64,000 nt of DNA from assembly GCF_006345805.1 (NCBI RefSeq), contig NC_043014.1, forward strand, positions 11,160,001-11,224,000. The letters run 5' to 3'. The stretch comes from Octopus sinensis. Lineage: Eukaryota. Both the position numbers and the translations under genes were made by a program. Below the pieces are notes generated by a model. The model did not search any database. It was not told the DNA's origin and saw only the letters and a list, made by a program, of their open reading frames with translations. Below, piece by piece: positions 1 through 64,000 of this stretch (positions are counted from its first letter, which is position 1; each line of letters starts with the position of its first letter).

Positions 1-1083
1 AAAGGGGGGGGGGGGCTGTGTTGCAAAGAACAAAAAAAATTTTTTTAAACAGGCAGAAGTCTTGCCCCCATCTGCTCACTTTCTCACTCATTTTCTATAG
101 CATCAACCTGAGGCTAAAGAAAATATGTCGTTTGCCTAAGATTAACAGTAGAGTCGAACATGGGACCTCGTATTTACGAACCGAACAGCTTAACCATTCG
201 ACACTGGCTTAGCTGGCTGAAAATTCGAAGTCTCTATCAACAGCATTTTTTTTTTGTATTTAGCTGAAAAGATATCTTTAATGAAAATACATTTAAAAGC
301 CACACATAGTAATTTGAAAGTTAAAGAAGCATAAATCCTTGACAATATTCAAGAGTTGAATAGATTTCTCTTTTAACAACAGGACAGTTACCACTGCAAA
401 GATAAAGAGTACAAATGAATAAAAAAATTTTTTTTAATCAATCATCATTATCATCATCGTTTAACGTCTGCTTTCCATGCTAGCATGGGTTGGACAATTT
501 GGCTGAGGTCTGGCGAGCCAGACTCCAATCTGATCTGGCAGAGTTTATACAGCTAGATGCCCTTCCTAATGCCAACCACTCCGGGAGTGTAGTGGGTGCT
601 TTTACGTGCCACCGGCACAAGGGCCAGTCAGGCGGTACTGGCAATGGCCACGCTCAAATGGTGCTTTTTATGTGCCACCTGCACAGGAGCCAGTCCAGCG
701 GCACTGGCAATGACCTCGCTCGAATGTTTTTTTCATGTGCCACCAGCACAAGTGCTAGTAAGGTGACGCAGGTAACGACCTCGCTCGAATGGTGTTTTTA
801 ATGTGTCATCAGCATGAAGGCCAGCTTGTTGCTCTGGCAACGATTAGAAATTTAATTTAGATGCCATTAAAAGGAGAGGGCAACTATTTTAAATGAAACA
901 AAAGCTCAATTCCATTTTTGTTTTTCCCAATCGCTATGAAAAAAATTTTGTTCTATGAATAAAATTTTCTGGAATATTTTAAATGCAAAGCAGCAGGACC
1001 TAACTAAAGTTTTTTAAAACTATAAACACATGGGCAAGAGGTAGGACAAACATGGAAAAGAAAAAAGCATCAAATCAAATCAA

Positions 1084-1890
1084 ACAAGAACGCTCAGAGA
1101 GTGCAAACCTCCACCAAGGCAACACCAATCGAATCTTTTCGGTTTGAATGGCAGTTTTTTCTAGCAGTGTCATATGAAATTGTCACCCATAATTATGACC
1201 CTAGTATCGATCTATTGCATTTCAATCTATTTTAGATTTAGGGTTAGTTAGGGTTAGGGTTAGGGGTATCTTTTTTTCTTCACAAATGTAAATAAACCCA
1301 ATCTGTTTCTTAAACGAGGGACATATTCATACGGCACAGAATGCTTTTTAACTCAATAGACGCCAGTGATTGGTTGAAATTGCAGAAATTGAAGAAATTA
1401 ATAACCAAATATCTTACAAACTATAGAATTTTCTCAGTAAAGCCAAGAGAAAAAGATGTTTTATAAACACATTCTACCAGTATACGAAATTTAAAATTTT
1501 TTAGTTACCTAGAAATTATGTTAAAAACTGCCGTTCAAACCGAAAAGATCCCACCAACGTCCTCTCAATGATTAGCCGGGGATGATTTTTAAAATGAGAA
1601 TATCTGAAATAAACTTGACTGCTCTCATGAACGAGAATACTAAAAATGAATCTAACCGCTCTCAAAAATTAAGTAAAAAAAACACTGGCAAAATAATCCG
1701 GAATCCTTCTCTGGTACCGGATTGATCCCAAAATCTAATCCATTCATGTCGGTCACAGGGCCATACATACCTGAAAGTTTCATCCGAATCCATCCCATGG
1801 TTCTTGAGATATCCTGTCCACGGACAAACAAACAAACAAACATGACTGAAAACAATACCTCCACCTTCGCTAAGATGGAGATAATAATAA
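1084..1890 (+). mobile_element. Non-autonomous Helentron/HINE-like element interrupted by the MITE
   Basis: Subterminal inverted motif ctccaccaagg, (acaa)n microsatellite near the 3' end, terminal hairpin ctccacctt-cgct-aagatggag. Confidence 0.5.
1131..1552. mobile_element. MITE with gatcttttcggtttgaa TIRs and internal TTAGGG repeats
   Basis: TIRs gaatcttttcggtttgaatggcagtttt / aaaactgccgttcaaaccgaaaagatcc. A second copy lies at 37363-37781. Confidence 0.8.
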
Positions 1891-2066
1891 TGGTTTTTTG
1901 AAAATATTATATTATATTGAATATAATCTGATATGGTCCCTATTTGGGGGCCAACATTATTAAACTGATTTTTCGAACGAGGTGAAGTGTTAGGGGCTTG
2001 CTCTACCTTTGCCATGGGTTGGCTTGGTATTGCAGTGCTTCCAGGATTCAGCCCATCTTATATAAA

Positions 2067-2246
2067 TAGGCACAGGAATGGCTGTGTGGTAAGTAGTTTG
2101 CTTACAAACCACATGGTTCCCGGTTCAGTCCCACTGCGTGGCACCTTGGGCAAGTGTCTTCTACTGTAGCCTCGGAGCGACCAAAGCCTTGTGAGTGAAT
2201 TTGGTAGACGGAAACTGAAAGAAGCCCATCGTATATATGTATATAT
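2067..2246 (+). mobile_element. SINE family A 5' half
   Basis: Same head. Further partial copies at ~26720-26870, 27060-27270 and 45595-46110. Confidence 0.75.
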
Positions 2247-2286
2247 GCTTCCATTGTTAAAACTTTTTAAAAAAAAGTATTATTCC

Positions 2287-2320
<34 letters not shown>

Positions 2321-2323
<3 letters not shown>

Positions 2324-2617
2324 CGGTTGACCGGTGTCTGCTACTCTAGGCCGATGAAGGACAATGATCCTGAAACACGTGTCCCTAGATGCAGTTTTGG
2401 CAGCCGGGGGTGTTTGTCTCCCCTTCGTATATGTATATAAGGACTCAGGGAAAAATGTGTCAAAGCCATCAGGAGGCGTTCGATGCTTCCTAGGGCTATA
2501 CAGCGGTGGTGTACCCCCTACTGTCACGTTCTTGTTAGATTGACAGTATACAACCATTCTATCGCCCCACCACTGTACATGTCTCTACGAGAGATTTAGA
2601 AATTCAATATTTCTTAT
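2321..2617 (+). mobile_element. ~300-bp hammerhead-bearing monomer (Penelope pLTR/retrozyme-like) inserted in (TA)n
   Basis: TCTAGG CCGATGA AGGA caatga TCCT GAAA C acgt G TC | CCTAGA at 2345-2389, with TA microsatellite on both sides. Confidence 0.65.
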
Positions 2618-3289
2618 TATATATATATATATATATATCTATATAATATATATATATTTATAAAAAAGAAGTTTGAAAACACCACTACATAAGATGAATT
2701 TTAATTTTCTGAGAGATTTTACGTTTTGGTTCTTCTTGAAAAAACAAACCTTATAAAAAATATTTTTAAAAGTTAAGTGTATTAAAAAAATTCATAATTG
2801 TTTCTTGCTATCTCAACAGAGTTCACGTGGTGGTGTTTTGTAGTGTGGAGCATAATGGCTGTCTTGTGCATTAGCTAGAATCGTTGGCTAAGGAAAATAA
2901 GACAAAACAGAAAATACTAAAATAGTTTTATCATGAAGAATATTTTAGTGCTGGTTTCAATGTTTGTGACTTTTTCAACTTAGAGTAAAGCAACAAAAAC
3001 AATTAAATTGTGGTAAAATTAAATGAAATGGTTTTTAAAAATATTTCCATAGTATTCAAATGCAAGGGACATTTTCCTTTTTTCTGTCTGTCTCTGTCTC
3101 TCATTTTTACTCGTGTGAAGGCTTGGTAGCAGGTAGCAGGTAGTAGTAGTCCTAATATTTGATATTAAGAGTGACATGAAATGAAGTGTCTTGCCCATGG
3201 ACACAAAACATCATCAAGTATCAAACTCACAACCTTATAATCATGAACCGGATACTGTAACCATAAGGCCATTTACTGACACAAATTCT

Positions 3290-4150
3290 TGGAAGTTTTT
3301 TAGGGAGGGCGATAGTCAATTATATCAGCCCCAGTGCGTAACTGGTATTTATTTCATTAAGTCTGAAAGAATGAAAGGCAAAGTTGATCTCGGTGGAATT
3401 TGAACTCAGAACGTAGCGGCAGATGAAATACTGCTAGGCATTTTGCCTGGCATGCTAACAATTCTGCCAGTTCATTGCATTTATTGTTTAATATAATAAT
3501 CTTTTCCACTCTAGTTACAAGGCCTGAAATTTTGGGGGAGAGAGCCTGTTGATTAGATTGACTCCAGTATGCAACTGGTACTTAATTTATCGACCCCCAA
3601 AAGGATGAGAGGTGAAGTCAAGCTGGGCGGAATTTGAAATCAGAATGTTGCAGCAAATGAAATACCACTAAGCATTTCATCCGGCATGCTAATGTTTCTT
3701 ATTTCTTTATCGCTCACACGGGGCTAAACATAGAGGGGACAAACAAGGAAAGACAGAGGGATTAAATCGATTACATCGACACCAGTGTGTAACTGGTACT
3801 TAATTTATCGACCCCGAAAGGATGACAGGCAAAGTCGACCTCGGCGGAATTTGAACTCAGAACGTGACGGCAGACGAAATACCGATAAACATTTCGCCCG
3901 GCGTGATAACGATTCTGCCAGCTTGCCGCCTTATCAATATTCTTTTCTGCTCTAGGCACAAAGCCCAAAATTTTGTGGGAGGAGGCCAGTCAATTAGATC
4001 AACTGCAGTGTGCAACTGGTACTTAATTTATTGATCCCGAAAGGATGAAAGGCAAAGTCGACCTTGGTAGAATTTGAACTCAGAATGTAAAGACAGACGA
4101 AATACTGCTAAGCATTTCACCCAGCATGCTAACATTTCTGTCAGCTCACT
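3290..4150 (-). mobile_element. Cluster of four diverged family-B SINEs
   Basis: Repeated gtacttaatttatcgacccc..aaaggatgaaaggcaaagtcgacc..ggaatttgaactcagaa on the minus strand. Confidence 0.75.
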
Positions 4151-4661
4151 ACCTTTATTGTATAATATAATGTTTGTTCCTTCTCAAGTCATGCCTTGCT
4201 CATAGGGCTGGTTTCCCAGTTTCCTTGGCGTATAGGTTTCCCCACCTGGGCAGGACGCCGGTCCATCACAGGTGAGCTGCATGATGCAGTGTGAGAAAGT
4301 TGTGGCAAAAGAGTCAGCAAAAGTTCACCATTACCTTCTGCCGGAGCCGCATGGAGCTTAGGTGTTTCCCTCATAAACACACACATCGCCCGGTCTGAGA
4401 TTCAAACCCACGATCCCTCGACCTCGGATCCGCTGCTCTAACCACTAGGCCATGTGCCTCCACGTATAATATAATAATGATACAAAAAGTGTATTCTGGC
4501 AACTCAGCAATACTTAATAAAATGTAGGTCATAAGCTTCTTATATTATTTACTGATTGCGATATAGAGATAAAGTGAGTATTATCTGTGACATAATTCAG
4601 TACCATAAGTAAAATATAAGTCAAAAACAGCAGTGTAAGCAAGAGATAAATCCACTCACAA

Positions 4662-5047
4662 TCTCTCTCTATATAAACGGCAGTTTGTCTGTGCGTGTTT
4701 CTGTGTGTCTGTTTTCTCGTACCCTCACCCTGACCACGGCTTTCAACCGATTCTGATGAAACTTGACACACACATAGCCCAATGTCATAATTCAAAACTA
4801 ACGCAGCGAAAATTTTGAAAAGTTCCCCCAGTTCTGAAAAAAATCGATAAATTCGACATAGGGTCGAGAATAAAAAAAAACAAACCACAGACTGTCTAGG
4901 GGACGCAACTCAACCTTTTTTTACTCTCAAAAAAAAATTTACCATCATTTTTTTCCATTTTTTTGCTATTTTTTGGCTATAACTCTCTAAAAATGCTTTA
5001 TAGTTATTTCCCTTACAAACCTGAGCAACGCCGGGCGATACTGCTAG
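4662..5047 (+). mobile_element. Non-autonomous Helitron-like element
   Basis: 5' TC start, GC-rich 3' hairpin (cctgagcaacgccgggcg), ends in CTAG followed by t. Confidence 0.65.
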
Positions 5048-5309
5048 TGTTATATAAATAGCAAAGTATTGTGAAAATAGAAATGATCCCTAATATAAAT
5101 AATGTGCAAAGTAATGTTGGCATACTTAAATGGAGTTTTGGCAATTTAGGATACAATATCTTAAATATTAAGAAAAATATTATTTTATTAATATAGTAAA
5201 AACAAACAATTCATCATCCTCATTAATAAAAAAGTTTTTTTGATGTGAATAAATAAATCTCCATCCTCCTCTTGGTTTTCAAGTATATATATAGTAAAAG
5301 AATATATAT

Positions 5310-5381
<72 letters not shown>

Positions 5382-5859
5382 TATATAGAGGGCATTATTA
5401 CACATAAATGCCACATGCTAGGAGGGACTCTTAAAGTCAAAACTACTAAAATAGTAGTTTTGACTTTAAGAGTCCCTCCTAGTGTGTGGCATTTATGTGT
5501 AATAAGGCCCTCTATATAATATAAATAAATATATTTAAGTGAAAAAATTGATGGATTTTTCCTCCTATGAGGATTTTTCATGCTAACTACTTGATAAATT
5601 CTTATAAAGATTTTATCCTATTTTTAAATTATATATATATATATTTGTATATAGGAAAGGAAAAAAATAATAATAATAAGGCAGAATGCTAAACTGAAAG
5701 CAAATTTTAATATAAATGGGTGCAAGAAAGATTTCTTACAGCCATTTGTATTGAAATTTGCTTTCAGTTTAACATTTTGCCTTATTATTATTATTTTTTC
5801 CTTTCCTATCATTTCAGTTAACACAACCCCACCATTTACTGACTTATATATACATATAT

Positions 5860-6185
5860 AGGCTTCCGTGCTGGTGGCATGTACGAGGCACTATTCGAGT
5901 GGGATTGTTACAAACATCGCCTTACTGGCACCTGTGCCATTGGCATGTGTAAAAAGATTTGAGCGAGTTTGTTACCAACATCACCTGACTGGCCCTCATG
6001 CCAGTGGCACGTAAAAGCACCCACTACACTCTAGGAATGGTTGGCGTTAGGAAGGGCATCCGGATGTAGAAACTCTGCCAGATCAAGATTGGAGCCTGGT
6101 GCAGCCATCTGGTTTGCCAGCCCTCAGTCAAACCGTCCAGCCCATGCTAGCATGGAAAGCGGACATTAAACGATGATGATGATAT
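5860..6185 (+). mobile_element. (GAT)n-tailed retroposon 3' end
   Basis: ggcgttaggaagggcatcc...ccatgctagcatggaaagcggacattaaacgatgatgat. Other copies at 460-850(-), 11600-11810(-), 39575-39875(+), 41480-41740(-), 42350-42555(+) and 47750-47915(+). Confidence 0.75.
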
Positions 6186-7060
6186 ATATATATCATCATC
6201 ATCATGATCATTGTTTAACGTCTGCTTTCCATGAAGAGTGAACACAAGCACTAATATATGATTTATAAAAACATGTGGCATATTAATAAATATTTGTAAA
6301 TATAATACCATCCAGATTTCTGAGTACCTTTTTCTTCTAATATATATATATATATGTAAATGTTGAAGGATGAAAATGAGTGCTCAACGCTGCATTGGTT
6401 GACATTATTTCTTTATTTGTGAATTAAGGCTACCATTGATTTCATGTTAAGAAAAGTAGGAAAATATGTGCCTGTCCTTGTTTGTCCTCTCTGTGTTTAG
6501 CCCCTTGTGGGCAATAAAGAAATAGGTATTTCGCCCATCGCAATGTTCTGAGTTCAAATTCCACCGAGGTCGACTTTGCCTTTCATCCTTTCCAGGTCGA
6601 TTAAATAAGTACCAGTTACGCACTGGGGTCGATATATGTAAATGTTGAAGGATGAAAATGAGTGCTCAACACTGCATTGGTGGACATTATTTCCTTATTT
6701 GTGAATTAAGGCTACCATTGGTTTCATGTTAAGAAAAGTAGGAAAATATCTTTTTAAAGCTGATCACACGGAGAAAGATGTTCAGGTGTTCACCTCTATT
6801 TTGGAAAATACACACACACACACACACATGATGGGCTTCTTTCAGTTTCTATTGGCAGAATCCACTCACAAGGCTTTTGTCAGCCCAGGGCTATTGTAGA
6901 GGATGCTTACCCAAGCTGTTATGTTGCTGGACTAAACTGTGTTATAAATTCTTTGATAATGCTTTGTTTATTCCATAGCTTGTGTGAGAGTTATTCATGT
7001 AATATCCTTTAAATATGATTCAATAATGTTTTCTACATGTCGTATTCTTTTCTTTTTTTC

Positions 7061-7264
7061 TTTTATTTGTTTCAGTCATCTGACTGTGGCCATGCTAGAG
7101 CACCACCTTTAATTGAGCAAATTGACCCCAGGATTTATTCTTTGTAAGTCTTGTACTTGTTCTATTGGCCTCTCTTGCCAATCCGTTAAGTGATGGGGAT
7201 GTAAACACACCAGTATTGGTTGTCAAGCGATGTTGTGGGGACAAACACAGACACACAAATATAT

Positions 7265-7313
<49 letters not shown>

Positions 7314-7465
7314 CGACGGGCTTCTTTCAGTTTCTGTCTACCAAATCCACTCACAAGGCTTTGGTTGGCTTGAGGCTATAGTAGAAGACACTTGCTCAAG
7401 ATGCCATGCAGTGGGACTGAACCCAGAACCATGTGGTTGGTAAGCAATCTACTTACCACACAGCC
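7061..7465 (-). mobile_element. SINE family A
   Basis: Reverse complement of the 8829-9238 family. Confidence 0.8.
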
Positions 7466-7889
7466 AATTTCATTGTCTTTGTCTCTGTATTATTCCGTGG
7501 CTTAGTATACCTGTTTACCTGTTTACATTCCAATTATTGATTAGCATTTGGTTTATGCTGCATATTTCTTTATCTATTTTTGTTTGTTCGTTTTGTGGTT
7601 TAGAATCTGAATATTCTTCTAAGTAGGGATGTCATCATTGACATTTTCATCTGTGTGGGCATGCACCTGTCTCCATTAAGAGCAGGAATATCTATTTTCA
7701 TCGTTGATGTAGACAAACTTGTTGTATCCATTATTTCACATTCTGAATAATCTTAGCTACAAATGGAGTCTGTTTCAACCCTTGTTTTCCAATTAGAAAA
7801 AAAAAACCCAAAAAACAGGAAAATCTGGTACTTTCTTGATTTTGTAAACATAAAACATAACATAAGTACACAATATAAGTTCATCTCAG

Positions 7890-8675
7890 TGATGGCGAGC
7901 TGGCAGAATCGTTAGCACGCCAGGCGAAATGCTTAGTGGTATTTCGTCTGCCGTTACGTTCTGAGTTCAAATTCCGCCGAGGTCGACTTTGCCTTTCCTC
8001 CTTTCCAGGTCGATTAAATAAGTACCAGTTACGCACTGGGGTCGATGTAATCGACTTAATCCATGTGTCTGTCCTTGTTTGTCCTCTCTGTGTTTAGCCC
8101 CTTGTGGGTAGTAAAGAAATAGGTATTTTGTCTGCCGTTACGTTCTGAGTTCAAATTCCACCAAGGTCGACTTTGCCTTTCCTCCTTTCAGGGTCGATTA
8201 AATAAGTACCAGTTACGCACTGGGGTCGATATAATCGACTTAATCCGTGTGTCTGTCCTTGTTTGTCCTCTCTGTGTTTAGCCCCTTGTGGGTAGTAAAG
8301 AAATAGGTATTTTGTCTGCCGTTACGTTCTGAGTTCAAATTCCGCCGAGGTCAACTTTGCCTTTCCTCCTTTCAGGGTCGATTAAATAAGTACCAGTTAC
8401 GCACTGGGGTCGATATAATCGACTTAATCCGTGTGTCTGTCCTTGTTTGTCCTCTCTGTGTTTAGCCCCTTGTGGGTAGTAAAGAAATAGGTATTTTGTC
8501 TGCTGTTACGTTCTGAGTTCAAATTCCGCCGAGGTCGACTTTGCCTTTCATCCTTTCCGGGTCGATTAAATAAGTACCAGTTATGCACTGGGGTCGATAT
8601 AATCGACTTAATCCGTGTGTCTGTCCTTGCTTGTCCTCTCTGTTTTTAGCCCCTTGTGGGTAGTAAAGAAGTAGG
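7890..8675 (+). mobile_element. SINE family B: head plus 4 tandem 184-bp body units
   Basis: Units begin gtattt at 7939, 8123, 8307 and 8491. Conserved core gaggtcgactttgcctttcatcctttc..ggtcgattaaataagtaccag. Confidence 0.85.
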
Positions 8676-8828
8676 TATAGTGCCAGCATGACAGCTGAAA
8701 CAATAATATTTCCTGTTCATGCTTGGATAGTTATGTAAGAATAAAAATAACCAGTGACATATTTTGGGGATAAATACATGTGTATGTCCAGGCACATTAA
8801 ATATTAAGTGTTACTATATATATATAGT

Positions 8829-9238
8829 AGGCGCAGGAGTGGCTGTGTGGTAAGTAGCTTGCTTACCAACCACATGGTTCCGGGTTCAGTCCCACTGCGT
8901 GGCACCTTGGGCAAGTGTGTTCTACTATAGCCTTGGGCCGACCAAAGCCTTGTGAGTGGATTTGTTAGACGGAAACTGAAAGAAGCCCGTCGTATATAAG
9001 TGTATATATATATATATGCGTGTGTGTGTTTGTGTGCCTGTGTTTGTCCCCCTTGCATTGTTTGACAACCGATGCTGGTGTGTTTACGTCCCCATCACTT
9101 AGCGGTTCGGCAAAAGAGACCGATAGAATAAGTACTGGGCTTACAAAGAATAAGTCCCAGGGTCAAGTTGCTCGATTAAAGGCGATGCTCCAGCATAGCC
9201 GCAGTCAAATGACTGAAACAAGTAAAAGAGTAAAAGAG
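8829..9238 (+). mobile_element. Full-length tRNA-derived SINE family A
   Basis: aggcgcaggagtggctgtgtggtaag...ggttcagtccc head, central (TA/TG)n, and ...gactgaaacaagtaaaagag tail. Confidence 0.85.
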
Positions 9239-9959
9239 TGTGTATGTCCAGGCACATTAAATATTAAGTGTTACTATATATATATATGCTGCATCTAAAA
9301 TTAACACACTTTAATGTACAGGTGTCTATAGATAATGCTGCCAAAAAGGTCACATGATATTCTCATTAATTACAGTGACAAAGTTTCATTATAAATGAGA
9401 ACTACTTACAGCTATCTGGACTAGATTAGTTATGATAGTAATTTACTACCAAGTGGACCAGGTTGCTTGAGAATTATGTTTCAGCCATAGACAAATGTAG
9501 TGTCATTGAGGCCATATAAACCAGTGTCAGCAGATAATTGCTCTCTCTATATGACTAACAGCAGCAGCAACGTCACATGAAATGGAAGATAATAGTAATC
9601 TGTGAGAGAAATAAGGTTTCTTCCTTAACATATTACTGTAAACAGTTTTATTTTATCAGCATTTTCTCTGAACAGTCTCTTGTTGAATAATAAAATGATC
9701 TTGTTTCCCAACCAAAATGTGAAAAAAAGGACATCTGTATATCATTCTTAATGTATATACATCATTGATAGGCCAGTTACTGCGGTATTCATCCTGAGAT
9801 AACATTCTCTTATACTCATGTTGTGTTAAAAATGCAATAACTATCAGAAGGAGATGAAATTCACTACAGCAGTGGCCAGTGAAAAATGCCAGAGGTCATT
9901 TTGGGTAATTTTGGTGAAAAATGCCAGAGGTCATTTTGGGTCGTGATATTTTAAAATTT

Positions 9960-11093
9960 ATTATTAGTGTTGCTTAATATGTTTTGCAAAAATTGCTGTA
10001 TCTTTTCAGATATCATCAGAAAAAGGTAATTAAAATTCATTAAAAAGACATCTATCGGACTTTCAAAGAGGTCAAATTGTTGGGGCTCATATGGCAGGTG
10101 CTAGCATAATAAAAACAGTCGAAATGTTTGGTGTATCAAGAAGAACTGTCTCGAAAGTAATGACAGCCTTTGAGAAAGAATGAAAAGCTTCATTGTTGAA
10201 ACAATACTCTGAAAGAAAACTAAAATTTCAGATAGGGACCAATGGACTCTTACGTGAATTGTTAGAAAGGATCACAAAATTACTGCAGAGTTTAATGACT
10301 ACCTTGAGAACCCAGTTTCCACAAAAGCTGTTCGCTGGGAGCTGCACAAAGTCGAATTTCATGGGAGGGCTGCAATCAGAAAACCACTACTTTCAAAAAC
10401 AAACATTGCAAAGTGTTTAGAGTGGACTAGAAACTTACAGAATTGGTCCCCGGAGCAGTGGAAGAATGTTATTTTTTTGGATGAGTTCATCCTTTACCTT
10501 ATTTCTGACCACCGGTTGAATATACGTGTGGAGACAGCCAAAAGAAGCATTCGAACCAGACTGCTTCTTCCAACTGTTAAATATGGAGGAGGATCTGTGA
10601 TGATCTGGGAAGCTATATCTTAGAAATCCACCAGCTCAATGGTTTTCCTTCATTGCAGAATTAATAGTCAAGACTATTTAGGCATTTTATCTTATCAAAT
10701 TCATCCTATGGTTGCAGAACTGTTTCTGGAGGGAAATGCAATCTTTCAGGATGATAATGCACCAATTCACACAGCTAAATTTGTTAACAGCATGAGGAAC
10801 ATTCTAATGAAGTTGGACATTTTATCTGGCCACCACAGTCCCGAGATCTCAATAGTATTGAACTTTAAAGGTGCAAGGGGTCTATATCCTCCACCATCAT
10901 CTCTACAAGAACTGGAGAATGTTTTAGCTGGAGAATGGACAAAAATTCCTTTGGAAACAATTCAACTTTCATAGAATTTAAGCTGTAATTACTGCCAAAG
11001 GCGATCCTACCCCACATTAAAATAAATTTGTTTGAAATTTTAAGGTGTTTCCATTATTTTGTCCAACCCCTGTATGTTTATTTTTTTGCTATT
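9960..11093 (+). mobile_element. Decayed Tc1 (DD34E-type) transposon
   Basis: HTH start (L)SDFQRGQIVGAHMAGAS, plus FQDDNAPIH and WPPQSxDLNxIE remnants. The 3' TIR ...ttccattattttgtccaacccctg is followed by TA. Many stops and frameshifts; the 5' boundary is approximate. Confidence 0.8.
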
Positions 11094-12701
11094 CCCTACC
11101 TTCACCAAACTTTGTTAGATTACATTTTTAATGAAATTGGATCTTTATAGTTGCTATCACAAGTGTCATATTTTTTAATCTTTCTTTCATTTGTTTTCTC
11201 ATTTGGTTGCACCAATTTAGTTTCATATGCTAATTATGAAAAAGAAATTCATTGCAATACATTGATAAATAAAAAAAAGTTAATAGCTTTTAAAGTTTGC
11301 AGATTTTGGGTAACCTTAGCCAATCAAAAGCCACCATTATACACATGACTGTAAATCTCACATTGGCATCTGTTTCGATAGTAACAGGCAAAGCTGTAGT
11401 CTCTGTAAGAAGGATCTTGTACTCGCATGACTGACACTTTCACCACCACATATTTTGATAAACGATATCACTTTGTACTTGTGTTATCTCTGTCTGTCAG
11501 TTTGTGACATGCAGCTATCAGGCAGAAAATTCTCAGCTTTCAATTCATTTTTTCTGATTGGACTAAAAATTATCATACTTTGAAGCCATGTAACATCATC
11601 ATAATCATGATCATCATCATCAATTAATGTCAGTTTTCCATGCTGGCATGGGTTGGATGGTTTGACTGAGAACTGGTAAGTCAGGGAGCGGCACCAGGCT
11701 CCAGTGTGATCTGACATGGTTTCTACAGCTCAATGCCCTTCCTAATGCCAACCACTCCAAGAGTGTAGTGGGTGCTTTTTATGTGCCACTGGCATGGGTG
11801 CCAGTTATGTAACACCTAACATTTTTCTAAAATTCTTTTGATTATATGGGGTGGGGGAAATGAAAACAAAAAAAAACCCCTAATTTTTGAAGGGATCATT
11901 TTACCTGCTCTCCACAGAACTTTATTAAATGCATATTTTTTAACAAAATTTTCATAGGATACATTTTTGAGGATGTAGATTATACTTATCTTCATAAAAT
12001 CTCTTTTTTAAAAAAGCCTTTTTCTAATATAAATTATATATCTAATTAAACATTTACAAGTTACCTGATTGGTTTTTGTCTCTTAAAATGAAAGTAACCA
12101 AATTTTGGTTTTCACTTCAGAATTTCAGGTAAACCTTGATGCATTTTATACATACCTGCTTCTGAAAATGCCTTGTTCTCACCTGTACTCTCATGCAGTG
12201 TTACATCTTAATAATTGATGTATTGTAATTGAGTTTTTTTTTTTTTTTGTTATAAATATTTCTAAGTAAATGCATGTTACCTAAATGCCTTTTGTCTCTC
12301 AAAAATGAAAGGAAGCAAAATTAAATTTTCACTTTGAATTTTTTATGTAATCTTTGATATTTTTATAAGCAGTCCATTCCCTCTCCTCCTCCCCCTCCTC
12401 TTCACCGCCGCCAACGCCATCACCATCACCACCACCACCACCACCACCACCACCACCATCATCCTCACATCTTCATCTTCATCATCCTCATCATTGGAAG
12501 ATTTGTATTTGATATATTTATTTATTTACATTTATAAGTATTGTACTTATGGTATCATATTACTCATTGATGTGTACTGTTTTGTTCTGTATTATTGTGT
12601 TTGATCTTGTTGTTCCTATGGACTTGGTTAATAAATTATGTGAATGGGTATTATCTGGTAGTTGATGATTTATTAAAGTGTATTCCTCCATTTTCTTATT
12701 T

Positions 12702-12736
<35 letters not shown>

Positions 12737-12898
12737 ATAGTTATCGCCATACTAATATGGCATTCTTATAAAAATAAGAAAAAAGCTGTCCGCTTATTAG
12801 CTCCATGAGGCCATCGCCTTAAGTTAGCTATTTGATACACAAACTGTATCCATATAACCTTCGAACAAGGGAGGTCAGTCGCTCCACACTACTTGACC

Positions 12899-12954
12899 GG
12901 CAGCTACAGACGCGTTTCGGGGTATTGCCCCTTTTCAATGCAGCGTAGCCTGCC
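12899..12954 (-). ncRNA. Minimal type I hammerhead ribozyme in the inverted arm
   Basis: Exact reverse complement of the intact motif (plus strand cagctacagacgcgtttcggggtattgccccttttcaatgcagcgtagcctgcc). Confidence 0.8.
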
Positions 12955-13187
12955 AGTAGGTGTCGCTTCCGACAATCTCTGTTCGATGGTTTTATTTACC
13001 TAGTTTCGGTGGAATACATCCACTTGTTTTCAATAATAGAAATATTAAAATAACTAAGTCTCTCTAAAAGATAACTAGAGAGACTTAGTTATTTTAATAT
13101 TTCTATTATTGAAAACAAGTGGATGTATTCCACCGAAACTAGGTAAATAAAACCATCGAACAGAGATTGTCGGAAGCGACACCTACT

Positions 13188-13243
13188 GGCAGGCTACACT
13201 GCATTGAAAAGGGGCAATACCCCGAAACGCGTCTGTAGCTGCC
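13188..13243 (+). ncRNA. Minimal type I hammerhead ribozyme, U3-A8 core variant (unit 1)
   Basis: Stem I (A/G)CTGCA/TGTAGC with GGCA/TGCC extension; core TTGAAAA; stem II GGGG-CAATA-CCCC; GAAA-C-GC-G-TC. Predicted cleavage after C13233. Confidence 0.8.
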
Positions 13244-13549
13244 GGTCAAGTAGTGTGGAGCGACTGACCTCCCTTGTTCGAAGGTTATATGGATACAGTT
13301 TGTGTATCAAATAGCTAACTTAAGGCGATGGCCTCATGGAGCTAATAAGCGGACAGCTTTTTTCTTATTTTTATAAGAATGCCATATTAGTATGGCGATA
13401 ACTATTATTTTCCGGGAACGCTGCCGCTGTTCTCTTTTAGAGAGACTTAGTTATTTTATTATTTCTATTATTGAAAACAAGTGGATGTATTCCACCGAAA
13501 CTAGGTAAATAAAACCATCGAACAGAGATTGTTGGAAGCGACACCTACT

Positions 13550-13605
13550 GGCAGGCTACGCTGCATTGAAAAGGGGCAATACCCCGAAACGCGTCTGTAG
13601 CTGCC
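13550..13605 (+). ncRNA. Minimal type I hammerhead ribozyme, U3-A8 core variant (unit 2)
   Basis: GGCA-ggctac-GCTGCA TTGAAAA GGGG caata CCCC GAAA C gc G TC | TGTAGC TGCC. Cleavage after 13595. Confidence 0.85.
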
Positions 13606-13911
13606 GGTCAAGTAGTGTGGAGCGACTGACCTCCCTTGTTCAAAGGTTATATGGATACAGTTTGTGTATCAAATAGCTAACTTAAGGCGATGGCCTCATG
13701 GAGCTAATAAGCGGACAGCTTTTTTCTTATTTTTATAAGAATGCCATATTAGTATGGCGATAACTATTATTTTCCGGGAACGCTGCCGCTGTTCTCTTTT
13801 AGAGAGACTTAGTTATTTTAATATTTCTATTATTGAAAACAAGTGGATGTATTCCACCGAAACTAGGTAAATAAAACCATCGAACAGAGATTGTCGGAAG
13901 CGACACCTACT

Positions 13912-13967
13912 GGCAGGCTATGCTGCATTGAAAAGGGGCAATACCCCGAAACGCGTCTGTAGCTGCC
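13912..13967 (+). ncRNA. Minimal type I hammerhead ribozyme (unit 3)
   Basis: Same motif 362 bp downstream. Cleavage after 13957. Confidence 0.85.
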
Positions 13968-14273
13968 GGTCAAGTAGTGTGGAGCGACTGACCTCCCTTG
14001 TTCGAAGGTTATATGGATACAGTTTGTGTATCAAATAGCTAACTTAAGGCGATGGCCTCATGGAGCTAATAAGCGGACAGCTTTTTTCTTATTTTTATAA
14101 GAATGCCATATTAGTATGGCGATAACTATTATTTTCCGGGAACGCTGCCGCTGTTCTCTTTTAGAGAGACTTAGTTATTTTAATATTTCTATTATTGAAA
14201 ACAAGTGGATGTATTCCACCGAAACTAGGTAAATAAAACCATCGAACAGAGATTGTCGGAAGCGACACCTACT

Positions 14274-14329
14274 GGCAGGCTACGCTGCATTGAAAAGGGG
14301 CAATACCCCGAAACGCGTCTGTAGCTGCC
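14274..14329 (+). ncRNA. Minimal type I hammerhead ribozyme (unit 4)
   Basis: Same motif. Cleavage after 14319. Confidence 0.85.
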
Positions 14330-14748
14330 GGTCAAGTAGTGTGGAGCGACTGACCTCCCTTGTTCGAAGGTTATATGGATACAGTTTGTGTATCAAATAG
14401 CTAACTTAAGGCGATGGCCTCATGGAGCTAATAAGCGGACAGCTTTTTTCTTATTTTTATAAGAATGCCATATTAGTATGGCGATAACTATTATTTTCCG
14501 GGAACGCTGCCGCTGTTCTCTTTTAGAGAGACTTAGTTATTTTAATATTTCTAATATATATATATATATATATATATGAATTAAATTAGAGATAAAACCA
14601 CTATTAGGCAAATCAAACAGTGAAAAACATAAACCAAAATATAAAAATAAAAATAATTAATATAATTTACAAAATATAAGATATAAAATTTAAAATTTAA
14701 ATTATTTAATTTAAATTATTTAAATTTAAAATTATTAATTTATATTTA

Positions 14749-14837
<89 letters not shown>

Positions 14838-15589
14838 GAGTAAATAATTTCTATAATGGTTTTTAAAAATAGACCACAATTATTTACTGGTAGAATTCGG
14901 TATGTAAATATAACCGATTAACGGTAGGAACTTCTGTAAAGTTCAGTATATATATTGTATATAAGAAAAAAGGGACAGGCAACAGGTTGCTTGACCGCAT
15001 ACCGAAAAAGTAGAAATAGCAGTCAAGAATGCTTATTTCTATTCCTTCTGTTTTGCATATGTGAATTGCAGGGTTTGTAGTGTGTGGAGCTCCACTTGTG
15101 GAAAATAGAAATAAGCATTCTTGACTGCTATTTCTACTTTTTCGGTATGCGGTCAAGCAACCTGTTGCCTGTCCCTTTCTTCTTATATATATATATATAA
15201 AAAAGCTAAGAGAGTATACGTAATTAATGATTTTTGTGATACGGTAATGTGGACTGGCTGTACAAAAATCAACTGTGTTTCACTGCCTTATTCAATAGAC
15301 AGCACTTAATCTGTCATGTGCAATAGAACCAGTCTTATCAACAAGTGAATTTTTATCAGTCACACAACAGTTTGTTGAACCAGACTGCTGCACAATAGCT
15401 TAATAGTAGTAAATCTTTCTCATGAACTTCGCAGGAAGGTTGACATTTTTTTAATGAGAAAATCATTTTCAGTCCATTACCAGTGAACAGTGAATTGTTG
15501 TGTAAATTGAAGCAATAGGCTGACTTTAATGTCGCATTTTTAACAAATTCAGTCTTAAATTACAAGGCAATTCTCAGCTTATCATCATC

Positions 15590-15992
15590 GGCACAGGAGT
15601 GGCTGTGTGGTAAGTAGCTTGCTTACCAACCACATGGTTCCAGGTTCAGTCCCACTGCGTGGCACCTTGGGCAAGTGTCTTTTACTATAGCCTCAGGCCG
15701 ACCAAAGCTGTGTGAGTGGATTTGGTAGACAGAAACTGAAAGAAATCTGTCGTATATATGTATATGTATATATATGTGTGTGTGTGTGTTTGTACGTCTG
15801 TGTTTGTCCCCCAACATCGCTTGACAACTGATGCTGGTGTGTTTACGTCTCCGTAACTTAGCGGTTTGGTAAAAGAGACTGATAGAATAAGTACTAGGCT
15901 AACAAAGAATAAGTCCTGGGGTCGATTTGCTCGACTAAAGGCATTGCTCCAGCATGGCCACATTCAAATGACTGAAACAAGTAAAAGAGTAA
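15590..15992 (+). mobile_element. SINE family A
   Basis: Full-length match to 8829-9238. Confidence 0.8.
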
Positions 15993-16329
15993 GTTATCCT
16001 CAAACCAAAAACCTGGCTCCAAATGTTTTAAACAAAGTAGACACCACTAAAGGTAACTACTGGCCAGGTGGCACCTTTAAATCAAGCGATGGATTAATGC
16101 CTACGAACTCAAAATGAAAATGGTCCCTTTCATCAGTTCCCACACAATTTCCACCCATCAAATTTCTTTCAGAAGTCTTTGGTTGACCCAAGGGAACAGT
16201 AGAAAACATACCAAAGGAGCCCTACAAGAGATTGAACCTGGAGCTATGTGGTTGCTAAGCAAACCACTTAACTACAAAATCATGCCTGTGTACCTATTAT
16301 TTTGGGTTAAGTGTTCTGTTACATGTTTC

Positions 16330-16712
16330 CTTTATTTGACTGTGGCCATGCTGGAGCACCACCATAAAGTGTTTTTAGTTGCAGAAATCAACCCCAGGAC
16401 TTATACTTTACAAGCTTAGTATTTATTCTATCGGTCTTTTTTGCTGAACCTTTAAGTTATGGGGATGTAAACACACCAATATCAGTTGTCAAGTGATGGT
16501 TGTGGGGCAAACACTGACACACACACACATAAATACAAACATATATGTACATATATATGATGGGCTTCTTTCAGTTTCCATTTACCAAATTCACTCACTG
16601 GGCTTTGGTCAGCCTGAGGCTATAGTAGAAGACACTTTCCCAAGGTGCCCCGCAATGGGACTGAACCCAGAACCATGGGGTTGGGAGGTAAGCTTCTTAC
16701 CACACAGGCACT
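16330..16712 (-). mobile_element. SINE family A (diverged)
   Basis: Reverse-complement match. Confidence 0.7.
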
Positions 16713-16769
16713 CATAAGTGATTCACCTCTCTTCCGCAAAATTCAAATCAGATGAAATGAAACCAAACT

Positions 16770-17110
16770 ATATTCTTTTAATTAACCTCTGGCACTGTCA
16801 GCCATGATGACAGGTATTCCAGTTGATCTAATTAATGGAACAGCTTGCTCGTGAAATTAACATACAAGTGGTTGAGTACTCCACAGACACGTGTACCCCT
16901 AATGTAGTTCTCAGGGAGATTCAGTGTGACACAGAGTGTGACAAGGCTGGCCCTTTGAAATACAAGTGCATCTCATTTTTGACTGCTGAGTGGACTGGAG
17001 TAACATGAAATATAATGTCTTGCTCAAGGACACAATAACACAGTCAGGAATTGAACTCATGACCTTACAATTGTGAGCCGAAACTGTTACCACTAAGCCA
17101 CATACCTCCA
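16770..17110 (-). mobile_element. tRNA-derived SINE family D (CORE-like tgtccttgagcaagaca motif)
   Basis: Related copies at ~41130-41400(+), 44860-45120(-), 47925-48070(+) and 48950-49230(-). Confidence 0.6.
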
Positions 17111-17164
17111 TATCTTTAATAAACCAAAGACATTTCATTAATCCTTGAGACTGCTTTATGAGCT

Positions 17165-17218
17165 GTCTCTCCTTCTTCTTCTCTTCTTCTTCTTCTCTTC
17201 TTCTTCTTCTTCTTCTTC

Positions 17219-17275
<57 letters not shown>

Positions 17276-17385
17276 TTCTTCTTCTTCTTCCTTCTTCTTC
17301 ATCATCCTCATCATCTTCTTTTTCTTCTTCTTCTCCTCCTCCTCCTCCTTCTTCTTCTTCTTCTTCTTCTTCTTCTTCTTCTTCC
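17165..17385. repeat. Compound (TTC)n/(CAT)n microsatellite
   Basis: Direct inspection. Confidence 0.95.
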
Positions 17386-18879
17386 AATCAGGACTCACGC
17401 CATTAGCCACAAAGAATAATCTCTAATTTGAGCCTACTCTAAGCTACTAAGAATGCGTGTGGCAACTTGAAGATCCACCGACCACACACAATAGACTGGT
17501 GGTTGCATGGGCGCGAAAGCTACGTTGTTATCCTCATTCCATAAATGGTGGCTTTTAACGGGTGGAGAGCTGAACCATCCTGGGGTACAGAGGATTTGCA
17601 ATCTAGTTAGGGTCTGAAAGTTTACCACACAATAGTGGGTTACACCATGGTTCCTCTGCTTTGTGGCAGAAGTAGGAAGAAAGAGTAGAGAGAAATTGCA
17701 GTGAAAGAGTACAGCGGGGTTCACCTCCACCCCCCACCGGAGCCTTGTGGAGTTAGGTGTTTTTGCTCAATAAAAACTCACAATGATCGATCTAGGAATC
17801 GAAACCGCATTCTTACGACCGCGAGTCTGCTGCCCTAACCACTGGGTCATTGCGCCTCCACTGTTGTTGTTGCTGTTTGTTTGTTTGTTGAGCGAAGTGG
17901 TCTTCGTCCCATTTGTGGGAGAAGTTTGAAACATGGTCCTTTGCTATTCGTAAGACCTGAAGAAGAGAAAGCAGGTCAACAACCGACACCGAGAGCATTG
18001 AGGCTCAGCGGTTGCATAGGAAGTCAGGGACAAGAAACAGGAAGAAAGAGTGAGAGAAAGTTGGAGCGATAGAGTATAACAGGGGTCGCCACCACCCCCT
18101 GCCAGAGCCTCATGGAGCTTTAGGTGTTTTCGCTCAATAAACACTCAGAACGCCCGGTCTGAGAATCGAAACCGCGATCCTCCGACCGCGAGTCCGCTGC
18201 CCTAACCACTGGGCCATTGCACCCCCACTGTTTTTGCTGTTCATTCCCAAGTTGATCCTAATTGAACAGACCAGCAATTAAAGACATTCCTTCCATGGTT
18301 ATCCCGACTTTTTTTATTTTTATTCTTATTTTTATCAGGTATGGTCTACCTCGGATTGCGTTGTCCAGTTTAAGGTTATTTATTTTCCGTAATCAAAACT
18401 TGTTCAGACTCTCACAATCTTTATACACCAACAAAGGTCAACAATGCAAGTTCACCTTCAGAGCAGAAATTTCCAGTTTACGTACGTCATAGCAGGCTGG
18501 TAACATCTTCGTTTATCCTTCAATGTTTATTTCATCAACCATGAACGAATTAACATTGACATTTCAACGGTTTTTGCACCATTGAAAGCTGTTGCTCTTT
18601 TATTTAACAAAACAGAAAGGAAAATACGTATGTTATGGATGCATTTATGTATGATTAGTTAGTATCTGATTTAGACAAGGTTTTGCTTGATATTTGATAC
18701 TTAATACTTATTATATGCTTGTTAGTATTTTTATAAAAAAGCTGTGTTGTGTATGACCTTTTCCTTTCCGTATTTTCAATGACAACGCTGAGATTCTTTT
18801 CGGCTTTTTTTTTTGTAAAGGGAAATAACTTTAGTTTTCGAGTGACGTTGTTTGGAGGGTGAAAGAGAAAAACGAAGAG

Positions 18880-18964
18880 TTAGTAATAGAGAGAGAGAGA
18901 GATGCAGTGATAGAGAGAGATATATAGAAAGGGGAAAACTGGATGTCTTGAGTGAGAGAGAAAG

Positions 18965-19012
<48 letters not shown>

Positions 19013-19142
19013 TTAAGCAGAGCGGGAGATAGAGATAGAGCTAGAGAGATGGACAGACAGACAAATATATGTATATAAAGAGAAAGAGCGAGAGAGAGGT
19101 AAGCAGAAAGGTAGAGAGAGAGAGATAGGCAGAGATATAGAT

Positions 19143-19175
<33 letters not shown>

Positions 19176-19190
19176 TAGGCAGATGATAGG

Positions 19191-19282
<92 letters not shown>

Positions 19283-19522
19283 TAGACAGAGAGAGAGAAA
19301 AGGTCAGAGAGAGAAACAGACAAATAGATCGACAGAGAGCGAGAGAGATAGAGATAAGCAGAGAGAGAGAGTTAGAGAGATAACCAGACAGACAAGGTGG
19401 TGCTCCAGCATGGCCACAGTCAAAGGACTGAAACAAATAAACAAATATATAGATAGAGTGAGAGAGAGGTAAACAGAAAGGAAGAGAGAGAGACAGCAAC
19501 AGATAGGCAGAGAAATAGATAG

Positions 19523-19584
<62 letters not shown>

Positions 19585-19620
19585 TGAGAAAGATGGTGAG
19601 AGATAAAGATGAAAGAAAGA
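18880..19620. repeat. (GA)n/(GATA)n purine-rich simple repeat block
   Basis: Direct inspection. Confidence 0.95.
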
Positions 19621-19707
19621 ATAAGTAGAAGGTAGATAAGAAGAAAAATGGAAAAATTAATTTTAACTCTTCAGCCTTTAAACCAACCATATCCAGCCCA
19701 AATATTC

Positions 19708-20070
19708 TGGCTGTGTGGTAAGTAGCTTGTTTACCAACCACATGGTTCCGGGTTCAGTCCCACTGCGTGGCACCTTGGGCAAGTGTCTTCTGCTATAGCC
19801 TCGGGCCGACCCTAGCCTTGTGAGTGGATTTGGTAGATGGAAACTGAAAGAAGCCCATCATATATATGCATATGTATATATATATGTGTGTGTGTCCCCC
19901 AACCGATGCTGGTGTGTTTATGCCCATGTAACTTAGCAGTTTGGCAAAAGAGACCGATAGAATAAGTACTGGGCTTACAAAAGAATAAGTCCCGGGGTCG
20001 AGTTGTTTGATTAAAGGCGATGCTCCAGTATGGCCGCACTCAAATGACTGAAACAAGTAAAAGAGAAAAA
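19708..20070 (+). mobile_element. SINE family A
   Basis: Match to 8829-9238. Confidence 0.8.
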
Positions 20071-20172
20071 GAGAGTTATGTTCCAGACACTCCAGATCTG
20101 ACCTCTCACACCTTCCCTGCAATGTTTTTCTAAAAATAAACAACAGCATTCAGTAAGTAAAGTGTGCCTTAA

Positions 20173-20393
20173 CCCTTTAGCATTTAAACCAGCCATATCC
20201 GGCCAAAAGTATTCTGCCTGTTTTATGTTCAAACTGGCCAGATCTGGTCTCTCACACCAACCCTACAATATCGTTTTAAAAATTAACAGCTACCTCATCA
20301 AAATCTCATAGCTACAAGATAATGCATGACTAGTTCAAAACAATGTGGATGAAAAAGCATTAATTTTGGCAGAATAATGTGAACACTAAAGGC
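20173..20393. mobile_element. TTAA-flanked MITE (piggyBac-like)
   Basis: ttaa-ccctttag ... ctaaaggc-ttaa. Fragments of the same family occur at ~19660-19710 and ~20080-20160. Confidence 0.65.
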
Positions 20394-22149
20394 TTAACAT
20401 TGATTGTAATCCTTCAGTAATCTTTAAAAGGAATAATGATCAGGTACAGGAGCTAATTTAATTAGCATGTTCACAGTTTACCTTTAAGTACCCACATTTT
20501 GGCTCATCACCATTGCTTTTTGCAAGCAGTCATATGACCATACCTGTTCATGCTGATTGGCTGCTTTAAGCCATCCAATCAGATCCCATGCCTGATCAGA
20601 AAAGTGTGGTCTGCTTGAGCTTATCCTTAGCTATTTAAAGAATGCTTTTTCCCACTGTTTTCTTCAGTGAAGTGGGTTGCACGATGAACTTCAGATCTTC
20701 AGCATAGAGCTAGTTTTATTCCACTATGAAGACCCAGTGAGGAGAGAATTATTAGCAAAGATTTTTGTTGCCATGCTATGTGTTCTTCCCATGCATATCT
20801 TCATATTCAAGCTTCTTGAGGAACCAATTCTTTTTCATTAACAGAATTATTCATGTGAACCAGTTTGCTGGGTTTTTTTCTTTTAGTGGTGAAATAAATG
20901 TGGCAGTCGACTTTAACTTGTGTCTTTATATTCCTTAATGTTCTTTATCATGGCTTGTTTAAAACCAGAAGATTATAATTTTACCAGGGCCTTAGCCACA
21001 TTCACCTTTTTCTCCATGCTAAAATAACACCAGGAATCAATATATTAATAGATGTCCAATAAATAAAAGAAAATTGACCTTAACATATACTTTGCTTCAT
21101 TCTGAAGTCACATTTTCCACACTTGAAATTAAAACAAATTGAGTTGGTGTAACCGAAGTACTTTTGAAGATGGTAATTCTAGAAATTAAAACAAGACGCA
21201 GGAACTCAAGACTTTACGATCATGAGCTGAATATTTGGGGGAGAAATCCACTCACAAGGTCTTGATCTGTTATAATAAATAGATAGTCACATAAAGAACC
21301 AGAGAGTAGAAATGAACCCAAAACCATGTGATTGGGAAATAAACTTCTTGGTCACAATGTCCCACCTGTGTCTGTTATTCTAGCAGAGTAACAGTTTTTC
21401 TTCTTGTCGACAGTATTGGTGGGGTGGCATGAAGAATGAGATCTACAAATCTCAGAGTATTCTGTAGCGACGAACATTTTTAATCCCCTCCCTGGCGTTA
21501 GTGATGGCAGTTGTAAATTTGGAGTAGTACTATATACCCCAACTCAAGTAAAGCATAATGCCCCATCATCTCATAGGAACTATGGCATTTTCCATTTTCT
21601 CCATTTTTGTTAACGATATTTCATACACTAGGTGGGACCACAATGGGCTTAGGGAAAAAGTGGTGTTCGTAACACCAGACTTTAAACTTTCTTGTCAGAC
21701 CGCTGTCAATGACAACTGTCATTGGAAGTCAGTCCCTGCTTCAACATGAGCACAGTCTTAATAACCCCCTCGGCACATTTAAGAGCACGGAATAGATACG
21801 GCTAAAGATCTTAATTGCATTTTCCCTGTAAGTTGGAATCAGCTCCAAGGTGGTGCCCCAGTATGGCTACAGTCCATAGACTGAAACAAGTAAAAGATAA
21901 AAGATAAAATAACTACGATTCATATACTATTCAAAGACAAACAAAACCGTGTTAAGTATATTTGGTAATACACAGTAACCAAGAAAAGGTTAGTTTTCTA
22001 AAGTTGAAATTGAAGTCAAATGTTATTTGTTTTGACATCCGATATACGCAATCTGTAACCATGAGCAACCACGTAACCTTTTAGATTTCACACTAATTCC
22101 TTCTTTACTGATCGATTCTCAATGACCTTCTCACTGGTCACTTTTCCCC

Positions 22150-22537
22150 ACCACTTCCTTCTATCCTTTGCCACCACCCCATTTCATACCTCCTTCACTC
22201 CAACCCTCATTTTCCTTCCTCTCTTCTTCATTTCTTTCATTCTTTCCTTCCTGTCTTCCTTTCCTTCACCCTCACCTCTTTCCTCCTTTATTCCTGCTTT
22301 CAGTTTCTCTTTCTTTCTGTCTTTCTTGTTGTTTTTTCATCTCTTTCTTCCCTTCTTTCCTTCTCTCTTTTTTTTTTACCTACCTTTCTTCTTTCCTTCC
22401 ACTTTCTTTCTTTCTTTCTTCCTTCCTTTCTTTCTTTCCTTCTTTCTTTCATTTTTCGATTTTGTTGTTTCTTTCATTTCTTTCTTCCCTTCCTTCTTGT
22501 TTTCTTTCATTTTCTTTCTGTTTTTACTTTACTTAGT

Positions 22538-22593
<56 letters not shown>

Positions 22594-22630
22594 TCCATTT
22601 CATTCCTGTCACTTTTCTTTCTTTCTTCCT
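22150..22630. repeat. (CTTT)n pyrimidine-rich low-complexity block
   Basis: Direct inspection. Confidence 0.9.
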
Positions 22631-22820
22631 CCTTTACTCTTTTACTTGTTTCAGTCATTTGACTGTGGCCATGCTGGAGCACCGCCTTTAGTCAAGCAAA
22701 TCGACCCCAGGATTTATTCTTTGTAAGCCTAGTACTTATTCTATCGGTCTCTTTTGCCGAACTGCTAAGTTATGGGGACGTAAACACACCAGCATCGGTT
22801 GTCAAGTGATGTTGGGGGGA

Positions 22821-22888
<68 letters not shown>

Positions 22889-23060
22889 CACATATACATA
22901 TATACGACAGGCTTCTTTCAGTTTCCGTCTACCAAATCCACTCACAAGGCTTTGGTCGTCCCGACGCTATAGTAAAAGACACTTGCCCAAGGTGCCATGC
23001 AGTAGGACTGAACCCAGAACCATGTGGTTGGTAAGCAAGCTACTTACCACACAGCCACTC
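22630..23060 (-). mobile_element. SINE family A
   Basis: Reverse-complement match. Confidence 0.8.
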
Positions 23061-23299
23061 TTCCTTCTTTCTTTCTATTTATTCATTCTTTCTAATTTTT
23101 TCTTTTACCACTTTCAAGGTAAAAAAAAAATCACAATTAATTACAGATATTTCGAATATGCATTTGGATATTTGATGCGAGGTTTCACAGAAGCGAAAAC
23201 AAAGCAAACACGTAAACAAAGACATTTTCAGGAGGATGGAAGTCAGTAGAAACGGTAGAAACAGTGTAAGAATTAAATGTCTTTTAATGTTTATTATTA

Positions 23300-23582
23300 A
23301 CTTGCAGTATCGCCCGGCGTTGCTCGGGTTTGTAAGGGAAATAACTATATAAGCATTATTAGAGAGTTATAGCCAAAAAATAGAAAAAAAATGCATTCAA
23401 AATGGTTGACTCATCGTAAACAGTTTTAGAGAGTTACTTCCCTTATATAATAGCGAAAAAATGCATTAAAATGGAAAAAAATGATGGTAATTTTTTTTTT
23501 AAATCGTAGACTCATCGTAGACATTTTTAGAGAGTTACTTCCCTTATATAATAGCGAAAAAAATGCATTAAAATGGAAAAAA
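23300..23582 (-). mobile_element. 3' part of the same Helitron-like family, internally duplicated, running into the gap
   Basis: Reverse complement of the 4900-5047 end (cagtatcgcccggcgttgctcggg), with an internal ~100-bp duplication. Confidence 0.6.
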
Positions 23583-23682
23583 NNNNNNNNNNNNNNNNNN
23601 NNNNNNNNNNNNNNNNNNNNNNNNNNNNNNNNNNNNNNNNNNNNNNNNNNNNNNNNNNNNNNNNNNNNNNNNNNNNNNNNNN
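23583..23682. other. Assembly gap (100 N)
   Basis: Run of N. Confidence 1.
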
Positions 23683-23795
23683 TGTGTATGGGTGATGTTT
23701 GTTTTATGCCATCTTCTGTTATGTTTGTTTTTGATTGGATGTATTCCATCAAATTTGTGTTTTGGTGTCTATGGCTGTGAGCATGTTTGCTGTAT

Positions 23796-23826
<31 letters not shown>

Positions 23827-23856
23827 TATGATAGATAGATAGATAGATAGATAGAT

Positions 23857-23889
<33 letters not shown>

Positions 23890-23920
23890 AGATAAGATAG
23901 ATAGATGATAGATAGATACA

Positions 23921-24160
23921 CGGTGTTCAAAAGTCTCTCCGCAATGAAATTTTTTCACCCTTTGCATCACCATGGTGCTAGTGTACGAGTTTTTCGGTCA
24001 ACGGATTATTTCGAAGGGACTTTGACCACCAAGATCCCCTGATTTAACACCGCCAGACTTTTTTTTTCTTTTTGTCTGGGGAGCAAGTAAAGGATCAGTG
24101 TACAAGAATCGCTCGAAAACCATTAAATACATACTGCGAAGAGACTTTTTGAACACCCTG
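23921..24160 (+). mobile_element. Internally deleted Tc1/mariner derivative (MITE)
   Basis: TIRs (g)gtgttcaaaagtctct / agagactttttgaacaccctg-TA. Internal remnant encodes (W)PPRSPDLTPPDF. Confidence 0.7.
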
Positions 24161-24199
24161 TAGATAGATATACATGTGTGTATATATATCTATATGCAT

Positions 24200-24440
24200 A
24201 TAGATAAATACATACATACATACATACATGCATACATACATACATACATACATACATACATACATGCATACATACATACATACATACATACATGCATACA
24301 TACATACATACATACGTACATACATACATGCATACATACATACATATATACATACATACATACATGCATACATGCATACATGCATACATACATACATACA
24401 TACATACATACATACATACATACATACATACATACATGTG
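24200..24440. repeat. (TACA)n microsatellite (others at ~24970-25070, 25265-25330, 25545-25615)
   Basis: Direct inspection. Confidence 0.95.
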
Positions 24441-24449
24441 TATTCTGAC

Positions 24450-26010
24450 AATGAAACCAAATTGTGCCTTTGACGGAACACTTGTAGCAGAAAAAAGTTG
24501 CCAGCAACTATCTTCTCACATTGCGAACACAAAAACAACGACATCCTTAGGAAAGCTAATGAACCAGAAGAGAGGCATGGAGTAAGAGCCGATGTGAATC
24601 TCTCTCCAGGAACATTGATAAATTCTATCTATTATAGAGACAAAATGAAAACAATAAACCAGTCCAATGCGAATGTAGCTCTAGGTTCTCGATATGAATA
24701 ATTCCCATCAAATGTTTGGCTTGGGGTACTGACAAGTTTATGTCAACCCACTTGTAAAGCTACCTCCATACAATTCAAGAACAAGAGATTGTCACAAAGT
24801 ATCTACAGCAAAAAAAGGAAGATAAATATCGATGGACAATAAATGTAGTTTGTACAAGGCTAAAACTGAAGATATCAACCGCATTGTTATCGACTGTGAA
24901 AGAATATCTTTCTGCCTATACATATATATGTATGTGCATGTATACATACGCAAATGCATACAGAGATAGATATAGATAGACATACATACATACATACATA
25001 CATACATACATACATACATACATACATACATACATACATACATACATACATACATACATACATACATACATTAGGCTTCTCAAAACCAGAAAGGAGAAAG
25101 CCGATTCGAAGACTACAAATCTAATACACCACTGGAACTGTAGAAATATGTAAAATTTTTCCAGGCGTTTATCATTTAAGTATCTATGAGCATGTCTAGA
25201 TATGCAACTATATGCATGAGAATATATACATAAAACAAAACACACAAAACACACAAATCTGCACACATACATACATACATACATACATACATACATACAT
25301 ACATACATACATACATCTACATACATACATAGTTAATCCAAACAAGAAAACGCAAAACACAGCAACGCGAGAACAAGAGGACGTGGAACAATAAAATTAT
25401 TGGACGCTCAGCAAGAAGGGAAGAAGGAGGGTTAACGTTTCGAGCGGAGCTCTTCGTCGGAAACAAAGGAGAAGGAAAGATCCCGAGAAGAGAAGACAGA
25501 GGGAAAAAATTGCTGGCGGTGCTCACGAGGTCACATGTTGAAAGCATACATACATACATACATACATACATACATACATACATACATACATACATACATA
25601 CATACATACATACATACCCTGTTGATGTAGAAATTCCAATGAAAGAGCCTTGGTTCTAGGTTAGAATCCTGTTCTTTCCCTGTTGGCAAGAAATCTTGAA
25701 ATAAAACTGAATAATGGCATACATACATTTGATATTATCTTCAAGATATTATCTTCCCGTGAGGCATGATGTGGTGGCCAGAACAATCTGGAACAGAATA
25801 AGAAGAAGGAAGTTACCGACAAAGTTGACTATATTGAGAACGATGAGGTCAAAAGAATATTGATGCTGGTGGAACTCAATTATTAAAACAGCAGGCAAGA
25901 TAAATCGTTCAGATGTTGTTCCGTTGGGCAACAAGAAAACAATATGCTTTGTTACGAAAATCGCTTGCCTTATGAACGCCATTGTTGTCTCAAACATACA
26001 GGAGAAAGCA
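24450..26010 (+). pseudogene. RLE-type non-LTR retrotransposon remnant split by microsatellite/PLE insertions
   Basis: DNKCSLYKAKTEDINRIVIDCERIS (~24830-24910) resumes as SRYYLPVRHDVVAR...WWNSIIKT...NRSDVV...KIAC (25741-26010). Confidence 0.6.
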
Positions 26011-26171
26011 GTCGTCTATGGACCAATGGTAAGCGCGCTTTGTAACCACGTGGTATTGGGTTCAGTCCTACTATGTGGCATTTGGGTGTCTTCTACTATA
26101 ACCCTGGGCCAACCAATGCCCTGTGAGTGAATTTGGTGGCGAGAAACTTTGTGGAAGCCCGTCCGAAATAT

Positions 26172-26228
<57 letters not shown>

Positions 26229-26360
26229 CGGACGGGCTTCCACATATATATATATATGAATAAATAAATGGAGTTACAACCTCTTTACTTGTGAGATTTT
26301 TGCTACCCTAATAACTACTTTTTTTTCCGTGTTAATTGTTAACAAGGTAAAAATACACTC

Positions 26361-26402
<42 letters not shown>

Positions 26403-27288
26403 TGTGTGTGTGCGTGTGTCTGGATGTGTGTCTGTGTATGAGTCTATGAGTGTTTCTGTGTGTGCCTCTGTGTGCGTGTCCCACCACCACCACTTGATAA
26501 CCGGTATTGGTTTGTTTATGCCTCCCTGACTTAACGGTTCGGCATAAGAGGAAGATAGAACAAGTACGAAAATTTCAAAAGCAGAAAACATACCATAAGT
26601 ACTGAGTTGGATTTATTCGACTAAAATCCTTTCAACGCGTTGCTCCAGCTTAGCCGCAGTCCAATAATTGAGACAAACAAAAAAATATAAAAGATAAAAG
26701 TTATATATAAACTACGCATAGGCGCAGGCGTGGCTGTGTCGTATGAAGCATGGTTCCGGGTTCAGTCCCACTGCGCGGCGCCTTGAGGAAGTGTCTTCTA
26801 CTATAGCCTTGGGCTGACCAAAGCCTTGTGAGTGGATTTGGTAGACGGAAACTGAAAGAAGCCTGTCGTGCTTATAACTTAGATAACTTAGATAAGTTTC
26901 GGCCAGTATATGTCCAGGCCATGTCTAACTTAATAGCGCCACCTGGTGAAGTCTTTTAGATCGTGATTCACACCTCAGTCATATATGGGACACCATGGTC
27001 CACTTTAGCAAAGAGTTATTATTGTCGGAGAGATATCTAAGAGTAGGAGGTTGATCCGATGTGTGTGTGTGTCTTTGTGACTGTGTTTGTCCCCACTACT
27101 ATCTCTTGACAACCGTTGTTAGCGTGTTTATGTCCCCGTATATTAGCGGTTTGGCAAAAGAGACCGATAGAATAAGTACTAGGCTTACAAAGAATAAGTT
27201 CTGGGGGTCGTTAAGGCGGTGCTCCAGTAAGGCTGCAGTTAAATGACTGAAACAAGTAACAGGATAAAAGAAATAATGAATAAGAGGT

Positions 27289-27526
27289 GAGTTAAATTGT
27301 GAAATTTGCACAAGTTAAATTGTGAAATCTACACAAGTTAAATTGTGAAATCTGCGCAAGTTAAACTGTGAAATCTGCGCAAGTTAAATTGTGAAATCTG
27401 CGTAAGTTAAATAAGAAATCTACACAAGTTAAATTATGAAATCTGCGCAAGTTAAACGGTGAAACCTACGCAAGTTAAATTATGAAATCTGCGCAAGTTA
27501 AATTGTGAAATCTGCGCAAGTTAAAA
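27289..27526. repeat. 23-bp minisatellite, ~10 copies
   Basis: Unit aagttaaattgtgaaatctgcgc, head-to-tail with no spacers. Confidence 0.9.
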
Positions 27527-27870
27527 GTCACATTCAAAATTCATTTTATTTATTTTGCAAACTTTTGAAATATATCAAAATACATTATATATTACCAAAA
27601 TTCTGCTAGCAAGAGACTTATTCTCGTTACGCCTGCAGACACGCTACCTGAATACAGACAGACAAAACACTAAATATAGGACATTTTTAGCTTTTGTTCT
27701 TGTTTTGTTTTTTTTTGCTTGTTATTTTTTTCTTTCACTTTTGCTTTTTCTATTGTTTGTTTTTTTTTAATAAAGAAACATCTCTAACAAGATGGAAAAT
27801 TCACATGTATTTTCACGTTTGGCGTTGGCTGTCGTCTACTGTCGTCGATGTTTGTTGCTGATGACGATGA

Positions 27871-27920
<50 letters not shown>

Positions 27921-28239
27921 AGGCATTTTTTTTTTATTTTAATGTCAGTTGACTCACTTTCTTACACGTCATTTACCTAAAGACATTCAAAGAGTAAAGT
28001 ATATATATATATATTTTTTGTATATATTTTTTGTATATATATAAGTGTGTGTGTATGTGTGTGTGCATTTTTTTTTTTTTTTTGTATAAATAGATTTATA
28101 TATTTATATGTTAACGGCCCACAAAACTTGATCATGTTCACAAAACACGCGCCGAGCGACGTGTGATCAATATTGGCTTATATCAGAAAATATAAATATT
28201 GCATTGTATGTTGCTTTTTTTGTGTACGTGCATGTATAC

Positions 28240-28271
28240 ATATACATGTATGTATATGTGTATACATATAC

Positions 28272-28331
<60 letters not shown>

Positions 28332-28440
28332 ATAATATATATGTGCTATTAAGTTAGACATGGCCTGCGCCAATAATGGCCGAAACCTATCAAAGTATCA
28401 AGTATCAAAGTATATATATATATATACATATGCATACATA

Positions 28441-28477
<37 letters not shown>

Positions 28478-28612
28478 TATATACATATATATTATATATA
28501 CATATATTATATTGTATACATATATATATTACATATGCATAGTGTGTACGTATATATATATGTATATATATATATATATATATATCTATATACATATGTA
28601 TGTATGCATATG

Positions 28613-28669
<57 letters not shown>

Positions 28670-28747
28670 CATATGTATGTATGCATATGTATATACATAT
28701 ACACACACACATATACATATATATATATGTATGTACGCTAATATATA

Positions 28748-28802
<55 letters not shown>

Positions 28803-28861
28803 GTATGCATATGTATATACATATATATATATACACACACATACATATGTTTGTATGCATG

Positions 28862-28892
<31 letters not shown>

Positions 28893-29100
28893 ACACACAC
28901 ATACATATACATATGTATGTATACTAATATATATATATATATATATACACATATATGTATATATATATATACATATATATATATACACACATATACTTCC
29001 ATAGTCTGTATATATATATATCTTTACAAAGACGTATACATATACATACACACACACATATTCATATGTATAGACATAGACATACACACATAGACATGCA
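28240..29100. repeat. Long (TA)n/(TG)n degenerate microsatellite
   Basis: Direct inspection. Confidence 0.95.
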
Positions 29101-29554
29101 CATTTATAGATTCTAACAAGAAAAAACAAAACTCAGCAACAGACCAGGAAGTTTCTCTTTAAGACGGATCGGTTGGCGACACATTACACTAACTTTCTTT
29201 TCAATTGACATTTCACAGCAATAAAACAGTTTATTCTCCGCGAAAGGTTGTCAGTAAATGTCAGAGGAAATTCCTTATATGTTTAACATAATGATTTTTT
29301 CTCGGTGGTTTTTTTTTATTTAATGGAGGGGGGGGGGTTCTTAAGAGTCACTTAACAGCAATTTTCTTTCCTGTTTTCTGTTTTTTTGCTGAAAATCTGT
29401 CTTCCACCAAATGTAGCGATCTTATATATCTCGATCTAATTTCTTTTCTTTGTGGGGGTTTTTTTTCTCTCGTTATGTATAAATAAATGGATTGTGTCTG
29501 TGATTGCGTGGATGTACATGTGGTTTCTCTTCGATTCTCCCACTCTCTCTCTCC

Positions 29555-29586
<32 letters not shown>

Positions 29587-29589
29587 TAG

Positions 29590-30181
29590 ACGGCGAGTTT
29601 GCAGAAACGTTAGACCGCCGGACGAAATGCGTAGCCGTATTTCGTCTGCCGTTACGTTCTGAGTTCAAATTCCGCCGAGGTCGACTTTGCCCTTCATCCT
29701 TTCGGGGTCGATTAAATAAGTACCAGTTACGCACTGGATCGATATAATCGACTTAATCCGTTTCTCTGTCCTTGTTTGTCCTCTCTGTGTTTAGCCCCTT
29801 GTGGGTAGTAAAGAAATAGGTATTTCGTCTGTCGTTACGTTCTAAGTTCAAATTCCGCCGAAGTCGACTTTGCCTTCATCCTTTCGGGGTCGATTAAATA
29901 AGTACCAGTTACGCACTGGTGTCGATATAATCGACTTAATCTGTTTGTCTGTCCTTGTTTGTCCCCTCTGTGTTTAGCCCCTTGTGGGTAGTAAAGAAAT
30001 AAGTATTTCGTCTGCCGTTACGTTCTAAGTTCAAATTCCGCCGAGGTCGACTTTGCCCTTCATCCTTTCGGGGTGATTAAATAAGTACCAGTTACACACT
30101 GGGGTCGATATAATCGACTTAATCTGTTTGTCTGTCCTTGTTTGTCCCCTCTATGTTTAGCCCCTTGTGGGCAATAAAGAA
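29590..30181 (+). mobile_element. SINE family B: head plus 3 tandem ~183-bp units
   Basis: Units at 29638, 29820 and 30003; same family as 7890-8675. Confidence 0.85.
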
Positions 30182-30329
30182 AGATGAAAGAGCATTGTAG
30201 AAAACGAAGGGGAATATATTTTAGATTAATGAAAGGATTTTGTTTATCTTAATTTTGAAATATACTCTGTTGATGGAAGGGAACTGATTCACAGAACCCC
30301 TATAAAATGAGGATGAAGCATCCCTCAAG

Positions 30330-31046
30330 CGAGTTTGTTTTAGTGACGAGGCGACTTTCATGTTTCAGGAAAATTAAACAGACACAATGTAAGAATCTAG
30401 GGATCAGAACACCCCTATATGACTAGGGAGCTTCAACGAGATAGTCCAAAAGTGCATGTGTGGTGTGGAATCATGTGCAATCGAATAATTGGTCCATTTT
30501 TCTTCAACGAGGCAACAATTACTGCAGATGTTTACCTCGACCTTCTGACCGAATATGTGGCACCACAACTGATTGATTTACAACCAGCCATCATTTTCCA
30601 GCAAGATGGTGCACCACCACATTGGGGACGGCATGTTCGTCAATTCCTCAATCAAACATTTCCTGACCGATGGATTGGAAGGGATGGGCCAATTCCATGG
30701 CCACTGCGTTTGCCAGATATCACTCCCTTGGACTTCTTTTTATGGAGATATGTAAAAGATATCGTGTATCAAACAAAGATATGGGACAATACTGACTTGA
30801 AGCAAAGGATTCGTAATGCCATTGCCACCGTTGATGAGGCTATCCTACAGCGAATATGGCAAGAAATCCAGTACCGTCTTGATGTGCTTCGCATAACTAA
30901 TGGTGCCCATATTGAGGTCTATTAAATAACAGTTAAAAAACTTTAATAAACAATTATTACAATAAAACAAACCTGGTTAAGATATCTTGTCAACTGCCTT
31001 TGTAATAAAATTTTTAAATTGTAAAGAGACTTTATGGACACCCTGT
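30330..31046 (+). mobile_element. 5'-truncated DD41D (rosa/VS-type) Tc1/mariner transposase fragment with 3' TIR
   Basis: FSDEATFH...KVHVWCG...FQQDGAPPHW...WPLRLPDITPLDFFLW, with 41 residues between the second and third Asp. The TIR ends aagagactttatggacaccctg-TA. Confidence 0.85.
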
Positions 31047-31601
31047 ATATATAGATATACATACAACTAACAATATAGGATGAAGTCCCTTTCTCTACAG
31101 AAAAGGATTCCATCAAAAAGCGTGGCAGTGTATTAAAAAAACCTTTACGGTTGAAGTATAAACATCTTATAATTAAGGGCTAAAGAAGGTTATTCTAAAG
31201 CCAATACACTGATTTATCCACTTATAATCCACTTGTTACAGGAAAATTTTCCTGTAACAAGTGGATTATAAGTGGATAAATCAGTGTATTGGCTTTAGAT
31301 ATACATACATATATATATGCATACATGCATATATATATAAAATTTTCCTGTAACAAGTGGATTATAAGTGGATAAATCAGTGTATTGGCTTTAGATATAC
31401 ATACATATATATATATATGCATACATGCATACATATTATATAAGTATGGGGACGGGTGTTTTATGTTCACTTATAATAAAAACACTTTTACATTAATCTG
31501 ATTGGTTACTCTATACTTTTGTAGAGTATAAATTTATTATTCTTAAACAAAGAATATTATTGGTAGTCACTTCGATGTTTCGACCAGTTAAGCCTCACCG
31601 A

Positions 31602-31654
<53 letters not shown>

Positions 31655-31751
31655 AGACCCCCTTCGGTAATAAATGACCATGGGATTGCACCTAGAAAGT
31701 ACCCCTCTGTGATACAAGTCCAGGCAAGGTTGTTTTATGGAAGCCCAGCTG

Positions 31752-32881
31752 TTATGCGGAGCTGGGAGCTGTGAAGCTTCTAACAAGGAGATTTCTAAGA
31801 CCCCTATCTTTTTTTAAAAGACAGGAGAGGCGGTGTGGAAAAGATAGGGCGGTTGTCGGGTCAGAAAGAAGAGTGCGAAAGTTGTGGGTGAGTTTGTGCT
31901 TTAGAGGGTGGATGGACGGGTGGTAGGTGATAGAGAGTGAAATACGGTCGGTGGAAGCGCATGAAAGCGGTAGGAGAGCTGCGGTGCGGTTGATGGCTCG
32001 GGCTCGGTGGAGCGCCGGGTCGACAACTGATAGAGGATACCTTCGATTTAGAAAAAACTGTCGCATCGTTTTGCAATGGGATTCGAAATCCGAATCGATG
32101 CTGCAAAGTCGTCGAAGGCGAAGAAATTGATAGAAAAGTATGGCATATTTAATGTGTTTGAGGTGAGAGGAAGAGTAGTGGAAGTAGGAGTGGAAGTCGG
32201 TAGGTTTATAGTAGACAGAGGTGGAGAGGTGGGTATTGTGTATTTTGACGGATTTGTCAAAAAAGCAAACAGAAGTATCAGATATGGTGTGGGTGAATTC
32301 CAAGGCTGGGTGAAAAGTGTTAACGAAAGAAATAAAACCGTTGAGCTGTTGTCTGTTAAAGCTTTTGCCGCCAATGCAGTCGTCAATTTTACGACCATAA
32401 AGCGCTGGGATGGGTCCAGGGAAGTGCGCAAAGATTTGCTCCTCTACTTAACCTACAAAGAGGTTAGCATAATTGGGGTCTATCCAGGTGCCCATAGAAA
32501 CACCGCTGACTTGCTTATAGAATTCACCAGAGAAGGAAGATCAATTGAGTGTTAAGACGAGCTCAGCTAGGCGGAAGAGTGTATTAGTACAGAAGGACAG
32601 TCTAAGAAGTGTTTAAGGGCTAGTAGACCGTCGTTGTGAGGGATGACTGTGTACAAAGATTTAATGTCCATGGTGAAAAGGACTTTGGATTGACCAGATG
32701 GAAAAGAGAATGCTTTCAAGAGGTGTGGTACATGGTTACGGTCTTTTATATGCGAAGGTAGAGCAGTGACGAGAAGGGACAAAAGTTTGTCGCGATAGGA
32801 AGATAAAAGTTGTGGGGCAATTGCAAGCAGCGACAATAGGGCAGCCGAGATTATCTTGTTTATGTATGTATTCTCATGCAT
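31752..32881 (-). pseudogene. Penelope-like element reverse transcriptase, frameshifted
   Basis: Motifs LFTMDIKSLYTVIPH..GLLAL, KQVSGVSMGT..PNYANLF, RKIDD (RYIDD) and thumb YYKPTDFHSY...QFLRLRRLCS across several frames. No GIY-YIG domain is visible. Confidence 0.85.
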
Positions 32882-33169
32882 AAAGTTGGGTGTCTAGACA
32901 TGTGCATATATACTTAAATGATAAACTTCAGGAATATTTTACATATTGATGGCTTAAATCTGTAGTCTTCGAATTGGCTTTCTGCTTTCTGATTTTGAGA
33001 AGATTAATTTCCCAAGATCGGTGCTTAGTGTGGAGTTGATAAAATGAGTAACATTTGAACACTGGGGTCAGTGTAATCGACTCGTCCTCTCCCCCGGAAT
33101 TGCTGCCCTTGTAGCAAAATTTGAATCCATTATTATTATTTTGCTTAATTAAGGGTATAAACCTGAACT

Positions 33170-33760
33170 TGTAATCCGGATTGAGTAACTGTAAGTTTCT
33201 CAATAGTTCAGTGAAGGTGTTTTCTTCTTGACTGATCTTCATGTTGACATCCACTAAGCAGCTGGTTTCCACCAATGTACACAGTTTCTCTTATCTATCC
33301 TATATCACTATATCTGATCTATTATGTTTACATTATACTGAGGTTCTCGCGGAGTCATTCCACCAGCAATCTTTCGTATTAATCGAGGGTTATGGCATCT
33401 GTCACACTGAGGATCCTTACTATTTTGGCCTCAGGATTAACCTTCCAACAAATCTCATTATACAATTTCTTGGCTACTTCATGTCTTATCTATTGATGAG
33501 ATGACATTTTGAGAGAAATGTCTATGATGTGGGTGATGTCTTCGGTTTTAACTCCACAAAATCTGCATCTGACGTTTGCCTGTGTCTCTGTACCTTTAGT
33601 ACATCAGGAAATTGATTGCTATTTCCTGTTCCTGGATTATAAATGCACGTACTTCAAAGTGAATATTGGTGACCTGGTTGTTGACCCACGATAAACTGCT
33701 TTGATTATCAATGTTGCTGCTCTTCAGTAGCTTTCTGTTAACTTACCCATGCAAGATGTT
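33170..33760 (-). pseudogene. RLE-type (R2/R4-like) non-LTR retrotransposon C-terminal remnant
   Basis: Decayed CRFCGVKTEDITHII zinc knuckle, RH..VAK, and KHNRSDIVI..VETSC..DVN endonuclease motifs. Confidence 0.65.
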
Positions 33761-35275
33761 CTACTGATACGCTCTCCTCCTTTCATCTGATGATATGATG
33801 CGAGAGTCGGGGAATTGGGTGGGGGGGAATGTGGTCAAGGTTATCAGACACGGAATGTTTCTCGAGGATCTACTTTCTAAGTCTCATGATGCTATCTACC
33901 TCGTATCTTTTCACTGGAGTTTTCTTGGCTATGGGCTTAGACCAGCTATACAATTTGCCAACCCATGGCCATTGGTTCTCAATGAGAGATCATCCGTCCT
34001 TTGACGGGCATTGTTTGTAGTCCCGAAGAGTGTCCACAACATTCTCTTCACCTGGTAAACTAGGTAGCAGAACCGGTTTAGAAGCCGACTACCCGACCCT
34101 GAAACAGGTAGTACTGGTTACATAGTGTCCGGAGATGGATTTTCCTTACTTCACAAGCCTAGTGGTCAGGCTTGCTAACCTTTCTGCGAACTCGCGGCCT
34201 TCTGTCTTCACGTTTTTAAGTTCTTGAGTCGCCGAGGTTGTCTTTACTTTTTATCTTTTCAAGGTCAATTAGAATAAGTCTGTAGGGGCTCGAAATTACA
34301 CACTGCTTCTTTGTGGATGGTTTGAAACAGTATGCCTGGAATATGTATGAGATGAAAAAGAGCCTTGACCTGGTTACATCATCCTCAACGTATACAGGGT
34401 TGGATTTTTCTTCTTTCTCGAGCCATACCTGGCTCATTAGGGCCGGTTTCCCGGCTTCCTTGGTGTATAGGCTCCCCACCTGAACGGGACTCCGGTCCGT
34501 CGCAAATGAGCTGCAAGATGCAGGAGGAAAGAGTGAGAGAAAGTTATGACGAAAGAGTCAGCAGAGGTTCGCCATTACCTTCTGCCGGAGTCGCGTGGAG
34601 CTTAGGTGTTTCGCTCATAAACACACACATCGCCCGGTCTAAGATTCGAACCCGCGATCCCTCGACCGCGAGTCCGCTGCTCTAGCCACTTCTAAAATAT
34701 ATGAAGCCCAATATACCTATCATGACTATCCGTCTGATAAGGGTACACCAGGCACATGCATCACAACCATATGTACGCGACATAGTTATCTCATATCAAG
34801 ATAAACAGGTGGAGTAGCCCATCACATTCAAAAGGTTCCTGAATAAGGGTTGTTTAAGATTGTTCTAGGCATATTCCTCACCTATTTTGATGAAAAAATA
34901 CATTTTTCGCATCGTCTAAATAGCCGAGGAAAATACATAGACGTTTTTAGCTCCGTTATTTGAAACTCTGAGTACTGTTATGACAAATTACTGATAGTCC
35001 TGTTCTATATATAGGGAACTAACTAGTACTTTCATAGGATTTTGCTATCCCTTAATGAGGTTTGTAACCTTTATTTGAACTTTATTTATATATCATGATT
35101 GACCACTGACTACAAAAGTTTTTTTTTTATTCTCTCTGTTTATTTCCTCGTATTCCTTTCTGTCGAAGAGCGTAGGCTCAAAATGTAAAATACTCTCTCA
35201 CATTCCCGAGCGTCAAACTAATACACTTGCTTGTTGTTTATACACCTGTCTTCATCTTTTATTTCTGTAAATTTC

Positions 35276-35310
<35 letters not shown>

Positions 35311-35619
35311 ATTTACCACAAGAACTATGATGAAAAGATGAGAAAGATATGGTGTATATTTTTTGTGTGTGTGTGTGTGTGTGCTTAGGAGAGTCATGAG
35401 GTCATTATGCAAACAATAAACACACGTGTTTATTTTTTAATCCCGGCGTAGTAAGATACAATAATTACACACAACTACAAGCAACGTGCTTCCACGAAAT
35501 TTTCGTTCGCCACATTCACTTAGAAGGCATTTTGTCAGCCCAGGGTGTACAGTCTTGGCCAAAAGTTTGGAACATACGTCTGAAAATTAAAATTTTTATA
35601 TTAGATGCCTAAATATATA

Positions 35620-35697
<78 letters not shown>

Positions 35698-35750
35698 CTC
35701 ACTTTGATATTTATCATTGTTATATATATATATATATATGAATTGAATTG

Positions 35751-37230
35751 TATTGAGGTATCTCAAAAATAATGCGGTTTTTCAATTGCATGAACTAAAA
35801 GTTGGAGAGGGACGGGATAAACTACCTTCATCAATTTGCTATTAAAGCGGGTAGTAATTTTACCTTGTGCTTATTCTTCGATTTTGATAGTTATTTTTTC
35901 AAATAGTGACAAAGGAACATATTCTGCATATTTTGCTCTGTGAGCTCAATAAAGACAACAAATCAATGGAAAGGGCTAAGAATATCAATGCAGTATACGG
36001 GGACCTGTCATTAGGCGTAAACCAGTGTCAACGGTGGTTCCAGAAATTTCGAACCGGAAGCTACAGTCAAGAAGACGAGCCTCGTCCGGAAGATTTCTAG
36101 AGGTCGACGAGGACGTCCTGCAAACCCTGGTAGAACAAAATTCCATGGTTACTGTTGAGGAACTAGCAGAGAACGTTGGATTTGGTCATTCAACCATTAA
36201 TCGACACCTGCGTACCATCGGAAAAGTCAGCAAATTGGGTCAATGGGTTCCTCACAAACTTTTCGAGTCTAATCGTATACAGATAATGAATGTGTGTGGG
36301 TAGAGAAAGAAGAAATACCAGCACCCCAGGCTAAAGAAGGTCTTCACCCACGTAAGGTGTTGATATCTGTTCGGTGGGATATGAAACGTTAAGTTCACTT
36401 CGAACGTTTAAACCCAAACCAAACGTTAACAAAGATCTACTGCGAGCAGCTTAAGCGGTTCAAATCAGCGCTAGACAAAAAAACGACCATCTTTGATTTC
36501 AAGAGGAAAGGTCTTCTTACAGGTTAATGCTCGGTTACATACAGCGAGGATGACATTCCAAAGGATGGAGCAGTTTAAATGGGAAACGATGCTTCACCTA
36601 CCATATTCGCTGGACATTGCCCCATCTGATCATCATTTATTCCGCAGTCTTCAAAACCATTTGGGCGGAAAAAATCTGAATTCTGTAGATGTGGTCAGAG
36701 CAGTACTGGAGGAGTATTTTTCGACACAGACAAACGAATATTGGCAGAGCCGAAGAGAAAAAAAGAAAAAAGAAAATATTAAAAAAAAATGTGGAGGCAC
36801 ATGGCCTAGTGGTTAGAGCAGCGAACTCGCGGTCAAGGAATCGCGGGTTCGAATCTCAGACCGGGCGACGTGTGGTTCAATTTATGGTGGCGAGCTAGCG
36901 GAAACGTTAGCATGCCAGACGAAATGCTTAGCAGCATTTCATTTGTCATTATGTTCTGAGTTCAAATTCCGCCGAGGTCGACTTTGCCTTTCATCCTTTC
37001 GGAGTCGATTAAATAAGTACCAGTTACGCACTGGAGTCGATGTAATCGACTTAATCCCTTTGTCTGTCCCCTCTATGTTTAGCCCCCTGAGGGCAATAAA
37101 GAAAGATAAAAGAACATTGTAGAAAATGAAGGAGAGTATACTTTAGATTTAAAAAATTTTTGTTTATCTTAATTTTGAAATATAAAAGAAGTATTTCAAA
37201 AAACCGCATTATTTATGGGATGACCCAGTA
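35751..37230 (+). mobile_element. Decayed mariner transposon carrying an internal SINE insertion
   Basis: TIRs tattgaggtatctcaaaaataatgcggtttt / aaaaccgcattatttatgggatgacccagta. Transposase pieces: CQRWFQKF..DEPR.GR, WVPHKL, YSLDIAPSDHHLFRSL, and SIVENEGEY after the SINEs. Confidence 0.85.
36880..37105 (+). mobile_element. Single family-B SINE inside the mariner
   Basis: Same head and body as 7890 and 29590. Confidence 0.8.
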
Positions 37231-37362
37231 TTTGGGCATAACAATTTAAATTTTTTTAAAGTGTTTCAAACTTTTGACTACGAGTGTATAGCAGAAAGCG
37301 CTTGCCTAAGATTCTGCACAGCAGAACTGAACCTGAAACCAGGTGATTGTAAAGCAAGTTTC

Positions 37363-37781
37363 GGATCTTTTCGGTTTGAACGGCAGTTTTTTCTAGCGGT
37401 GTCATACGAAATTGTCACCCATAATTATGACCCTAGAATCGATCTATTGCATTTCAATCCCTTTTAGAGTTAGGGTTAGGGGTGGGAGGAAGGGTATCTT
37501 TTTTTCTTCACAAATGTAAATAAACCCAATCTGTTTCTTAAACGAGGGACATATTCATACGGCACAGAATGTTTTCACCTCAATAGACGTCAGTGATTGG
37601 TTGAAATTGCAGAAATTGAAGAAAAAAAAACAACAAATATCTTACAAACTATAGAATTTTCTCAATAAAGCCAAGAGAAAAAGATGATTTATAAACACAT
37701 TCTACCAGTATACGAAGTTTAAAATTTTTTTAGCTACCTAGAAATTATGTTAAAAACTGCCGTTGAAACCTAAAAGATCCC
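37363..37781. mobile_element. Second copy of the same MITE, with 8-bp TSD caagtttc
   Basis: High identity to 1131-1552. caagtttc occurs at 37355-37362 and 37782-37789. Confidence 0.85.
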
Positions 37782-38759
37782 CAAGTTTCTTTTGTTTTCT
37801 AAAAATCAAAATCCACCAGAAACATTGATTTAATTGGTTTGCTGAGTGCTGGAAGCGATTATAAAATTTGCAGTCTCGGGGAGGTAACTGCTAATGTCTT
37901 GAATTTATAGCGCGACAATGTTTTTCGATAAACATTGTTAGTACTTTCGGAGATGTATTGATTTCATACGAGACCATTGGTAAAGACTAAAACAACTACA
38001 GCGTAGAAGACACACATTAACCGTTTAAAAACACTGAAAGACTGTTAACTTCACTTAAACATTTATAATTTGATGACACTGCCTAATAAATGTTTAAGTA
38101 GAGTTAACAGTTTCTGAATGGCTTGGGTGTCTTCAACAACGTAATTGTTAAATATTTAGTACTTTTTTTTTTCACTGCTACACCAAGCTTTCTTCATAGA
38201 TCAAATAAACCCTGGGTTATTGCAACTGTCTGTATTCAATAAACAGTAAAAGAATAAGCTTTGCCTAATTTTCAAACAATTCATGTAACTGAATTAGTAA
38301 TGAAAGTAGGAGTTAACTCCCTTGTTGTTTGTGCTTATAACGCAGACTGTTTTCGGTTTATGATCAAAAGACAACTCTATCAGGTATGATCAACGTTTAT
38401 CGAAAAGCGGACCGCATGAGGCACGGGTCATCATCAGGCAGGCCGCATTACTAAAAAAAATTTCAAGGTAATTTCTTTTTCTTTGGTGTATAGGCGAAGG
38501 AGTGACTCTGTGATAAGTAGCTTGCTTACCAACCACATGGTCCCGGGTTCAGTCCCACTGCGTGGCACCTTGGACAAGTGTCTTCTACTATAGCTTCGGG
38601 CTGACCAAAGCCTTGTGAGTGGATTTGGTAGTCGATAAATTAAGTACCAGTTACGCACTGGAGTCGATGTAATCGACTTAATCCCTTTCTCTGTCCTTGT
38701 TTAGCCCCTTGTGGGTAGTAAAAAAATAGGCATTTCGGCCTTGTGCCCTTTTCGCTTTT

Positions 38760-39162
38760 CTCTTTTACTTGTTTCAGTCATCTGACTGTGGCCATGTTGG
38801 AGCACCCCCTTTAGTCGAGCAAATTGACCCCAGGACTTATTCTTTGGAAGCCTACAACTTATTCTATTGGTCTCTTTTGCCTAACCGCTAAGTTACGGGG
38901 ACGTAATCACACCAGCATCGGTTGTCAAGTAATGGGAGGGGGCACAAATACAGACACACAAACATATACACACACATACATATACATATACATATATACA
39001 TATATACGACGGACTTCTTTCAGTTTCCGTCTACCAAATCCACTCACAAGGCTTTGGTCGACCCGTGGCTAGAGTAGAAGACACTCGCCCAAGGTGCCAT
39101 GCAGTGGGAATGAACCCGGAACCATGTGGTTGGTAAGCAAGCTACTTACCATACAGCCACTC
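38760..39162 (-). mobile_element. SINE family A
   Basis: Reverse-complement match. A 5' half copy also lies at ~38490-38630. Confidence 0.8.
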
Positions 39163-40840
39163 CTAATCGTTATTAAGGTAGCAAGCTGGCAGAATAACTA
39201 CCACACCTGACAGCATTTCATCTGGCTTTACATTCTGAGTTCAAATTTGCTGAGGTCGACTTTGCCTTTCATCTCTTCAGAGTCAATAAAATTTGTATCA
39301 GTAGAGCACAGGGTGTGATATAATCAACTTCAATCCTCTCCTCAAAGCTGTTGGCTTTGCCCTAAAGTAAAAAAAAAAAAAAGGATCAAGAGGATTAACC
39401 CTTTAGCATTTAGTAGAGTTCACAGCTGTATCCTACACCATTTTCGCATAACCAGCCCCAGCCCATTCAAAAGTACCTTGGATCGTAAAACGACCTGCTG
39501 TGCTTACCTTGGATTGTAGGGCGACCTATTGAGTCAAGTACATCAACATCAAAATTAAAACCAAATGGAAATTGTAGTTGATACCCGTAAAAAGCACCAT
39601 CTGAACGTGGCTGATGCCAGCACTGCTTTGACTGGCATCCGTGCCGGTGGCACATAAAAAGCACCAACTGATCGTGGCTGTTGCCAGCTGCCTCTGACCC
39701 CTGTGCTGGTGGCACATAAAAAGCACCCACTACACTCAGAGTGGTTGGCGTTAGGAAGGGCATCCAGCTGTAGAAACACTACCAGATCAGACTGGAGCCT
39801 GGTGCAGCCTCCTAGCGCCCCAGACCCCGGTCGAACCATCCAACCCATGCTAACATAAACGATGTTGATGATGATGATATATATATATAGATGCAGGAGT
39901 GGATGTGCAGGAATATTAAATTTACTACTATCATGTTCTTAAGAATGAAATCAACCTCTCTGTCTGTATATTTACCCTCTTTATAATGTTGGCAAACAAA
40001 ATAGAGATAAGAATATGTTCGTTTGGAAAATTTCTATAAGTGGCTGAAGATTGCTCGATATTTTAAAACTGATGTAATACTTAGTGTTTAATAAAATGAA
40101 GTAGCATAAAACGATTGTACCACATTACCTTGGATATACTTGTTGCTTATTTTGATTATATATATATATAATTCACAAAAAATTAATTTGTGAAGGTGAC
40201 ATTAATTTTATTATTATCCAATGTAACTATTTTTAAAATGATAATAACAGAATCAATGACACAGGTGATAGCAGGCCAAAAATAGCATTAAATAGCTGAG
40301 GGATTAAAATTAATCAAAGGACATAGTAAGTATGTCTACCTGCTTGAAATAACAGTCAAAACTCTTATTAAATCGCCAAAAATACAAAAGCATTTTTGGT
40401 GATTTAATAAGAGTTTTGACTGTTATTTCAAGCAGGTAGACATACTTACTACGTCCTTTGATAAATTTGAATCCCTCGGCTATATATATATATATACATG
40501 TATGTATGTATGTGTATATATATATATATATATCACCGTGACCGATCAGGCTATCAGATGTTGCTACACATCGCTGGTCACAATGCGTTCGCATTGTTTT
40601 TAGCCTTCGAATGATGCCACCCCATTGGCTAAGCGAGCAGGCCAACAGAAGAAAGAATGAGAGAAAGTTGTGGTGAAAGAGTACAGCAGGGATCGCCACC
40701 ACTCCCTGCCGGAGCCTCATGGAGCTTTTAGGTGTTTTCTCTCAATAAGCACTCACAGTCTGGGAATCGAAACCGCGATATAAATATATATATGCATATA
40801 AGACCATAGTAATTCACTTGATGCGTTGCAATATCAAAGA

Positions 40841-41046
40841 ATGTAAAAAGAGAGAAAAGAGACAGCTTCTGACAATGCAGCAAGTTTAATAAAACCCTTT
40901 ATATTTTGGGTTCAAAGCCCATCTTCAGAAGAAAAGAACAAAGGCTGTTCTTTTCTTCTGAAGATGGGCTTTGAGCCCGAAATATAAAGGGTTTTATTAA
41001 ACTTGCTGCATTGTCAGAAGCTGTTGCATTTTATCTCTTTTTACAT
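40841..41046. repeat. Foldback palindrome containing a hammerhead-like motif
   Basis: 79-bp arms at 40862-40940 and 40946-41024. Right arm: ttctt CTGAAGA t GGGC tttga GCCC GAAA tata aaggg. Confidence 0.7.
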
Positions 41047-41082
41047 ATACATATATATATAAAAAGAGAGGGACAGAGAGAA

Positions 41083-41121
<39 letters not shown>

Positions 41122-41421
41122 TATGCATGGCTCAGTGCTTAGGGTGTTGTACTCACAATTGCGATATTGTGGGCACAACTCGCAGACCAGGCATTGTGTT
41201 GTGTTCTTTCAGCAAAGTACTTCATTTCTCATTGCTCTGCAATCATTTCATTATATGATATGCAGCACAGGTAATGCACCTGTACAGGTAATACCCATTT
41301 GATGAAAGGAGTGAGCTTATATGTAAACAAACATTTGATCACTATAAAATAATCAGTTGTGTGATTGTTCAGCAAGATATTGTTCAACCCTCATGTGTCA
41401 TCTAACAATGGGAGAATCTAT

Positions 41422-41467
<46 letters not shown>

Positions 41468-41754
41468 ACACACATACATCATCATCATCATTTAATGTCC
41501 ATTGTCTATGCTGGCATGGGTTTGGACGGTTTGACTGGGCTAGCACACTGGAAAGCTGTGCCAGGTTCCAGTCTGATTTGGTATAGTTTTCTATGGCTGG
41601 ATGCCCTTCCTAATGCCAACCACTCCAAGAGCGTAATGCATATTTTTACATGCCATTTGCATGACACTGGTATCTGCCACGACTGTGATTTTGCTTGGCT
41701 TGATGGGTCTTCTTCTCAAGCATGACATAATGCCGAAGGTCTTGGTCATTGCAT

Positions 41755-42076
41755 CCATGAAGCCCAACACTCAAAAGGAACTCGGCCAGTTTGCGCTCAT
41801 GGGGCCCAATGCTCAAAAGGAGCTTGGCCACTTTGCCTGTGTGAGGCCCAACGCTAGAAAGGAAATCAGCCACTTGCTTACATGAGGAACAACACTCTAA
41901 AGGAACTCAACCACTTGCCTCCATGAGGCCCAACACTCTAAAGGAACTCAACCACTTGCCTCCATGAGGCCGAACATGCAAAAGGAACTCAGCCATTTGC
42001 CTCCATGAGGAACAACACTCTAAAGGAACTCAGCCACTTGGCTCCATGAGGTCCAATGCTCGAAAAGAACTCGGCC
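41755..42076. repeat. 41-42-bp minisatellite, ~8 copies, within a retroposon tail
   Basis: Unit catgaggcccaacactctaaaggaactcagccacttgcctc. Confidence 0.85.
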
Positions 42077-43652
42077 ATATCTATATCTGTACATACATGA
42101 TGAATTCTCTTAACATGAACGACAGTAAAATAAAGTGTTTATCATGTTCTATAGACACAAATGTGTCTCTTGAGGCCTTGTAGTTCACTGCAAGCCTTTT
42201 GGCAAATGGAATAAGTTGAGGACTCAATTTGCCTGAGTGCTTGTGGATCATTTACCATGTGTTTTCTTGAGGGGACAGCAAGGCCTGCTTTGCTTCATGC
42301 CACAAAACCACAACAATGACATGTGTATGTATTTATATATATGTATATACCGCCAGACTGGCCCTCATGCGGGTGGTACATAAAAGCACCCACTACACTC
42401 TCAGAGTGGTTGGCATTAGGAAGGGCATCCAGCTGTAGAAACTCTGCCAGATCAGATTGGAGCCTGGTGCAGCCATCTGGTTCGCCAGTCCTCAGTTAAA
42501 TCGTTCAACCCATGCTAGCATGGAAAACAAACGTTAAATGATGATGATGATGATATATATATATATATACATATGTATGTATGTATATGTATGTGCATGA
42601 AGATGTATGTATGTTTATGTATATACAAATATGTAGAGATACATATATATATTTTTTATATGTATGCATATATGTATATATATACATGTGTATACAAAAA
42701 TATATATGGACCATAGAATTAAATAATAAACCATAGCAATATTTAGATAAGTTTTCATATTTTAATATCTTTTATTTTGAAATGTAATTGTACTCAATAA
42801 AAAAAAAAGGTGACTTGCTCTTCAGCTCATCTCGTACAATATTCCTTATAATTATGCCCGTACTGCATCACTTTACAGCTAGGCAATGCTTGAAACTAAA
42901 AGAGAATAATAATTAGAATAGTTTATTTTTACACTATGTAGCCAAACCACTTGGGTGAGGGGGAAGAAAAAAAAAACATCAATATTTAAGGAATTGAATA
43001 TAACCTTATTTTTTTTTTTTTTTTTGGTATTCTTTATGGGACGGTACTTTTTCAGAGACAAAGTAAAACAGAGACAATAACAAAATTGCTATCGAATAGC
43101 AATGGATCACATGGTTCCAGTAGATATGATGGTAATTTCTTTTTTTTTTTTTTTTACAATAAATTATTCCCCCTTTTTCTAGAGAAGAACAGGACCTGAA
43201 CTGGGCACAGTTAGGTGATATAATGTGGTAAGGTAGAATAGGCGAAAAAAATAAGGGTTCAAAAATAAAATAGGTTAACAGTTTTGGTTCGTGTGTGTGA
43301 ATAGGTTGGTGGGGTCCATTTAGATTAGCTAATCAAAATATAATAATCAAGAGTAAACCCTTATATATATATGTATGTATGTATATATATATGTAAATTA
43401 GAGAAAAACCACTATTATGCAATTCAAACAATGATGGACATAAACCAAACATTGTTTGAATTGTATAATAGTGGCTTAATTTATATATTTATATTGTGAA
43501 ATTTGATTTAATACTAAATTGAATTTTTCCCTGTAAGTTTGGAGTTATACTCCCTAATATTATTATTATACATATATATATATATATAATGCACTTCTAC
43601 ATTATAATATATACAAACATAGATCTATACAAATACACAAACGTAATATATA

Positions 43653-43859
43653 CAGGGTGTCCCAGAAGTCGTGTACCATCCTGGTTTTTTTAAAAGAATA
43701 CACCCTTATTGATTTCAAAAACATTTTATTGAAATTAATTGTAACAAATGCTCAAATTGAGCACCCTCTACAATGGAACATGCCGAGAAAATATAAAATA
43801 AAATGCTTTAATTATTTTTAATGAAAAGCAGAATGGTGCGTGACTTCTGGGACACCCTG
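43653..43859. mobile_element. Tc1/mariner-type MITE
   Basis: TA-flanked TIRs cagggtgtcccagaagtc / gacttctgggacaccctg. Confidence 0.85.
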
Positions 43860-43976
43860 TATATATATATATGTGTGTATATACATGTATATATATATGT
43901 ATACACACACACACACATACATAATGTTAACCTATAAAGGTATACATTTCCATACATGCACATGCAGAAGATTGTG

Positions 43977-44011
<35 letters not shown>

Positions 44012-44678
44012 AACAATTACTTCATTCAATTATCAGAGACATGACTCAATGGTTGATCAATCAATGCCATTTGACTTCAGAGAGAGAGAGAGAGAGAAAG
44101 AGAAAGAAAGAGAATGAGAGAGAGAGAGAGAGAAACACATAGGATTGTAGAGAGTACAGACACATTCCTCCAGTAGCTTCTAACTATACTCCAAATTTCA
44201 GCCCAATTCCCCCACCCCACCACATACACACACAAACAACTTCTTAATCTAAGAAATCATTCATTGTTACTGCAGGATTTATCTCAGGCATTTATTGGTT
44301 ACTTCCCCTTACAAATGCGACCAGCAAAAACTAAATTTCTTTACTATCTCGATATGAAATCTTCCCAGCAGATATAATTTGATACATCTCAAACTTCAAT
44401 GTACTTAATATAAGGAATCTTATTGATCTGTATAGTTCAGTCTACAGGTTTATCAAGTATTAAATATTATTTATATATATATGTTTATCATGAAGTTAAG
44501 CAACAAATATTCTGAGAGATGTGTGTGTAAATTTGAATATATATAAATTTGAATATATATATATATGTTTATGTATGCATGTTGCATATATGCGTGTGTG
44601 TGTGATATGCATATGAATATATCACATTTTCTAGGGATTCCTATATCTGTAAAAATGTTTATTTTATGAGTGTTGTTG

Positions 44679-44778
44679 TTTATATCTTTCCTGAAAAGAT
44701 TGATGCATAGCTGACCATAATTCTTCCAGTCGTAAATATTTTGAATGCATCCATCGAAACATATGTAGAAGATATAAA
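44679..44778 (+). ncRNA. Degenerate type I hammerhead remnant
   Basis: TTTATATCTTTC CTGAAAA GATtGATGCAT...ATGCATCcATC GAAAC atat GTA | GAAGATATAAA. Stems I, II and III are all present, but the core is C3/A8 mismatched. Confidence 0.55.
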
Positions 44779-45121
44779 TGTTCTATTAACATCCCGAACG
44801 TTTGTCCCCTTTTTCAATTTTTCCTATATATATATAGATGATGGGCTCGTCCCTTGAAGACAATGTATTAGTGTTCAGTTCTTGTCAAACAACGTGCACA
44901 AACGATTTGTTTGTAGGGATCAAAAGTTCATGCCATACATTAGCTCACTTGCTGTATCAAATTGACGTTGTCTGAACAGGTGCAAGGTGTACCTCCCGTC
45001 AGGTGTCGAAGTGATCAAAGAGCAACATGAGATGAAGAATGCTTAAGAATGCAATGCACCACCTGGCCTAGGAACTGAAATCACAATCTAGCGATTGTGA
45101 CTGCAATACCCTAATCACTAG

Positions 45122-45194
<73 letters not shown>

Positions 45195-45523
45195 ATGTAT
45201 GTATAATTATATATATATATATATATATATGGAAAAAAATGCAATAAAGTACAATAAAACATTCGGACAGATAGATGATACAAGGTAGACAAGAGAAACA
45301 ACAATTAGGATAGGAAAAAACAGACGGGTCATTCATGGCCTTTCTTCCTCATATACATATATCTGTCTGTCTGTCTATCTATATATATATATACTGGAGT
45401 AAGCACATAAATGTGAAACAAGATGGAAAAGAGTACTCAAATACCAGAGGTAGAGTAATATGCTTTATATAAAGTATATATATATATACACACACACACA
45501 TATATATAATGTGTGTGTGTAGA

Positions 45524-45555
<32 letters not shown>

Positions 45556-45835
45556 GTATCACTTAGTTAACGGACAAAATTATACTCTTCTAACTTTTGC
45601 TTCAGTCATTGGACTGTGGCCATGCTGGAGTATGTACCACCTTGAAGGGTATATTCAAACAAATCAACCTAAGTTCATATCTTTTTTAAAATCTGGTACT
45701 TATTCTATTGGTCACTTTTGCGAAACCAGTAAGCTATGAGACATAAACAAACCAACACCAGATGTCAAGTAGTAAAGGAACAAACAAAAAAAATTACACA
45801 CATACATTATATATATATGCACATATATATATGTA

Positions 45836-45881
<46 letters not shown>

Positions 45882-45909
45882 ATATTATATATATATATTA
45901 TATATATAT

Positions 45910-45948
<39 letters not shown>

Positions 45949-46469
45949 TATAATGGGCTTCACAGAGTTCCTGTCAGCCAAATTCACTCACAAGACATTG
46001 ATCAGCTCAGCTACAGTAGAAGACATTTGATGAAGGTACACTGAAGTAGGATTGAACCCGAAACCTATGGTAGCAAAGTAGGCTTCTTAACCACACAGCT
46101 ATGACTGCACACTTTGTTTTGTTGTTGTTTTTTTTTTAACAACAATTAAATGCTTTAAATATTTTTTAATTAAGTGAAGTTTATTTTTGCGGTATTATTG
46201 ATAATGTCATTTAATTGCTCTCAGGCAATTTAAAATTTCTTCTGCTTTTTTAAAATTTGCACTTAAAATCGTAAAATGTATTCATATATATTTTGAATCA
46301 TAAGTGATTCAAATAATTAATATTCAAACATCATTATGCTCGGCAGCTTTTAAACTAAGTAACACCAGCATAACACCACTGTATATCTACCAATATGTGT
46401 GTGTATATATATATATATACACACACACATATATGTATATATATATATACATGTACACATATAGATATG

Positions 46470-46522
<53 letters not shown>

Positions 46523-46607
46523 ATGCATATATTTACATATATATATATACATTTACATACATATAAACACATATATATATATATATGCATATACATATGT
46601 GTGTGTG

Positions 46608-46647
<40 letters not shown>

Positions 46648-47186
46648 ATGTGCAGACAATTCACCAACAATTCCCACATGGCCACAGCCTCAACACTGGA
46701 GATCTACATCACGTGCCTGGAGGGGGGGGGTGCTACCCTGGGTCAAGAGGGTGGCTGCTGGAACACCCTATGTCTGGCCTTCCTAACACCAACATATATA
46801 TATCATATATATAAGAGAGGGAGATTACAAACAAGAAAGGAATATTTCAAACACAGTAAAGCCATGAAAACAGCAGAAATATTAATTCCTGGTTTAAAAT
46901 ATTACTTTCTTGACTGTAAAATACAAAACACATTCAACACTTCTAAAGTTTGTTTACAAAACATTGTTGTTGCATATATATAATGCATATCTATCTATCG
47001 CTCTCTCTCTATATATATATGTATATATACAAACTGAGATAGGGGTTGTAAATGCAACCCTCCATGGGATAACATATATCCAATATACTGCTAGTCTCTT
47101 ATGTGGTGGTTTAATAAAGTATGTGATAGAGTATTATCTGATAATTGATATTTGATTTAGATGTATTTCTCCATTTTCTTATCTTG

Positions 47187-47224
<38 letters not shown>

Positions 47225-48555
47225 TATACTTCGAAGTTTAGGCCAGCAGTCCAATGATAGCTTAGCTGGCTGAAACTTCGAAGTCACAGTCAACAACATT
47301 TTTGTATAAGAGTAATAAATTTGTACTCTATGAAAGTACAGAGTAACCCCATCAGATTAATGTAAAATTATTTTTATTATAACTGAACATACGATCAAAC
47401 ACTAATATATATAAATGTAGACAGAGAGCGAGAGAGAGAATTTAGAATGAAAGAGAGATAACTTATTTGCCTTATTGACTTTGTTTTCTTGGTGGGTTTT
47501 TTTGTTTTGTTTTTCTTTTGTTCTATCTCAATCTTTGGTTGTTTATCTTTCATTCTTAATTAAGAGAAAGTGATAAAATGGTCATCGACAATTAAATATT
47601 TTCTAACGATAATATTTTTATGTGTAGGTCTCCAAGAGCTGCAAGCTCTAAAGATCACTAAAATAATGCATGTATGCATATATATATATATGTATTCTTT
47701 TACATGTTTCTGCCCTAAGGTTGTGTCCATGCTGGGGCACTTACATATTGGAGTAGTGGTTGGCGTTAGGAAGGGCATCCAGTTGTAGAAACACTGCCAG
47801 ATCAGATTGGAGCCTGGTTCAGCCCACTGGCTTTGCAGACCTCAGTCAAATTGTCCAACCCATACCAGCATGGAAAACAGACGTTAAATGATGACGATGA
47901 TGATAATGATGATGATGTGTGTGTGTGAAGGCTTGTGGCCTAGTGGTAAGGCTGTGGCACTGACAATCGCTAGATTATGGGTTTGATTCCGAGTGGGCAG
48001 TACATTGTGTTCTTGAGCAAAACACTTAATTTCATGTTGTTCCAGTCCCCGTTTTGATTAGGGGGGAATACCTGTCTAGACAGCGGAGTGGTATCATTCA
48101 AAGGCTAAATCAACGCAAAGCCCATTGTGACCAGCAATGTGTAACATGATAGTCTGGTTGTCACATGATATGCATGTGTATATATGTGTATATAAATATA
48201 TATATATACATAAATATATAAACTCACACATACATAGACACACACACATATATATATATATCATCATCATCACACACACACACATATATATATATATACA
48301 TACACACAGACATGTATGCATATATATATATATACTGAACCCAAAACCATGTGGTTGGGAAGCCAACTTCTTATCACCCACCCACACCCCACGCATGTTT
48401 GAATGGTTAAGCAGTTTGGTTTGTGAGCCCAGAGCTCAACACACTTCTGACTCATTGGTTCCTCTCAAATGATCCAACCCATGCCAACATGGCAAAAAGA
48501 GATATTAAATTATGATGATGATATATAATATATGCTTATATTTATATCTCTTTCT

Positions 48556-48596
<41 letters not shown>

Positions 48597-48597
48597 G

Positions 48598-48900
48598 GAG
48601 GTGCAATGGCCCAGTGGTTAGGGCAGTGGACTCATGGTCATAGGATCGTGGTTTCAATTCCCAGACCGGGCGTTGTGAGTGTTTATTGAGAGAAAACACC
48701 TATAGCTCCACGAGGCTCCAGCAGAGGATGGTGGTGATCCCTGCTGTACTCTTTCGCTACAGCTTTCTCTCACTCTTTCTTCTGTTGGCTTGCTCACTTA
48801 GCCAGCAGGGTGGCGTCATTTGAAGGCTAAAACAATACGAAGCGCATTGTGACCAGCGATGTGTAGCAGTGTCTGATAGCCTGGTCGGTCACGTAATCAC
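48598..48900 (+). mobile_element. tRNA-derived SINE family C
   Basis: A box tggcccagtgg and B-box-like gtttcaattc. Other copies at 4190-4465(-), 17620-17860(-), 17990-18220(-), 34400-34690(-), 36792-36870(+) and 40535-40775(-). Confidence 0.75.
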
Positions 48901-49481
48901 GATATATTTATATATGTATATATATTATATATATATACATATATATATGATGGACTCACCCATTGAAGACAACATACGGGTGTTCAGCTTTTTTGCTGAA
49001 TGGCCTGCACAAATGATTTGTTTATACAAGATCAAATGTATGTGTTGTAGATGATCTCACTCGATCCATCAAATCAACGTTGCTTAAACAGGTATACAGT
49101 CGGTGTACCACACATCAGGTGTTGAAGTGTTTGCAGAGCAATGTGAGATGAAGTGTTTTGGTCAAGAACACAACGCATCACCCAGGCTAGGAATTGAAAC
49201 CTTGATCTTGCAATCATGACTGCAATTCCCAAACGTCCTCATGAAGCAAAACTGCATATTCCAGTCCTCCTAAGTATATTTGTAGATATTATATCTTATA
49301 TGAGAGTTGAAAATACTGGAAAATATTTTTTTGCAGAGTAATTACATAACACAGGAAAATATTTGTAGGGATTAAGCGATACCCAAATTTTTTTCCAGTC
49401 TTAACACACACACATACAAACCTACACATACAGGCATATATATATATTGTTGTATTTCGGAATGGTCATAAAAAATCTTGC

Positions 49482-49528
<47 letters not shown>

Positions 49529-49618
49529 ATATTTAATCTTTCTATAATATGTAATTTTTCTAAATGGTATAATTTAATTTTTCATTATTGAATTGATAAA
49601 GGTGTTTTTTTTCTAATT

Positions 49619-49654
<36 letters not shown>

Positions 49655-50829
49655 ATATATATGATCAATTTTCTCATCATAGATGACAAATGAAGGCTCA
49701 GTAAAATAAAGCAATAATCATGTTCTAAAGACAAACGCATCTTTGGAGGCCTAGTGGTGTCTTGCAAACTTTTTGGCATATATAGATCTAAATATAGATA
49801 TATATTTTGGCATAAATAGATCCACCATCAACTCAGTTGTGTGCCTGTGATTTGCTTATTTTTTGTGTGTGTTTTACTACATAAAGTTCGCCAACTGCCT
49901 ACCCTGAGTAATTACTGACGGCATGTGCCTGATATATATATAGATAGATTTTGCTTGAATCTCCAACAAGTTAGCATGGGATCTACCAACAACAGTGTAA
50001 ACTTCATATAATTAAAGTATCCCTGGCTTGAAGAGTACCTTGTGGTCTACCCCTCCTTTCAATAATCTACTACTTCCGAGATCCCACTAGCTACGAAACA
50101 TATGTAGTCTAGAATTTATCAACTCCTTTCCCTAATTTTTTAATATATATATAATATATATATAATAACAACGATTTCATTTGGTCAAGCATACAGTCAC
50201 AGAGAAAATATAGTATTCATGCCTTTTCCAAAAGGTACATAATAAGTGAAATGATTCTAACAAGTTGAAGCTCAAAGAATTTGGCCAAAGTTAGGTTTTA
50301 CTGGGAATGGTAAACATCACCTGACATACATACGTTCATGAGACAAAATTTGGTCAGATATTCATTTGTTATTTTATATGGATGATTGCTCAAACATTTT
50401 AGGAAAATAATATACATACACCTGAAGAAATATATTTAACACACACACATACATACATGTGACTGAGTGTATAGGTATATATATATATATGTATATATAC
50501 ATATATATGTTCGTGAGCATGTGCGTGAATATACTTACACATTCATATGTGAGGGTGCATGTGTATGTATATCTATATGTGTGTGTGTGTGTGTACATAT
50601 AACTGCATATGTGTGCACATATACACACATATATATAAGTATATGTGTGTGTGTGTATACACATAAGTTGATTACATAATTTTGTTACCTTATAAACTTT
50701 TACATTTCATATATGCATATATATATATTTATATGCAAATATACATACACACATATATACATATATAAGTGTATGTGTGCATGTATATGTGTGTGTGTAT
50801 ATGTGTGGGGGTGTCTGTGTATCATAAAG

Positions 50830-52025
50830 CAAGTTGTTTGAACCTCCAAATAAATTAACCTGAAATTTTGGTTTTAAAACATTTTTTTTTTTTGTAAGTT
50901 TTAATGTAAAGTAACAAATGGAATTATTTATTTATAAGCATGTTTTACATAATTGAAGGAGTCAGCTTCAGGCAAGTTCTTCTTTTTTACCTCTTCTTCT
51001 TCTTCATCTTCTTCCCATGTCATCAACCTGAATAATTTAGAAGTAAGAGTTATCTTACCCTAGAATTTTGACTTTTTTTAACCTTATCTCTTCATACAAA
51101 TAGTTCCCATTGACAAAAGCTTAGGCTAAATCATAGAATATATATACACATTCACAAACATCATACTTTTCTCAGTATGACGACTGAAAAGAAATACTGA
51201 TAAACTGTCACAGAATCTCAGAAATGATATCAAGGATTATAATCATGGACAATTGAGATCTGTTCACTACCAGCAGGACCTGCCCCGTAATGTAAAATGT
51301 AAAATGTATATACAAGTGTATGCACGTAAAAGACCCCAGATTTAGATAAATGGGTTTTATATACTTGTGGTTAACATTTTACCTTTTCGCCATTAAAAAG
51401 GATGAAAATAATAAATATGAAGGTATTTTTTATGGCCCCTTCAAAAACGTTATGCACAGGGATTAAACTAAAATAAGCAGATATTAACACAGTTATTGAG
51501 TATTGAAAATGTTAAGGGTGAAAGAAATCAATGTCTTTCTCTCTAAGGGTTTAAAAAAAAAATGTTCAACTTACTTTAAAGACACCTGCTCTATATTGTT
51601 TAATTAAAGAGAACATTATCAGTGGAGGAGAGTAATAATTGCTTATAAAAATAGTTTTTTACAAAATAATCCAGGAGAGATAGGAGGGTGGAGGAACGGG
51701 GTGGGTAGGTGGAAAAATCTGAATGAATATATCGGGTAAAGAAAAAAAAAAAAATGGAATTTGTATTGCAGCAGCTTTTTTTTTTTTAACGTTTGTTTGA
51801 AAGAAAAGTTCCGAGTTAAATATAATTAAGACTTTAAAAAAAAAAAAAAAAAGAAAAAAGTTACTGACAAATTTTGAATTTCCAAGAAAGATTTGTAATA
51901 TTTTCGTGTGCTAATTAGGCTTTTATATTTAAAATCTTCTAGTATGTGTGTATTTTGTATTATTATTATTATTATTATTTTTTTTTTTTATTTTTATTTT
52001 TTTTTTTTTTGGAGTGTAATGTCTT
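50830..52025 (-). other. Putative 3' UTR of the giant zinc-finger gene
   Basis: Largely TE-free AT-rich sequence directly after the stop, with AATAAA motifs about 30 nt downstream (plus-strand tttatt at ~51987-51998). The extent is a guess. Confidence 0.4.
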
Positions 52026-54581
52026 TCAAGGCGAGGACTCGTTCTGATGATGACCGAAGTCCCTCGCTTGCTTCATGATACCTTCTTTTTTAAACTGGCT
52101 GAATGCCTGCCTCTTTAGGGGCTGCGGCAAGCTGAGCGCTTCCACGACGCGCTTGTCTTCCTTATGTTTTAGCTTAATGTGCCTCGTTAGCTTCGCCTGC
52201 ATCACGCCACAGAAAGGACACTGTCGGGACGGCTTTTTGTAGCTCTTCATCTTTCTGAAATCGTTGAGGTCACAGCTGCCGCCAATATCGACATTGGCAT
52301 TAAGGCAGTCCCACGATATCTCCCCTTTGTCAGTACCGTGACCCCCACCATCGAAACCAATCGTCTCGCTGTCTTCCAAGCCAGCGGCAGCCTGGTCCCG
52401 CTCGCAGCTCTCACAACTGTAGCTTCCACTGTTGCTATGACAACTACAAACTGAAGTCCCCAACCTCGCATTGTTATGACACAATTCACCAGCATTGCTG
52501 CTACTACTACTACTACAACTGCCACTACAACTACCACCACTACTACTACTACTACTACTGCTGCTGCTACTACTACTACTACAACTACTGCTGTTACTAT
52601 TGTTACTGTTTCCTGTACAACAGGTATTAATATTCCCTGCTATACTAGTACTACTACCCATACTACCGCTATTGCTATTACTACTACTACTACAAGTAAT
52701 ATTGCAACTGTTACTCGTACTACTACTACTACTACTACTGCTGCTGATGCTGCTACTGGTGTTCACAAATGGCATATGAGATAAACTCATCGAGGACGAG
52801 CTGATTATTTTTTGTTGTTGCTGCTGTTGTTGTTGGTGTTGTTGTTGTTGTGGCGGTGGTGGTAGTGGTGGTGGTGGTGGTTGCGGTAGTGAGGGCGGTG
52901 GCAGAAGAGACGACGGTGAGAGCATTGACGTTGCTGGAGGTAGAGACGTTGATGGAGGTGGCACTGGTGGTATTGACGGTGGCGGTGGTACTGATGGCTG
53001 TGGTAGTAGTGGTGGTGGCGGCGCTGCTACTGGCGCCGGTGGTGGTGGTGGTGGTGCTGGCAGCGATGGTGTCGACTGGACGCCCGCGGCGGCACACCCC
53101 CCACCGGCAACTCCGCTGTCAGCGCTGAGTCCACATCGCTGACCGCTGGTGTTGCCACCACCACCACCACTACTACTACTACTATTATTACTACTACTAC
53201 TACTACTATTATTACTACAACTACTACTACTGCTAGTAGTAATAGCACTACTACCACTATTATTATTCTTATAAGGAAGGTTGCACGTTTCCCCGATAGC
53301 GGAAGGGGACAGATTTGGTAGCCCGTAGGGTGGAGGCACTGACAAGCCAGCTGAAGGATGATGGTAGGCACTATTCTTTGAAGATGATGCCGAAGATGAT
53401 GTCGGAGAAGGGGAAGGAGAATTAAAAGAGTTTGGAGATGGAGGAATGGGATTGGCAGCCAAGTTCTGATACATTGGTGATCTGTGTGGATAGTTCTGAC
53501 CAGGTATACTGCTTTGGTTTGCGTTATTGTTAGTAGCACTCATGGTGCCTCCCTGCCCAGTGAAGTAAGCAGACCCAGTACTGCTGTCACAGAAGCTGTC
53601 TGTGTGTCCAGGATCAGAGTGCAGCCGAGCGGCACGACTTCGTGACATTGCGGAACCCATGACGCTCTGGTCTGGAATATTGTAGGACATTACGGGTGAG
53701 AATCCGTCCTCAGCGTTTGTAAAGCTTTGGCAATTCCTTGCGGAAATTGGTGCAGAGTGCTGTTGTTGTTGTTGAAGAAGAGGTGGTGGATGTGGAGGTG
53801 GTGGCGGTGGCGGCTGCAATGTCTGTGAGCAGTGCCGCCCGACCACAGAACTGTTTGGAGGGGGCGTGAAGGGCGAATGGTTGAAATCGAGGGGAGAAGT
53901 CGATGAGGGAGATGGAGATGTGCTGTTGAACTTTTGACGTTTTATAGACGTGACCCCTTCTTCTAAGACTCCAATGGCACAAGGCTGGCTACCTTCAGCG
54001 TGGGACCACTTGTTTTGGACACCATTAATCTCATACAGAGGTGATGACATTATTGCTGGAGATGAAGAAGGCATGTTTACTGGAGACTGAGACGACGGCG
54101 CCGGTGGCGGTAACAACATAAAGTTTTCTGTCCCAGAAAATGCTAGACTGGACATGGTTTCGGGCTTGCCGGCCTTTATATATAAAGACGGTTGCTGACC
54201 GCTACCTTGGTATAAGTTTTCCTGTGAAAGATATTGTTGTTGGTGCTGCTGTTGTTGTTGTTGTTGTTCCTGCTGATGCTGGTGGTAATGTTGCTGTTGA
54301 TGATGATGCTGCTGTTGTTGATGAAGATGGTGTTGTTGTTGTTGTTGTTGTTGATGATGATGATGATGCTGATGTTGTTGTTGTTGATGATGATGACTTA
54401 GCGAATTTGGTCTCTTGTGGTTCCAGGAGGAATCGCAAGGCGAACTCTCTTCGACAGAACCGCAACTGAAAGTGGAAACGCCAAACGGCTGCATAGAGGA
54501 ATTCCTGGGACTGTTATCGACCGGTTCCATCCGAAAGTCCATGTGGCATCCGTCGACGTTGGACGCAAACGGGTTGCCACA
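52026..54581 (-). CDS. 3' part of the same giant zinc-finger protein (polyQ/H, polyP, polyS linkers plus eighth module; stop TGA at 52026-52028)
   Basis: 838-aa ORF (52026-54542) whose frame stays open upstream to ~54968. It ends in YKKPSRQCPFCGVMQAKLTRHIKLKHKEDKRVVEALSLPQPLKRQAFSQFKKEG, the same module as the upstream ORF. Confidence 0.85.
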   Translation of the reverse strand, partial: CGNPFASNVDGCHMDFRMEPVDNSPRNSSMQPFGVSTFSCGSVEESSPCDSSWNHKRPNSLSHHHQQQQHQHHHHHQQQQQQQHHLHQQQQHHHQQQHYHQHQQEQQQQQQQHQQQYLSQENLYQGSGQQPSLYIKAGKPETMSSLAFSGTENFMLLPPPAPSSQSPVNMPSSSPAIMSSPLYEINGVQNKWSHAEGSQPCAIGVLEEGVTSIKRQKFNSTSPSPSSTSPLDFNHSPFTPPPNSSVVGRHCSQTLQPPPPPPPHPPPLLQQQQQHSAPISARNCQSFTNAEDGFSPVMSYNIPDQSVMGSAMSRSRAARLHSDPGHTDSFCDSSTGSAYFTGQGGTMSATNNNANQSSIPGQNYPHRSPMYQNLAANPIPPSPNSFNSPSPSPTSSSASSSKNSAYHHPSAGLSVPPPYGLPNLSPSAIGETCNLPYKNNNSGSSAITTSSSSSCSNNSSSSSSNNSSSSSGGGGGNTSGQRCGLSADSGVAGGGCAAAGVQSTPSLPAPPPPPPAPVAAPPPPLLPQPSVPPPPSIPPVPPPSTSLPPATSMLSPSSLLPPPSLPQPPPPPLPPPPQQQQHQQQQQQQQKIISSSSMSLSHMPFVNTSSSISSSSSSSSSTSNSCNITCSSSSNSNSGSMGSSTSIAGNINTCCTGNSNNSNSSSCSSSSSSSSSSSSSSGGSCSGSCSSSSSSNAGELCHNNARLGTSVCSCHSNSGSYSCESCERDQAAAGLEDSETIGFDGGGHGTDKGEISWDCLNANVDIGGSCDLNDFRKMKSYKKPSRQCPFCGVMQAKLTRHIKLKHKEDKRVVEALSLPQPLKRQAFSQFKKEGIMKQARDFGHHQNESSP

Positions 54582-57500
54582 CCGAACATGTCCGTGTCTT
54601 GCGTTGCGAGATATTGCTGAGTTTGTAGCTGCTGCTGCTGATGATGCTGATGTTGCTGTTGTTGATGTTGCTGTTGCTGCTGCTGATGTTGTTGTTGCTG
54701 CTGCTGCTGATGCTGGTGCTGCTGCTGTTGATGTTGTTGTTGCTGCTGCTGATGTTGGTGTTGCTGCTGCTGATGTTGTTGCTGCTGCTGATGCTGCTGC
54801 CGCTGTTGTTGTTGATGTTGTTGGTGTTGATGCTGCTGCTGCTGCCGCTGTTGGTGTTGCTGCTGCTGTTGTTGTTGTTGTTGTTGTTGTTGTTGGTGTG
54901 GTTCTTGCTCTGGTTGCGTAGAAGCAGCAATATAAGACGAGAAGTCCTTGTAGGGAGACATCATGGCATTAGAACTGGAACCAGGAGGGGCATCGAATTC
55001 CTCTTTCAGCAATGATGTTGGCAGTGATATCTGATTCAAAGAAGCCATAGTTTCAGACGACTGTTCCGTCTCAGCCTCGGTACTCAGCTCAAGATCCGGA
55101 ACAGAATTCGTCAGCCAATCAGAAGCATTGAAATTGGACAGAGCTGAACTACAGCCAATCATATGCATTTGTAAGACATCTTTCTCGTAATATGTGTCAC
55201 AGAGAGGACAAAGTACTTTTGAAACCGAACCTTTTTGGTTGGTGATGTCGTTTCGAACACTGGAACTGGTGTTCGTTACCATGTTATTTTCATTAGCTCG
55301 CTTTAGTTCGTTTGCCAGCCCTTCTTCTTTAAACTGGTGAAATGCATCTCGCTGAAGGTTTGGAGGCAATTTTAGTGCTTCCTTGACACGTTCCTCTTCT
55401 TTGTGCCGTAACTGAATATGGCGTTTTAATTTGGCTTGTTTCACACCACAGAATGGACATGGTGTAGGAGGTTTCCGATTCGAAGAGGTGCCTCTTCCGG
55501 AATTAAGGCTGACGTTGTTGCGTCCGCCGGTGTTTGTTCCCAAACGTCTCGGTGATGAGGACTGCGAACTTTTCGGTCCACTCGTGGTTGCACTGCATCC
55601 ATTGCCACTAGAACTACCCCCAACAGCCGTGATGCTGTCGTTAACTGGCTGGTAGTTTACTACAGATATTCCCTGAGAATCATATGATAAATACATATTT
55701 GCAGGATCAAATTTGAAGTCTTCGTCCGGGAGTGGTGGCAATATGTTGGTCTTATTTGAAGCTACTGGTGACAAAGAAGTGTTAGTATCTTTAGACGGGA
55801 ACATGGGTGGCAAGCCGTAAGACGGCTGCGTTTCTAAACCATAAAGTGTTATCTGAGACTCGGTCCTACTAATATCTGGATGAGAAATGAAAGAGGAATT
55901 CACTTTGGAATCAACCATGGCATTCAACTCAGGATATTTAGAAAAGTGGTTATCTCGACCAGAATCATCTTGAATAAGGGAAGACATTTGTTCCATGGCT
56001 AAAGCACTAAAAGTCAAGTCTTCAACTGGGGAACATGGTTTTTCCGTTTTGATATTAATATTATTTAGAAAAAAAGTGTCTTGGGAAGGGCAAGTAAATT
56101 TGTTATTTTTCACTTCAGAATTATCCATTGGTTCCAAAAGTTTTGGAAGAGATTCATGGCCAGATTTACCAGTGTTCATTTGATAAGAACAAAACTGTTG
56201 GTTTCTGGTAGTGTCCAGACAACCTGTTCCAAATGGAGTTTCAATTGAATTGCTTTGTCTGTTGCACTCAGCCTGGCTTGACCAAACCTCAGGTGATGGG
56301 TCGGAAATACCTTTCATCTCAGGATGAACAAGACTTTCGTTTGCAATCTGCTTCTCTGAAAACCTGTCGATTAGGGTGTGACTCGGAATAATGTGTTCGT
56401 TCAAACCCATAATTTTGGACGATTCTCTAGCTTGAGCAAGAGATTCGTTTTCCAAAGGAGACTTTTTCGTTTTTGCAGAAGAAGCAGATGATTTCAACAG
56501 GTTTTCATCAAATTCATTAATTGGTTTATGCTGCTGCTGCTGCTGTTGCCTACAGTCCATATCTAAAACAACAGAACCGGTCGCAGCAGGTAATCTATAG
56601 CTTCTATTGGAATGGTTTTCAGGTTTGTCAATTTTTCTACCACCGAACGGTTTCTGTTCCTGATTCTCATGATGGTTCGAATGAAAAGCCAGGAACTTCT
56701 GGCTCTCTTGGTCGTGCCTATCTTCTTTATGCCTTTCATGTAGGTTATCACCAGGGACATCAGCACTACAACAAGATGATGGTTCTTGTTGATTTCTAAC
56801 AACAGAACTAGAAGAATTTCTTTTAAAATCAAAATCAGAAACTACAGACATGATATTCTCAACATTTCTATCTCCTTCATTAACAGTTTTCTTAATCGGT
56901 CTGACAGAATTCCCTTTCTGTAACATAACAGCGGGGTTCTTTGGTGAACTGGTGACATTATTTGCTAACTGATAACAATCTGTTGACACAGCTGCAAATG
57001 GAGATAAACTGGTGCCCCGGTTGCAACTGTTCATGGCACCGCTGCCATGATTTATGTTTCTGTTTGACTGCAAAGTAGATACAGCTGCACTGTCTGCACA
57101 TTTGAACTTGCACTTTGCAATGTGTCTTCTAAGCGTGCTTTTCGCAAAAGGCTTCTTGCAGTGTGGACAGTTAGAACCTTGCGAGTGCAAAGGTCTTCCA
57201 CCACCAACAAGCTTTCTGGATGTCCTTCTCTCAATATCTTCGATAGCATCGCTGTCCATGAACATCGAAGACTCGCCCATTCGACGGAGTTTATCTTTCA
57301 TGATGCCTTCTCGTTTGAAATGACTAAAGGCCCTCAGCTGCAGAAGTTGTGGTAACTGTAGGACAGCTTTTACTCTCCTGTCCCCTTTGTGTTTTAATTT
57401 AATATGACGGGTTAGTTTCGCCTGCATTACACCACAAAATGGGCAAGGCCGAGAAGGCCTCTTGTACACCCTCAGAGCATTATTGGACTGTTGCTGGACT

Positions 57501-60500
57501 GTGTTATTCATTTTGTTTTCCTTTGTAATTGATGACTGTTCTTCCAAAGATAGATTAAATTTAGCTTCCTGCTCAGGGACATCATCTGGAATGAGACTAC
57601 AATCATTGTCTGAATGATCAGATAGGCTTCTTTTAGATCTTACAGAATCTGGCATTTCAGGAACTCTTTTAGGGTCCACAATGGTTAAGGATTCTTCAAT
57701 TATGGTAATGTCTGGGACTTCCTTTCTGTTTTCAAAATCCATATTTCTGTGGTTGCTATCAGAACTATCACAAAGTCTTTTGATGGTAGCATGGCTATTT
57801 TCACTATCTGATTTCATTGGTGCATCTAATCGAATAATATACACCTCTTTGGTTTCATCACTGTTGACAACCTCAACAGATGTTTGGGGGAGGTCCTCAT
57901 TTGACTCAAACACAGAACCGTCGTCATCATTTTTATCCATGCCATTCTCATAATTATCCACTGTATCAGGTTTGGAGGGGAGTTCTGTCACTGGCTGGAG
58001 TGTAACCGTATCAGTTAATTGCAGGTGCGCACGGCCACAGAGAAACATATGATCACTTAGGCTCTCCATTGGTATAATTTGATCACAACCACTACACACG
58101 GCATTCTGTTGACAAGATGGCAACACCTGACCAACTATCTTGTGTTCTTTGTCAAACCAAGTTTCCATTTGAGATAATTTATTTTTCAAAATGCCTTCTT
58201 TCTTAAACTGATTAAATGCGTGCCTTTGCGATGGCTGGGATAAACTCATCGCCTCCTTCACGCGATCTTCATCTTTATGTTTCAGTTTGATGTGCCGAGT
58301 GAGTTTAGCCTGCATTACACCACAAAACGGACATGGACGGGAGGGTTTCTTGTAAGATCTACCAAAATAACTTTGATTACATTTAACAATGGAACTACTT
58401 GAAGGTTTTGAACCATTCAACGGAAGATGTGGCTTAGATGGATTATTGACAGAAACTACATCACTTTTATCAGCATCATCAAAAGCATCAGAAACAGGAA
58501 GTGAAACACTCATTTCCTGTTTAAGGAGAGAATTGGTTTCAATTAGCTCTCCGTCTTCTAAATTTTCAGATTTACATTCTGTATTCCTCAGAGTTTGTTC
58601 ATAGTCTTTTAGTATATTCTCCTGAGTGTTATCTATATCATGGTTTGATTCAGCGTTGGGATCACACGGGTTTTCGGTGATTCCATCCTCAAAAGAATTA
58701 TCTTCTAAATCAGGTTTGTATTTCACCTCAAAATCCTCGCTTGACACAGCAGCTATTGGTTCAATTCGGATAGGGTTACTTTGGAATTTGATATCATCTT
58801 CATGTTGCAATGTATTTTCAGCACTATAATTTTCATCTTCTAAATCTTCAACTTCTTTTTTCAACTTTAAATTCATAAAAGGCCCCGAATTTGGCTCCTT
58901 GGCATCATCATCAGAGCAAGGAATATTTGATTCCTGTTGATATTGCCAAGTAGAATTAAAAGATTGATCAGTTTCTTTTAACGAAGGAGAAGACACGGAA
59001 ATACTTTTGTTTGGCCCATCACCAGGAAAACTTTCAACAGGGGAATGTGAGAACATTTCTTGCTCATAGGACCAATCACTTGTATTAAAATTAGAAAGTG
59101 CAAGGCTGCAACACTGCATATGTTCCTTCATTGCATCTTTCTTGACAAATACATTACAACTACTGCAGACAAGCCATGGAGAGGAATCAGACTGGAATGT
59201 ACACTCAGGAATTAATTCCTGATACTGCTCTTGTTCTGTTAACCTTTTAGCATTTTCTTTCATGATGCCTTCTTTCTTAAACTGGTTGAAAATCCTACGT
59301 TGCATTGACTGTGGCAACCGCAGTGTTTCTTTAACGCGGTCTTCATCCTTGTGTTTTAACTTAATATGCCTCGTTAATTTTGCTTGCATAATACCACAGA
59401 ATAAACATGGTCGAGACGGTTTCTTGTAAGTTCTTGGTTTGTTGCTAGCAAAACCTGATGGTTCATCCTCTATCGTTATGACGTTCGCCTGACTCTTGAC
59501 TGATAGATGTTTATCAAATACCGAAGAGCCTGAGTTACAGTTGTGACCAGTAGTTACATCTTCATCAGATGAATCTGAGATTGAAACAGGAGACATTAAT
59601 TGTATGTCTTCGTTAGCGACCTCCTCTTTCACAATCCCACTGCTAATATTATTATTATTATTATTATTATTATCATTATTATTATTATTACCATCATTGT
59701 AAGTTTCCATTTCCTCTGAGATTGATGACAGAAGTTGCTTCTCAGAGTTTTGGTCTCTTGTTTGCTGGAATATATCGTCATTTAATTCAGACTTTAAAAA
59801 GAAAGCCGTTGCTTGGTTGGCATTAGATAGTTGAACACTGTAGTCAGTCACATCATCAGAACGGTCGCAAGAATCTGGTGGAATTTCAAGAATTTCTTCC
59901 TTTAATACAATAGTCTCTGAATTTAGAAGATGCTGTTTATTTGAGGAATCGCTTGCTTCCGCGAGGTCTATTTCCTCTATCAACTTTACTTCACTGTCTT
60001 CAACATCGACTTCTCCTTCCGGTGCAATGAAAATGGTTTTGATTTTCTTGCTACTTGGTGGCGCAATATCATATTCTTGAATATTCTGCAACTCACTGAT
60101 GTCTAAGACACCTCGACGACTATCGTTTTCATCATTTCTCTCAACAGGAGATACAAAAGATGGTGGTGGTGATGATGATGAAGTAGACATGGCTGCTAAA
60201 GAAGATGGCTGGGTATCAACATTATCAAAGGATTTGGAACTACTGTTGTCAGAATTTGGTCCTTGGCTAGAAAGCTGACTGGAAGTATCAAGGGAGTATG
60301 GAACAGATTTACAGGTAACAATATGTTGGTTGATGTCTTCTTTGGGCTGAGATTCTTTACAATAAGGACACACAACCATTGATATATGTCCATAAGGAAT
60401 TCTCTCTATAATAAGGCAATCAGATTCAGAAAGACTGTTAATTCTACGCATATTTTCCTTCAGAATTCCTTGTCGTTTGAATTCATTAAAAGCATTACGC

Positions 60501-62914
60501 TGTTCGTGCAGAGGTAGTTTTAATGCCTGTTTTACACACTCTTCGTGTTTATGTTTCAACTTGATATGACGACTCAATTTCGCCTGCATTATTCCACAGA
60601 ACGGGCACGGACGTGCAGGACGTTTGTAAATTTTGCCTTCATCAATGTTCTCCACAGCTTTGGGATTAGGTAACTTGTACGGGCCATTTCCAAAACGATG
60701 GGTAACATTTGATGGTTTCAAAGACATTTCTTTGTCTGCGTGGTGTTGGATATAGATGCTATTTAGATCACTATCCAGGTAGCTATTTACTTTTTGTTTG
60801 ACAAAGCTGCTATCATCTTCAGAGGAAAATGGTTTAGAAAACGGTGATAAGGCAACAGTTTCAAGAGTGCTTGTGTTTTTAGAATGAGGTGAAGTGTGGA
60901 ACTCTTTCAATGAAGAGCAATGCAAGCTTTCTTTACAATGTGGAGTTTTGATTATAACAGTTTCCAACTTGTTATGGAGTGGGTCACACTCTGAACTAAC
61001 AAATTCAAGGCTTTTACTCTTTTGAATATGGTCAGTTTTACTATATAGGTCAGAATCTGATTTACCAAAGTTCAGCGTTACCTTGTCTTTGCTTTGTTCA
61101 ATCAGAATCTCATCCACATAAATAGAATCCGTATCACTAAATTTAAGTACATCTTTTAATTTATCTTCACGATTTGTAGTTTTTACAGAAAAAGACACTT
61201 CTAGATCGTTTCTTTCGTCTTCACAGTACTCTAAATTGTCTGGACACACTCTGGTATTAAAATAATCTCTCTCAACAGTCGGTGCTAATTCCAAACTTTC
61301 AGCATTTCCTGTCGATTTAGTGTGGTGTACATCTGATATGCATGGTTTCCGAAGAGCAGCATTATTGTTTGGTAAGTCTTTTCTCCTGTTATTCCTTGTT
61401 TTGTTTAAAATGCCAATCTTGCAGATATTATGCCCTTCTTCAACCAAATTTACATCTAAACTAGGAACTTGGCATTGCAAGTTCTGTTTAGAAGAATTAC
61501 TTTCACAACCTTGTTTATCAGCTAAATCTAATGTCAACACAGATCCATTTGAAGCAGCAAGTGGCCTGCAAGTCTTCAGATGCTGTGATAAGACATCCTT
61601 GTGAACAGAATAATTACAGTGTGGACAGCACAGGATAACGTTATCGTGGAGGCTAGAAATAGCAGCAGCAAAAGACTTCTTGACAAGTTTGTTACACTTT
61701 GAGAGCTCGGATAGGCGTCGGATGTTTTGTTTTTTGATGCCATCTTTCTTCATTTCATCAAAGGCGTTCCTCTGGAATAACTTTGGCAGAGCCACAGCCT
61801 GTTGAACCCGTAATTCATCTTTGTGTTTTAATTGGATATGACGAGTTAAATTGGATTGCATCAACCCACAGAAAAAACAAGGCCGCGGCAGTTTCTTGTA
61901 GAAAGCTTTCGATACCATATTACCGATACGACTGTGATTCTGGGACTTCCGAAATGATACAGCGTTACTAATTCCTTCTTTTTTAAACTTATTGAAAGCA
62001 TCTCGTTGCTGTGGTTTTGGCAGTTGAAGAGCTTTGAGGACACGCTCTTCATTTCGATGCTTCAGTTGTATGTGCCGTGCTAATTTCGCCTGAGTTATTC
62101 CACAAAACAAACAAGGCCACACATTCTTTTGGTTATACTTGCTTGTTTTTGAACGGCTGCAAGAATTAGTATAACTTTTACCATTATGTGACTTGATACC
62201 ATTTCTTGTGATATTCCTGTGAATAGTTTTATTAACAGTCTTGTTGTGGGTCTGAATCAAGTCATCTGTAAAAGGGGATTGAGAAGCATCGGTGACATCC
62301 TTTGGTGCAGCTTCTAAAGGCAGAGAACTGGATTTCGCTTGCGGAAACCCGTGTCCTTTAATATACATTTCATTTTGATTTTGGAAAATAACACAACAGT
62401 CTTCTTCTGAAGAATCTAAAACAGATATTGGTGATGAATCAGCAGAATTTGAAACTGGTTGAGGAGATGATCTGTTAAATTGCTCTAAGCCATTAACTGG
62501 TTTATCTTTGGTTGAGTCTTTGGTGCTAGAAAGGGAATTGGTTGCTTTTAATGATTTGAGCAATTCCTTTGAAGGAAGAACAGATGTCCCAGATTTGCAG
62601 CTGATAGAATGAGTTTCAAAAAGATCTTTTTCAAAATATCCCTGACAATTACAACACTTCATGAGGTCTTCGATTGTCAGTTGTTTATCAGCAGCCATTC
62701 TGAATTCAAGCAAAACACTTTGATCGCAGATGTTGTTCAATGATTTCTGAACCTCACAGTTTTCTGCAAGTAGAAATGGTTTCGGAATGAAGTTTAAGTC
62801 CAGAGTCGAAGATCCAGGTTTAGAAACAAGTAACTCCTTCACTGATTCATCACTAAGTCGAATCACCTTCAGGTGGTCTGTGAGTTTCTGTTGCATAACT
62901 TTGGCTCCGAGCAA
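54398..62914 (-). CDS. 5' major part of a giant multi-zinc-finger protein (7 intact CxxC-H-H modules plus 1 degenerate; 2838-aa ORF, probably frameshifted into the next ORF near 54582)
   Basis: 8.5-kb stop-free ORF with balanced composition. It repeats the motif (Y)K(K/R)PxRPCPFCG(V/I)MQAKLTRHIKLKHKxExRVxxALxLPxxxQRxAFxxFKKEG seven times, most copies followed by CxxC-x11-12-H-x3-C. Ends in a polyQ tract. Confidence 0.9.
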   Translation of the reverse strand: MLGAKVMQQKLTDHLKVIRLSDESVKELLVSKPGSSTLDLNFIPKPFLLAENCEVQKSLNNICDQSVLLEFRMAADKQLTIEDLMKCCNCQGYFEKDLFETHSISCKSGTSVLPSKELLKSLKATNSLSSTKDSTKDKPVNGLEQFNRSSPQPVSNSADSSPISVLDSSEEDCCVIFQNQNEMYIKGHGFPQAKSSSLPLEAAPKDVTDASQSPFTDDLIQTHNKTVNKTIHRNITRNGIKSHNGKSYTNSCSRSKTSKYNQKNVWPCLFCGITQAKLARHIQLKHRNEERVLKALQLPKPQQRDAFNKFKKEGISNAVSFRKSQNHSRIGNMVSKAFYKKLPRPCFFCGLMQSNLTRHIQLKHKDELRVQQAVALPKLFQRNAFDEMKKDGIKKQNIRRLSELSKCNKLVKKSFAAAISSLHDNVILCCPHCNYSVHKDVLSQHLKTCRPLAASNGSVLTLDLADKQGCESNSSKQNLQCQVPSLDVNLVEEGHNICKIGILNKTRNNRRKDLPNNNAALRKPCISDVHHTKSTGNAESLELAPTVERDYFNTRVCPDNLEYCEDERNDLEVSFSVKTTNREDKLKDVLKFSDTDSIYVDEILIEQSKDKVTLNFGKSDSDLYSKTDHIQKSKSLEFVSSECDPLHNKLETVIIKTPHCKESLHCSSLKEFHTSPHSKNTSTLETVALSPFSKPFSSEDDSSFVKQKVNSYLDSDLNSIYIQHHADKEMSLKPSNVTHRFGNGPYKLPNPKAVENIDEGKIYKRPARPCPFCGIMQAKLSRHIKLKHKHEECVKQALKLPLHEQRNAFNEFKRQGILKENMRRINSLSESDCLIIERIPYGHISMVVCPYCKESQPKEDINQHIVTCKSVPYSLDTSSQLSSQGPNSDNSSSKSFDNVDTQPSSLAAMSTSSSSPPPSFVSPVERNDENDSRRGVLDISELQNIQEYDIAPPSSKKIKTIFIAPEGEVDVEDSEVKLIEEIDLAEASDSSNKQHLLNSETIVLKEEILEIPPDSCDRSDDVTDYSVQLSNANQATAFFLKSELNDDIFQQTRDQNSEKQLLSSISEEMETYNDGNNNNNDNNNNNNNNISSGIVKEEVANEDIQLMSPVSISDSSDEDVTTGHNCNSGSSVFDKHLSVKSQANVITIEDEPSGFASNKPRTYKKPSRPCLFCGIMQAKLTRHIKLKHKDEDRVKETLRLPQSMQRRIFNQFKKEGIMKENAKRLTEQEQYQELIPECTFQSDSSPWLVCSSCNVFVKKDAMKEHMQCCSLALSNFNTSDWSYEQEMFSHSPVESFPGDGPNKSISVSSPSLKETDQSFNSTWQYQQESNIPCSDDDAKEPNSGPFMNLKLKKEVEDLEDENYSAENTLQHEDDIKFQSNPIRIEPIAAVSSEDFEVKYKPDLEDNSFEDGITENPCDPNAESNHDIDNTQENILKDYEQTLRNTECKSENLEDGELIETNSLLKQEMSVSLPVSDAFDDADKSDVVSVNNPSKPHLPLNGSKPSSSSIVKCNQSYFGRSYKKPSRPCPFCGVMQAKLTRHIKLKHKDEDRVKEAMSLSQPSQRHAFNQFKKEGILKNKLSQMETWFDKEHKIVGQVLPSCQQNAVCSGCDQIIPMESLSDHMFLCGRAHLQLTDTVTLQPVTELPSKPDTVDNYENGMDKNDDDGSVFESNEDLPQTSVEVVNSDETKEVYIIRLDAPMKSDSENSHATIKRLCDSSDSNHRNMDFENRKEVPDITIIEESLTIVDPKRVPEMPDSVRSKRSLSDHSDNDCSLIPDDVPEQEAKFNLSLEEQSSITKENKMNNTVQQQSNNALRVYKRPSRPCPFCGVMQAKLTRHIKLKHKGDRRVKAVLQLPQLLQLRAFSHFKREGIMKDKLRRMGESSMFMDSDAIEDIERRTSRKLVGGGRPLHSQGSNCPHCKKPFAKSTLRRHIAKCKFKCADSAAVSTLQSNRNINHGSGAMNSCNRGTSLSPFAAVSTDCYQLANNVTSSPKNPAVMLQKGNSVRPIKKTVNEGDRNVENIMSVVSDFDFKRNSSSSVVRNQQEPSSCCSADVPGDNLHERHKEDRHDQESQKFLAFHSNHHENQEQKPFGGRKIDKPENHSNRSYRLPAATGSVVLDMDCRQQQQQQHKPINEFDENLLKSSASSAKTKKSPLENESLAQARESSKIMGLNEHIIPSHTLIDRFSEKQIANESLVHPEMKGISDPSPEVWSSQAECNRQSNSIETPFGTGCLDTTRNQQFCSYQMNTGKSGHESLPKLLEPMDNSEVKNNKFTCPSQDTFFLNNINIKTEKPCSPVEDLTFSALAMEQMSSLIQDDSGRDNHFSKYPELNAMVDSKVNSSFISHPDISRTESQITLYGLETQPSYGLPPMFPSKDTNTSLSPVASNKTNILPPLPDEDFKFDPANMYLSYDSQGISVVNYQPVNDSITAVGGSSSGNGCSATTSGPKSSQSSSPRRLGTNTGGRNNVSLNSGRGTSSNRKPPTPCPFCGVKQAKLKRHIQLRHKEEERVKEALKLPPNLQRDAFHQFKEEGLANELKRANENNMVTNTSSSVRNDITNQKGSVSKVLCPLCDTYYEKDVLQMHMIGCSSALSNFNASDWLTNSVPDLELSTEAETEQSSETMASLNQISLPTSLLKEEFDAPPGSSSNAMMSPYKDFSSYIAASTQPEQEPHQQQQQQQQQQQQQHQQRQQQQHQHQQHQQQQRQQHQQQQQHQQQQHQHQQQQQQHQQQQHQHQQQQQQQHQQQQQQHQQQQHQHHQQQQLQTQQYLATQDTDMFGVATRLRPTSTDATWTFGWNRSITVPGIPLCSRLAFPLSVAVLSKRVRLAIPPGTTRDQIR

Positions 62915-63032
62915 CGTTTTTTTTGTTGCTACAGCCTTTGGTGAGGCTAATACTTAGCTCAGGGGATTGCCAGCAGTAACGATTCAGCGAGGGCTGGACG
63001 TTGAAACATGTGTTGATCAATACAGGAGACAT

Positions 63033-63062
63033 CTAAAAAGAAAAAAACAGACAAAATGAAAA
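63033..63062 (-). other. Splice acceptor (polypyrimidine tract + AG) opening the giant exon
   Basis: Minus strand reads ttttcattttgtctgtttttttctttttag|ATGTCTCCT. Upstream sequence is intron-like and contains a SINE at 63120-63330. Confidence 0.65.
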
Positions 63063-63119
63063 TATATGAAATATAAAAGACAACGAAATTTACATCAACA
63101 TAGAAATAATGCTTGTTAT

Positions 63120-63330
63120 TTACTCTTTTACTTGTTTCAGTCATTTGACTGCGGCCATGCTGGAGCACCGCCTTTTAGTCGAGCAAATCAACCCCGGGAC
63201 TTATTCTTTGTAAGCCCAGTACTTATTCTATCGGTCTCTTTTGCCGAACCGCTAAGTGACGGGGACGTAAACACACCAGCATCGGTTTTCAAGCAATGCT
63301 AGGGGGACAAACACAGACACACACACATAT
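63120..63330 (-). mobile_element. SINE family A 3' half, in the intron upstream of the giant exon
   Basis: ctcttttacttgtttcagtcatttgactgcggccatgctggagcaccgcc... Confidence 0.8.
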
Positions 63331-63331
63331 A

Positions 63332-63600
63332 TATCTCTTATTATAAAAGGCAGATTTTATCTGCCTCCCTTTGAGAGTTATAGAAATCTACAATATAGGA
63401 TTTCTTCAATTACAATTTACCTAGCATTTTTAAGAGTAGAATGCATCGGGTCATGCCAAGTCCAGTTTTTAAAATTTAAACTCCAATTAAGCAAAATTTA
63501 CAGAAAACTCACATTCTGGTGTGTGTGTCAAATGCTTTTCTTAGTCTGGTTTACACCACACGCAAACGCACACACACAGTGTGCAACGAATAAAATGAAA
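63332..63600 (+). mobile_element. Probable Helitron-like element 5' portion
   Basis: tctcttattataaaaggcag start resembles the 4662 element. Confidence 0.35.
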
Positions 63601-64000
63601 GTAAATAGCGACAGAGTGATTTGAGGAAGACTAAACTGAAAGTATTTAACCACTACTCAAAAAATAAAAAAACACAGCAAACAGAAACAAATAAATACAT
63701 AACGATTTACTCCTCACACAATTTCTTCAATTAGAGTGTACCCATGATTTTTCAGAGTACTTCAGTGGGTGATGCCATAAAAAATTTCTTTCAATTTTAC
63801 CACCAATTAAGACAAAATTCGAGAAAACTCAATATTTTAACATATCACTCTGAAAGCATTGATGTACATGTGTGCGTGCGCGAGTGTGTGTGTGTCATTC
63901 CTCACACACACGCATACACATACATATACAACTACATACACATACAACTACATACAAACACGTGTGTGTTTGTTATTAAAAAAGGCACCAAAACACAACT

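What the first reader, a model, noticed from the sequence alone, without database searches (positions are those of the whole stretch)
52026..62914. Giant (~3,600 aa) single-exon protein built from 8+1 copies of an unusual zinc-finger/helical module
Seen: modules at about 61965-62125, 61730-61900, 60460-60630, 59260-59430, 58185-58357, 57295-57470, 55320-55480 and 52070-52245. The consensus is KPxRPCPFCGxMQAKLTRHIKLKHKxExRVxxALxLPxxxQRxAFxxFKKEG. Six are followed by a second finger such as CPYC..KEDINQHIVTC or CPHC..KSTLRRHIAKC. Linkers are long, acidic/Ser-rich and disordered. This is not a classical C2H2-linker (TGEKP) array. Recollection, not a search result: a single copy of a similar module occurs in animal SET-domain/tyrosine-recombinase-associated, transposon-like proteins. 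No recombinase or SET domain is visible here. Inference: a domesticated, multimerised DNA/chromatin-binding module, possibly lineage-specific and uncharacterised.
Basis: partly seen in the sequence, partly recalled or inferred. Interest (0 to 1): 0.8.

Follow-up and report, generated by a model that had tools for sequence, protein, structure and literature searches.

The report
Giant protein of recombinase-derived zinc-finger units
The window holds a real, selectively constrained gene for a roughly 3,600-residue protein that strings together nine copies of an unnamed two-zinc-site domain, otherwise found once per protein at the front of tyrosine-recombinase mobile elements of many animals; it has no recombinase part, so it looks like a captured DNA-binding domain multiplied into a host protein.

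Summary
The repeats are real. Eight full copies of the CPFCG-MQAKLTRHIKLKH module lie at the stated coordinates. A ninth, N-terminal copy has lost its first-site cysteines. Six modules are followed about 80 residues later by a C2HC finger.

A profile built only from foreign proteins finds all nine units (i-E 3e-8 to 2e-32) and nothing else in the 64 kb.

The region is not one ORF. A 2,838-codon and an 838-codon frame overlap out of phase between two polyQ tracts, and the true 5' end is unresolved.

The unit matches no Pfam family and no solved structure. It is nevertheless widespread: 597 protein clusters from molluscs, echinoderms, annelids, a tunicate, an isopod and zebrafish. In those proteins it usually occurs once, ahead of a helical domain and an intact tyrosine-recombinase domain, sometimes behind a SET domain. 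None of that is present in the window.

Synonymous sites between modules are saturated while replacements are few. The last module is 95-98% identical in its core to one from a very distant species.

Best reading: a domesticated, multiplied recombinase accessory zinc-finger domain acting as a multivalent nucleic-acid or chromatin binder. Binding itself is untested.

The parts
54398..62914 (-). ORF-A (2,838 codons; the frame is open from 62953). It holds units 0-7 and ends in a polyQ tract.
52026..54542 (-). ORF-B (838 codons; the frame is open from 54968). It holds a polyQ/H tract, a Ser/Pro/Gln-rich low-complexity region and module 8, 12 residues before the stop at 52028-52026.
62588..62902 (-). 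Unit 0. The first zinc site is degenerate (LLGAKVMQQKLTDHLKVIR: both Cys and the last His lost). The C2HC finger at 62597-62656 is intact.
   Evidence: i-E 2.6e-8 with the foreign-only profile
61970..62134 (-). Module 1 (finger 1 plus helices). No C2HC finger follows before module 2.
61562..61900 (-). Unit 2 (module 2 plus C2HC at 61568-61627)
   Evidence: i-E 2e-24
60302..60628 (-). Unit 3 (module 3 plus C2HC at 60311-60370)
   Evidence: i-E 5e-30
59099..59428 (-). Unit 4 (module 4 plus C2HC at 59108-59167). This is the unit that was modelled.
   Evidence: i-E 2e-32; AF2 pLDDT 90.6
58028..58354 (-). Unit 5 (module 5 plus C2HC at 58037-58096)
57098..57466 (-). Unit 6 (module 6 plus C2HC at 57110-57169)
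55139..55480 (-). Unit 7 (module 7 plus C2HC at 55151-55210)
54615..54907 (-). PolyQ(H) tract 1 (CAG/CAA repeats), read as Gln in frame A
54400..54640 (-). Unique stretch that contains the frame break. Codon-usage log-odds favour frame A down to about 54611 and frame B from about 54578. The AA/CCC runs at 54575-54571 are a candidate 1-nt assembly error.
54234..54396 (-). PolyQ/H tract 2, read as Gln/His in frame B
52077..52241 (-). Module 8, at the C-terminus, with no second finger. Its core is 95-98% identical to a fragment from another species.
63030..63060 (-). Polypyrimidine tract plus AG (63034-63033), followed directly by ATG (63032-63030), in a frame offset from ORF-A. This is a possible exon start or initiator, unresolved. 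The A8 run at 62924-62917 lies between it and ORF-A.
   Evidence: sequence reading; inference

Best explanation
This is a host protein-coding gene, not a mobile element. It was assembled by repeated internal duplication of a roughly 110-residue bipartite zinc-binding unit.

The unit has four parts in order:
- a basic arm (YKKPSRP);
- a short beta-beta-alpha finger (C-x2-C-x9-H-x4-H);
- two helices, the second about 25 residues long;
- a C-x2-C-x11-H-x3-C finger about 80 residues after the first.

Elsewhere in animals this unit sits once, at the front of tyrosine-recombinase element proteins. The typical order is [SET, optional], unit, helical middle domain, recombinase. By its position it is most likely the accessory DNA-recognition domain of the recombinase, comparable to the arm-binding N-domain of lambda integrase or the BED and THAP fingers of transposases.

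In the window the catalytic part is gone. Nine units are instead strung on long, acidic, Ser/Gln/Pro-rich, probably disordered linkers. The protein would therefore act as a multivalent reader. Each basic unit would bind a short nucleic-acid site on its own, as single-finger-plus-basic-arm domains can. The array would bridge or coat clustered sites, and the linkers would supply spacing and perhaps partner recruitment. Likely targets are sequences related to the ends of the parent element family. That points to element repression or chromatin organisation.

Shown: the units, their homology, the absence of catalytic domains, purifying selection, and the predicted fold.

Inferred: zinc binding, DNA as the ligand, autonomy of each unit, and the targets.
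For: Reality and homology of the units. A profile built from foreign proteins alone finds nine units and nothing else in the window. The module profile hits 597 clusters at E<=1e-3 and 156 at E<=1e-10. Cys/His at both sites are invariant across 44 units from many phyla. In 127 of 205 foreign modules a C2HC finger follows at the same distance.

Parent architecture. The consensus of 45 long homologues runs unit, then helical domain, then RRGGE..GKG..RHR..GHS..Y. That last part is a tyrosine-recombinase domain. SET is present in 4 of 45. A complete 689-residue example is P0161. Several near-identical copies in one isopod genome fit a mobile element.

Loss of catalysis here. No middle or recombinase domain is found in any frame, and there is no Pfam domain in either ORF.

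Constraint. Module-versus-module pS is 0.92 against pN 0.23. Module 8 against the other species gives pS 0.96 and pN 0.076. The linker is collinear but only about 32% identical, with many gaps.

Origin by internal duplication. Window modules are closest to each other (61-80% identity in the 56-residue core) or to that orthologue's single module (57-77%; module 8, 95-98%). Every other foreign module is at most 60% identical.

Fold. pLDDT is 90.6 for a whole unit, with two beta-beta-alpha-type zinc knuckles and a long helix.

Charge. Units carry +12.8 per 100 residues and linkers -3.9.

The uninterrupted 8.5-kb ORF in 37% GC DNA cannot be chance.
Against: No binding data of any kind exist. No solved structure or curated family resembles the whole unit, so ligand type cannot be transferred by homology. 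The best fold matches to the second finger include protein- and ubiquitin-binding fingers (Sgf11/Sgf73, RNF125, RAD18 UBZ), all non-significant.

The reading frame is broken once as assembled, and the 5' end is unknown. The full-length product is therefore a reconstruction.

Only the last about 600 residues have a detected orthologue. Conservation of the nine-unit layout in other species is not shown.

The role of the unit in the parent elements is itself inferred from its position.
Confidence: 0.6

Rival explanations
1. The units are protein- or modification-binding modules (for example ubiquitin, histone or nucleosome readers) rather than DNA binders. The protein would then be a chromatin or signalling scaffold.
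For: The C2HC finger's nearest, non-significant structural and sequence neighbours are Sgf11/Sgf73 of the SAGA deubiquitinase module, the RNF125 C2HC, the RAD18 UBZ and TRAF-type fingers. Some parent proteins carry a SET domain, which suggests a chromatin context. Long disordered linkers are typical of scaffolds.
Against: All those matches have E > 0.03 by sequence or > 0.7 by fold. The unit is strongly basic and has a conserved basic arm before finger 1. Its position ahead of a recombinase is where DNA-recognition domains sit.
Confidence: 0.2
2. The locus is a decaying gene or a pair of separate products. ORF-A ends at the stop at 54398. ORF-B is either untranslated or made on its own from the ATG at 54542. 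On this reading the frameshift is real, not an assembly error.
For: The two frames are genuinely out of phase in the sequence given. No mini-intron with a consensus-like donor restores the frame. ORF-B begins with an ATG.
Against: ORF-B is 2.5 kb of open frame and ends in a module whose core is 95-98% conserved, with saturated synonymous sites, against a distant species. It is therefore translated. The switch zone contains short homopolymers, and codon statistics change frame exactly there. A single break in 10.9 kb is what a one-base assembly error would give. The assembly is scaffolded, with a 100-N gap.
Confidence: 0.15
3. The region is part of, or a chimaera of, tandem copies of a tyrosine-recombinase element rather than a single host gene.
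For: Some foreign multi-unit proteins look like gene models fused from tandem element copies. One example is P0009, with five about 484-residue repeats that each include the middle domain, followed by one recombinase.
Against: The window has no middle or recombinase remnant between units in any frame. The linkers are unique and unrelated to each other (one search finds only simple repeats). Module DNA is only 56-72% identical, with saturated synonymous sites. The 8.5-kb frame is intact.
Confidence: 0.05

Closest known systems
Unnamed family of animal tyrosine-recombinase element proteins (for example P0161, 689 aa; Anneissia LOC117115204; Batillaria, Bulinus and Armadillidium hypothetical proteins)
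   Same: They share the same bipartite zinc unit, with all eight zinc ligands and the basic arm conserved. Profile i-E values are 1e-18 to 2e-32.
   Different: They carry one unit, followed by a roughly 250-residue helical domain and a catalytically intact recombinase, sometimes with an N-terminal SET domain. The window protein has nine units, long disordered linkers and no catalytic domain.
Crypton DNA transposons and Crypton-derived genes (ZMYM2/3/4, WOC, QRICH1, KCTD1, KIAA1958; PMC3212892)
   Same: Cryptons are eukaryotic tyrosine-recombinase elements without reverse transcriptase. They show a precedent for domestication, and ZMYM/WOC proteins combine a zinc-finger array with element-derived sequence.
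   Different: In those genes it is the recombinase-derived DUF3504 that was kept, and their fingers are MYM-type. Here the recombinase is lost and the element's own finger unit was multiplied. No DUF3504 or MYM match was seen in the window ORFs; among the homologues, the 12 recombinase domains scanned at E<=1 matched Phage_integrase (9 of 12) but not DUF3504. Whether the parent elements belong to Crypton in the strict sense was not established.
Transposase-derived DNA-binding domain arrays (ZBED proteins with several BED fingers; THAP and FLYWCH proteins)
   Same: The concept is the same: an element's DNA-recognition zinc domain is captured by the host, sometimes in several copies per protein.
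   Different: The fold family and the parent enzyme class differ (DDE transposases versus tyrosine recombinase). No sequence or fold similarity was found.
Widely spaced or single autonomous C2H2 fingers (GAGA factor DNA-binding domain; WIZ)
   Same: A basic arm plus one beta-beta-alpha finger acting as a self-sufficient binding unit, with fingers separated by long linkers. There is a weak PDB sequence hit to GAGA factor covering arm plus finger (E=0.41).
   Different: The hit is not significant. The unit has a shorter Cys-to-His spacing (9 residues, not 12), two extra helices and a second C2HC site.
Pfam PF12013 (OrsD, formerly DUF3505): a fungal domain of about 114 residues described as two C2H2-like segments
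   Same: Similar length and two-site layout. There are sub-threshold hits in 6 of 44 units (best E=0.0075) covering finger 1 and the helices.
   Different: The score for window unit 4, the one unit whose bit score was listed, is well below the curated cut-off (15.6 against 26.6 bits).

Membership tests
Classical Krueppel-type C2H2 zinc-finger arrays | C-x2-4-C-x12-H-x3-5-H fingers in tandem, joined by TGEKP-like 7-residue linkers | tested here: not met
   Spacing is C-x2-C-x9-H-x4-H. Units are 78-660 residues apart. Pfam zf-C2H2 models are below cut-off.
Bipartite zinc unit of animal tyrosine-recombinase elements (unnamed; no Pfam entry) | Basic arm plus C2H2-like site plus two helices plus a C2HC site about 80 residues later, with all eight ligands conserved | tested here: met
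   Six complete units, two with the first half only, and one with a degenerate first site. The foreign-only profile gives i-E 2.6e-8 to 1.9e-32.
Autonomous tyrosine-recombinase element (Crypton-like) | Encodes a tyrosine-recombinase catalytic domain (R..K..H-x-x-R..H/W..Y) | tested here: not met
   A profile of the middle and recombinase region finds nothing in six frames of the window. No Phage_integrase hit.
Autonomous tyrosine-recombinase element (Crypton-like) | Multi-copy in the genome with near-identical copies | not testable with these tools
   Only one 64-kb window of this genome is available, and there is no second copy within it.
Crypton-derived host genes (DUF3504 genes, ZMYM/WOC) | DUF3504 domain; MYM-type zinc fingers | tested here: not met
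   Neither was detected in the window ORFs.
PF12013 OrsD/DUF3505 | Score at or above Pfam's gathering threshold (26.6 bits) | tested here: not met
   Window unit 4 scores 15.6 bits; 6 of 44 units give sub-threshold hits. Remote homology is not excluded.
SET-domain methyltransferases | SET domain | tested here: not met
   Absent from both ORFs. Present only in some homologues.
Conserved host gene (as opposed to neutral element relic) | Purifying selection, and an orthologue in another species at the same position in the protein | tested here: met
   pS 0.92 against pN 0.23 among modules. For module 8 against the Logan fragment, pS is 0.96 and pN 0.076, with the same C-terminal position and a collinear linker. 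Only the last roughly 600 residues could be compared.

The most novel reading that the evidence does not exclude
The bipartite unit is a new, structurally distinct DNA-recognition domain of a large, undescribed group of animal tyrosine-recombinase elements. This gene is a host-evolved 'poly-arm-binding' protein. Its nine units would recognise the subterminal sites of those elements, or host sites descended from them, to silence them or to organise chromatin. That would be a defence or architecture system analogous in logic to KRAB zinc-finger proteins, but built from a recombinase accessory domain and kept for hundreds of millions of years.
Probability: 0.2. Interest if true: 0.75.

Novelty: new variant of a known kind. 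Interest (0 to 1): 0.5.

Why it matters
Host capture of transposase DNA-binding domains is a well-known route to new regulators. The known cases come almost entirely from DDE transposases (BED, THAP, Pipsqueak, CENP-B). From tyrosine-recombinase elements, the known domestications kept the recombinase fold (DUF3504 genes).

Here the accessory zinc domain of such elements was kept instead, and multiplied ninefold.

The domain has no Pfam entry and no structural relative, yet it occurs from crinoids to zebrafish. It folds confidently in silico. A single roughly 110-residue unit is therefore an easy target for structure determination and for binding-site selection. Such work would also define how this element family finds its DNA.

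Tried and rejected
The word-indexed protein search returned nothing useful in three attempts. The queries were the module alignment, residues 230-1072 of ORF-A, and de-repeated ORF-B. 'No hit' from that tool therefore says little about orthologues.

A mini-intron across the frame break was rejected. All 33 GT..AG pairs that restore the frame lack a GTRAGT-like donor and a pyrimidine tract.

The Logan orthologue contigs (L001, L002) start inside the second polyQ tract, so they cannot settle the break.

PDB sequence searches with the module and unit profiles gave nothing below E=0.03. Foldseek against PDB (two models) and BFVD gave nothing at E<=0.001.

Pfam gave nothing above cut-off for the window ORFs, for the nearest multi-unit homologues or for 44 isolated units.

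Literature searches found no description of the unit or the gene. Terms tried: Crypton, SET, tyrosine recombinase, octopus, mollusc, run accessions and the zebrafish gene name. The DUF3505 literature gave only fungal, element-associated mentions.

The identity of the host organism and of the runs ERR12370321 and ERR14857104 could not be determined.
Full report
**What is in the sequence**

On the minus strand, 52026-62914 is almost entirely open reading frame, but in two pieces: 54398-62914 (2,838 codons, frame A) and 52026-54542 (838 codons, frame B, offset by 2). The surrounding 50 kb is repeat-rich non-coding DNA of 29-42% GC, with microsatellites and a 100-N scaffold gap.

A strict pattern scan over all six frames finds eight copies of the module, all in these two frames, and none elsewhere. 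Sixteen positions are invariant among the eight copies.

Six modules (2 to 7) are followed 79-92 residues later by a C-x2-C-x11-H-x3-C finger. A seventh such finger sits near the N-terminus.

A profile of the complete unit, built from 38 proteins of other organisms only, recovers nine units in the window at i-E 2.6e-8 to 1.9e-32 and nothing else. The ninth, at 62588-62902, has a first site in which both cysteines and the second histidine are replaced, while its C2HC finger is intact.

The layout is therefore:
- unit 0, with a degenerate first site;
- module 1, first half only;
- complete units 2 to 7;
- two polyQ tracts;
- a long Ser/Pro/Gln-rich region;
- module 8, twelve residues from the stop.

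**The 'single exon' claim**

The two frames overlap by 145 nt. Frame B is open from 54968 and frame A until 54398. The CAG/CAA tract at 54615-54907 reads as polyGln only in frame A. The tract at 54234-54396 reads as polyGln/His only in frame B. The break must therefore lie in the unique 240 nt between them.

None of the 33 GT..AG pairs that would restore the frame has a consensus-like donor. A codon-usage log-odds scan favours frame A down to about 54611 and frame B from about 54578. Short homopolymers (AA, CCC at 54575-54571) lie at that point. One more base there would give ...DMFGVA-(T/N)-PFASNVDGCHMDFRMEPV.... This is inference: the evidence fits a one-base assembly error but does not prove it.

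At the 5' end, frame A is closed by a stop at 62956-62954. A strong polypyrimidine-AG followed directly by ATG lies at 63034-63030 in another frame, separated from ORF-A by an A8 run at 62924-62917. The start therefore cannot be fixed from the window. If both breaks are artefacts, the product is about 3,650 residues.

**Real coding sequence under selection**

An 8.5-kb open frame in 37% GC DNA cannot arise by chance. Among the eight modules the proportion of synonymous differences is 0.92 on average, which is saturated, while that of replacement differences is 0.23. The copies are thus old and their protein sequence is maintained.

A fragment assembled from two unrelated public sequencing runs (P0158; loci L001 and L002) ends in the same way. 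It has a polyQ/H tract, a Ser/Pro-rich region and one module at the C-terminus. That module is 88% identical over 66 residues and 95-98% in the core, at only 77% DNA identity, with pS 0.96 and pN 0.076.

The linker aligns collinearly, but at about 32% identity with 26% gaps and a few conserved islands, once composition correction is switched off. This is the pattern of an orthologous gene with constrained domains and fast-evolving disordered spacers.

Window modules are 61-80% identical (56-residue core) to their nearest sister module and 57-77% identical to the orthologue's single module (module 8: 95-98%); for some modules the orthologue's module is as close as, or slightly closer than, the nearest sister. 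Every other foreign module is at most 60% identical. This indicates duplication within this gene lineage rather than repeated capture.

**What the unit is**

Neither ORF matches any Pfam family above threshold. The unit profile has no significant match in PDB sequences.

AlphaFold2 gives a confident model: pLDDT 79 for the module alone with eight sequences, and 90.6 (pTM 0.66) for a whole unit with 44 sequences. The model has a beta-hairpin plus helix, two further helices (the second about 25 residues), a less confident connector, and a second hairpin plus helix.

Foldseek finds no neighbour of the whole unit in PDB or in viral models. Only the individual fingers resemble known ones, and not significantly: Tramtrack and CTCF for the first, and Sgf11/Sgf73, RNF125, RAD18 and TRAF-type fingers for the second.

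The exhaustive profile search, in contrast, finds 597 protein clusters (156 at E<=1e-10). Named sources include a periwinkle, a sea slug, other gastropods, an oyster, a polychaete, a crinoid, a sea urchin, a tunicate, an isopod and zebrafish. All are 'uncharacterized' or carry transferred names such as 'setd8-a'.

All eight zinc ligands are invariant or nearly so across 44 units from these sources. In 127 of 205 foreign modules the C2HC finger follows at the same distance.

**The parent architecture**

In the longer single-unit proteins the unit is followed by a conserved helical region of about 250 residues, then by a domain with the consensus ..LTLFNARRGGEP..YQxGKG..ATxxRHRxST..HMGHS..NxNVYQ.

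This last domain is a tyrosine-recombinase catalytic domain. It matches Pfam Phage_integrase in 9 of 12 and archaeal XerA in PDB at E=7e-5. The Arg, Lys, His-x-x-Arg, His and Tyr positions are invariant or nearly so. Four of 45 also have an N-terminal SET domain.

P0161 is a complete 689-residue example on a 3.7-kb contig. The isopod genome holds several near-identical copies on different contigs. These are therefore element-type proteins, Crypton-like in lacking reverse transcriptase. They showed no DUF3504 match, so I do not file them under Crypton proper.

A profile of the middle and recombinase region finds nothing in any frame of the window.

**How it most likely works**

The unit precedes the recombinase's helical and catalytic domains. 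That is where lambda-type integrases carry their arm-binding domain and where transposases carry BED or THAP fingers.

It is strongly basic (K+R 22%, net +12.8 per 100 residues) and is preceded by a conserved basic arm (KKPxRP). Together these features resemble single-finger DNA-binding domains such as that of GAGA factor, to which there is only a weak, non-significant hit.

I therefore take each unit to be an autonomous nucleic-acid-binding domain and the whole protein to be a multivalent binder. Nine basic units are spaced by acidic, Ser-rich, low-hydrophobicity linkers of 150-770 residues plus polyQ.

The most economical target hypothesis is sequences related to the ends of the parent elements. 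That would give a repressor or a chromatin organiser.

The steps from 'zinc unit' to 'DNA', and from 'DNA' to 'element ends', are inferences. A protein- or ubiquitin-binding role for the C2HC half is the main rival.

**Comparison with known systems and novelty**

The kind of thing, a host protein built from a captured element DNA-binding domain, is well known. Smaller multi-unit proteins with this same unit exist elsewhere: three units in a tunicate and in a periwinkle, four or five in a polychaete, five in zebrafish. Some of these, such as P0009, may be fused tandem elements.

Three points are new:
- the domain family, which has no Pfam entry, no structure and no literature that I could find;
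- the source, the accessory domain of a tyrosine-recombinase element rather than of a DDE transposase, and rather than the recombinase fold itself as in the DUF3504 genes (PMC3212892);
- the scale, nine units in about 3,650 residues with deep conservation of at least the terminal unit.

I rate it a new variant of a known kind, of moderate interest.

**Limits**

- I could not verify the host taxon.
- I could not see the gene's 5' end.
- I could not test expression.
- I could not find orthologues of units 0 to 7. The word-indexed search tool failed even on a known positive.

Noticed in passing
window 52000-56000: GC content jumps to 0.46-0.50 in the 3' third of the gene, against 0.29-0.42 elsewhere in the window. 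This coincides with the CAG/CAA, AGC/TCN and CCN low-complexity coding tracts.
   Followed up: partly
window 30419-30925 (+): This 168-codon ORF (..DGAPPHW..WPxRLPDITPLDFFLW..) looks, from memory, like the C-terminal half of a mariner/Tc1-type transposase. Pfam gave no hit at E<=0.01, so the identification is untested.
   Followed up: partly
window 31752-32303 (-): This 183-codon ORF has a retroelement-like look (..YYKPTDxHSYxHYSSSH..). There was no Pfam hit at E<=0.01. It is probably an element fragment.
   Followed up: partly
window 23583-23682: A run of 100 N marks a scaffold gap. The assembly is therefore scaffolded and may carry local errors, which bears on the frame break at about 54,58x.
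   Followed up: no
window 18880-19741, 22122-22691, 24095-25326, 28376-29129, 46304-46814: Long microsatellite or simple-repeat stretches (CT-, TATG-, TA/TG-rich) generate spurious ORFs of 120-240 codons.
   Followed up: no
L003 10001-15217 (ENA ERZ25069853 ctg31256l), protein P0004: This is another long (1,738-codon) uninterrupted ORF from an unidentified organism. It has three modules of the same family, including an adjacent pair like window modules 1-2, long Ser/Asn/Thr-rich linkers, classical C2H2 fingers and no recombinase. It may be a second, independent or distantly orthologous 'recombinase-less' array.
   Followed up: partly
homologues P0002, P0003, P0008, P0017 (C-terminal regions): Several multi-unit homologues end in a short conserved motif (W..x..F..Y/W....G.LPGK.E.E.FL.......W..I..K..N). 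It resembles a small Myb/SANT- or MADF-like domain and is absent from the window protein. It was seen by eye only.
   Followed up: no
unit alignment A4 against Pfam: There are sub-threshold hits of 6 of 44 units to PF12013 (OrsD/DUF3505). That is a fungal two-zinc-site domain of similar length, which papers mention next to transposon fragments and subtelomeric helicases. This may be remote homology worth an HHpred test.
   Followed up: partly
window 51951-52010: An A-rich/T-rich simple tract lies immediately after the stop codon of ORF-B, on the gene strand (A-runs and AAT repeats). It marks the start of the 3' UTR. No polyadenylation signal was looked for.
   Followed up: no
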